This document shows positions 1 to 32,476 of a DNA stretch of 32,476 nucleotides, in pieces. A model generated the notes under the pieces. That model worked only from the letters and a program-made list of their open reading frames with translations. It did no database searches and was not told the DNA's origin. A program made the position numbers and the translations under genes. Each line of letters opens with the position of its first letter. Positions within the stretch are counted from its first letter, which is position 1. Source of the stretch: Deltaproteobacteria bacterium (lineage in GTDB: Bacteria > Desulfobacterota > Desulfobaccia > Desulfobaccales > 0-14-0-80-60-11); the NCBI GenBank assembly GCA_021817645.1, contig JAKAGH010000002.1, forward strand, positions 1 through 32,476. The letters are read 5' to 3'.

Positions 1-357
1 GATGTCTTTCTTTTCCTTGCCATAACGCTCCGCGTTCTTGGCGGTTTCCTGGAGCAAAGCCTCATAACGCTTTTTGACCTCCGGCTTGAGAGACTCTTTT
101 TCCAGGAGATCCAGTTCTAGGCGCTGCTTCTGTTGGCGGTACAAGTGCTCCCGGATTACCTTGGCCTGGTAGAAGGACCACTGGTCCGAGGCCTGCTGCT
201 GCGCCAGCAGCATCTCCTTCATGGCGTTGCTCCCCCCCAGGGAGGTGATGGCCAGGAAAACCGCAAAGATGGCCGTGGTTAAAGCCACCCGCTTGGTAAA
301 AGGGTCGCCCTTCTTTTCCTCCAATTCCTGCGGCTCCGGCAGTTCGATCTCAGCCAT
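1..357 (-). CDS. DUF4337-family membrane protein; the C-terminal part runs off the window edge
   Basis: ATG at 357-355. My own translation is MAEIELPEPQELEEKKGDPFTKRVALTTAIFAVFLAITSLGGSNAMKEMLLAQQQASDQWSFYQAKVIREHL..., open to position 1. A TM helix followed by ASDQWxxYQAK is the DUF4337 pattern. Confidence 0.7.
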   Translation of the reverse strand, partial: MAEIELPEPQELEEKKGDPFTKRVALTTAIFAVFLAITSLGGSNAMKEMLLAQQQASDQWSFYQAKVIREHLYRQQKQRLELDLLEKESLKPEVKKRYEALLQETAKNAERYGKEKKDI

Positions 358-463
358 GGGCGTCGGCTCCTTTTAAATGCAGGGATGCCCCCGCGTTGCG
401 ACCTCTCAATGGGGACTTTATCATTAGCTACAAATCAGTAACTATTTGATTTAGTGAAACATT

Positions 464-530
464 GTGGCGCAGGCTTTCCAGCCTGCGCAGGTTCTTCGGC
501 GCAGCCTGGAAAGGCTGCGCCACCGGTTAC
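464..530. repeat. REP-like double hairpin
   Basis: Hairpin 1 is 467-488, gcgcaggct-ttcc-agcctgcgc (9-bp stem). Hairpin 2 is 499-520, gcgcagcc-tggaaa-ggctgcgc (8-bp stem). The 25-mers 464-488 and 499-523 are also inverted copies of each other (2 mismatches). The unit ends in ggttac. Confidence 0.75.
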
Positions 531-590
531 AAAAATTTGCGGGATAAGGATAAGGGACGGGCACGAGGCTCCGCCTCCATGGGCCAGGGG

Positions 591-773
591 TTATCTGACC
601 CAAATTTTCATCTCTGCCGAGAGGGCGCCACCCAGCCCCAATTCGTTGCCCCACGCGTCATAAACCTTCCGGCCCGCTTCAATCTGCCCCAGCATCCCGG
701 CTTTAATCAACGCGTGCTTGACAGTCATGCCCGGCAGCAGTTCCACCGGTTCGTGGTTCACATAGACCCGCAT
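591..773 (-). CDS. Small hypothetical protein (60 aa); possibly a beta-grasp/ThiS-MoaD-like fold, unproven
   Basis: The ORF MRVYVNHEPVELLPGMTVKHALIKAGMLGQIEAGRKVYDAWGNELGLGGALSAEMKIWVR has a protein-like composition. It has no clear Shine-Dalgarno and is flanked on both sides by REP-like hairpins. Confidence 0.45.
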   Translation of the reverse strand: MRVYVNHEPVELLPGMTVKHALIKAGMLGQIEAGRKVYDAWGNELGLGGALSAEMKIWVR

Positions 774-787
774 TTAAATACAGTTTT

Positions 788-860
788 CTGTTTTCGGTTT
801 TCGGTTTTGGTGGCCCAGGCTTTCCAGCCTGTGTGGGCGCAGGCTAAAGCCTGTGGTTAC
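788..860. repeat. Short tandem heptamer (ttttcgg x2 plus one partial copy, ttttgg) followed by a second REP-like hairpin pair
   Basis: 791-808 reads ttttcggttttcggtttt. Hairpins are caggct-ttcc-agcctg (816-831) and caggc-taaa-gcctg (840-853). The core GGCTTTCCAGCCTG and the ggttac end match the 464-530 element. Confidence 0.7.
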
Positions 861-871
861 ATTCAGAGCTG

Positions 872-1007
872 ATCCGTAAATAGCACTGCCGCTGCCAGGT
901 GTTGTAAAGGCAATATAGCTGGTCAAAAGTTTCTCATAACGGACAATGAGCTTCCGGAAACGGTTGAACCGGGAATTGCTGGCATCCAACACCCAGCGGC
1001 TAATTGC
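872..1007 (-). pseudogene. C-terminal tail remnant of an IS4/IS5-type DDE transposase
   Basis: The minus-strand translation is ...AISRWVLDASNSRFNRFRKLIVRYEKLLTSYIAFTT.... This is the conserved RWxVE..(F/N)xWLxxFRRLxxRYEK...(F/Y)LAF end of IS5/IS4-family transposases. A stop lies immediately upstream (1008-1010) and no catalytic domain is present. Confidence 0.65.
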
Positions 1008-1018
1008 TCATTCCTTCC

Positions 1019-1726
1019 TCAATCCATCAATAACTGTATAATGGCCGGGTTATACGTGGCAAAACGCTCATAGGTTAATTGAACATTATCAAAAGCGGCT
1101 TTTACACTGGGTCCCGAGAAAGATGTATCTCTATCGAAATCGAGGTGAACAGTAGTACGTAAACCTAAAGAAGGATCGGCAGATGACCCGACTAATTGCC
1201 ATGACGCCCCATTCCAATAGAAACCTTGCATCGTATTCCCTGTCCTTGTCATTCTCAGCTTGCCTGAATTGCCCGCGGCAGAAACCTGAGTCATCACCCC
1301 CTTAATCATGGTGAAATAGATTTCGCCCCCTCCTCCTTCATCTAGCCCACGGCTTCGCCGGAATATGGAAAAATCATTAGCCTGAGATATAGTTAAGCCA
1401 ACCTGCGACGCATTATTGGCCGGCCACGTCAGCAAAGTATAATCGGCCTGCATATCGAAATCGCCAACCAGCGCAAAGTTGCTTCCCATATTACCTAGAT
1501 AAAGGGTGCCCCCCGAACTTGCTGGTAGAGTGATCTCAAGACGATTATTGGTCACGGTGGCTGTGGCATCCTGACCAATGCTGTAAATCCACCACAAGTT
1601 GATATCATATTGATTATTATCGAAGTTTTCGGTAATGATCCCCCCCTGGGAAGGAAAAACCGTCAGAAGTATAACTGAAAGAAACAATAAACCGGCAATG
1701 CCCATTTTTCTATGAGATAAAAACAT
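1019..1726 (-). CDS. Secreted/anchored hypothetical protein, probably a lectin/LamG-like jelly-roll
   Basis: 235-aa ORF with an N-terminal hydrophobic signal/anchor (GIAGLLFLSVILLTVFPSQG) and a beta-rich, Asn/Thr/Gly-rich body. The lines I counted are about 37-48% GC, against about 60-68% in neighbouring genes. Confidence 0.65.
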   Translation of the reverse strand: MFLSHRKMGIAGLLFLSVILLTVFPSQGGIITENFDNNQYDINLWWIYSIGQDATATVTNNRLEITLPASSGGTLYLGNMGSNFALVGDFDMQADYTLLTWPANNASQVGLTISQANDFSIFRRSRGLDEGGGGEIYFTMIKGVMTQVSAAGNSGKLRMTRTGNTMQGFYWNGASWQLVGSSADPSLGLRTTVHLDFDRDTSFSGPSVKAAFDNVQLTYERFATYNPAIIQLLMD

Positions 1727-1796
1727 AAGACCTCCTTTATTGCTCCTTCGAGCGGATCGTTCAGCTAATGAATTGCCCTTTGCCCATAGATAAACA

Positions 1797-1819
1797 AGCC
1801 CGGTTTCATCACCCGGGCT
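1797..1819 (-). terminator. Putative intrinsic terminator after the 5'-nucleotidase gene
   Basis: The minus strand reads agcccgg-gtgatgaaa-ccgggct, followed by tgtttatct. The stem is 7 bp and the T-run is only partial. Confidence 0.35.
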
Positions 1820-1895
1820 GAGAATGGGATTAAATCGGCCGCGGGACGGCTGAACCTGCGGTTCCCCCCTGGCCCCTCCCCTTTCTTACCCTCGC

Positions 1896-3440
1896 CTAAT
1901 CCACTTCCTTAATGCGGCCTTCGACCTGCGGGACCACAGTTTTCTGCCGGCGGACATAGTCGCCCACCACATCCCGCAGCCAGTGGCCCGCGTCGTTGTA
2001 TGCCAGCTTTTCCCCTTTGAGCATGCCGCCGACACAGACGTAATCCCGGGAGGACTGCAGCGCCTCACCAAAGGCCTGGTAGCCGTCGCCGCCTGCAGCC
2101 ATAAAGTCGTTGGTGGCGACCACGTATTCTTTCTGGGGATCGAGGGACTGGCCGCCGATCATAATCTCCTTGACCCGGGAACCGGCAGGAGCCTGGCGGC
2201 TGTAAGTAAAGGAGAGGCCGGATACCTGGGGAAACCGGCCCGCGCCTTCCTCCAGGCCGGACAGGCCATGTTCCAGGGCCTCTCTGACCTGCTTGCCGGT
2301 GAGCTTGATGGCCACCAGATAATTATCAAAAGGCAGGACCGTATAAATATTTTTCATGGTGATGGCGCCCTTAGGGATGCCGGCCCGAATACCGCCGCCG
2401 TTGATGATGGCTGCGTCCGCACCCGCGGTCTGACGGAGGATATCAGCCATAAAGTCCCCCAGGTTGGTCTCCCGGGCCCGCACGTGCTCGCCATCCAGGT
2501 CCACGGCGGTCTCGCCGATTTTCTCGCCCAGAACCGCGTTGACCCTGGCCGCATATTTTTTTACCAGAGCCTGGACCGCCTTATCTGCCCGGCCCTGGGC
2601 CGGTTTGATCATCTCCAGGCGGCCGCTGAATTTCTTGATCTTACCGTCTTCCACCTGCAGGTCCAGGACCCCCAGGGCTTTGGCATGCTCCCAGGCCTGG
2701 ACGATGATGGTGCCGCCCACCACCGCGGGCTCCAGCAGCTTGGTGTGGGAATGCCCCCCGACGATGACCCCGATCCCTGGAACCTGGGCGGCCAAATTCC
2801 GGTCCGCGTCAAAGCCGAGGTGGGAGAGAACCACGACCAGGTCCGCCTTTTGGGTCAACTCCGGGAGATATTTCTCCACGCTGGCCGCGGGGGGGAGAAA
2901 TTTCAAACCGCCGACGTTACGGGGGTGGGTGGCTTGGGGCGTATCCGGGGTGACTACGCCGATAACGGCCACCTTCAGCCCCTGGATGTCTTTGATCACA
3001 TAGGGTTTAAGCCCGTCTTTGAAGCCCTCCACATTGGCCCCCAGCACCGGGAAACGGGCCGCGGCCATCCTTTTCTTAAGGACTTCCTGGCCGAAATCGA
3101 CCTCATGGTTGCCCACCACCATGGCGTCGAAGTGCATCAAGTTCATCAGGAAAATGGAGGATTTACCCTGAAAAAGATTGGCCCAACTGTTCCCCTGGAT
3201 CATGTCCCCCGCGGCCAGAAGCAGCGAGGGCTTTTCCTGGCGGCGCTGCTTTACGGCCGCGGCCAGGTAGGCGGCGCCGCCGAGCTGCTCCTGGGAGCCC
3301 GGGGGCTGGTAGGGCTCGGCAAACCCATGAAAATCATTGACATAGAGAATCCTGAGGGAACCTTCCCGGGCCTGGGCCGGAGCCAGGAGGAGGAGGGATA
3401 GAACCAGAATCAATAGGGCAATACTTAATTTTTTCATCAT
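1896..3440 (-). CDS. Bifunctional metallophosphatase / 5'-nucleotidase (UshA-like), secreted
   Basis: Signal peptide MMKKLSIALLILVLSLLLLAPAQA. Calcineurin-type metallophosphatase motifs are present: YVNDFHG, GDMIQG, GNHEVDFG, SHLG, GGHSH. The C-terminal 5'-nucleotidase substrate domain shows GGIRAGI and NDFMAAGGDGY. Confidence 0.9.
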   Translation of the reverse strand: MMKKLSIALLILVLSLLLLAPAQAREGSLRILYVNDFHGFAEPYQPPGSQEQLGGAAYLAAAVKQRRQEKPSLLLAAGDMIQGNSWANLFQGKSSIFLMNLMHFDAMVVGNHEVDFGQEVLKKRMAAARFPVLGANVEGFKDGLKPYVIKDIQGLKVAVIGVVTPDTPQATHPRNVGGLKFLPPAASVEKYLPELTQKADLVVVLSHLGFDADRNLAAQVPGIGVIVGGHSHTKLLEPAVVGGTIIVQAWEHAKALGVLDLQVEDGKIKKFSGRLEMIKPAQGRADKAVQALVKKYAARVNAVLGEKIGETAVDLDGEHVRARETNLGDFMADILRQTAGADAAIINGGGIRAGIPKGAITMKNIYTVLPFDNYLVAIKLTGKQVREALEHGLSGLEEGAGRFPQVSGLSFTYSRQAPAGSRVKEIMIGGQSLDPQKEYVVATNDFMAAGGDGYQAFGEALQSSRDYVCVGGMLKGEKLAYNDAGHWLRDVVGDYVRRQKTVVPQVEGRIKEVD

Positions 3441-3502
3441 TTCCCGTATGGTTCAGTTAAAAAATCGAAAGGGGTGGGGAGGATAACAGACTTCGGCGCG
3501 AA

Positions 3503-4306
3503 TTACATAAACTCCGGCTCCACCGTTGGTTCTTCCCGTTGCTTGAAGGGCTTCGGCTCCCTCCTGACGGGTGCTTGTCCCCGGGGAAAAGCCAGCGGCA
3601 GGGTTTCCAGGTCGCGGCCCAGGACCCAGCCCACCGCGCCGCTGGCAGGCTGGCGCACCTTAAACCAGGCGCCGCTCTCCCCGATCTTTTCCACTTGGGA
3701 GTTGAACTTAAGGGCTCTGACGACCTCACTCCGGGGCGCCGGTTTGGCCTGCAGGTTCAATCTGGAAACGGCCACATAATAATAGTTTCGGCCCGCCTTT
3801 TGCTGAGTCTCTTCGTACTGCGCCGTCAAAGCCGCAGCCGGAACCCAGCCCAAACTATGGCCCTTGATCACCAGGACCCGCCACCACCCCTGATCTCCTT
3901 CCGCCACCCGCTGCACCTGCTCGCCCCGAAAAAGCAGTTGCAAGGAGAGGCAATCACTGCCGGGGCATTCCCGCAACGGCACGGTATCCGCATTGATATA
4001 ATAAAACACGGTGGGGACGGGCTCAGCACTGAGCAGGCCCTTCCGGACCCATCCGCTCTGCCCGCTGCGGAGCACCTTAACCCGCCACCAGTCCGTTTGA
4101 CCCTCTTCCACCCGTTCCACTTTATCGCCCTTATAAAGGAGGCCCAGGACATTGCTGGCATCACCAGGGCCGTCCTTAAGATAGGTGATCTCCTGGCTCA
4201 CATAGAAGTAGACTTCCGGGGGTTTAACCGGGGTAGTGGCACAGGACCAGGCCGATCCCCAGAGCAGCGTCAACAGCAGTAATCTGGTTAAAGACTTGAG
4301 CCTCAT
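3503..4306 (-). CDS. Exported protein with three bacterial SH3 (SH3b) repeats
   Basis: Signal peptide MRLKSLTRLLLLTLLWGSAWSC. There are three repeats of the pattern Y(Y/V)...L(R/K)..P......(V/L)..L..G..V.......WW(R/K)V....G..GWV....L. The second repeat carries CPGSDC. Confidence 0.8.
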   Translation of the reverse strand: MRLKSLTRLLLLTLLWGSAWSCATTPVKPPEVYFYVSQEITYLKDGPGDASNVLGLLYKGDKVERVEEGQTDWWRVKVLRSGQSGWVRKGLLSAEPVPTVFYYINADTVPLRECPGSDCLSLQLLFRGEQVQRVAEGDQGWWRVLVIKGHSLGWVPAAALTAQYEETQQKAGRNYYYVAVSRLNLQAKPAPRSEVVRALKFNSQVEKIGESGAWFKVRQPASGAVGWVLGRDLETLPLAFPRGQAPVRREPKPFKQREEPTVEPEFM

Positions 4307-4323
4307 AGCCGGTCCCCCACAGG

Positions 4324-4914
4324 CTACTCCGTCTTATCCAAGGCGGAGATGCGCCATTGACCCGACTCCCTGGCAAAGGTGATCAAATAGGTCCTGGAAA
4401 TATGCAGCGGCTTCATGGTGCTGATGTTCTGGGCCTCAATTAGCCAGGTTACCCGAGCCACCGCCGTATTATCGTTCACAGAATTGATCTCCTGGATATC
4501 GAATTCCATTTTCGGGTAGTTGTAGATTTTCCAGGTTTTGGAGATACTTTGGGCGCGCTGGGTCAGTTGCGGAAAGTTCGGTGAATAATAACTCAAAAGT
4601 TCGGACAAATCCCTTTTCCGATTGGCCTCCCGGATGCCGGCCAGCACCTCTGCCAACTGGCTTTTTAAGGTGGGAGCCGGCGCGGGCGGGACTTTGGCGG
4701 CCGCGAGGGGGGCGGCAGCCGTGCCGGGAGCCGGCTGGGCCTGAACCGGAGGAGCCTCCGGCCCCTTCTCAGAGGCCGTAAAATAAGCCCTGCCGTGAAT
4801 CAAAAACCAGAGGAGGTAGCTGACGAGCACCAGGCCCAATCCCAGCCCCAAGCCGTGGAGCCAGGAATGCCCCAACCAGCGCTGCAGAAAAGCGGATTTA
4901 GGTTTATCAGTCAT
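4324..4914 (-). CDS. Membrane-anchored protein with a Pro/Ala-rich linker and a C-terminal NTF2/SnoaL-like domain (tentative)
   Basis: One TM helix (WLHGLGLGLGLVLVSYLLWFLI), a PAPGTAAAPLAAAKVPPAPAPT linker, and a roughly 110-aa alpha+beta tail. It lies 17 nt upstream of, and co-directional with, the SH3b gene. Confidence 0.6.
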   Translation of the reverse strand: MTDKPKSAFLQRWLGHSWLHGLGLGLGLVLVSYLLWFLIHGRAYFTASEKGPEAPPVQAQPAPGTAAAPLAAAKVPPAPAPTLKSQLAEVLAGIREANRKRDLSELLSYYSPNFPQLTQRAQSISKTWKIYNYPKMEFDIQEINSVNDNTAVARVTWLIEAQNISTMKPLHISRTYLITFARESGQWRISALDKTE

Positions 4915-5117
4915 TTTCTGCGCTCAGAGAACCCTTGGTGATATGATACCAAAATCTGCACCCCTAAGGAAGGCGCAAGCCATTCTCATCACCAGGAATT
5001 GCCGGATGGTGCCGCGGCTCCATCTATGATAAATAATTAGCCAATGGCATGGTCAATTTTTACTGCTCTAAAATCTAGTGCTGCTGGCTACCGGATTATG
5101 GACGGCGGGTTAAATTG

Positions 5118-7181
5118 ATGTCGGCCCTTGATGATTCCCGGAAATTCCCCTGGTATTTTATTCTGATATTCTGCATTCTCTCCCTGGGAATTTTAGCCAC
5201 GGGATATTTATATTATAAGAACCAAGAGAGTTACATTAAAAAAGAAAAGCAACAAGAGCTTGCCGCCATTGTTGCCCTTAAAGTAGAACAGATCATCTCC
5301 TGGCGCCAGGAACGCCTCGATTATGCCAGCACGATTATGGATGACCCCTTTTTAGCCATACGGGTGATGGATTTTTTCAAGGGGAAAACCCAGCCTCTAC
5401 TCCGGAAACAGATTCTCGACCGGCTGACAGCCCTGGCCTCATACCAATATCACAGCCTGGCGTTAATCGATCCCCAAGGGAATATCAAGTTGGCCGCGCC
5501 GGCGTCGGGGAGAGAGCTTAACTCCTACTTGCAGTCCTTGGCGGCCCAAGCCATCCAGACCCAAAAAGTCGTTTTTTCCGACCTTTATCTGGATGAAGAC
5601 TCCAAAGCCCGGCTCAGCGTTCTCACTCCGCTCCTGGTCATGCAAGGGGAGAAAAAGATTACTGTGGGCGTTATTCTGATGAGGATTGAACCTTATCAGT
5701 TTCTTTATCCTTTGCTGAAGTCGTGGCCTACCCCGAGTCTGACCGGAGAGACCGAACTGGTCCGCCGGGACGGCAATGAAGTGGTCTTTCTCAACGAACT
5801 CCGGCATCAGAAGAACACCCCCCTGAAGTTACGGTTCCCCGTAAATTCGCCCCACCTGCTGGCCGCCAGTGTTGCCCGGGGACAAAAAGGCATTGTGGAG
5901 GGCCGGGACTATCGGGGAGTGCCGGTAATTGCCGCAGTGGGATGCATTCCTGATTCCTCCTGGTTCATCATCGCCAAAACCGACGCCGACGAGATTTATG
6001 CCCCTCTAAGTAAGCTGACCCATGAAGTCGTTTTTCTCCTGATTATCTTGATTGGCGCGGCAGGCATCGGTGTGGCTTATCTCTCCCGGAATCAGCAAAT
6101 TAGCTTTTACCGCCGGCAATATGAGGTGGAGCGGGAGCGCCGCGCCCTGGCGCGGCGTTATGAGTATCTCACCAGGTTTGCCAATGATATCATCCTGGTG
6201 GCGGACGGCAATCTGCTCATTGTGGAAGCTAACGACCAGGCGGTGGTCTCTTACGGATATGAGCGGGACGAACTCCTGAAACTCCATGTCCTGGATTTAT
6301 ATCCGCCGGGGTCTGAACGGCTTCTTGATGCCCTGATACTACACGGTAAAGAGAAAAGCGGGCTGATTTTTGAAGCCATTCAGCAGAGGAAAGATGGCTC
6401 GGCTTTTCCGGTGGAGGTCAGCCTGCGCCAATTGGAAATAGAAGGCGAAATATTGTTCCAGGAAATCATCCGGGATATCACCGAGCGCAAGCATACTGAA
6501 GAATCTCTCAAAGAATCGGCCAAGAACCTGCGCCATCTAGCCTCTCAGCTCCTGCGGGCCCAGGAAGACGAGCGGAAACGCATCTCCCGGGAATTGCACG
6601 ATCAACTGGGACATGCATTGCTGGCGCTGAAGCTGCAGTTAGAAGCAGTGGCCACAAATTTGTTGCCTGAACAGAGTTCCCTCAAAGCCGAGGTGAGTAA
6701 GATCCTCGCCTTCATGGGCACGACCATAGAAGAGGTGCGCCGCCTCTATCTTGATCTCAGCCCTGGTGACCTGGAGGATTTGGGTCTCACCGCGGCTTTG
6801 CAATCCCTGGTGGATGATTTTGCCGATCTCCAGAAGCACTTAGAATTTACCATTGACCTGGACGACATCGACGACCTCTTTGCCTTGCCCGTGCAGACCG
6901 CGATCTACCGGGTAGTGCAGGAGGCTTTGACGAACATCGGCAAGCACGCCCAACCGCAGCATGTGTCGTTGCAGGTTAAGCGGGATGGGCAAAAAGTCTC
7001 TTTTATGATTGCAGACGATGGCCTGGGCTTCGATCGTTATCTGCACGCCGAGAAGAAAACCCTGGGTCTCATAACTATGGAAGAGCGCGTTAAAATCCTG
7101 GGCGGCTCTTTTGACCTCTGGAGCCAAAAAAAACAGGGCACCAGAATCTCTTTTACCATTCCCATAACCGGAGAACCATAA
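5118..7181 (+). CDS. Sensor histidine kinase, NarL-partner type (periplasmic sensor domain, PAS, HisKA_3, HATPase_c)
   Basis: Two TM helices flank a periplasmic domain of about 270 aa, followed by a PAS-like segment. The HisKA_3 H-box is ELHDQLGHALLALKL. The ATPase N-box is EALTNIGKHA and the G-boxes are DDGLGF / GLITMEERVKILGG. ATG 5118 is preferred over TTG 5115. Confidence 0.9.
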   Translation: MSALDDSRKFPWYFILIFCILSLGILATGYLYYKNQESYIKKEKQQELAAIVALKVEQIISWRQERLDYASTIMDDPFLAIRVMDFFKGKTQPLLRKQILDRLTALASYQYHSLALIDPQGNIKLAAPASGRELNSYLQSLAAQAIQTQKVVFSDLYLDEDSKARLSVLTPLLVMQGEKKITVGVILMRIEPYQFLYPLLKSWPTPSLTGETELVRRDGNEVVFLNELRHQKNTPLKLRFPVNSPHLLAASVARGQKGIVEGRDYRGVPVIAAVGCIPDSSWFIIAKTDADEIYAPLSKLTHEVVFLLIILIGAAGIGVAYLSRNQQISFYRRQYEVERERRALARRYEYLTRFANDIILVADGNLLIVEANDQAVVSYGYERDELLKLHVLDLYPPGSERLLDALILHGKEKSGLIFEAIQQRKDGSAFPVEVSLRQLEIEGEILFQEIIRDITERKHTEESLKESAKNLRHLASQLLRAQEDERKRISRELHDQLGHALLALKLQLEAVATNLLPEQSSLKAEVSKILAFMGTTIEEVRRLYLDLSPGDLEDLGLTAALQSLVDDFADLQKHLEFTIDLDDIDDLFALPVQTAIYRVVQEALTNIGKHAQPQHVSLQVKRDGQKVSFMIADDGLGFDRYLHAEKKTLGLITMEERVKILGGSFDLWSQKKQGTRISFTIPITGEP

Positions 7182-7183
7182 GC

Positions 7184-7822
7184 ATGGATGCGTATACCAT
7201 CGTCCTGGCCGATGATCACATGATGTTCCGTGAAGGAGTTAAACGCATCATTGAGCAGAGCCAGGATGTCTGCATCACTGGTGAGGCCAATGACGGTCTC
7301 GAGTTGCTGGATTTCCTGAAAAAATCCCCCCCCGATCTGGTCATTCTGGACATTTCCATGCCCAATCTGCGCGGCCTGGAAGCCATCAAAGAAATTAAGA
7401 GGGGCTACCCCCAGGTAAAGATCCTGGTTTTGACCATGCACAAAAAAAAGGAATTTATCCGCCAAGCCCTCAGCAGCGGTGCGGATGGCTTTTTGCTCAA
7501 GGAAGACGCCGGCGGCGAGCTGATTCGAGCAGTGCAGTTAATCAGGAAAGGCGGCAAATATATTTCCCCTCTATTGGCCACCATGATGGCAAGTCTGGCC
7601 GTAGAGCAGGGCCAGGCCGAAATCCTCACGATCCGGGAAAGAGAAGTCTTAAAGCTCCTGGCAGAAGGGAAAAGAACCGAAGAAATTGCCGCGGTGCTGC
7701 ACATCAGCCCTCATACAGTGCGCCGCCACCGTTACAATATCATGGAGAAGTTAGATATCAACAACCTGGCCGATCTGCTCAAATACGCTATTTCCCACCA
7801 TTATCTCGTTGACTTTTCTTAG
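7184..7822 (+). CDS. NarL/FixJ-family response regulator (REC + LuxR HTH)
   Basis: MDAYTIVLADDH..., phospho-acceptor context LVILDISMP, and a LuxR-type HTH (LTIREREVLKLLAEGKRTEEIAAVLHISPHTVRRHRYNIMEKL). It starts 2 nt after the kinase stop. Confidence 0.92.
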   Translation: MDAYTIVLADDHMMFREGVKRIIEQSQDVCITGEANDGLELLDFLKKSPPDLVILDISMPNLRGLEAIKEIKRGYPQVKILVLTMHKKKEFIRQALSSGADGFLLKEDAGGELIRAVQLIRKGGKYISPLLATMMASLAVEQGQAEILTIREREVLKLLAEGKRTEEIAAVLHISPHTVRRHRYNIMEKLDINNLADLLKYAISHHYLVDFS

Positions 7823-8077
7823 GTTTGCCTTCCTGCATTTGATCAAAATGATCATAAGAAAATGGTCAGCCCAGCTATCGACTTCCAGCCTCACCTTTCC
7901 CATACTATTACGCGGTTGAAAGATTTTCCTGTTTAACTTGGCCGGGAGCAATTCCCGGGGAACAGCATTTCCCCCCCCGGCCAAAACCGCAGGAACATCG
8001 GCGCCGGAGGCGGGACGCCCCGGCTTGGGGCGGCATCCGCCTCAAGGCAAGGATTTCCAATGCAAGGGGGAAGCATC

Positions 8078-8308
8078 ATGAAGCCAATCATTCTGTTAAT
8101 GGTGGGAATTCTGGTTTTAGGGGGCTGTTCCAGCATGTCCCCCACCGAGCAACGCGTGCTGAGCGGCGGCGCCATGGGTGCGGCCGGGGGCGCGGTCATC
8201 GGGGCCGTGGCCGGCTCGCCCGCCCTTGGTGCGGCGATCGGCGGAGGCGCCGGCCTCCTGGGAGGGTTGGCCTACGATCAAATTCAGAAATCCCAGGGGA
8301 GGCCCTAA
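8078..8308 (+). CDS. Small glycine-zipper lipoprotein (OsmB/YMGG-like)
   Basis: MKPIILLMVGILVLGGC lipobox, then a Gly/Ala zipper GGAMGAAGGAVIGAVAGSPALGAAIGGGAGLLGG. A GGGGGA Shine-Dalgarno sits before ATG 8078, so the track start at 8060 is probably too long. Confidence 0.75.
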   Translation: MKPIILLMVGILVLGGCSSMSPTEQRVLSGGAMGAAGGAVIGAVAGSPALGAAIGGGAGLLGGLAYDQIQKSQGRP

Positions 8309-8340
8309 GGCCGGGACCTGTCTGTTATCGAGAGGTGGCC

Positions 8341-9015
8341 ATGGATCCATATAAAATTGTCCTGGCCGATGATCACACCATATTTCGGCAAGCAGTCAGG
8401 AGACTGCTGGCGGGAGTCCCCGGCCTGAAGATTGTGGGGGAGGCCGCGGATGGGCTGGAATTGTTGCAGCTTATCCAACAGACTTCTCCCCAATTGGTGA
8501 TTCTGGATCTTTCCATGCCGAATTACGGCGGCATGGCGGCTGTTAAAGAAATGAAGCGAATCCATCGCCAGATAAAGGTGTTGATCTTAAGCATGCACAA
8601 AACCCGGGCACATTTTTACCGGGCCATATCCTTGCAGGTTCAGGGGTACCTGCTCAAAGAAGATACCCATGAGGAACTGATTGCCGCGATCAAGGTGATC
8701 CGGGGTGGGGGAACCTATATTTCGACCCTTTTAGCCGAACGGATTCCCGAGATCAAGGCCAAAAAGCGCCTTGGGGACCTGGCCTGGCAGGAAGATCCCT
8801 TGAGTGATCGGGAAATGCAAATCTTGAGTTTCCTGGCAGAAGGCAAAACTAACCAAGAAATCGCGGACCTGCTGTCTCTTAGCATCAGAACCGTTCAAGC
8901 GCATCGCTATAACATCAAGGCTAAATTGGACCTCAGGAAATCCATCGAGTTGATAAAATACGCCATTGACAAAGGATACACCATGATGGACTCCGCTGAA
9001 TCCCCGGAAGCTTAA
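8341..9015 (+). CDS. Second NarL/FixJ-family response regulator, a paralogue of 7184-7822
   Basis: MDPYKIVLADDH... parallels the N-terminus of RR1. Acceptor context is LVILDLSMP; the LuxR HTH is LSDREMQILSFLAEGKTNQEIADLLSLSIRTVQAHRYNIKAKL. ATG 8341 with an upstream GAGAGG is preferred over GTG 8335. Confidence 0.9.
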   Translation: MDPYKIVLADDHTIFRQAVRRLLAGVPGLKIVGEAADGLELLQLIQQTSPQLVILDLSMPNYGGMAAVKEMKRIHRQIKVLILSMHKTRAHFYRAISLQVQGYLLKEDTHEELIAAIKVIRGGGTYISTLLAERIPEIKAKKRLGDLAWQEDPLSDREMQILSFLAEGKTNQEIADLLSLSIRTVQAHRYNIKAKLDLRKSIELIKYAIDKGYTMMDSAESPEA

Positions 9016-9020
9016 GCCAA

Positions 9021-9509
9021 ATGGGACCAGCAACCATTAATAAGGGCCGCGGCGCCTGGCTTTGCGCTTTAGGGCTGATTATTTGCCTGCTTGGCTGTCA
9101 GACGCAGGTTAGCAAAGTGCCACCATCGCCGCCGCCGCTGCCGCCAAGGCCGGCGCAACCCAAAGCAGCGCGCCCCACTTTTTATGTGACCGCCAATCAG
9201 CTTAGCTTGCGGGCCTGTCCCGGCCTGGATTGCAAAAAAATTACTGCCCTGAAATTAAATGCCGAAGTGGAAAAGATGGGGGAGATCCAAAATTGGACTC
9301 AGATTAAGGTAAAAAAGGATGGGACGATAGGTTATGTCAGCTCCCGCTATCTCTCCCCACACCCCGTGGACGCGGCACACCTTGCCAAAAAAAAACCCAA
9401 GAAAATAAAACCTCGCAAAGCTGCCCAGCCTCCTGAAGCGCCGGTGGAAGAGGGAAAGGTCCTGCCCGCGAATCAAGAGCCTGAGCCGCCAATCCCCCGG
9501 GTCATGTAG
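9021..9509 (+). CDS. SH3b-domain lipoprotein with a Pro-rich linker and a Lys-rich tail
   Basis: Lipobox LLGCQ, then PPSPPPLPPRPAQP, then an SH3b module (FYVTANQLSLRACPGLDC...WTQIKVKKDGTIGYVSSRYL) resembling repeat 2 of the protein at 3503-4306. Confidence 0.8.
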   Translation: MGPATINKGRGAWLCALGLIICLLGCQTQVSKVPPSPPPLPPRPAQPKAARPTFYVTANQLSLRACPGLDCKKITALKLNAEVEKMGEIQNWTQIKVKKDGTIGYVSSRYLSPHPVDAAHLAKKKPKKIKPRKAAQPPEAPVEEGKVLPANQEPEPPIPRVM

Positions 9510-9589
9510 GAGGAGGCAGGAGTCAAGGGCATAGATTTGCAGGACAAAATATCCCGCTCTTATTCAGAAGTTCCTGCGCCGCGCCGGGG

Positions 9590-10042
9590 TCATTTGCGGC
9601 CAGGAGGTGGCGGCGGAGGCGGCGGTCCAGCAGCTGGGCACATGCCCATGCCCATCCCGGGTCCGGGACCCATATCGAAATTGGGGGCGATCTTCTTGGC
9701 TTCCGACCGGGTGGCCGTCATCTTCTCCAGTATCTGGTCTCCCAGAGCATTCAACTCCTTCTGCTTGGCCTGGATGGCGTTTTGATCAGGCTTCTCCGCC
9801 TTCCCCAAGGCCTCCAGTTCCGCATTCTTGACCATCATCTGCCTGCGCAGACTGGCGGTGTCGGCATACATCTTTTCATTGAGGTCGAAAATCTTGCCTG
9901 CCTGCTCCGGGGTCAGATTCATCATCACGGGGCCGTGGCCCATGCCCTTCCCCATGGGCTGGGCCCAGACGGAGGCCACCAGACCCAGACTCAATGCCAG
10001 GGCCAAGACCAGCAGCAACGGTAATTTCCCTGATTTCTTCAA
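9590..10042 (-). CDS. Spy/CpxP/ZraP-family periplasmic protein (annotated in databases as periplasmic heavy metal sensor) with Met/Gly-rich ends and a Pro8 tail
   Basis: Signal peptide ending VWA, then LTPEQ...(LRRQMMVKNAELEAL...KPDQNAIQAKQKELNAL), the helical hairpin pattern typical of the LTxxQ family. MGKGMGHG and GPGPGMGMGM motifs are present and the C-terminus is PPPPPPPPGRK. TTG start with an AGGAG 10 nt upstream. Confidence 0.8.
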   Translation of the reverse strand: MKKSGKLPLLLVLALALSLGLVASVWAQPMGKGMGHGPVMMNLTPEQAGKIFDLNEKMYADTASLRRQMMVKNAELEALGKAEKPDQNAIQAKQKELNALGDQILEKMTATRSEAKKIAPNFDMGPGPGMGMGMCPAAGPPPPPPPPGRK

Positions 10043-10376
10043 CTTATCTATCTCCTCTATCTCTGGCCATGGACCATAACCCTGATGGGACTCCTACCGC
10101 CCTCCCTTAGTCAATGCTTTGTCCGCCAAATTTTTCATAATTTCTTTTTTCAGCCCCCCTGGTATGGAGCTGGCCCAAGAATTTTTGAAGCACAATCTGG
10201 CTGGGGCTGAATGCCCCGCCAAGGCCGTTACGCTCAAACATTACACGGAATAGCAAGTGGCCGCTCAGATCGGGGATTAATCCGCCCGCGTGAGTTAAGG
10301 CTCCTGTCGTTTACCGCCGTTTTGACCTTGCGAAAAAACCCAGGAATTGTACACATCTCGATTTGTCATCGACAGA

Positions 10377-11864
10377 CTAAGGCGCGCCGGTATGGCACTG
10401 GTTACACAGGATTTCCGGGGGGATTTCTCCTCCAGGATGGTCGAATTTCAACCCCTGCAGGCTCATGGTCTCCGGTTGCTGACCGCCCTGGGCGGTGATT
10501 ATATGACACGAGTTGCAGGCATTGGAGATGGCCCGGCCTGTCTCGTTGACATGGGAACCATCGTGGCAGCGAAAGCAACCCGGCCAAATATAATGCCCGA
10601 TATTGTTTGGCCGCACTTTCCAGTCCGTTTTCATTTCCGGGAAGAAATTGTCTCGAAAGATCCTCTGAGTCTCGGAGATCGCCTGCCCGATCTTTGGCTG
10701 GTCCTGGTAATCAGGGTACCCTTTCGAGAGTTTTTCAGCAATCAGGGCAATCCCAGGGGCCTGCGAAACAGCCCCGGCGGCCTTGACTAGAGCCTCGGCC
10801 GCCTTCGCTTTTATGGAAGGAATGGCAGGATCGATACGACCCAGCCACAAGGAAGCATCCAGAGCGGTATAGGGAGAATCGAAAATGTGGGTGGGACGAT
10901 TGTGGCAGTCGACACAGTCGAGCACCCGCACGGGCAGAGTTTTTTGTTGGGGGGTCAATGGATCGTTCTTTGACTGGTAGACGGTGACCGCGCCTGTCTG
11001 TCGATTCGTCACGCGCACCCAGGGGATGGTTTGCCGGCTCTCATCCGTGGCAATGTACTCCATGCGGTTGCCCACATTCATATGCCAGTGGATGCCTTCA
11101 ACCGGCCCCTTGGTGGGATCTGCCCCTCCCACCTTCACCAGCAATCTTATATTCCACGGAGTGTTTTGCTTGTCAGGCAGGAAGAATTGGCGGCGCAGTT
11201 CCACCCATCCAAAAAATTTCGCCGGCCAATGGCACTGTTCGCAGGTTTCCGGCGCGGGCCGCAGGTTTTGGACCGGCACTGGAATGGGCCGTGGATATGA
11301 GTTAGTAACGGTTGCATAGACCTGATAGAGGCCGGAGAGCTTGGAGCGGACAAACCAGGAAGCGCCCGGGCCGATATGGCATTCCGTGCATCGTACCCTG
11401 GCGTGGGGAGAGATTTTGTACGTGGTGTATTCCGGCTTCATCGGCGTGTGGCACAAAGCGCCGCAAAACTCCGACGATTCCGTCACCTGAAACGCGCGGT
11501 AGCTTCCTAACGAGGTGAGCAAAAGAAAAAGGGATGTGCAGGCAAGCGCCACGACAAGTTGGCGCGTGCGCCTCTCGCCACTTGCCTCATCGCGGGCCTC
11601 AGCCGCCGTTAGTTTTTTGCGCCGGCGGAGTTCCAGCCATGCTCCCACTCCCCCGAAAATGAGGCCAATCCAAACAAATGACGGGACAATCAGGTAGATC
11701 AGGATGCCCATGTAGGGCTGTCTGAAACCCTGAAACAGGTCAACTGCTATCAGAAAAAGCTCGACGAACAGGCAGCACACGGCCACCACAACGCCGAAGA
11801 TGCCAACCCAGTTGCCGACCAGGGCGGAAACCCATTGGGAACGCTTGGACTTAGGCCCTTTCAT
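10377..11864 (-). CDS. Membrane-anchored heptahaem c-type cytochrome, NapC/NirT family (ImcH-like architecture); putative quinol/quinone-pool oxidoreductase
   Basis: 2-3 N-terminal TM helices and seven CXXCH motifs: CGALCH, CTECH, CEQCH, CVDCH, CFRCH, CNSCH, CNQCH. The first two sit in a NapC/NirT-like module (CGALCHTPMKPEY..Y..SPHA...C.ECH). Confidence 0.88.
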   Translation of the reverse strand: MKGPKSKRSQWVSALVGNWVGIFGVVVAVCCLFVELFLIAVDLFQGFRQPYMGILIYLIVPSFVWIGLIFGGVGAWLELRRRKKLTAAEARDEASGERRTRQLVVALACTSLFLLLTSLGSYRAFQVTESSEFCGALCHTPMKPEYTTYKISPHARVRCTECHIGPGASWFVRSKLSGLYQVYATVTNSYPRPIPVPVQNLRPAPETCEQCHWPAKFFGWVELRRQFFLPDKQNTPWNIRLLVKVGGADPTKGPVEGIHWHMNVGNRMEYIATDESRQTIPWVRVTNRQTGAVTVYQSKNDPLTPQQKTLPVRVLDCVDCHNRPTHIFDSPYTALDASLWLGRIDPAIPSIKAKAAEALVKAAGAVSQAPGIALIAEKLSKGYPDYQDQPKIGQAISETQRIFRDNFFPEMKTDWKVRPNNIGHYIWPGCFRCHDGSHVNETGRAISNACNSCHIITAQGGQQPETMSLQGLKFDHPGGEIPPEILCNQCHTGAP

Positions 11865-11919
11865 GAACGAAGGGGTTCCAAATCGATGCTAAAAGAGTGG
11901 CTGCAGCCGGTCACAACCG

Positions 11920-12246
11920 TTAGTGTTTCGCAACTGACTTAAGATAAGCTATCACGTCCTGCAGTTCTGCATCGGTTAACTTGAATTCCGGCATTTTTAC
12001 TTTGGGATCGATGGCTTTCTTGGGGTTGGTGATCGCCTCCTTGAGGAAAGCGTCGGTCTTGCCCCCGGCAAGCATTTCAATGGGCTTGCCCAGGACGGGC
12101 TTGCCCGGTTCGGGCGCCTTGTGGCACAGGGCGCATTTTTTGCTATCTGCCAGGGCTTTTCCCTTTTCCGCAGAACCGCCTTGAGCCCATGCAAAAGCGG
12201 CAATTCCAATCGATGCCAAAAAAAAGACCATAACTTTAGATTTCAT
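11920..12246 (-). CDS. Periplasmic monohaem class-I cytochrome c (MtoD-like by size and position)
   Basis: 108 aa with signal peptide MKSKVMVFFLASIGIAAFAWA, a single CALCH, and a distal Met candidate (KVKMPEF). AGGAGG Shine-Dalgarno. Confidence 0.85.
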   Translation of the reverse strand: MKSKVMVFFLASIGIAAFAWAQGGSAEKGKALADSKKCALCHKAPEPGKPVLGKPIEMLAGGKTDAFLKEAITNPKKAIDPKVKMPEFKLTDAELQDVIAYLKSVAKH

Positions 12247-12390
12247 TTTTCCTCCTGTATTTGGGCCACGGCAATCATGAACGGAGAGCCCCCGCTGTTT
12301 CCAGTTTATCTGCGGTGCATGATAGAAACAAGCTTAAAACAATGCAGACGCGGTTGAAATCACTCTTGCCACTCACCCCTTCAGCCCAAA

Positions 12391-14433
12391 CTAAAACTTG
12401 TACTGTAAAAATGCCTGCACCACGTGCGCCGTGGCGTTCCTGTAGAACCCGTCCAGGGTATTAAACGCCTGACTGGCGCCCGGCGCGCCCGCCGCAGTGA
12501 TTCCCCGCGTGTAAAGCGTTTGGTACGCCTGGCTCATGAAGAAGGCCTCGTATATGTATCCCCCTCTGATAGCCCAGTGCTCGTTGTACTGATAGGTGAG
12601 AAATGTACGGATATCGGCAAAGGTTTCGTTCAGATTGGGCATGAACGAGTTGTGGAAATCCGATTTCGCAAAAGAGTAGCTGGCCCTGGTCGTGAGCTTC
12701 ACCTTTTTCGGAATGAGCTTAAAGTCCGCACTGGCGAAAAAAGTGTCATATGAATCGGAGGTGGTCAAAGTGGGGCCCGAATCACCCTGGATCCGAGCAA
12801 CTTCCCCATTAATTGCGCCATTGGGGGCCAGTTCTTTAACTTGGAGTTGCTGGTGGTCGTATCCCAGGCTCAACGCCACCCGGTCATGCGGCCTCCAGCT
12901 CACATCCACTCCGGTCGACCAGCCTCGATCGCTTTGGATACCAAGGGCCGAGTTGGTAAAATTGTCGTTATAGATCGAGAAATTACCGGAGCAGGTGACA
13001 GTATCCCAGGGATAAACTTCGGCAACGAAATTGGCGTTGTTCCGGTTGAGGCTGCCCGAGTAGAATTTGTAAGTCAGCGGCACCAGCACGGCCGTCGGAT
13101 CCCCCGTCTGCGTCACAAACGCCAGAGGATTACTCCCCGTCCTGGTGGTGAACGAATAGTTGGCCAGCAGGCTCAGCCAGTTAGTAGGAGACACCCTGAC
13201 GCCCGCCTGGGGCGTGTGACTCGAGGTATTGCCCTGTTCATTGCCGCGGGTGTCTCCTTTCCAGTTATAGCCGACAGTGACGGCCACCTTGTTGTTCACT
13301 CTATAATCAGCGCCGAGGTTGATGCCCTGCCGGAAATACGAATAGTGCTCAGCTGCCAGAAGGGTTGGGTTGTTTCCGAATGCCCTCAGCAAAACTTGAT
13401 TTTCTGAAGCTTTGTTATCATTCGAATAATTATAAGCCCTGTACGCATATCTCAAGGTTAACGGGGCGATTGGACGGGTTATGCCTGCAAGATCCGCGGC
13501 CAGAGTCGAAGCGCTGAGACCCGCAAGGCCGTCAAATCTGCCAGCCACGGTAGGAGGGGGCCCAGCACCAGTGGCACTCTCGAAGACATAGTCGTTCTGG
13601 GACAGCCAGCCGTAGGACAACGAACCGGTGATCCTGGTCTTGTAGGACTTCAGGTCCAGTGCCCCCTCACCGGTAACGTAGTTGGCCATATTGCTTCCGG
13701 GCAGGGAGTTAAAGGCGAGCGCCCCGACCGGCTGCTGCCTGGCCAAAACGTCTGCCTGCCCATTATCAAAGGTCGAAAGATGATAAGAGACGCGACCCTG
13801 AAAAATCGACCGCTTTTCAGTCGGCTGATCATATTCCGCGCCGACTCTCAGGTCGTTTTGCTTATAATTAATCGGTCTGAGAAAGGTGGTAAAATTATAG
13901 GGATTGCCAGGACCAGTAAGGTAGCTCCCTGCCTGCCAGCCGTTTCTTTTCAGGAATTGGTCCTCGGCGAACAGGGTGAAATTAAGTGTGGGCGAGTAGT
14001 AGCCGCTGAACCGCAGTCTCTGCAACACAATCCCAATACGGTTAGCAGTGGGATTCACCGTGCAGTAAAGGTTTTGGAGCTGGTCATACTCAATTTGGGC
14101 ATGATAGAGCCCGAGTTTGCCTATCTGGAGCAAGTAATCCTGATCTGCTAATCCCGGATGGCTCATCCGGAAATTATAATATTCGAGGCCGTCCTTGCTC
14201 TTCAGCCAGATATCGGTATCCGCGAGAAACCCTTCGGGGAAGGGAACATACTTTTTCAAATATGACCGGTCCATATGTCTGGGTTGATCGGAGACCCATC
14301 CTCCACCCAAGGCGATATAGCCGCCCAAGGTGTAATTGGTCCCCGCGTCCATGTCAGCGAAGCCACCCCCGCAGGTCAGAGTGATAAACATGACTGCGAG
14401 AAAAACGACCAGGATTTCTCTCTTAAGCTTCAT
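12391..14433 (-). CDS. Outer-membrane beta-barrel, MtrB/PioB family (decahaem-associated porin)
   Basis: About 680 aa with a signal peptide. Alternating-residue beta-strand composition is rich in Y/G/N/S/T, and the C-terminal barrel signature is ...VQAFLQYKF. It starts 10-13 nt after the decahaem gene stop. ATG 14433 is preferred over GTG 14436. Confidence 0.8.
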   Translation of the reverse strand: MKLKREILVVFLAVMFITLTCGGGFADMDAGTNYTLGGYIALGGGWVSDQPRHMDRSYLKKYVPFPEGFLADTDIWLKSKDGLEYYNFRMSHPGLADQDYLLQIGKLGLYHAQIEYDQLQNLYCTVNPTANRIGIVLQRLRFSGYYSPTLNFTLFAEDQFLKRNGWQAGSYLTGPGNPYNFTTFLRPINYKQNDLRVGAEYDQPTEKRSIFQGRVSYHLSTFDNGQADVLARQQPVGALAFNSLPGSNMANYVTGEGALDLKSYKTRITGSLSYGWLSQNDYVFESATGAGPPPTVAGRFDGLAGLSASTLAADLAGITRPIAPLTLRYAYRAYNYSNDNKASENQVLLRAFGNNPTLLAAEHYSYFRQGINLGADYRVNNKVAVTVGYNWKGDTRGNEQGNTSSHTPQAGVRVSPTNWLSLLANYSFTTRTGSNPLAFVTQTGDPTAVLVPLTYKFYSGSLNRNNANFVAEVYPWDTVTCSGNFSIYNDNFTNSALGIQSDRGWSTGVDVSWRPHDRVALSLGYDHQQLQVKELAPNGAINGEVARIQGDSGPTLTTSDSYDTFFASADFKLIPKKVKLTTRASYSFAKSDFHNSFMPNLNETFADIRTFLTYQYNEHWAIRGGYIYEAFFMSQAYQTLYTRGITAAGAPGASQAFNTLDGFYRNATAHVVQAFLQYKF

Positions 14434-14446
14434 CACCCCCCCCTTT

Positions 14447-15397
14447 TTATCTAAAGAATAAATTGCCCTGGATATTGTTGCTGCCGTGGATGTTCCGGTG
14501 ACAGTTGACGCACGCCGAGCCGGCCATCATATTTATCCTTCTCTTTTCCGCCCCCCCCGCCCCCGAGATCGTGAAATTGACGTTGTGGAAGGTAATATGG
14601 CAATCCCGGCACAACCTGATGGGAGGTTGTTTCAGCAGGGCGGGATAGGCGCTGCCGTGGGGCTGATGGCAATTGAAACAATCCTCCATGACGGGCGGAT
14701 GCTGAAAAATGAACGGACCTCGGTACTGGGCGTGACAATTGAAGCAAAGTTCTCTAGTGGAAATAGCTTTTACGAGCTTGGGGGAAGCAGTCCCGTGTGG
14801 GTTGTGGCAACTCGCGCAGTTCATTTTTCCCTCGCGCACGGGATGATGGGAAAATTTGTTCTCCGCACGAACTTGCTCTTTATGACAGGTATTGCACGTA
14901 TCCGCTACGGTTAAACGGGCGAGTTGAAAACGATTCGCTGCTCCCGGTCCCGTATGGACTACGTGGCACGATGTGCAAGCGACGCCGTTGGTGTCATGAA
15001 CACTGCCCGACCAGAAAAGCCTATTCCTCTTTTGATGGCACTTGAGACAGGCATCGTTTTGCATGGAAATCGGCGTGGGCGTCCCCTTCGTAAATCGAAC
15101 CATACCCGCGAATGATGTGCCTCCCGAACCAACATGCTCTGTTGCCGGTCCATGACATGTTTCACACCCAAGTTTTTCACCAGCAGTACGGGGGTGCTTC
15201 AAAAACAGGGTGCCCATAGCCGTCTTGGCGAGGATATCGTACACTTTTTGGTGACAGGCTTGGCAGGTTTCCGCGCCTGCATACCCTGCATTGGCCTTTT
15301 CGGCCTTTTTGTCCTCTGCCGGTGCTTTTGAGAAAGAAAGAAGAAAAACCAGGATTACAAAGACAAAAGTCAGTGCGGAAATGGAAATTTTGCGCAT
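14447..15397 (-). CDS. Periplasmic decahaem c-type cytochrome, MtrA/DmsE/PioA/MtoA family
   Basis: 316 aa with a signal peptide and ten CXXCH motifs: CQACH, CETCH, CLKCH, CTSCH, CNTCH, CASCH, CFNCH, CFNCH, CRDCH, CVNCH. Family-typical strings are HHPVREGKMNCASCHNPHG, RGPFIFQHPPVMEDCFNCHQPHGS and CVNCHRNIHGSN. Confidence 0.92.
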   Translation of the reverse strand: MRKISISALTFVFVILVFLLSFSKAPAEDKKAEKANAGYAGAETCQACHQKVYDILAKTAMGTLFLKHPRTAGEKLGCETCHGPATEHVGSGGTSFAGMVRFTKGTPTPISMQNDACLKCHQKRNRLFWSGSVHDTNGVACTSCHVVHTGPGAANRFQLARLTVADTCNTCHKEQVRAENKFSHHPVREGKMNCASCHNPHGTASPKLVKAISTRELCFNCHAQYRGPFIFQHPPVMEDCFNCHQPHGSAYPALLKQPPIRLCRDCHITFHNVNFTISGAGGAEKRRINMMAGSACVNCHRNIHGSNNIQGNLFFR

Positions 15398-15559
15398 CGC
15401 CCCCCCCCGGTGATGTCCATTAAATTGTGGAAATTTGGTTTAAATGATTGAAATTGGTTTCAGGGTTTCACCTCTCCAGTTTTTGTTGAGCATTGGGGTT
15501 ATGCTATAGAAGATTCGATCAAAACTGGCTTCACTGGTTGAACAGTTCTTCATGGACCG

Positions 15560-15596
15560 GGTGCGCCGGCGCACCTCCCGGAAAGCCGTTCCGGGA
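15560..15596. promoter_or_regulatory. Two abutting palindromes upstream of the decahaem operon; candidate operator or structured element
   Basis: A perfect 16-bp palindrome GGTGCGCCGGCGCACC lies at 15560-15575. It is followed directly by tcccggaa-agccg-ttccggga (15576-15596, 8-bp arms), about 165-200 nt upstream of the ATG at 15397. Confidence 0.3.
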
Positions 15597-15759
15597 TATT
15601 GGTGGTGCGGATGGACTTCCAGCGCCTGGAGGAAAGTCATAAAGGTGCCGGCAGTTTTCTATCAAAATGATATATATTATGTTTTTTTAATGTTTTTTTT
15701 ATAGTTAAAAATAATAGGAGAAGTCAAGGAAAAAATTAGGGAGTTAAGGATTTTTTCTA

Positions 15760-16075
15760 GCCCCTGTATCTGCCCTTGGGCCGGCTGCTCTGAGGGCGGC
15801 GGGCCCTGGCCCCGGCCCTCCTCATCCTCATCCCCCTTTTCAGCCTGTTGACCATCATTGCCAGCCAGGCTCTGGAATTTTCCCGCAGTGTGAGCCAGGG
15901 CCTGCAACCGGCCACGTCTGGCAATGACTGGCGGCCAATTTGGATGGGGTCAAGGGGTATCTTCACCACCTCAACTTGCCCTTGCCACCGGAGCAGATCA
16001 AGCTGGAGTCCATTGTCCGGACGGTGTTGACCCGGGCCAGCGTCTTCATCTACGCCTGCTATTCCAATACAATGA
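15760..16075 (+). pseudogene. Frameshifted fragment of a membrane permease gene (possibly AI-2E/PerM type)
   Basis: Two different frames read ...ALLILIPLFSLLTIIASQALEFSRSVSQGLQ... and ...YLHHLNLPLPPEQIKLESIVRTVLTRASVFIY.... There is no start or full-length frame. The family assignment is by remembered pattern only. Confidence 0.3.
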
Positions 16076-16189
16076 ATGATTAAGCGGCTGCGGTCGCAGG
16101 GCTTTGGCTGGCGGCGGATTGCCGAATATCTGCGACGTTACAATGAGTCTCACCCAGAAATGGAAAAGGGTTTAGGCCCGTTAACCTAA
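16076..16189 (+). pseudogene. 37-aa HTH-like mini-ORF, probably a remnant of a recombinase/regulator gene
   Basis: My own translation is MIKRLRSQGFGWRRIAEYLRRYNESHPEMEKGLGPLT*. GWRRIAEYL resembles a resolvase/Hin-type HTH recognition region. It ends 28 nt from the tRNA fragment's 3' end. Confidence 0.25.
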
Positions 16190-16198
16190 ACCCTCGCT
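16145..16198 (+). repeat. Copy A of a ~54-nt imperfect direct repeat flanking the tRNA fragment
   Basis: gagtctcac...cccgttaacc-taaaccctcgc aligns with 16397-16450, gattctcac...cccgttaacc-ctatccctcgg. The 10-nt core cccgttaacc is identical at 16177-16186 and 16430-16439. Confidence 0.55.
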
Positions 16199-16216
16199 TA
16201 AGTATCTGCAATTACT

Positions 16217-16301
16217 TGGTGCCGGAGGCCGGACTCGAACCGGCACAAGGTTGCCCTCGGGGGATTTTGAGTCCATACCACCGAGCTTCACAACTCCTCA
16301 A
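16217..16301 (-). tRNA. tRNA-Leu(CAA)-like sequence in which only the 3' ~58 nt are canonical; probably a truncated or pseudo tRNA (att-type remnant)
   Basis: The minus strand reads ...GGACTCAAAATCCCCCGAGGGCAACCTTGTGCCGGTTCGAGTCCGGCCTCCGGCACCA (16274-16217). It has a perfect T-arm GCCGG-TTCGAGT-CCGGC, a long variable arm CGAGG-GCAA-CCTTG, an anticodon loop CTCAAAA and a terminal CCA. The 5' side (TGAGGAG...) pairs with the 3' acceptor strand CTCCGGC at only 4 of 7 positions, and the 5' anticodon stem (ATGGA against TCCCC) has 2 mismatches. Confidence 0.55.
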
Positions 16302-16396
16302 TTTATGGCAACTTATTGATATTGATGGATTTTAATTTTCTATCCACTAACCGATTTTTCACCTTCTGGCAGATTTTGGAGGGAATCTCTCACACG

Positions 16397-16450
16397 GATT
16401 CTCACACAAAAAAGCGAGAGCTTCTATGACCCGTTAACCCTATCCCTCGG
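16397..16450 (+). repeat. Copy B of the ~54-nt imperfect direct repeat flanking the tRNA fragment
   Basis: See copy A. It is followed by gcggcgcacaagttgcaccc, which loosely resembles the tRNA variable-arm segment ccggcacaaggttgccctc. Confidence 0.5.
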
Positions 16451-16644
16451 CTGATTCTTCCCACTGCGGCGCACAAGTTGCACCCATCGGTGCTTTATCC
16501 TCCGCCCAGGCAACAAACAGCATACTAAGAATGAAGGGGTAGGCCAATCTTAGATTGTCATTAGCACCCGGAGTGCAACAAAGGCCATGAAGAAGTGGCG
16601 CGGTGCTATACACCTTTGGCCAGAGCGTGATCTGTGCTCATGAC

Positions 16645-19600
16645 CTACGTCTGAGAATCCTGTGCGTCTTCTGCTCGGATCTGCCTGTAGACCTGCTCCA
16701 GGAGATGGCCGGTAACGGCCTTCTGGAAATCCTTCTCGTTCAAGAACTTAGCTGTGATCTCCTCATTTTGCTCCATACGGTCAATAAATAATCCTTCCAG
16801 GGCCTTACGGAAAACGTAACCGAAATTTTCCATGGTGTTGGCGCTAGCCGCCTGGCGCAAGTTCGTATCGGCCACTGCGTCCTCGCGGATCGAATCGAAG
16901 AAAAGCTGGTCCCCGGGCTTAAATTCCGTACCAAACCGGTCATTTAGAAGATCGATCAGCTTTGAAAGCTCAATCTCCTCGCCCCGGGCAATCCCGGTAC
17001 CCACGTCCGTCGGACCCGACACCGGCTCCTCTCTACCCGGTTCCAGGTTGATCGAGCCCTCGCTAATTTTTTGCAGCCGGTAGAATTTGAGCGCCACCTC
17101 ATCATCGAAGTTATAGACCGGCCCCTGGTCGCCCCGGGGCAGCTTGGTTAGCAGGAAACGAATGTAGGAATATAGCTTCTCCAGATCCGAATCCTGGAAG
17201 GGGATGATCTGCGAGAGGAAGGCATACAGGTTGCGGTAGGCCACCAGCGTCTTGCGGAACTCCTCCCGGACCTCTTCCTCCAGATCGCGATAGCGGTTTA
17301 CCGCCGGGTCAATGCAGGCATTCATCCGGGCATGGTCTGCCGCGGTCTGATGGCGTTTGGGCTTGTAGAAAATCTTGCAGAACTCCGCCACCTCCGCTTT
17401 ATAGTAGACCTGCACCGCTTCCAGCTTCGCCTGCAGTTCATAAAGCTGTTTTGGGTCGGCCCGCTCACCGATGAGCGTCTGTTCGTAATAGGGCTGGAAC
17501 GCCGCCAAAATTTCTTCCGCCTCATTCACGAAGTCGAGGACAAAAGTATCCTCCTTGCCAGCATGAGTGCGGTTAAGACGCGACAGCGTTTGCACCGCCT
17601 GAATGCCCGCCAGGCGCTTATCCACATACATCGTCTGCAAGAGCGGCTGGTCGAAGCCGGTCTGGTACTTCTCGGCTACCAGCAGCACCTGGTATTGGTC
17701 CGTCCCGAACCGCTCGGGCAGCTCCTTCTCCCGAATACCCCCATTCATGCTGACTTCGGTATATTCCACGCTTGGAGCGTCGGGATCTACCACGGTACCG
17801 GAGAAGGCCACCAGAGTCTTGATGCCCTTATAGCCTTTCTCGGCGATGTATTTGTCAAAAGCTTGTTTGTAGCGGACAGCATGAAGGCGGCTGGAGGCCG
17901 TCACCATGGCCTTGGCCTTGCCGCCGATCTTGTGCATGGTGAAGTGGCGGAAGTGCTCCACCATGACTTCTGTCTTCTGGGCGATGTTATACGGATGCAG
18001 GCTCATGAATCGCGCCAGGGCCCGGCCGGCCTTGCGCTTGTCCACCTTGGGATCGTCTTCGATGTATTTGATCAGCCGATAGTACGTCTTGTACGTCGTG
18101 TAGTTCTGAAGCACGTCGAGGATGAAGCCTTCTTCGATGGCCTGCCGCATGCTGTAGAGATGGAAAGGCTCGGGTTTACCGTCAGCTCCCGGACGGCCGA
18201 AGACCTCCAGCGTCTTGTATTTCGGTGTGGCCGTGAAGGCGAAAAAGCCGATGTTGGGCTGCCGCCCGCGCTTGGCCATGGTCTTGAGGATTTCTTCCTC
18301 ATAGGTGGGCAGGCTCTCTTCCGTGGCGTACTTCGTCGCTTCTTCGCGAATGATGGCGGCGGCCAGGACGCCTTTGAGTTCCGTCGCCGTCTCACCGCCC
18401 TGGGAACTGTGGGCTTCATCGACAATGACCGCGTAACGGCGCTGGGGCAGGCTCCCGATCTTTTCCGTCACAAAGGGGAACTTTTGGAGCGTGGTCACGA
18501 CAATGGGCACGCCCCTGGCCAGGGCCTCCGCCAACTGCGTGGCGTTCACGTCGATTTTGTGCACCACGCCCTGCTTATGCTCAAACTGGTAAATAGTGTT
18601 CTGCAACTGCTGATCCAGGACCACCCGGTCGGTCACGACAATGACCGAGTCATAGACCTTCTCGTCCTTTTCGTCGTAGAGGCTGGCGAGTCGGTGCGCC
18701 AGCCAGGCGATGGAGTTCGATTTACCGCTCCCGGCCGAATGCTGGACCAGATAATTGGTCCCGGTGCCGCGCTCCCGGGCGTCGGCCACCAGTTTGCGCA
18801 CGCAATCAAGCTGGTGATAACGCGGGAAGATCATGGTCTCGCGCCGGACCTTCTTGCCGCCGAGCTTCTTTTCCTCGACCTGCAAGTGCATGAAGCGCGC
18901 CAGGATATCGAGGAAACTATGCCGCTCCAGGACTCCTTCCCAAAGGTAGGCGGTCTTGTAGCCCCCGGGGTTGTCGGGATTACCGGCGCCGGTGCCGCGT
19001 CCCCGGTTGAAGGGCAGGAAATGCGTGTTCCGGCCCGACAGGCGCGTGGTCATGTACACCTCATCCGTATCCACGGCGAAATGGACCAGGGCCCTCTTCT
19101 TGAACTGGAAGATCAGGTCCGCGGGATCGCGGTCATTTTTGTACTGGGTCACCGCGTGCCGCCAGGTCTGGGCGGTCATGGGGTTCTTGAGCTCCCCCGT
19201 GGCCAACGGCATGCCGTTCAAACTCAGGACCACGTCCAAGGTATTGCCGTGCCGGCTGGAATAACGCAGCTGGCGCGTGATGGTGAGACGGTTGGCGGCA
19301 TAGAGCCTTTGCGTCTCGGGGTTGGGGTGGCTGGCCGGGGCGAAGTAGGCGGCTCGGAATAGCTTACCGAAGCACTTGAACCCATGGCGTAGCACGGACA
19401 AACATCCCTCATGGGGGGAATTAAGAGCCCGGCAGAGGTCGTCCAGCAGCGTCTCTCCCGCTCTGTCCTTCTGGAGGTTCTGCAGGTATTCCCATTCCTT
19501 GGGTTGGGTCTCCCTGACAAAGGCCAGGAAGACTTCCGGGTCAAGACAGCGTTCCGAGTCGAAGGCTGCGCGGTCGCCTTTTTCGTACCCGCCCGCTCCC

Positions 19601-19656
19601 ACCAGGTGCTGTTCGATGGCGGTTTCAAAGGCCTTTTCGGTGTGCTGCCCCGGCAT
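16645..19656 (-). CDS. hsdR: Type I restriction endonuclease subunit R
   Basis: 1003 aa. The N-terminus MPGQHTEKAFETAIEQHL is typical of HsdR. A PD-(D/E)xK-type nuclease motif is present (LDVVLSLNGMPLATGELKN), with Walker A HSAGSGKSNS and DEAH box VIVDEAHSSQ. A helicase C-terminal domain follows. Confidence 0.95.
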   Translation of the reverse strand: MPGQHTEKAFETAIEQHLVGAGGYEKGDRAAFDSERCLDPEVFLAFVRETQPKEWEYLQNLQKDRAGETLLDDLCRALNSPHEGCLSVLRHGFKCFGKLFRAAYFAPASHPNPETQRLYAANRLTITRQLRYSSRHGNTLDVVLSLNGMPLATGELKNPMTAQTWRHAVTQYKNDRDPADLIFQFKKRALVHFAVDTDEVYMTTRLSGRNTHFLPFNRGRGTGAGNPDNPGGYKTAYLWEGVLERHSFLDILARFMHLQVEEKKLGGKKVRRETMIFPRYHQLDCVRKLVADARERGTGTNYLVQHSAGSGKSNSIAWLAHRLASLYDEKDEKVYDSVIVVTDRVVLDQQLQNTIYQFEHKQGVVHKIDVNATQLAEALARGVPIVVTTLQKFPFVTEKIGSLPQRRYAVIVDEAHSSQGGETATELKGVLAAAIIREEATKYATEESLPTYEEEILKTMAKRGRQPNIGFFAFTATPKYKTLEVFGRPGADGKPEPFHLYSMRQAIEEGFILDVLQNYTTYKTYYRLIKYIEDDPKVDKRKAGRALARFMSLHPYNIAQKTEVMVEHFRHFTMHKIGGKAKAMVTASSRLHAVRYKQAFDKYIAEKGYKGIKTLVAFSGTVVDPDAPSVEYTEVSMNGGIREKELPERFGTDQYQVLLVAEKYQTGFDQPLLQTMYVDKRLAGIQAVQTLSRLNRTHAGKEDTFVLDFVNEAEEILAAFQPYYEQTLIGERADPKQLYELQAKLEAVQVYYKAEVAEFCKIFYKPKRHQTAADHARMNACIDPAVNRYRDLEEEVREEFRKTLVAYRNLYAFLSQIIPFQDSDLEKLYSYIRFLLTKLPRGDQGPVYNFDDEVALKFYRLQKISEGSINLEPGREEPVSGPTDVGTGIARGEEIELSKLIDLLNDRFGTEFKPGDQLFFDSIREDAVADTNLRQAASANTMENFGYVFRKALEGLFIDRMEQNEEITAKFLNEKDFQKAVTGHLLEQVYRQIRAEDAQDSQT

Positions 19657-19715
19657 TGGGTGAAACCTCTCCAGTTACCTCGCACTACGTATACTCGGGT
19701 TTTGCCTCAAGACCA

Positions 19716-19797
19716 TTTGTCACAAAATACTTTGTGTCAAGCAATTAATTTATTACTTTACACAACATCTTTTGTCGTGTTTTCGCTTTACACAACC
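19716..19797 (-). promoter_or_regulatory. AT-rich fic-hsdR spacer with an inverted repeat and direct repeats; probable independent hsdR promoter/operator
   Basis: On the minus strand, TTGACACAAA-GTAT-TTTGTGACAA (19740-19717) is an imperfect 10-bp inverted repeat that contains a TTGACA hexamer. The direct repeat ctttacacaac occurs at 19756-19766 and 19786-19796, 30 bp apart. Confidence 0.35.
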
Positions 19798-20900
19798 AGG
19801 CGTCCCTCCACCAGGTTGATAAGTTCCGGAAATCCCAGCATAGCCGAGCGGCGTCCTTTTGCAGGCTGCATGACCTTAAGGATCCCGGCCTCTATCAGCT
19901 GGCGCACCAGTGCGGCGGCCGTCTGCTTGGTGGGGACGCCGGAAATGGTTGGGAAATCGGCTCCCCGGAAGATCGGCCGGGAAAAAATGGCGTCCAGGGC
20001 CTGAATGGCAAATTGGGAATGGGTGATCTCCACGATCCGGCTTTTCATGTTTTCGTACAGACGCAGCATGCCCCGTACCCGGTCGCTGTTAACTGCAGCC
20101 TGCTCGACCACCGCGGTCAGAAAAAACTGAATCCAGCCGTTCCAGTCATGCTTTTGGGTAATGGCTCTGAGACGTGCGAAATAAATTTCCCAGTGGGCCT
20201 CGAGATAGGCGCTGAGGTAAAACACCGGACTGGACAACAATTTTTTATCGAACAGGAAAAGGGGCACCAGCATCCGGCCCAATCTGCCATTACCGTCCAG
20301 GAAGGGATGGATGATTTCAAATTGAGCCTTGATCACCGCCAGTTGCACCAGCCCGTCCTTCTCCTGGAAATGCAGATATTTTTCCCAGTTGTCCAAGGCC
20401 TGGAGGAGCCGGTCCGGCGCCGGGGGCACAAAAGTGGCACGCTCGATGGGAGATCCTGGGGGGGCGATATAATTCTGGATGCGGCGAAACTGGCCCGGCG
20501 ACTTGTTCCGGCCGCGCACGCTGTCCAGCAGGATGGCGTGCAATTCCTGGATCAGGTTCAGGCAGAGGGGGCGCTTTTCCAGGCTCTCCACCGCCTGGCC
20601 CATGGCCCGCCGGTAATTGATGATTTCCTGAATATCGGCATATTTCGAGGGCTCCACCTCTTCCCGGGGGTCGGCTTCGTATTCCAGCACTTCCTCCATG
20701 CTGGCCTGGGTTCCTTCGATTCTGGAGGACAGCACCGCTTCCTGGGTGGTGAGGGGCGAAAGGAATAACCGCGGGTTGACGATACCCTGGAGCATACCAT
20801 CATATCTGGCCAGCGCCGCGTTGGCCTGGCCGATCAGGGAAACGTGCGCCGCCCAATCTATCGAGTCCAGGGGTAAGCTATCGGGTATATAGGGTTCCAT
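19788..20900 (-). CDS. Fic-family protein (Fido domain, putative AMPylase), class II auto-inhibited type with a C-terminal winged-helix-like tail
   Basis: The catalytic motif HPFLDGNGRLGRML fits HxFx(D/E)GNGRxxR. An N-terminal SSRIEG fits the inhibitory (S/T)xxxE(G/N) motif. The start ATG shares one base with the hsdS stop (TGATG). Confidence 0.9.
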   Translation of the reverse strand: MEPYIPDSLPLDSIDWAAHVSLIGQANAALARYDGMLQGIVNPRLFLSPLTTQEAVLSSRIEGTQASMEEVLEYEADPREEVEPSKYADIQEIINYRRAMGQAVESLEKRPLCLNLIQELHAILLDSVRGRNKSPGQFRRIQNYIAPPGSPIERATFVPPAPDRLLQALDNWEKYLHFQEKDGLVQLAVIKAQFEIIHPFLDGNGRLGRMLVPLFLFDKKLLSSPVFYLSAYLEAHWEIYFARLRAITQKHDWNGWIQFFLTAVVEQAAVNSDRVRGMLRLYENMKSRIVEITHSQFAIQALDAIFSRPIFRGADFPTISGVPTKQTAAALVRQLIEAGILKVMQPAKGRRSAMLGFPELINLVEGRLVV

Positions 20901-22240
20901 CAGGCCGCTGCCTCCCGGACGTCGATCTTACCTGTCACCGCCGCCGAGATGAGGGCCGTGCGGTGTTCTTTGAGCTTTTCTATACTTTTGGTGATGCTCT
21001 TCTCCAGCTTCTCCATGGTTTCTGTTTCTCGCTCCAAAAAAGCCATGATCTTATCTTGTTCATCGCGAGGGGGTAGAGGCACTTCGAGACTCTTAATCTT
21101 ATCCTGATCTATTGTTGCCATCGTTACCAAATTTGCGAGTGAAATGAAACGATTGATTGCGTAGGTAGAGTTGAGGAAGTGAATTAAGAACTTTGGGCTT
21201 ATCTTAGGTTGGATTGGTCGGCCCCTGACGACATGGCATTCAAAAACGGTTGGCTCCTCGATTTCCAACGCACACACCGAACGTCCCACACCTTCGAGCT
21301 TTAGCGATGAACGAACAAAAAAAATGTCCCCGGACCTAACAGCGTACTTGCTCTGTTCGACCTTGTCTGCTTCCACCCGATCAAGGCTGGTGTGGTCTAT
21401 AAGAAAATTCCTGCGATAAACATCGAACACGTTGACTAATTTAATCCCAGATCCAAAAAACTCCTTCTTTTTAAAAAGGCCATTAATTAATCCCCCCTCA
21501 ACCAAATACTTTAGCTTCTTTATCTCCCAATTGGCCGGGATTTGTCCAAGCCACTCCACGCCGGAGTCCTTCAGTGGGGCACTGGGGTCCAGACCCTTGG
21601 TGACGGCGTGGCTGATGAGGGCGGCGCGCTTCTCTTGTAACAGCTCGATCTGCCGCTGCTTTTTCTCCATCAGGGCGTCAATCCGCGCTGTCTCCCGGTC
21701 CAGAAAGGCGGTGATGGCGCTCTGCTCGGAATCTGTTGGAAGAGCTATTTTTAGGTCGCCAATCTCACTTGCGTTGACCGCCGGGTAACTCACACCCACT
21801 GAACGTGCAACTACTGCCTCAACAAAGTAGGGTGCACGCAAAGCATAAGCGACAAAATGACTATTCACACCTTTTATAGGCCTTACCACGGCAAACCCCG
21901 TAGAAACGATAAGGTTTTCCTCAGGATTATGGATCGGGGCTATGGCTCGAAGATAGGTACGGACAGTGGAAATAATAACATCCCCGTCCCGAACACGACG
22001 GCGTGCGCGGGAAGGAGCTTCCTCGAAGCGCATAATCTCTTTCTTCTTAATACCTTCAGAGGCATCAACACTACTGATATCGACATATTGAATTTCATAG
22101 TCGGGGTCAGTACCCTCCGATAGAACTTCATCATTTAAGGAGGAGGTGTACTTGAGGCGTATGATGTGCCAGTTTTCCGGTACCTCCCCCAGCCACTCGA
22201 CGCCGGACGGCTTATATTGGTGATAATGCCGCCACCTCAC
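20900..22240 (-). CDS. hsdS: Type I R-M specificity subunit S (two target-recognition domains)
   Basis: N-terminus YKPSGVEWLGEVPENW. There are two conserved coiled-coil spacers (RETARIDALMEKKQRQIELLQEKRAALISHAVTKGLD and RETETMEKLEKSITKSIEKLKEHRTALISAAVTGKIDV) and an internal repeat GVEWLGQIPANWEIKKLKY. The GTG start overlaps the hsdM stop (GTGA). The TRD regions are AT-rich (about 40% GC in a line I counted). Confidence 0.9.
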   Translation of the reverse strand: MRWRHYHQYKPSGVEWLGEVPENWHIIRLKYTSSLNDEVLSEGTDPDYEIQYVDISSVDASEGIKKKEIMRFEEAPSRARRRVRDGDVIISTVRTYLRAIAPIHNPEENLIVSTGFAVVRPIKGVNSHFVAYALRAPYFVEAVVARSVGVSYPAVNASEIGDLKIALPTDSEQSAITAFLDRETARIDALMEKKQRQIELLQEKRAALISHAVTKGLDPSAPLKDSGVEWLGQIPANWEIKKLKYLVEGGLINGLFKKKEFFGSGIKLVNVFDVYRRNFLIDHTSLDRVEADKVEQSKYAVRSGDIFFVRSSLKLEGVGRSVCALEIEEPTVFECHVVRGRPIQPKISPKFLIHFLNSTYAINRFISLANLVTMATIDQDKIKSLEVPLPPRDEQDKIMAFLERETETMEKLEKSITKSIEKLKEHRTALISAAVTGKIDVREAAA

Positions 22241-24249
22241 GCCGTCACCTCCGCCAGCATCGCGGCGATGTCCTGTTCGATCTGCTTGAGGTCCGCCTCA
22301 ATCTCCGCCAAGGGGCGGGGCGGGGTGTATTGGTAGAAGTAGCGGTTAAAATTGATCTCGTAGCCCACCCTGGTCTTGGACTCGTCCACCCAGGCGTCAG
22401 GCACGTGGGGCAAGACCTCCCGCCGCAGATATTCAATCACGTCCTCTTTGAGCGGCACGTTTTCGAAATCCCGCAGCTCGGGGTCGGGCTCCGGGTGGCC
22501 TTTGGCGTCGATGCAGACGTCCGCGGTCTCGTCCCGCTCAGACAGCGCCGCAAGGATCGCCTTGAACAAAGGGGCCGGGACCGCTACCCCGGCCTTCCGG
22601 AAGGCCGCCTTCACCATGGAGGCGAACTTCTCCCGATTTTTTACATCCCCATGAATGACCAAGTTATTGAGGGCGGAGACCATAGTCTTCTGGAGTTTAA
22701 TCCCTTCGGCAATTTCGGCCTGGGCCGCCTTGGAGTCCACCCGCTTTTTGCTGGTGGCAAGTCTCTGGAAGGCCGGGGTCTGTTCCAGCCGCGCCAGGCG
22801 CTCCGGAGTCACGGCGAAGTTGAGCTTCAAAGGGCGTTCCACGGTGAGCCGTCTATAGCCGAAGTCCCGGTTGTCAAAGAGGCAGACGTACAGGTTGTCT
22901 TTTAGTGCGCCATAGTGACGGGTGATCTCCCCGCATTGATCCTCGCAGACCTCGTGGCGCTTGTTGCCCAGGCTCTTGCGCATCTTCTTGAAAAAACTCG
23001 TGCCGTCCACCAATTGAATCTTGCCCCGGCGGCCCCGCGCCTTGCGGTTGGTGACGATCCAGAGGTAGGTGTAGATGCCGGTGTTGTAGAACAGCTGGTC
23101 CGGCAGCGCCACGATGGCCTCCAGCCAGTCGTTTTCGATGATCCAGCGCCGGATTTCGCTCTCACCGGAGCCCGCGGCGCCGGTGAACAGGGGCGAGCCG
23201 TTGAAGACGATCCCCAGGCGGGTGCCGCCCTCTTTCGGGTCCTTCATCTTACTGATCATGTGCTGGAGAAAAAGCAGCGAACCATCGTTGATGCGGGGCA
23301 GCCCGGCGCCGAAACGGCCGCCAAAGCCCTGCTCCTCGTGCTCCCGGCGGATGGTCTGCTCCTGGGGCTTCCACTCAACCCCGAAAGGCGGATTGGCCAG
23401 CATGTAATCAAACTTTTTCCCGGGGAAGTGGTCGTCGGTGAAGCTGTCGCCGAAGGCGATGTGTTCGATCTCCTGGCCCTTGATCATCATGTCCGAGCCG
23501 CAGATGGCGTAGGCCTGGGCGTTGTAGTCCTGGCCGAAAACCTCCAGACAAGCATCGGGGTTGAGCTTGCGCAGATACTCTTCGGCCACCGACAACATCC
23601 CGCCCGTACCGCAGGCCGGATCGTACAGCGTCTTGACGATGCCCTTGGTGGTCAGCACCTCGCTGTCCGGCAGGAACAGGAGGTTCACCATCAGGCGGAT
23701 GACCTCCCGGGGGGTAAAATGGTCACCCGCCTCCTCGTTGGAGGCCTCATTAAACCGCCGGATCAGCTCCTCGAAGATGTAGCCCATCTCGATATTGGGC
23801 ACCGTGTCGGGGTGCAGGTCGATCTCGGCGAACTTCGAGACCACGAGGTAGAGGCGGTCGGCCTTGTCGAGCTTGCCGATATGCTCCTCAAAGCCGAAAT
23901 GTTCGATGATCTCCCGGGCACGGGTGGAGAAGCCCTTGACGTATTGGGTAAGGTTTTCGGCGATATGGTTGGGGTCGCCCTTGAGCTTCTCGAAGGTGAA
24001 GCGGCTGGTATTGTAGAAGCCTACTCCGGCTACCCGGCACAGGAGCGGTTCCAGGTCCTTGATTTTGCCGCCCTGACGGCGCTTGAGTTCGGCAAGCACC
24101 AGGTCCTTGGTGGGCTCCAGCACGCAATCGAGCCGGCGCAGGACGGTCAGGGGGAGCATGACGTCCTTATATTGGTTGGGGCGGTAAGGCCCACGCAGCA
24201 GGTCAGCCACCGACCAAATGAAGCTGACTTTGTCGCTGAAATTATTCAT
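22237..24249 (-). CDS. hsdM: Type I R-M N6-adenine DNA methyltransferase subunit M
   Basis: 670 aa. HsdM N-terminal domain (FIWSVADLLRGPYRPNQYKDVMLPLTVLRRLD), SAM motif YDPACGTGGML, and catalytic motif LANPPFGVEW. Confidence 0.95.
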   Translation of the reverse strand: MNNFSDKVSFIWSVADLLRGPYRPNQYKDVMLPLTVLRRLDCVLEPTKDLVLAELKRRQGGKIKDLEPLLCRVAGVGFYNTSRFTFEKLKGDPNHIAENLTQYVKGFSTRAREIIEHFGFEEHIGKLDKADRLYLVVSKFAEIDLHPDTVPNIEMGYIFEELIRRFNEASNEEAGDHFTPREVIRLMVNLLFLPDSEVLTTKGIVKTLYDPACGTGGMLSVAEEYLRKLNPDACLEVFGQDYNAQAYAICGSDMMIKGQEIEHIAFGDSFTDDHFPGKKFDYMLANPPFGVEWKPQEQTIRREHEEQGFGGRFGAGLPRINDGSLLFLQHMISKMKDPKEGGTRLGIVFNGSPLFTGAAGSGESEIRRWIIENDWLEAIVALPDQLFYNTGIYTYLWIVTNRKARGRRGKIQLVDGTSFFKKMRKSLGNKRHEVCEDQCGEITRHYGALKDNLYVCLFDNRDFGYRRLTVERPLKLNFAVTPERLARLEQTPAFQRLATSKKRVDSKAAQAEIAEGIKLQKTMVSALNNLVIHGDVKNREKFASMVKAAFRKAGVAVPAPLFKAILAALSERDETADVCIDAKGHPEPDPELRDFENVPLKEDVIEYLRREVLPHVPDAWVDESKTRVGYEINFNRYFYQYTPPRPLAEIEADLKQIEQDIAAMLAEVTA

Positions 24250-24308
24250 AAGCGGGTCTGTCCTCAGGACATGCAGATTCAGCTGAGAATGCCCTCTGGA
24301 GAAGCATA

Positions 24309-24338
24309 TTAATAGACTTTGCCCCCGCCCATGGTCAA
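24309..24338 (-). promoter_or_regulatory. Putative sigma70-type promoter for hsdM-hsdS-fic
   Basis: On the minus strand, TTGACC (24338-24333), an 18-nt spacer, then TATTAA (24314-24309). This is about 60 nt upstream of ATG 24249, with a GAGGA Shine-Dalgarno. Confidence 0.4.
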
Positions 24339-24534
24339 GGCAAAGCTGATACTATTTCCGATCTGGTCACTAAGATCCTCCATTTTATCCTTTTTGCTGA
24401 GATCGAAAACGCTGGGACGGGGTTACCAAAGGGGCCTTATGGTCCTCATTTCCTTGCCTTTAGGGGAAATTTACCCAGTAAGTCCTAGGCCCTGCCGAAA
24501 GGGGTTCCAATCTTACCACTTCCGGCAAATTATT

Positions 24535-24935
24535 CAAAATATATTTCCCGCCCGGCTCCCAGAAAGGTGGCCCCCTTGAAGATCGGATAACTTGAGATTG
24601 AAGCTCCCCGCGCAGCCGAAGTTCCGGTGCGCCTCGTCGCTACGGGCATTTGCTATACCGATATAGACTTTCTGCGATGACTGGGATGGATGCAGAGGGC
24701 AGGTCGGTAAGAGCCTAAAGGGGTGTCAAGCGCGGCGATCATTTTGTAATCTCTTACCGGTCCTGCCGACAATCTGCTCCATGCCGGAGAGGACAAACAA
24801 CGGGTTGGGAGCATTTGGGGAGGCGAAATTCGGAATTCCGGTACTAAACGGCAGTAATGCGTTGGACCTCAACAGTGTTCGCGAACCCTTCTTCGGCCAG
24901 TCTTCGTTCGCTCCCTACGCCTTGCCCAAAGGGTA
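24535..24935 (+). pseudogene. Decayed N-terminal third of a Zn-dependent alcohol dehydrogenase (MDR family)
   Basis: The pieces lie in different frames and are interrupted by stops: ...GGPLEDRIT*, LEIEAPRAAEVPVRLVATGICYTDIDFLR*, GVKRGDHFVISYRSCRQ..APCRRGQ, and FGEAKFGIPVLNGSNALDLNSVREPFFGQSSFAPYALPKG*. These match the ...EVLV(K/R)I.ATG(I/V)CHTD..., GD(H)VV.S...CG.C..C and FFGQSSFA.YA blocks. The Rossmann-fold part is absent. Confidence 0.6.
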
Positions 24936-25124
24936 ACATATCCATATCATAACGAAATATTCTTGCGGGGGCGTATAGTGGCAAGATATCTTTTTTAAAA
25001 ATTTACCGAAGGATTGCTGAATATAAGTTAACTACTCCTTAACCTTCCACAAATTCCCCCTAAATATCTACCAAGACACCAAGGCCCCAGCTAAATGAAA
25101 GACACTACGTCGTCCCTGTACACC

Positions 25125-25153
25125 TTGACATGAAGTTAAGGAAAGATTATATT
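25125..25153 (+). promoter_or_regulatory. Near-consensus sigma70 promoter ahead of the metal-efflux operon
   Basis: TTGACA (25125-25130), a 17-nt spacer, then TATATT (25148-25153). The next ATG (25162) is only 8 nt past the -10 element, so the first ORF would be leaderless or nearly so. Confidence 0.5.
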
Positions 25154-25161
25154 TCACCCTT

Positions 25162-25362
25162 ATGAAATTCTCGAGAGGCTCTCGCAGTCTGGGCATGGTG
25201 CTCGTGGGACTCTTCCTCCTGCCGGTGCTGGCATTTACGTGGTGCATACCTTGTCATGCCGATGTCCATAACTGCGCGGGGGATTGCGCCCACAGCGAAT
25301 GTTGTGGCTGCCACTCGATGCCTCTCACGTTCGCGGCTAAGTCCGCAACTGAAGGTCGGTGA
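25162..25362 (+). CDS. Small Cys/His-rich exported peptide (66 aa), hypothetical; it occupies the slot upstream of the OMF gene
   Basis: The sequence is MKFSRGSRSLGMVLVGLFLLPVLAFTWCIPCHADVHNCAGDCAHSECCGCHSMPLTFAAKSATEGR. It begins with a signal-like N-terminus, and the predicted mature part has 5 Cys and 3 His. There is no Shine-Dalgarno. Coding status is uncertain. Confidence 0.4.
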   Translation: MKFSRGSRSLGMVLVGLFLLPVLAFTWCIPCHADVHNCAGDCAHSECCGCHSMPLTFAAKSATEGR

Positions 25363-25518
25363 CTACACCTCACCCTTCCATGCCCTCGAAGAACAACCGC
25401 CACTTAAAATCTTTGCTTCCAGCATTTTTCATCCCCCCCGGGCATAGCCCATCCGCTCTATTTTACCGTCTGTTTTTTAAATAAATTTCAATAGTCACTC
25501 GCGGAACCACGGAGGTGT

Positions 25519-26760
25519 ATGGTGAACCTCAAGAGGCTTGCCGTGGGGGTGGTCTTTTGTTTGGCCCCCCTATGGTCCGGCGGAGTTATGGCCGGACTCC
25601 GGGCCTATTCTCTCCCGGAACTGGAAGAGATGGCCTTGAAGACGCATCCGGCTTTGAAAGTCGCCGGGGCGGAGATCAAGAAGAGTGAAGCGGAACTGCG
25701 CATCGCCCGGCAGTACCCCAACCCGGAAGTGGAAGGTTTGGTGAGCAGTCAAAAGGCCCTGGAAGGGGGAACGTATGGCACAGGCTACACCATCGGTGTT
25801 TCTCAAACCATCGAGTGGCCGGGGCGGCGGGGCAAGAAGCAGGAGGCCGCCCGCTTCGGCATTGACTCGTCCCGCCAGAAGCTCACCCAAGAACAGATCA
25901 ACGTTAGAGCCCGCTGCCGGGAACTCTATTACCGGGTTCTTACCGACGAACAACTGGTGAAGATAACCGCCGAAAACCTGGAATCGGCCAAAACCCTCCT
26001 GGGTATTGCCGAAAAACGGGTGAGCCTGGGAGAAAGCCGACCCATTGAACTGGTCAAGGCCCGGGTGGAGTTTTTTTCTCTGGAACGGGAATATGACAAG
26101 GCCAAAACCACTCTGGCAGGAGACCGGCAGGTTTTGCGGCAGTTCATGGGTAGCGGCTTACCCGCCGATTTCGCCCTGTCCGGCGAAGGCGAAGTCATTG
26201 AGCCGGTCGTGCCCCTGAAGCGCTGGCAAGAAGCAGCCTTTGATTCTCATCCCCTGCTGGCGGCCCAGGAAGCCCAGGTCCGACAGGCGGAGAGCACCCT
26301 GGGGGCGGAGCGCCAGGCCTGGGTACCGGATGTGACGGTGAAGTTTTTCCATACCCAGGATGTGGACCTGAGGGCCACCGGCGGCGGCCTCAGCATTCCC
26401 CTCCCCTTATGGAACCGCAAGGAAGGCGAAGCAGCCAAGGCCGCAGCCGCTAAAAGCCAGGCCGACTCCGAACTCCGACTTCTCAAACAAGACCTGGAAA
26501 CCAAGTTGGCTTCCCAATACAGCCTCTATGAAACGGCCCGGCGGCAGGTAGAGTCCTTTAAGACCGCCATTCTCAAGGAGGCCACCGAATCGCTCCGGGT
26601 GGCCCAGTTCAGCTATGAGCACGGCAAAACCAGCTTGCTGGAACTCCTGGATTCCCGCCGGGTTTATCGGGGTACGGAACAGGACTACTACAAGGCCATG
26701 CTGGATTACCGCCTGGCTCGGGTGGAGCTCTGGCGGCTAGCCGGCGGAGGTGTCAAGTGA
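25519..26760 (+). CDS. TolC-family outer-membrane efflux factor (CzcC/CusC-like)
   Basis: 413 aa with a signal peptide and the typical OMF repeats (L.ELE..AL..HP.L......I....A.L..A....PNPE...; LLELLD..R.....Q.Y..A..DY..A...L..L.G). GGAGG Shine-Dalgarno. Confidence 0.9.
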   Translation: MVNLKRLAVGVVFCLAPLWSGGVMAGLRAYSLPELEEMALKTHPALKVAGAEIKKSEAELRIARQYPNPEVEGLVSSQKALEGGTYGTGYTIGVSQTIEWPGRRGKKQEAARFGIDSSRQKLTQEQINVRARCRELYYRVLTDEQLVKITAENLESAKTLLGIAEKRVSLGESRPIELVKARVEFFSLEREYDKAKTTLAGDRQVLRQFMGSGLPADFALSGEGEVIEPVVPLKRWQEAAFDSHPLLAAQEAQVRQAESTLGAERQAWVPDVTVKFFHTQDVDLRATGGGLSIPLPLWNRKEGEAAKAAAAKSQADSELRLLKQDLETKLASQYSLYETARRQVESFKTAILKEATESLRVAQFSYEHGKTSLLELLDSRRVYRGTEQDYYKAMLDYRLARVELWRLAGGGVK

Positions 26761-28022
26761 TGCGGTTGCGTTTGAGCAAGACTAGATGGCTGGTAATCAT
26801 GATGGCTGCTCTGAGTGTAGCATGCCTCCTGGGATGGTACATCTACGAGCGGCATGAGCACGAGCAACATGCTGATCACGATCATGCCAAGCATGACGAT
26901 CATGACAAACATGACGATGCGAAAGAACCCGAGGCGCCGACGCCAGGTCAGGTGAAGCTGACCCCGGAGGCGGTGCAGCAGGCTAAAATTGAGACGGCCC
27001 CTGTGGTTCTCGGTCCCCTGGAAAATCGGGTGTTATTTACCGGAGAGCTGGTCTTCAATGAAGAGCGCCTGGCTAAAATCCGCTCTCGGGTGCCGGGACG
27101 GGTGGTGCAGATCGTCGCCGACTATGGGCAAATGGTGAAGCCGGGGGATGTTCTGGCAATTATTGACAGCGTTGAACTGAGTCAAGCCCAGATGGGCTCC
27201 CGGCAAGCGACAGCCAGATTCAACGCCGCCCAAAAGGCCTATGACCGGGCCCGCCAGCTTTATGAGGGCAAGGCCATCAGCCGGGCCGAACTCCAGGAGC
27301 GCCAGGCCCGTCTGGAAGTTGAGCGGGCCGATCTGGATTATGCCCAAAACCGCCTTCGCCTCCTGGGGGCCGGCGGTGCCATCCCCGCCTCGTTGCCGAA
27401 AGGCTCCCGGTCCGGGGCTAGCTTCGCCCTTCGGACTCCCATTGCCGGGCGGGTGGTGGACCGGAAAGTCACCCCCGGCCTGGTGGTCAAGGAAGAGGAG
27501 GAGCTTTTCACTGTTGCCGACACCTCCGCCCTCTGGTGCTTCGTCCAGATCCCTGAGAAAGATTTGCCTTCAGTGACCGTAGGTTCTCAAGCGACGATAA
27601 CGGTAAGCTCCTTGTCCCAAGAGGAATTTCCGGGCCGGGTGGATTTCCTTGCCGACATGGTGGACAAGACCACTCGCACCGTCCGGGCCCGGGTGCGGGT
27701 GGATAATCCCGACAACCGTCTCAAGGCCGGGATGTTCGCCAATATCGCCGTTCGGGTGGGCCAGCGCACCGTCCTGAGCGTTCCAGAAACCGCAGTCCTG
27801 GCCGCCAACGGCGATCTCTTTGTCTTCGTGGAAATGGCCCCCCGCATCTACCAAAAGCATCTTATCAAGACCGGAGTAAAAGGTGGGGGCCGCGTGGAAG
27901 TGCTGGATGGTCTGGACGCGGATGAGCCGGTGGTGGTGCAGGGAGGCTTCACCCTGAAATCCGAACTGGAGAAGGGCGTCAGCCGGGGCAGCCTCGGCGG
28001 AGGGCATGGACATGCCCATTAG
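26760..28022 (+). CDS. RND efflux periplasmic adaptor (MFP, CzcB/CusB-like) with His/Asp-rich N- and C-termini
   Basis: TM anchor, then HEHEQHADHDHAKHDDHDKHDD. The biotinyl-lipoyl/HlyD-like core reads GRVVQIVADYGQMVKPGDVLAIIDS ... TPIAGRVVDRKV. The C-terminus is GGGHGHAH. The start overlaps the OMF stop (TGATG). Confidence 0.9.
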   Translation: MRLRLSKTRWLVIMMAALSVACLLGWYIYERHEHEQHADHDHAKHDDHDKHDDAKEPEAPTPGQVKLTPEAVQQAKIETAPVVLGPLENRVLFTGELVFNEERLAKIRSRVPGRVVQIVADYGQMVKPGDVLAIIDSVELSQAQMGSRQATARFNAAQKAYDRARQLYEGKAISRAELQERQARLEVERADLDYAQNRLRLLGAGGAIPASLPKGSRSGASFALRTPIAGRVVDRKVTPGLVVKEEEELFTVADTSALWCFVQIPEKDLPSVTVGSQATITVSSLSQEEFPGRVDFLADMVDKTTRTVRARVRVDNPDNRLKAGMFANIAVRVGQRTVLSVPETAVLAANGDLFVFVEMAPRIYQKHLIKTGVKGGGRVEVLDGLDADEPVVVQGGFTLKSELEKGVSRGSLGGGHGHAH

Positions 28023-28045
28023 TGCGGGCTGCGAGGAGGCTGAAG

Positions 28046-31000
28046 ATGATTGAGCGGGTTATTCAAAGCTGCTTGCGGCATCGCTTCCTGGTCCTGATCG
28101 CCCTGGCGGGACTGGTGGCGTACGGGGTTTATGCTTCGATGAAGCTCCAGGTGGATGCCTTCCCGGACGTCACCAATGTCCAGGTGCAAGTCTATACCAC
28201 CTGGCCCGGCATGTCTCCCGAAGAGGTGGAAAAGCAGGTCACCTTCCCAATCGAGGTGCAATTAGCCGGTCTGCCCGACATGACCGAGCTCCGCTCCGTT
28301 TCTCGCTTCGGGTTTTCGCTGATCACTGTGGTCTTCGCCGACCACGTAGACCTCTACTTCGCCCGGCAACTGGTGTTGGAGCGCCTCATCGCTGCTAAGG
28401 AGAAATTGCCCAAGGGCTCGGACCCGGTTCTGGGGCCCATCGCCACGGGCTTAAGCGAAATCTACCAGTACACCCTGGAAGAAGAAAACGCTCCGCCGCC
28501 CGCCACACCCGGCCAGGAGACCGCCCGCCTCATGCGTCTGCGCACCATCCAGGACGCTATTGTCCGGCCCTTTTTGAAAACTGTGCCCGGTGTCACCGAC
28601 ATCAACTCCTTCGGCGGCTATGTCAAGCAATACCAAGTGCAGGTCGATCCTGACCGGCTGCGGAAGTTCGATCTCACCTTGAAGCAGGTTTTCAGCACCC
28701 TAACCGCCAGCAATGCCAATGCCGGCGGCAACGTCCTGGAAAGAGGCAGCGAACAGGCCCTGGTTCGAGGACTCGGGCTGATGCAATCCATCCAGGATAT
28801 TGAAGGGGTGGTACTCAAGGAGGTCAACGGCACCCCGGTCCTGATTAAAGACGTGGCCAAGGTGAGCGAAGGTCCGGCCAGCCGTTGGGGGGCGGTGCTC
28901 AAGGATGGCAAACGGGAAGAAGTGGCGGGCATCGTCCTCATGATCCGGGGGGGCAGCGGCCGGGAGGTGGTGGGTGCGGTCAAGGAAAAGGTCGATAGAC
29001 TGAATGTCGGGGGCGTCCTTCCCAAGGGCGTCACACTCAAGGCCTTCTATGACCGGACCGGTCTGGTCCGGGACTGTATCAACACCGTCGGCCGGGCCAT
29101 CGCCGAGGGCGTCCTCCTGGTGATCCTGGTGGTTTACCTGTTCCTCCGCAGCTTCCGGGGGGCGCTGGTCATCGCCCTCACCCTCCCTTTGGTGGCCCTA
29201 GCCACCTTCATCGCCATGAGGCAAGTGGGCTTGTCGGCCAACCTCATGTCCCTGGGGGGGCTGGCCATTTCCATCGGCATGATCGTGGACAGCACCATCA
29301 TTCAGGTGGAAAACGTCATGCATCACCTCGGGGAGATGAAGCCTGGGCAGAATTTCGGCCAAACGGTGCTCAACGCCGTCCTGGAGGTGCGGAAACCCAG
29401 CCTCTTCGGAGAGCTGATCATCGCCTTGACCTTTCTCCCCATCATGACCCTGCAAGGCATGGAGGGGAAAATGTTCGCGCCCCTGGCCTTCACCGTGGTC
29501 ATTGCGCTTTTGGCCTCCCTGGTTCTTTCCATAGTTGCGATCCCATCCCTGTGCTCGTATGTGCTCAAGCCGGTGCCGGAACGCGTCAGCATCCTGGTGC
29601 GGGCGGCTCAGCGAGTTTACCGTCCGGTACTGGCCCTGGCCCTGGAAAACCGCAAGACCGTGCTGCTGGGCGCCGGGGGTCTTTTGGCGCTGTCTTTAGC
29701 CGCGGTGCCTTTTCTTGGAACCGAGTTTATCCCCCGCCTGGATGAAGGCTATATCACCAATATCACGATCCGTTTGCCGTCGGTCTCCCTGTCCCAGTCG
29801 GTGGAGATGGAGCGCCAGATGCAGCAGGCCCTCTTGAAATTTCCCGAAGTGGAGTCCGTGGTCTCCAAAATCGGCGCCGCGGAGATCGCCACGGAAGCGC
29901 ACGGGGTGGAATCCAGCGAGCCCATCGTGGTCCTTAAGCCCCGGAGTCAGTGGCGCAACGCCCGCACTGTCGAGGATTTGATCGCCAAGATGCGGGTAGA
30001 ACTGGAGAAGATTCCCGGCGTCGCCTACAACTTCTCTCAGCCCATCGCCCACCGGGTGGACCACCTGGTTTCCGGGGTCAAATCCCAGGTGGCGGTGAAG
30101 ATCTTCGGGGATGACATGAACCTGCTCCGGGCCAAGGCCGAAGAGGCGGCCGCCCTCCTGCGGACGGTGCCCGGAGTCACCGACCTCCGGGCCGAGCAGG
30201 TGGCCGGCATGCCGAATCTAAACATCAAGATAGACCGAGCCAAGCTTTCCCGCTACGGCCTCACCGTGGCCGATGTGCAGGAAGTCATTGAAACCGCGGT
30301 GGGCGGCAAGGCGGCCACGGAAATCGTCGAGGGTCAAATACGCGTCGAGGTGGTGGTCCGCTTCCCGGAAGAACGGCGCAACAGTCTGGAGGCCATCGCC
30401 AACGTCCTGGCGACGACTCCGAAAGGAGGGTCCGTCCCCTTGGCGGAGTTGGCCGAGATCATCGAGACCGAAGGGCCGTTGCAGATCAGCCGGGACAATG
30501 CCCGCCGCCGCATCGTGGTGGAGTTCAACATCAAAGGCCGGGACACCGGCAGTGTGGTGACCGACGGTCAAAAATTACTTTCGTCCCGCCTGTCCCTGCC
30601 GCCGGGCTATTACGCCACCTGGGGCGGCACCTTCGAGAACCAGGAGCGGGCCATGCAGCGCCTCCTGCTCATCGTGCCCGTCACCTTGGCCCTGGTGTAT
30701 CTCCTGCTTTTCCTAACCTTCCAATCGCTCCGGTACTCTAGTCTCATCATGCTCAATTTGCCCTTGGCCCTTATAGGCGGCATTTTGGGGCTGCTGATCA
30801 CCGGCCTCTATCTGAGCGTCCCCGCGGCGGTGGGCTTCATCGCCCTCTTCGGGGTGGCAGTATTGAACGGTGTGGTCCTGGTTTCGCAAATCAATCAATT
30901 GCGAGACACGGGGCTCCCCTTAGAAGAATCGGTGCGCCAGGGCTGTGAGCGGCGCCTCAGGCCCGTACTCATGACCGCTCTGGTGGCCATTCTGGGTCTC

Positions 31001-31153
31001 ACCCCGCTCCTGTTTGCCAGCGGGCCGGGCTCGGAATGTCAGCGGCCCCTGGCGGTGGTAGTGGTGGGCGGTCTGTTTACCGCCACCCTGCTCACCCTGG
31101 TGGTCCTACCGGTGCTCTACCAATGGTTCGCCGAGCCAAAGAGGGAATCCTGA
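28046..31153 (+). CDS. CusA/CzcA-family heavy-metal efflux RND pump (HME-RND)
   Basis: About 1035 aa. The N-terminus MIERVIQSCLRHRFLVLIALAGLVAYGVYASMKLQVDAFPDVTNVQVQV is typical of the HME-RND family, with 12-TM topology. ATG 28046 with a GAGGAGG Shine-Dalgarno is preferred over GTG 28022. Confidence 0.95.
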   Translation: MIERVIQSCLRHRFLVLIALAGLVAYGVYASMKLQVDAFPDVTNVQVQVYTTWPGMSPEEVEKQVTFPIEVQLAGLPDMTELRSVSRFGFSLITVVFADHVDLYFARQLVLERLIAAKEKLPKGSDPVLGPIATGLSEIYQYTLEEENAPPPATPGQETARLMRLRTIQDAIVRPFLKTVPGVTDINSFGGYVKQYQVQVDPDRLRKFDLTLKQVFSTLTASNANAGGNVLERGSEQALVRGLGLMQSIQDIEGVVLKEVNGTPVLIKDVAKVSEGPASRWGAVLKDGKREEVAGIVLMIRGGSGREVVGAVKEKVDRLNVGGVLPKGVTLKAFYDRTGLVRDCINTVGRAIAEGVLLVILVVYLFLRSFRGALVIALTLPLVALATFIAMRQVGLSANLMSLGGLAISIGMIVDSTIIQVENVMHHLGEMKPGQNFGQTVLNAVLEVRKPSLFGELIIALTFLPIMTLQGMEGKMFAPLAFTVVIALLASLVLSIVAIPSLCSYVLKPVPERVSILVRAAQRVYRPVLALALENRKTVLLGAGGLLALSLAAVPFLGTEFIPRLDEGYITNITIRLPSVSLSQSVEMERQMQQALLKFPEVESVVSKIGAAEIATEAHGVESSEPIVVLKPRSQWRNARTVEDLIAKMRVELEKIPGVAYNFSQPIAHRVDHLVSGVKSQVAVKIFGDDMNLLRAKAEEAAALLRTVPGVTDLRAEQVAGMPNLNIKIDRAKLSRYGLTVADVQEVIETAVGGKAATEIVEGQIRVEVVVRFPEERRNSLEAIANVLATTPKGGSVPLAELAEIIETEGPLQISRDNARRRIVVEFNIKGRDTGSVVTDGQKLLSSRLSLPPGYYATWGGTFENQERAMQRLLLIVPVTLALVYLLLFLTFQSLRYSSLIMLNLPLALIGGILGLLITGLYLSVPAAVGFIALFGVAVLNGVVLVSQINQLRDTGLPLEESVRQGCERRLRPVLMTALVAILGLTPLLFASGPGSECQRPLAVVVVGGLFTATLLTLVVLPVLYQWFAEPKRES

Positions 31154-31220
31154 AGGAAATATCCCGGATGAACCGGGTAAAAAAGGAGACGCCAATCTTG
31201 AGGCGTCAAGGAGAAAGGCC

Positions 31221-31814
31221 ATGAAGAACATGGTGCGCGTGGTTCTGGTGGTTTCCCTGGCTGTCATTTTTGCTAGTTGTGGTGCCGCCCGGGAGCAAAC
31301 TCGGACACAATCCTTAAGCGAACGTGAGGGGGTCTTTGAGGAGATCGCCACCGCCGAGGGACCGCCCGCCGGCTTTGCCGATGTGGTCATCAAGGCTTCC
31401 CTTAAAACCCATTTACCTGGAGAAGGTCTCTTGTTGGAGTCTCGTAACTGTCCCCATGGCCAGCCTGCATATCGCTTCATCTTGAATATCGACGGCCAAG
31501 CGGTCACCTGGGATGCTCCCGGCCAACGGGAGAAAACCCCGGTGGCGGGTGACCAGCATTCCCCAGATGAGGGCGACGGTATGAGATATAGGCTGGAGAA
31601 GCGAATCCGACTGCGGGCCGGAACGCATCGGATATATCTTGCCGCTTCAGAAACGAATCTTACCAAGACGGTGACCGTCAACTTACAGGAAGGCAAATCC
31701 TATACCTTGGAATTCCAGCCCATTTATCCAAGATATGCAAAAATGGGCCACCCGGCTTTCCGGCTAGGTTTTTTGGGATTTAACGCAAGCATAGACAATA
31801 CCCCAATTGACTGA
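31221..31814 (+). CDS. Hypothetical lipoprotein
   Basis: Lipobox VIFASCG. 197 aa with no motif I recognise. It lies 67 nt downstream of the RND pump on the same strand. Confidence 0.65.
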   Translation: MKNMVRVVLVVSLAVIFASCGAAREQTRTQSLSEREGVFEEIATAEGPPAGFADVVIKASLKTHLPGEGLLLESRNCPHGQPAYRFILNIDGQAVTWDAPGQREKTPVAGDQHSPDEGDGMRYRLEKRIRLRAGTHRIYLAASETNLTKTVTVNLQEGKSYTLEFQPIYPRYAKMGHPAFRLGFLGFNASIDNTPID

Positions 31815-31974
31815 TTGCCCCTTTAGTTTTAAGAGAACGAGGATGTGGTAGGGTGGTGGTGGTCAGGATTGTCCACTCTACCATATCTCCTTTTGGTTAG
31901 ACCTCTATGCATGCACCCCGCGGGGAGTTATCCAGGCCGGCTCATCACCGAAGGCCACCACGCCTGCGTCCGGC

Positions 31975-32126
31975 ACCCCTACGCGAGTTCTGAATACGAA
32001 GGCACCGGCGTGGGTCTGGCCATCGTCCAGCGCATTATCCAGCGCCACGGGGGCCACGTCATGGCTGAAGGCAAGGGGGGGGAAGGCGCTACCTTCTTTT
32101 TTGCCCTGCCCCAAGGAGAGGAGTGA
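31975..32126 (+). pseudogene. C-terminal remnant of a histidine kinase (HATPase_c G2 box to the end)
   Basis: ...[46 protein letters not shown] matches the (E)YEGTG(I/V)GLAI..(K/R)I...HGG.I...S..G.G..F.F.LP end of PAS/phytochrome-type kinases. Nothing kinase-like precedes it in any frame. Confidence 0.5.
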
Positions 32127-32375
32127 GTTGCCGGGCGCTGGCGTCCGGTGCGTTTATAAGAAAGTGTTGCTCACTGCTATCCCCAGAAACTTATCACGGT
32201 CCTGAAAACCTCCACTCGCCAGATCATATCTGGATTTTTCCATAGGCCAGCGATAAGTCTCCCGGATGGCAAGATACCCGCACCCATGGGTCAACACTTG
32301 TTCTGGAAGTGCGTGGGGGTATCAGCGTCCCACATACCGGCAATAGATAATAAATAAATCATATTTCCTTTTCTC

Positions 32376-32476
32376 CTAATTCCTTGCTTCGAACAGCCAG
32401 GAATGGCTGGCAATAGTATCCGGTGATCCCATGACTATCAGCAGATCGTTGACTTGGAGTTTAAGGTCCGGTTCCG
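32376..32476 (-). CDS. 3' end of a gene entering from the right edge; possibly a TrkA-C/RCK-C domain tail
   Basis: My own translation of the minus strand is ...EPDLKLQVNDLLIVMGSPDTIASHSWLFEARN*, with the stop at 32378-32376. The pattern (G)D.L.V.GS...I resembles the ends of TrkA-C domains. It is very short, so the call is weak. Confidence 0.3.
   Translation of the reverse strand, partial: EPDLKLQVNDLLIVMGSPDTIASHSWLFEARN

Follow-up and report, generated by a model that had tools for sequence, protein, structure and literature searches.

Described systems and the organization of the locus

In the Mto systems, an MtrA-type decahaem cytochrome, an MtrB-type barrel, a class-I monohaem cytochrome and an inner-membrane cytochrome that interacts with quinones are encoded in a single string with no MtrC, in the order MtoAB-MtoD-CymA(ES-1) in Sideroxydans lithotrophicus ES-1, and mtoA-mtoB-mtoD-mtoC in Gallionella ES-2 and Dechloromonas aromatica (PMC6295460). 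The hosts are microaerophilic Fe(II) oxidisers, in which the inner-membrane partner is either the tetrahaem CymA or the CbcL-like MtoC, and CymA is also the quinol dehydrogenase of Shewanella, which has the MtrCAB complex (PDB 6R2Q).

Another inner-membrane cytochrome, ImcH (GSU3259 in Geobacter), is defined by three transmembrane (TM) helices, a first motif of the CX3CH type after the third helix, six CX2CH motifs and homology with NapC/NirT (Levar 2014; Zhong and Shi 2018). Electroneutral oxidation of menaquinol and reduction of a periplasmic cytochrome have been shown for the ImcH of G. sulfurreducens, in which a Gln that acts as the distal ligand of haem 1, together with Glu, Lys and Tyr residues, has been implicated in quinol oxidation. 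The imcH gene of Geobacter is monocistronic, and no mtrAB or mtoAB was found adjoining imcH in the survey of Zhong and Shi (2018; PMC6295460).

In the Desulfobacterota, clustered genes for a DmsE/MtrA-type decahaem and an MtrB/PioB protein have been reported from Desulfuromonas acetexigens and other members, with MtrC absent or encoded elsewhere, and no imcH or monohaem gene was described in the cluster (PMC12133095, PMC11492766). The accession numbers of the ImcH, CbcL and CymA homologues of D. acetexigens are far from those of its MtrA and MtrB, suggesting that these genes occupy separate loci.

The locus analysed here lies in a contig of a Desulfobaccales-type, anaerobic lineage, and "the window" refers to the whole stretch of 32,476 nt that was studied. 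It shares the clustering of decahaem and barrel genes with the Desulfuromonadia and the four-part string without MtrC with the Mto systems, but it differs from the former in holding both an imcH-like and a monohaem gene, and from the latter in its inner-membrane partner, which is ImcH-like. The preliminary description had placed four co-directional genes on the minus strand, and all four open reading frames are found there, in the order decahaem, barrel, monohaem and ImcH-like protein:

14447..15397, minus strand: MtrA/MtoA/DmsE-family periplasmic and outer-membrane decahaem cytochrome c, 316 aa (ORF, motifs, TIGR03508)
12391..14436, minus strand: MtrB/PioB-family outer-membrane beta-barrel, 681 aa (PF11854, model, Foldseek)
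11920..12246, minus strand: periplasmic monohaem class-I cytochrome c, 108 aa (PF00034)
10377..11864, minus strand: predicted ImcH-like inner-membrane heptahaem quinol:cytochrome c oxidoreductase, 495 aa (TM segments, motifs, PF03264)
15698..15727, minus strand: weak candidate promoter, TTGACT-18 nt-TATAAA (sequence inspection)

The barrel is 681 aa long if translation starts at a GTG and 680 aa long if it starts at an ATG located 3 nt later, and its distance from the decahaem gene is accordingly 10 nt or, counted from the ATG, 13 nt. The following gaps are of 144 nt between the barrel and the monohaem, and 55 nt between the monohaem and the ImcH-like gene, while an unrelated ZraP-like gene is set off from the cluster by 334 nt. 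The candidate promoter lies in an AT-rich stretch approximately 300 nt upstream of the decahaem start codon; a consensus scan did not return the TTGACT/TATAAA site, and promoter-like sites in this region were no commoner than expected by chance. No convincing terminator was found by the scan inside the four-gene string, and nothing unusual was seen in the structure of the 144-nt gap (z = 0.21). This gap, together with an order that is separable and sometimes inverted in other genomes, suggests two transcription units rather than one operon.

The absence of an MtrC/OmcA-type surface decahaem, which had been noted previously, extends to all 32 kb of the window, where no other cytochrome-like reading frame and no other quinol oxidase gene were found. 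The other haem-type motifs of the window occur in three frames, i.e., a Cys/His-rich ORF of 66 aa and two short frames with one motif each that lie within other genes.

The decahaem cytochrome and the barrel

The decahaem carries ten CX2CH motifs and one N-terminal hydrophobic segment that resembles a Sec-type signal (residues 4-22, from hydrophobicity), and its score against TIGR03508 (241.7 bits, cut-off 192.2; aligned over positions 1-256 of the 258 in the model) agrees with its earlier assignment to the MtrA/DmsE family; among the NCBIfam profiles, it also gave a marginal match to NapC. It is collinear with MtrA of the Mtr complex of S. baltica (6r2q_A, E 9.5e-57), residues 28-314 being aligned with residues 50-331 of the chain, with 39% identity over 278 aligned columns. 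In all 34 assessable related loci, the decahaem gene lies directly upstream of the barrel gene.

The barrel ORF has the length, the terminal FLQYKF and the position close behind the decahaem that were first ascribed to it, as well as one N-terminal signal-like hydrophobic segment, and falls in the size class of MtrB, a point of difference from the Mto systems. Its membership of the MtrB/PioB family held for PF11854 (169.8 bits against a gathering score of 23, E 1.3e-49; residues 73-681 align with positions 25-635 of the 635 in the profile), but not for the NCBIfam profile TIGR03509, for which 106 bits fall below the cut-off of 240. The protein represents a divergent MtrB/PioB subfamily. A word-based search for relatives returned only 98 clusters, all with at least 43% identity, and one at 22%.

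The sequence alone found no match in the PDB, MtrB included, in which it differs from its Shewanella counterpart. By contrast, the AlphaFold2 model (45 sequences; pLDDT 76.5, pTM 0.67) has 26 long strands according to DSSP, in line with the 26-28 anticipated, and superposes best on MtrB, itself of 26 strands (6r2q_B; Foldseek E 1.3e-25, TM 0.70/0.73). The next-best matches, 22-strand TonB receptors with E of about 1e-9 and TM of about 0.4, trail MtrB by 16 orders of magnitude. The modelled barrel would be large (approximately 26 strands) and wide enough to sheathe a decahaem.

The ImcH-like protein

The 495-aa protein had been described as having N-terminal TM helices, a NapC/NirT module and seven CXXCH motifs, and all of this stands except the motif type, given that its seven haem sites comprise one CX3CH (CGALCH, residues 134-139) and six CX2CH, at 159, 208, 317, 430, 450 and 487. 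These motifs are all invariant across 49 homologues, and the pattern of one CX3CH plus six CX2CH recurs in all 81 ImcH-like ORFs surveyed. Hydrophobic segments at residues 22-40, 52-70 and 103-121, with basic loops that place the haem domain in the periplasm, correspond to three long N-terminal helices in the AlphaFold2 model (19-44, 50-84 and 94-128), and the CX3CH follows directly after the third of them. The match to PF03264 (NapC/NirT) reaches 37.5 bits, above the cut-off of 24.1, and the length is within the 495-519 aa of the Geobacter group.

The residues around haem 1 are also alike, as E129, H139, K175, Q181 and Y190 have spacing identical, with an offset of +2, to E127, H137, K173, Q179 and Y188 of the G. 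sulfurreducens ImcH, a comparison of positions only. All 49 homologues share Q181 and K175, and at least 90% of them have E129; across 12 homologues, position 190 is Tyr or Phe. As predicted from its sequence, the protein carries every published ImcH hallmark that was checked, which supports the initial view that the inner-membrane partner is of the ImcH type and not the tetrahaem CymA. Of the refuting conditions set out in the preliminary description, those that were checked left its interpretation standing.

Identity with CymA was rejected, since CymA has about 190 aa, a single TM helix and four haems, against 495 aa, three TM helices and seven haem sites here, and neither a NapC nor a CymA equivalog was among the hits of the protein. 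A homologue in the Syntrophotaleaceae (Desulfuromonadia) is 56% identical, and the family also occurs in the Verrucomicrobiota, Acidobacteriota, Ignavibacteriota and Methylomirabilota, which are largely the phyla reported for ImcH homologues.

The monohaem cytochrome c

The 108-aa protein is a class-I monohaem cytochrome c, as had been proposed, with a single CX2CH (CALCH), one N-terminal signal-like segment and a PF00034 match of 42.4 bits (cut-off 21.3); its sixth ligand is likely the conserved Met in KMPEF. The matches to TIGR03508, PF11854, PF00034 and PF03264 all exceed by far what chance would give. Among 79 species-level loci drawn from several phyla, 36 have a homologous monohaem ORF on the strand of the ImcH-like gene and less than 400 nt upstream of it, and the lineage of the monohaem tracks that of ImcH. 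These associations identify it as the predicted cognate partner of the ImcH-like protein, belonging with ImcH rather than with the Mto module. Geobacter ImcH differs in that its electrons go to trihaem cytochromes of the PpcA family, and in G. sulfurreducens it did not interact with the monohaem PccH, whereas the gene beside the ImcH-like gene in the window is that of a monohaem.

The designation of the protein as an MtoD-like shuttle was apt for the position of its gene between the two modules, but similarity in sequence to MtoD was not detected. A phmmer search of all PDB chains (E up to 10) matched cytochromes c of the mitochondrial type, c2, c551, c552, c555 and c6, and MtoD (PDB entry 4XXL) was not among the 60 of 62 matches listed. 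The likeness to MtoD consists of the class-I monohaem fold (PF00034) and the gene position only.

Conservation of the linkage

The barrel clade consists of metagenome-assembled genomes (MAGs) of the Desulfobaccales type, and the monohaem and ImcH-like genes lie within 6 kb of the barrel in 25 of 32 assessable loci, so the combination recurs and is not a one-off. In 20 of these loci, they are downstream of the barrel on the same strand, and in five more they are inverted within 4 kb; in other loci, 150-500 nt separate the barrel gene from the monohaem gene. The linkage holds over barrel identities of 43-100%, and the flanking genes differ and are unrelated among the window, the complete genome CP113000.1 and other contigs. 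No MtrC-type gene was found within 6-8 kb in the checked related loci of the window's type. What the four parts are, how each is built and that their linkage is conserved are direct observations, and the arrangement had rightly been called unlike the textbook ones, as judged by the survey of imcH neighbourhoods cited above.

The MtrAB clade carries two distinct lineages of the monohaem-ImcH pair, and an independent cluster of MtrAB and ImcH is present in a Nitrospirota MAG. In this Nitrospirota relative, a [NiFe]-hydrogenase small-subunit gene adjoins imcH. A sister MtrAB group has no ImcH nearby and encodes an 11-haem protein of approximately 1,090-1,270 aa upstream of mtrA. In other phyla, about 70 loci contain the monohaem-ImcH pair but no MtrAB.

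A probable electron path and its direction

The four genes probably encode a self-contained path that spans the cell envelope, from menaquinol through the ImcH-like protein, the monohaem and the MtrA-like wire in its barrel to an extracellular acceptor. The ImcH-like protein, anchored in the inner membrane by three helices, would oxidise menaquinol beside its first, CX3CH-bound and His/Gln-ligated haem, with the protons released to the periplasm and the electrons passed along its seven haems. The monohaem cytochrome, encoded directly upstream, would then carry the electrons over the periplasm, and the MtrA-like decahaem, threaded through the 26-strand MtrB-like barrel, would take them across the outer membrane to acceptors such as Fe(III)/Mn(IV) minerals or oxidised organic matter, humic or particulate, with no MtrC-type surface cytochrome. 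Here we infer physical contacts among the parts, their co-transcription, the acceptor and the outward direction, and the present analysis concurs with the preliminary description that the direction of flow cannot be read from the sequence.

The outward direction is favoured by the fact that the only role in which ImcH has been implicated to date is that of quinol oxidation, and by the MAG names, which place the hosts in an order of anaerobic sulfate reducers. It is also favoured by the inverted variant of the locus, in which the ImcH operon includes a bc-type cytochrome (cytochrome b plus a six-haem c), another module that resembles a quinol oxidase. Class-I His/Met monohaems usually have a positive potential, and ImcH potentials in Geobacter range from -350 to -150 mV, because of which a monohaem between ImcH and an MtrA-type wire would represent a thermodynamic dip on the outward route, and suits the inward route proposed for MtoD. 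The MtrC-less MtoAB/PioAB systems are also those associated with Fe(II) oxidation, and this counts against the outward path, as do the lack of interaction between the G. sulfurreducens ImcH and PccH and the TIGR03509 score below its cut-off.

The same four-protein wire may, on the other hand, run inward, or be reversible, with electrons from Fe(II), a cathode-like mineral, reduced humics or a syntrophic partner entering through an MtoAB-like module and reaching, via the monohaem, the ImcH-like protein as a quinone reductase. This reading is unlikely, if of appreciable weight, and draws on the absence of an MtrC-type gene from the window and the checked related loci, as in MtoAB/PioAB; on a class-I His/Met monohaem placed between the outer and inner modules, as MtoD is in Sideroxydans; on the implication of the CymA and CbcL/MtoC families in both directions; and on the hydrogenase gene beside imcH in the Nitrospirota relative. 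Against it stand the low potential of the ImcH haems in Geobacter, the uphill reduction of menaquinone from Fe(II) in a cluster with no terminal oxidase or nitrate reductase, the sulfate-reducer names of the hosts and the undetected similarity of the monohaem to MtoD.

It is improbable that the locus consists of two independent units that are simply neighbours, with the MtrAB conduit served by another inner-membrane protein and the monohaem-ImcH pair feeding unrelated periplasmic acceptors. Each unit does occur without the other, as in the loci of other phyla and the sister MtrAB group, they are separated by 144 nt in the window and by 150-500 nt in other loci, and their relative orientation is inverted in five loci; however, their adjacency persists in 25 of the 32 loci despite different flanks, survives the replacement of the pair by another lineage and recurs in the Nitrospirota, and the window holds no other quinol oxidase or cytochrome gene. 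Still less credible is a cluster unconnected with extracellular electron transfer, in which the 495-aa protein would be a NapC/NirT/NrfH-type anchor of a soluble periplasmic nitrite, hydroxylamine, TMAO or DMSO reductase. The protein partially matches NrfH, TorC and the N-terminal NapC/NirT Pfam domain, its family profile matches the NrfH structure 2j7a_C over the first three haem sites (E 0.007), and the names in databases read "nitrate/TMAO reductase-like tetrahaem cytochrome c subunit". Yet the equivalog scores are all far below their cut-offs (50.8 bits against 134 for NrfH), three TM helices and seven haem sites contrast with the one helix and 4-5 haems of such anchors, and a reductase gene adjoins it neither here nor in related loci, the neighbours being MtrA, MtrB and the monohaem, so the protein does not group with the partners of nitrite reductases.

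Beyond the outward path itself, it is tentatively proposed, as a possibility that may well prove wrong, that the monohaem and ImcH form an ancient, mobile two-gene quinol:cytochrome c unit, present in at least five phyla, and that bacteria of the Desulfobaccales type and, separately, a Nitrospirota lineage have joined this unit straight to an MtrAB conduit lacking MtrC, the resulting wire being possibly tuned to high-potential or organic (humic/peat) acceptors, or reversible for electron uptake. [quoted passage not shown]

The gene string and its outer-membrane module

The string is made up of four genes on the minus strand, given here from the decahaem to the inner-membrane cytochrome.

Genes of the string
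14447-15397, minus strand: MtrA-like decahaem cytochrome, 316 aa, 10 CX2CH motifs
12391-14436, minus strand: MtrB/PioB barrel, 681 aa, C-terminal FLQYKF, no haem motifs
11920-12246, minus strand: monohaem cytochrome, 108 aa, one CX2CH motif (CALCH)
10377-11864, minus strand: ImcH-like protein, 495 aa, six CX2CH motifs and one CX3CH (CGALCH, residues 134-139)

The intergenic gaps along the string measure 10, 144 and 55 nt, and the decahaem, barrel and monohaem proteins each present a single N-terminal hydrophobic, signal-like segment. The DNA of the string is also found in two further public assemblies. No further cytochrome-like ORFs were found across the 32-kb window, the scan of the region for promoters and terminators gave counts no higher than chance, and the RNA structure of the 144-nt gap between the barrel and monohaem genes was not unusual, while searches of the window returned neither an Rfam match nor, with ARAGORN, a tRNA.

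The decahaem scored 241.7 bits against TIGR03508 (DmsE family), above the curated cut-off of 192.2, and could be aligned end to end with the MtrA chain 6r2q_A of the S. baltica Mtr complex, a solved structure (E 9.5e-57, 39% identity). The barrel matched the Pfam MtrB_PioB profile over its entire length (169.8 bits, E 1.3e-49), and reached 106 bits against the stricter NCBIfam MtrB/PioB model, below its cut-off of 240. A PDB sequence search with the barrel gave no match; only the Pfam profile and the fold reveal its kinship to MtrB. The structure predicted from an alignment of 45 homologue sequences (pLDDT 76.5, pTM 0.67) is all-beta with 26 long strands, and a Foldseek search of this model against the PDB ranked MtrB (6r2q_B) first, with E 1.3e-25 and TM scores of 0.70/0.73, followed by 22-strand TonB-dependent receptors at E ~1e-9 and TM ~0.4. 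The large MtrB/PioB-type barrel proposed in the preliminary description is thus supported by the Pfam profile and by the strand number and fold of the model.

The ImcH-like inner-membrane protein

The ImcH-like protein has hydrophobic segments at residues 22-40, 52-70 and 103-121, and the basic loops that separate them place its haem domain in the periplasm. It scored above the threshold for the Pfam NapC/NirT N-terminal region and far under the cut-offs of the NrfH and TorC equivalog models. Seven CXXCH motifs had been attributed to it at the outset; the number of haem motifs stands, with one of them being CX3CH. This protein agrees with ImcH in every item of the published definitions, i.e., three transmembrane helices, homology to NapC/NirT and seven haem motifs starting with CXXXCH (Levar et al. 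2014), and, for the Geobacter group, 495-519 aa with 3 transmembrane helices, a CX3CH adjoining the membrane domain and six CX2CH (Zhong & Shi 2018, PMC6295460).

The likeness extends to individual residues. In G. sulfurreducens ImcH, as described by Pimenta et al. (bioRxiv 10.1101/2023.05.03.539133), haem 1 has His137 as its proximal and Gln179 as its distal ligand, and the putative menaquinol site has the conserved residues E127, K173 and Y188; H139, Q181, E129, K175 and Y190 of the ImcH-like protein have identical spacing. Across 49 homologues, Q181 and K175 do not vary and E129 is kept in at least 90%, and exactly one CX3CH and six CX2CH were counted in all 81 of the surveyed ImcH-like ORFs.

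The family is very large, comprising 665 representatives (50% identity, E up to 1e-30), and extends over Verrucomicrobiota, Acidobacteriota, Ignavibacteriota, Methylomirabilota and other phyla, a range that overlaps largely with that published for ImcH homologues. The closest named homologue from Desulfuromonadia is from Syntrophotaleaceae (56% identity). No Geobacter homologue was found among the best 80 loci of the genome scan, a search seeded with the Syntrophotaleaceae protein gave no Geobacter names, and the names returned by the representative search and two cluster look-ups were MAGs or Pelagicoccus only. The C-terminus of one representative (P0277, origin unconfirmed; 37% identity to the ImcH-like protein of the window) reads ...GPAKH, and that of GSU3259, the ImcH of G. 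sulfurreducens, as derived from a primer, reads ...PGKH (Levar et al. 2014). The structure model of the ImcH-like protein had a pLDDT of 69 with a poorly predicted haem domain, and a Foldseek search with this model found nothing in the PDB below E = 1.

Outside Desulfobaccales, many of the ImcH-like genes at the surveyed loci L008-L082 (Verrucomicrobiota, Acidobacteriota, Ignavibacteriota) are flanked directly down- or upstream by cytochromes of 590-770 aa with 9, 11 or 13 haems (e.g., L019, L026, L029, L039, L076, L080), which suggests other lineage-specific conduits centred on ImcH.

The monohaem cytochrome as a predicted partner of ImcH

The monohaem protein is a class-I cytochrome c (PF00034), which had been described as an MtoD-like shuttle. 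In PDB sequence searches with E up to 10, no MtoD entry was among the matches listed, which were mitochondrial-type and c2/c55x cytochromes; with MtoD it shares the class-I fold and the position of its gene. Of 79 species-level ImcH loci that extend far enough upstream, 38 have a monohaem ORF less than 400 nt upstream of the ImcH-like gene on the same strand, and 36 of these 38 ORFs, most of them from Verrucomicrobiota, were homologous to the window monohaem by jackhmmer.

Two loci, L084 (complete genome CP113000.1) and L106, combine MtrAB of the window type with a different ImcH lineage, 51% identical to the window ImcH-like protein. Their monohaem is of the matching Verrucomicrobiota-like type (41-44% identity) and is 28% identical to that of the window. 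The type of monohaem switches with the ImcH lineage, so the two genes move and evolve together. Judged by these loci, the monohaem is a predicted partner of ImcH, and by the PDB matches listed it is not an MtoD homologue. At one Desulfobaccales MAG locus (L005, 7001-7945), two copies of the monohaem gene lie in tandem between the barrel and ImcH-like genes.

Conservation and rearrangement of the string

For the ImcH family, association with a barrel is the exception: among the best 80 loci, an MtrB/PioB barrel lies within 8 kb of the ImcH-like gene in five Desulfobaccales-type MAG loci and one Nitrospirota MAG. On the barrel side, the arrangements were counted over genome loci, look-ups and a metagenome scan.

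Arrangements at loci with barrel homologues (counts are of contigs, not independent lineages, and some loci are near-duplicates)
Decahaem gene directly upstream of the barrel: 34/34 assessable loci
Monohaem and ImcH-like genes downstream, same strand (0.5-1.4 kb): 20/32 assessable loci
Monohaem and ImcH-like genes inverted, within 4 kb: 5/32 loci
ImcH-like gene not found: 7/32 loci

Five of the seven loci of the last class belong to a sister group, with barrels 46-48% identical to that of the window (46-49% for the sister clade); the other two (barrel 68%) present a monohaem ORF and only a short ImcH-like match. In the sister group, an 11-haem cytochrome of ~1,090-1,270 aa lies directly upstream of mtrA wherever upstream sequence exists, which gives the order 11-haem cytochrome-mtrA-mtrB at L086 (2287-9046) and likewise at L108, L110 and L114, with L087 and L107 being similar to L086 and cut by the contig end. 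No ImcH-like gene was found in this group where at least 2.3 kb of downstream sequence was available (L086, L087, L110, L114). The layout is MtrCAB-like, but the outer cytochrome is not MtrC-sized.

In the inverted variant (L006 7641-16376; L117, L130), the ImcH operon converges on mtrB-mtrA and contains, in order, the monohaem, the ImcH-like gene, a small ORF, a cytochrome b of bc1/b6 type (401 aa) and a 6-haem cytochrome c (464 aa), the last of which is also found between the modules in L117 and L130. Upstream, L006 also encodes a tetrahaem and a membrane protein of NrfD type. This variant looks like a respiratory island that joins quinol oxidases of ImcH type and bc type (perhaps CbcBA-like).

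An independent case in another phylum, in which MtrAB again occurs with an ImcH-like protein, is the Nitrospirota MAG locus L058 (CAYGBP010000018.1, 98-11089). At this locus, a PAS histidine kinase is followed by an MtrA-like decahaem (40% identity), an MtrB/PioB barrel (324 bits in Pfam), a multihaem of 276 aa, a 10-haem cytochrome of 695 aa, an ImcH-like protein (46% identity) and the small subunit of a [NiFe]-hydrogenase.

With flanking genes that differ completely between the window, CP113000.1 and other contigs, the string behaves as one unit. The gap before the monohaem gene varies from 144 to 500 nt. Taken with the inverted variants, this points to mtrAB and cytochrome c-imcH as two sub-units held together by selection rather than as one obligatory transcript.

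Proposed mechanism and direction of electron flow

In the best-supported reading, the four proteins would constitute a complete trans-envelope electron wire, the conduit itself being highly probable. Menaquinol would give its electrons to the ImcH-like protein, with the release of protons into the periplasm, as demonstrated for Geobacter ImcH, and the ImcH-like protein would pass the electrons to the monohaem shuttle, which would hand them to the MtrA-like decahaem within the barrel for delivery to an extracellular acceptor.

The outward direction is favoured with moderate confidence, given that ImcH has so far been implicated only as a quinol oxidase (Zhong & Shi 2018, PMC6295460), that the names of the hosts place them in an order of anaerobic sulfate reducers, and that the ImcH operon of the inverted variant also holds a bc-type cytochrome module. 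On the other hand, the layout without MtrC is Mto-like, and the monohaem shuttle, which is probably His/Met-ligated, would, if of high potential, suit inward flow or else very oxidising acceptors only.

All four proteins belong to known families. What appears to be new is their combination in a conserved putative operon of Desulfobaccales type, which joins an MtrC-less MtrAB of the Shewanella/Sideroxydans type to a predicted quinol oxidase of the Geobacter type together with its monohaem. The dedicated survey of Zhong & Shi (2018, PMC6295460) found no mtrAB or mtoAB adjoining imcH, later papers on MtrAB in Desulfuromonadia (PMC12133095, PMC11492766) do not describe a linkage to imcH, ImcH goes unmentioned in a 2026 peat preprint about clusters of EET genes, and no prior description was found in the literature searched for imcH adjoining mtrAB/mtoAB. 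Of the steps of extracellular electron transfer outside Shewanella and Geobacter, the path from the quinone pool to the outer-membrane conduit is understood least, and the joint encoding and conservation of candidate parts for every step makes the pathway directly testable with four genes, while nominating a specific monohaem as the ImcH partner in many uncultured lineages from soil, sediment and peat. Relatives of sulfate reducers may respire, or draw electrons from, extracellular substrates, which matters for how iron, sulfur and methane are cycled in anoxic soils, and a four-gene wire would be an attractive part for bioelectronic engineering.

Neighbouring genes

The ZraP-like, two-component, type I restriction-modification and RND efflux genes of the window were each considered as parts of the system and rejected, since they are not conserved beside the string in its relatives.

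Other features of the window
5115-9509, plus strand (opposite the string): PAS/HisKA_3 histidine kinase, two LuxR-type response regulators, a Gly-zipper lipoprotein-like ORF and an SH3_3 protein
9590-10042, minus strand: ZraP/Metal_resist-like periplasmic protein, 334 nt downstream of the ImcH-like gene
15400-16640: spacer of 1.2 kb from the decahaem gene to hsdR, no intact gene
16645-24249, minus strand: complete type I restriction-modification system (HsdR of 1003 aa, HsdS, HsdM), with a Fic/DOC-family gene between hsdR and hsdS
25162-25362, plus strand: 66-aa ORF
25519-26760, 26757-28022 and 28022-31153: OEP, HlyD_D23 and AcrB-type genes of a CusCBA-like efflux operon

The C-terminus of the ZraP-like protein is unusual, being Gly/Met/Pro-rich (...MGPGPGMGMGMCPAAGPPPPPPPPGRK). 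Related response-regulator receiver domains (~50% identical) occur ~2.5 kb upstream of the decahaem gene at L004 and L005, and mtrA of the Nitrospirota locus L058 has a histidine kinase before it. The two-component genes may have a regulatory link to the string.

The spacer has an AT-rich stretch at ~15680-15760, a segment at ~16220-16290 that resembles the 3' half of a tRNA (...GGTTCGAGTCCGGCCTCCGGCACCA), where ARAGORN and Rfam call nothing, and short ORF fragments like mobile-element remnants, such as MIKRLRSQGFGWRRIAEYLRRYNES, with a weak HTH_38 match. It may be an old integration scar adjoining the cytochrome string.

Finally, the 66-aa ORF, which lies 157 nt upstream of the efflux operon and has no match in Pfam, combines a hydrophobic segment at the N-terminus with a tail rich in Cys and His (CIPCH, CAGDCAH, CCGCH). 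Its product may be no cytochrome but a small metal-binding peptide of the periplasm.

Follow-up and report, generated by a model that had tools for sequence, protein, structure and literature searches.

A SoFic-family Fic gene between hsdS and hsdR of a type I restriction-modification cassette

The window, which is the whole 32,476-nucleotide stretch of DNA analysed here, contains a type I restriction-modification (R-M) operon with a gene for a Fic AMPylase between hsdS and hsdR. Comparison with related loci identifies the four genes as a horizontally mobile defence cassette that moves as one, with fic as swappable cargo in the hsdS-hsdR slot, one of several slots in this R-M operon family. 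Defence genes embedded in R-M operons are a known pattern, and the window cassette adds a further case. A new detail is a conserved array of the motif TTGTGTAAAG between fic and hsdR.

It is fairly likely that Fic acts as an independent abortive-infection layer carried by the mobile R-M cassette. The protein would be silenced by its own inhibitory glutamate, E62, and infection would relieve this inhibition. Released Fic would then AMPylate an essential host protein, a presumed target likened to the EF-Tu of SoFic, and growth would stop. The coupling between Fic and the R-M enzyme would be genetic, consisting of joint transcription, joint mobility and layered defence, with no obligate protein-protein latency of the kind described for PrrC.

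The operon and its Fic protein

In the open reading frames of the window, the gene order on the minus strand is hsdM, hsdS, fic, hsdR (Table 1). The frames and direct reading of the DNA bear out the order, the coordinates, both gene overlaps and the AT-rich spacer as first described in a sequence-only reading of this DNA. The coordinates put the end of hsdM 4 nt into hsdS (GTGA). The stop codon of hsdS and the ATG of fic have one base in common (TGATG), and the junction reads GCCTGATGGAA. A Shine-Dalgarno sequence, GGGAGG, precedes this ATG at 10 nt. Because of the stop/start overlap and its own Shine-Dalgarno sequence, Fic is very probably translated off the hsdMS message, and its expression and transfer would therefore be tied to those of the R-M enzyme. 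The metagenome runs that contain the stretch (mine drainage, sediment) consist of DNA only.

Table 1. Features of the cassette and its surroundings.
Feature	Coordinates	Strand	Evidence or remark
hsdM, type I methyltransferase subunit, 670 aa	22237..24249	-	Pfam, PADLOC
hsdS, specificity subunit, 446 aa, GTG start	20900..22240	-	Pfam, PADLOC
fic, predicted class II SoFic-family Fic AMPylase with C-terminal winged helix, 370 aa	19788..20900	-	Pfam, PADLOC, fold
AT-rich fic-hsdR spacer, 131 nt	19657..19787	-	G+C 38.9% (55.8% for the window)
10-bp motif array, TTGTGTAAAG on the operon strand, predicted Fic winged-helix operator	19716..19795	-	motif matches, conservation
Array copy m1	19795-19786	-	overlaps fic stop codon
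Array copy m2	19765-19756	-	TTGTGTAAAG-type copy
Inverted array copy CTTGACACAA	19741-19732	-	contains TTGACA box
Degenerate array copy TTGTGACAAA	19725-19716	-	motif array
hsdR, restriction/translocase subunit, 1003 aa	16645..19656	-	Pfam, TIGR00348
Truncated tRNA-Leu(CAA), 3' portion from the anticodon arm to the CCA end	16214..16275	-	sequence read

By Pfam, PADLOC and TIGR, the type I set of HsdM, HsdS and HsdR is intact and lies in a single operon. HsdM matches the Pfam domains HsdM_N (6.4e-27) and N6_Mtase (4.6e-54), and over its full length the PADLOC profile MTase_I PDLC03029 (1.7e-293). HsdS contains two Methylase_S domains, that is, two target-recognition domains, and matches Specificity_I of PADLOC (4.2e-121). 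HsdR contains HSDR_N, SWI2_SNF2, ResIII and T1R_D3-like domains and matches TIGR00348 (3.2e-56).

For the fic product, the sequence-only reading had suggested a Pfam search. This search returns Fic_N (8.8e-28) and Fic (1.1e-17) as the only domains, and no ABC-ATPase/HEPN anticodon nuclease architecture. The core motif HxFx(D/E)GNGRxxR can be read from the DNA as HPFLDGNGRLGR at residues 198-209. The inhibitory motif (S/T)xxxE(G/N) is present as S58-S-R-I-E62-G63, inside Fic_N, and pairs with SSEIEN of SoFic in the HMMER alignment. Both the catalytic motif IIHPFLDGNGRLGRML and SSRIEG are unchanged across 18 homologues, in agreement with the full catalytic motif and class II inhibitor claimed earlier. 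The winged-helix-like C-terminus that had also been proposed appears in the AlphaFold model, where the elements H298-307, E310-312, H313-320, H325-337, E341-343 and E353-356 give an H-E-H-H-E-E topology at 298-356. The full-length fold matches the SoFic structures 3ZCN and 3EQX with a TM of 0.77. These motifs and this predicted fold make Fic an AMPylase of class II that is inhibited in cis and ends in a winged helix.

Fic belongs to the SoFic family, which is published as an abortive-infection defence. Residues 2-365 of Fic correspond to positions 7-359 of the 361 in the PADLOC profile SoFic PDLC03963 (5.2e-111). A HMMER comparison with the SoFic of the PDB covers residues 25-350 (E ~1e-42), and the EcSofic structure is aligned as well. 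Fic shares only ~28-35% identity with the SoFic proteins that have been tested, and the SoFic pair forms a long separate branch in the Fic tree. Fic does not match Pfam SoFic-like_C PF21248 at E<=0.001, a profile that true SoFic orthologues do match, and at 181.9 bits it misses the equivalog cut-off of NCBIfam NF046030 (550 bits). Phylogeny and profile scores place Fic in a sister subfamily within the SoFic family, and not as an orthologue of Shewanella SoFic. Given the low identity and the missed cut-off, its target and phage spectrum could differ from those of SoFic. The gene is under purifying selection, with a dN/dS of 0.10-0.14.

Cassette mobility and cargo turnover

Evidence for movement as one unit can be found in sister cassettes (L081, L082 and L083-85). 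Their Fic proteins are 86-94% identical, they keep the order hsdM-hsdS-fic-hsdR with the same 1-nt overlap, and their flanks differ, being unrelated neighbourhoods. Within the L081-L083 cassettes, identity is 87-93% for HsdM and 89-97% for HsdR, and the dS of hsdR equals that of fic. HsdS is only 34-36% identical to the HsdS of the sister cassettes, whereas their HsdM and HsdR reach 87-97%. This divergence fits a swap of target-recognition domains.

A fragment of a tRNA-Leu(CAA) gene lies ~370 nt beyond the hsdR stop and reads, as the reverse complement, ...GGACTCAAAATCC...GGTTCGAGTCCGGCCTCCGGCACCA. ARAGORN calls no complete tRNA at this fragment, and Rfam returns nothing meaningful for the region beyond hsdR. 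The fragment is matched at 97-100% in many contigs of same-genus genomes, and may be an att-like scar marking one end of an integrated element. In same-genus genomes, the left and right flanks of the window match different contigs, and synteny is lost.

The hsdS-hsdR slot can hold other genes. Among ~18 interpretable sampled loci of the same HsdM family, most have other genes among M, S and R. The alternative cargo includes RhuM, Abi_2, YhcG nuclease, AAA with subtilase, and IrrE with DUF4411; further examples are AAA_15/21, PDDEXK_3, Bro-N and a MORC-like ATPase. In three loci (L130, L173 and L205), PDDEXK_3 cargo is accompanied by a ~20-nt scar of the fic 3' end, a sequence trace by which fic is seen to have been replaced by a nuclease gene in a sister cassette.

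The reverse situation is also found. In L089, fic is intact next to a remnant of the HsdR N-terminus, and in L093 it is intact next to a C-terminal HsdR relic; the relics are at 68-72% identity. In L082, an ORF of 106 aa separates fic from hsdR; it resembles neither HsdR nor the L089 ORF convincingly and has no Pfam match.

The close stop/start coupling of fic to hsdS and its lengthy shared inheritance with hsdR, relics included, would equally be expected of a functionally integrated system, and this is a point against the autonomy of Fic.

The repeat array and the link to restriction genes

The array consists of the copies listed in Table 1. Only three matches to its motif with <=1 mismatch occur in the whole window, and all three are within the array. 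L081-L085, L089 and L001 all retain the motifs, with variable sequence separating the copies. By analogy with related Fic proteins, the array is probably the operator of the Fic winged helix, and the candidate operator can be written TTGTGTAAAG-N14-CTTTACACAA.

In other Fic subclades, the same motif and layout are located upstream of fic. Among fic-adjacent metagenome matches, this holds for 29 of 32, at a distance of 8-27 nt. In the window clade, the array is 3' of fic and directly ahead of hsdR, or, in L167, directly ahead of a ResIII helicase gene. About half of the metagenome inverted-repeat matches have no adjoining fic and no common neighbour; these may be chance matches in AT-rich DNA or orphan relics.

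Two simple proposals for the array are ruled out. It is not a recombination site for cargo exchange, since the L130 junction falls inside the fic 3' coding end. Nor does it always lie ahead of a restriction gene: in G333/L270, L001 and L153, the module of fic and array is followed by housekeeping or convergent genes.

Control of restriction by Fic is an unlikely alternative to an autonomous role. The winged helix would bind the array and control hsdR like a C-protein, or the Fic domain would modify an Hsd subunit. One version, just as doubtful, is that the operator of this Fic clade has shifted from the fic promoter to the 3' side of fic, ahead of the restriction gene, with Fic controlling restriction transcription. 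Such control would draw on the predicted winged helix and on the homologues CccR and SoFic, whose dimers bind either inverted repeats of 10 bp or the promoters of their own genes. It would also be in keeping with the recurring layout upstream of fic in the 29 metagenome loci and other subclades, with the place of the window-clade array ahead of hsdR or the helicase gene, and with the overlap of the inverted copy with a TTGACA box. However, a promoter scan for sigma-70 consensus sites comes up empty both in the spacer between fic and hsdR and upstream of hsdM. Cassettes of the L130 type have lost fic but still carry the array. Because it also stands before non-restriction genes, the array seems to belong to the fic module rather than to an hsdR control region.

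The spacer may still hold the hsdR promoter, and GGAGAGG precedes the hsdR ATG at 8-9 nt. Terminator-like sites from the same scan are no commoner than in shuffled sequence. The presence of the array in front of hsdR hints at some regulatory cross-talk, and a predicted Fic operator in this position is a further point against full autonomy.

About 9-10 of 80 species-level Fic orthologues (~12%) adjoin type I R-M genes, and ~88% do not; L067 is counted as uncertain, as its S subunit was called by an iterative HsdS HMM and is unconfirmed by Pfam. An hsdS match occurs <=7 kb from fic at no fewer than 6 of the 80 loci (at least 6, against ~0.66 expected by chance; Poisson p ~7e-5), an enrichment of ~10-fold or more. 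The linkage of orthologues to hsdS and hsdR, which the sequence-only reading had made a test of its idea, is thus real as an enrichment, but falls far below the near-obligate linkage of PrrC.

R-M-embedded copies are dispersed on the tree, with at least 7 state changes and no clustering into an R-M-specific subclade. They are present in at least 3 or 4 unrelated type I families, at differing positions. The gene is likewise between hsdS and hsdR in L081-L085 and L009, and the prototype SoFic locus in Shewanella is arranged as hsdR-SoFic-hsdM-hsdS. The SoFic literature searched does not mention this location inside a type I R-M locus. Other neighbours of fic are GmrSD, PglZ and N6_N4 methylases. 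Repeated embedding and enrichment beside type I R-M may reflect more than hitch-hiking. The strong enrichment, spread over several unrelated families, is also an observation that goes against autonomy.

The sequence-only reading had placed Fic in the slot of PrrC, and the gene order is indeed identical to that of the prr locus. It had further suggested that the R-M complex keeps Fic latent until anti-restriction proteins release it. Under such guarding, HsdM and HsdS, with or without HsdR, would bind and silence Fic, and a phage anti-restriction protein would free it, so that AMPylation kills the cell. Translational coupling to hsdS would favour co-assembly, and a guard would agree with the enrichment and with the independent insertion of fic, more than once, into different type I families, the SoFic prototype included. 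A multilevel R-M-linked defence with Fic/Doc and RhuM is proposed in the searched text of Anantharaman et al. 2013 (PMC3710099).

Against this, the inhibitor of Fic is intramolecular (SSRIEG), and most Fic orthologues have no R-M linkage, in contrast to the almost exclusive embedding of PrrC. No subclade of Fic is specific to R-M loci. Intact fic persists under purifying selection beside decayed hsdR, cargo is exchanged freely for unrelated genes at the hsdS-hsdR slot of sister cassettes, and SoFic is reported to be functional as a single gene in E. coli. A guard is therefore improbable, slightly more so than control of restriction, and the latency proposed earlier finds no support. The statement that no guard mechanism had been demonstrated for such a Fic agrees with the literature searched.

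Stabilization of the cassette by post-segregational killing, with no anti-phage role, is very unlikely: Fic/Doc proteins are classical toxins, EcSofic has the antitoxin AS1, and the cassette is mobile and adjoins an att-like tRNA fragment, but no AS1-like or VbhA-like gene was found (the 131-nt spacer has no ORF >=20 aa on the operon strand, and on the other side fic abuts hsdS, with no adjacent small antitoxin gene), an inhibitory helix in cis leaves no labile antitoxin to lose, and we know of no need of type I R-M cassettes for addiction-type help.

Significance and comparison with known systems

The window cassette family exemplifies type I R-M operons as carriers of interchangeable second-line defence genes. 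A single slot displays a conserved cassette, R-M relics beside surviving cargo, and a cargo scar beside surviving R-M genes. The practical value is modest. It lies in a defined four-gene cassette for asking whether an embedded Fic works independently, in synergy or as a guard, and in a candidate operator that the winged-helix domains of a large Fic subfamily might recognize. If the operator has indeed shifted, the AMPylating toxin would double as a transcriptional regulator of restriction and so correspond in function to type II C-proteins, and the amount of nuclease subunit would depend on how much of the abortive-infection effector is present or on whether it is bound to DNA.

The nearest known system is SoFic (SO_4266 of S. 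oneidensis), which together with EcSofic represents a family of single-gene defences against phages (Millman et al. 2022). SoFic is an abortive-infection defence, reported to be protective as a single gene in E. coli. It AMPylates EF-Tu and binds its own promoter. Both SoFic and EcSofic are toxic once the inhibitory glutamate is removed. The window Fic resembles SoFic in its full-length HMM and fold match, in the location of the prototype inside a type I R-M locus, and in the repeat array adjoining the gene. The differences lie in the arrangement. In Shewanella, the R-M system is of EcoEI_R_C type, and SoFic is flanked by its hsdR and hsdM and has the array upstream, whereas the array of the window fic is 3' of the gene, which has no upstream intergenic region. 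EcSofic is followed by a small antitoxin gene, AS1, which has no counterpart beside the window fic.

CccR of Yersinia pseudotuberculosis is a class II Fic protein with an HTH domain that autorepresses its own promoter through an operator of widely spaced inverted repeats of 10 bp. Its fold is related to that of the window Fic (7XUX is among the fold matches). Unlike the window Fic, whose array is downstream of the gene, CccR has its operator in its own promoter, and it is a T6SS-secreted effector that targets FtsZ.

The prr locus of E. coli (EcoprrI), arranged as hsdM-hsdS-prrC-hsdR, has the same gene order and slot as the window cassette. PrrC is an ABC ATPase with a HEPN nuclease and has no homology to the Fic AMPylase. 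Its latency depends on the R-M complex, whereas the window Fic has its own inhibitor. In the searched text of Payne et al. 2024 (bioRxiv 10.1101/2024.01.29.577857), PrrC is described as 'almost exclusively' embedded in type I R-M; the window Fic family is mostly stand-alone.

The same text uses the term 'guilt-by-embedding' for defence genes that sit inside type I R-M, BREX and DISARM loci, and a multilevel arrangement was proposed earlier by Anantharaman et al. 2013. SoFic-type Fic is not analysed in the searched text of either paper, with 0 mentions of Fic in that of Payne et al. The loci discussed there resemble the window in combining a restriction operon with exchangeable cargo. Relative to those papers, the window family documents turnover at one slot, complete with scars and relics.

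The fic gene and its operon

In the minus-strand cassette hsdM-hsdS-fic-hsdR, a defence gene of the SoFic family lies embedded in a type I restriction-modification (R-M) operon, a kind of locus that is already known. The three Hsd subunits are unambiguous by Pfam, NCBIfam and PADLOC. The gene coordinates proposed in the sequence-only reading all agree with the six-frame ORF list and with the sequence itself, where the two overlaps that it described, GTGA between hsdM and hsdS and one base between the hsdS stop and the fic start, can both be read.

Features of the window, with repeat arrays at comparison loci
Feature	Position	Strand	Description
hsdM	24249-22237	minus	six-frame ORF list and sequence
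hsdS	22240-20900	minus	GTG start; 4-nt GTGA overlap with hsdM stop
fic	20900-19788	minus	ATG shares A of hsdS TGA; GGGAGG 10 nt upstream
fic-hsdR spacer			131 nt; 38.9% G+C against 55.8% for the window
Repeat array	19716-19795		four copies of a 10-bp motif: TTGTGTAAAG over fic stop codon, second copy 30 nt on
Repeat array, remaining copies			inverted CTTGACACAA after 14 nt, contains TTGACA; degenerate direct copy after a further 6 nt
hsdR	19656-16645	minus	six-frame ORF list and sequence
Truncated tRNA-Leu(CAA), 3' part	16214-16275	minus	anticodon arm, long variable arm, T arm, CCA end
mtoA/mtoB/cymA-type cluster	10377-15397		decahaem cytochrome, MtrB/PioB porin, monohaem cytochrome c, NapC/NirT-like cytochrome
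TTGTGTAAAG / CTTTACACAA arrays elsewhere	L001 9106-9185; L089 9106-9199; L029 7932-7995; L043 7768-7960		

The Pfam search suggested with that reading returned both Fic_N (8.8e-28) and Fic (1.1e-17). The catalytic motif HPFLDGNGRLGRML and the inhibitory SSRIEG are present as claimed, and the key residues of both do not vary among 18 homologues (61-100% identity). The PADLOC model of the SoFic defence family covers the whole protein (5.2e-111). In a PDB sequence search, residues 25-350 align to SoFic of S. oneidensis and to 9VJC, at about 1e-42 to 1e-39, and SSRIEG falls on the inhibitory SSEIEN of SoFic. Chain 9VJC, with 358 residues and the label 'protein adenylyltransferase', is presumably EcSofic, the E. 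coli counterpart. The AlphaFold model (pLDDT 74, pTM 0.78) ends in the predicted winged helix (helix-strand-helix-helix-strand-strand), and the SoFic structures are its best fold matches in the PDB, with full-length agreement at TM 0.77.

Judged by sequence, the protein is not an orthologue of prototype SoFic, since it scores 181.9 on the NCBIfam SoFic equivalog (cut-off 550), has no match to Pfam SoFic-like_C, and stands apart from the SoFic pair, which forms a long separate branch of the Fic tree.

The repeat array beside fic

Within the 32-kb window, the array motif has three matches with at most one mismatch, all in the array itself. The motifs are kept in relatives while the intervening sequence drifts. 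The layout, m(+)-N14-m(-)-N6-m(+), is tightly linked to this Fic subfamily, and other subclades have the same motif and layout immediately upstream of fic. Most lineages carry the array upstream of fic; the window's clade carries it downstream. A metagenome scan for the inverted repeat found 80 loci, with the repeat 8-27 nt upstream of fic in 29 and just downstream in 3.

The array is very probably an operator of the subfamily's winged helix, a prediction by analogy. It draws on the linkage of motif and fic, on CccR, whose own promoter contains a 10-bp inverted repeat that it binds (PMC9755527), and on a 2026 preprint according to which SoFic, besides AMPylating EF-Tu, binds to its own promoter as a dimer (10.64898/2026.07.09.737422). 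The SoFic promoter region holds a ATGTCGAT/ATCGACAT array; at L095 (7850-8000), a Shewanella locus, at least 7 copies in both orientations lie in the 264-nt region upstream of SoFic.

Fic might conceivably control hsdR through the array. In the window's clade the array lies 3' of fic and before hsdR, or before a ResIII helicase gene in L167; elsewhere it precedes housekeeping or convergent genes.

Inheritance and mobility of the cassette

Metagenomic fic orthologues of 94%, 89% and 86% identity (L081, L082 and L083-85) all lie in the order hsdM-hsdS-fic-hsdR, with the last base of hsdS as the first of fic. Their flanks are unrelated (MacB/RND; TIR and bestrophin-like; Toprim primase and HTH_17). 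Synonymous divergence is equal for fic and hsdR, at 0.22 and 0.22 to L081, and 0.81 and 0.97 to L083. Thus, the four genes have been inherited and moved as a unit. fic evolves under purifying selection (dN/dS 0.10-0.14). HsdM and HsdR are 87-97% identical across these cassettes but HsdS only 34-36%, which fits swapped specificity domains. In L082, hsdM is broken into two ORFs (4644-6661; 332 and 340 aa), which may have inactivated this copy, although its fic and hsdR remain intact.

Orthologues of 68-76% identity look stand-alone at first, but in two cases the ORF right after fic is a remnant of an HsdR of this family: residues 1-84 in L089/L090 (9213-9518; 66% identity) and residues 773-997 in L093/L094 (9286-9975; 73%). 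Neither relic has a Pfam family on record. These relics beside intact fic genes indicate that the fic-hsdR junction is old and that fic outlasts decay of the restriction enzyme. L093 also adjoins a Wadjet-like jetB/jetC cluster, a RhuM gene and a second Fic gene.

The converse is seen in L130 (G089:C17), whose genome belongs to the same taxonomic family and whose HsdM is 90% identical. Its order is hsdM-hsdS-PDDEXK_3-orf115-hsdR, with PDDEXK_3 (139 aa) and a 115-aa ORF where fic would be; the spacer with its repeats is retained, as are some 20 nt from the 3' end of the fic coding sequence. Metagenome loci L173 and L205 share this state. The remnant is a direct scar left when the cargo was replaced.

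The cassette's neighbours in the window are, on one side, an mtoA/mtoB/cymA-like cluster for extracellular electron transfer and, on the other, a czc/cus-type RND efflux operon. Clusters like the first are typical of iron-oxidising Betaproteobacteria, and this one agrees with the mine-drainage metagenome from which the DNA came. The ORFs scanned included no further defence genes.

About 370 nt past the hsdR stop lies a truncated tRNA-Leu(CAA); the window holds no complete tRNA. This stretch is matched at 97-100% in many contigs of same-genus genomes. It is probably an att-like scar of an integrative element that brought the cassette. Nearby, a segment of about 250 nt (15805-16056), overlapping part of a 76-aa ORF without Pfam matches (15677-15907), is matched at about 70-72% in most genomes of the genus, in one contig each, and also in a second contig (C389) of the window's own genome.

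Linkage, cargo and mode of action

Orthologues of 37-64% identity were sampled at 80 species-representative loci from many bacterial phyla and methanogens. Genome-wide Methylase_S matches and fic copies were located, and custom HsdM/S/R profiles and tblastn supplemented them. At distances of up to about 7 kb from fic, type I R-M genes occur in L009, L011, L013, L015, L021, L039, L041, L049 and L059, and L067 is uncertain. Gene orders vary: hsdS-fic-hsdR in L009, hsdM-fic-hsdS in L011 and L013, hsdM-hsdS-X-fic-hsdR in L049. The linkage holds for only about 12% of loci, a figure that the many short contigs make a minimum. It is above chance all the same: no more than 0.66 loci would be expected, and the six with support from Pfam alone give p about 7e-5. 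The linked systems belong to several type I families. Other orthologues adjoin a GmrSD-type gene (4-nt overlap), a PglZ (BREX) gene or N6_N4 methylases, and many adjoin plain housekeeping genes. On a maximum-likelihood tree, R-M-embedded copies require at least 7 state changes, and their clustering does not exceed that of shuffled labels.

SoFic itself can be embedded. In L095, a protein 99% identical to it lies in the order hsdR(EcoEI_R_C)-SoFic-hsdM-hsdS-AAA_15/21 ATPase. A Methylomicrobium orthologue is stand-alone. The SoFic papers searched mention neither an R-M context nor restriction. In the literature, SoFic is an AMPylase of class II, inhibited in cis, and its gene was reported to give anti-phage defence by itself (10.1101/2022.05.11.491447). 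It acts as a toxin, which in E. coli H397 has a small antitoxin encoded downstream (PMC12249575).

The best-supported reading is that Fic would act as an autonomous abortive-infection AMPylase, inhibited in cis, whose gene is transcribed and moves together with those of the R-M enzyme. The sequence-only reading was right at the level of annotation, and proposed that Fic, like PrrC, guards the R-M complex and is freed by anti-restriction proteins. This is disfavoured: the inhibitor is built into Fic itself, no subclade is specific to R-M, fic survives R-M loss, cargo is exchanged freely, SoFic is reported active as a single gene, and Fic is mostly stand-alone, in contrast with PrrC (10.1101/2024.01.29.577857). 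As that reading supposed, the literature searched contains no guard role shown or tested for Fic.

The window's HsdM family, sampled in 401 genomes of the phylum, is present in 56. In most of the 20 loci fetched, additional genes are interspersed among hsdM, hsdS and hsdR, for example RhuM; Abi_2; a DUF1016/YhcG nuclease; AAA ATPase with subtilase; IrrE-type M78 with DUF4411; AAA_15/21 ATPase; PDDEXK_3; Bro-N; DUF6398; and MORC-like ATPase with C5 methylase. Fic recurs in two (L132, L148). This variable cargo is the 'guilt-by-embedding' pattern described in 10.1101/2024.01.29.577857, foreshadowed by the remark that genes for toxins like RhuM or Fic/Doc are frequent in R-M operons containing PrrC or RloC (PMC3710099).
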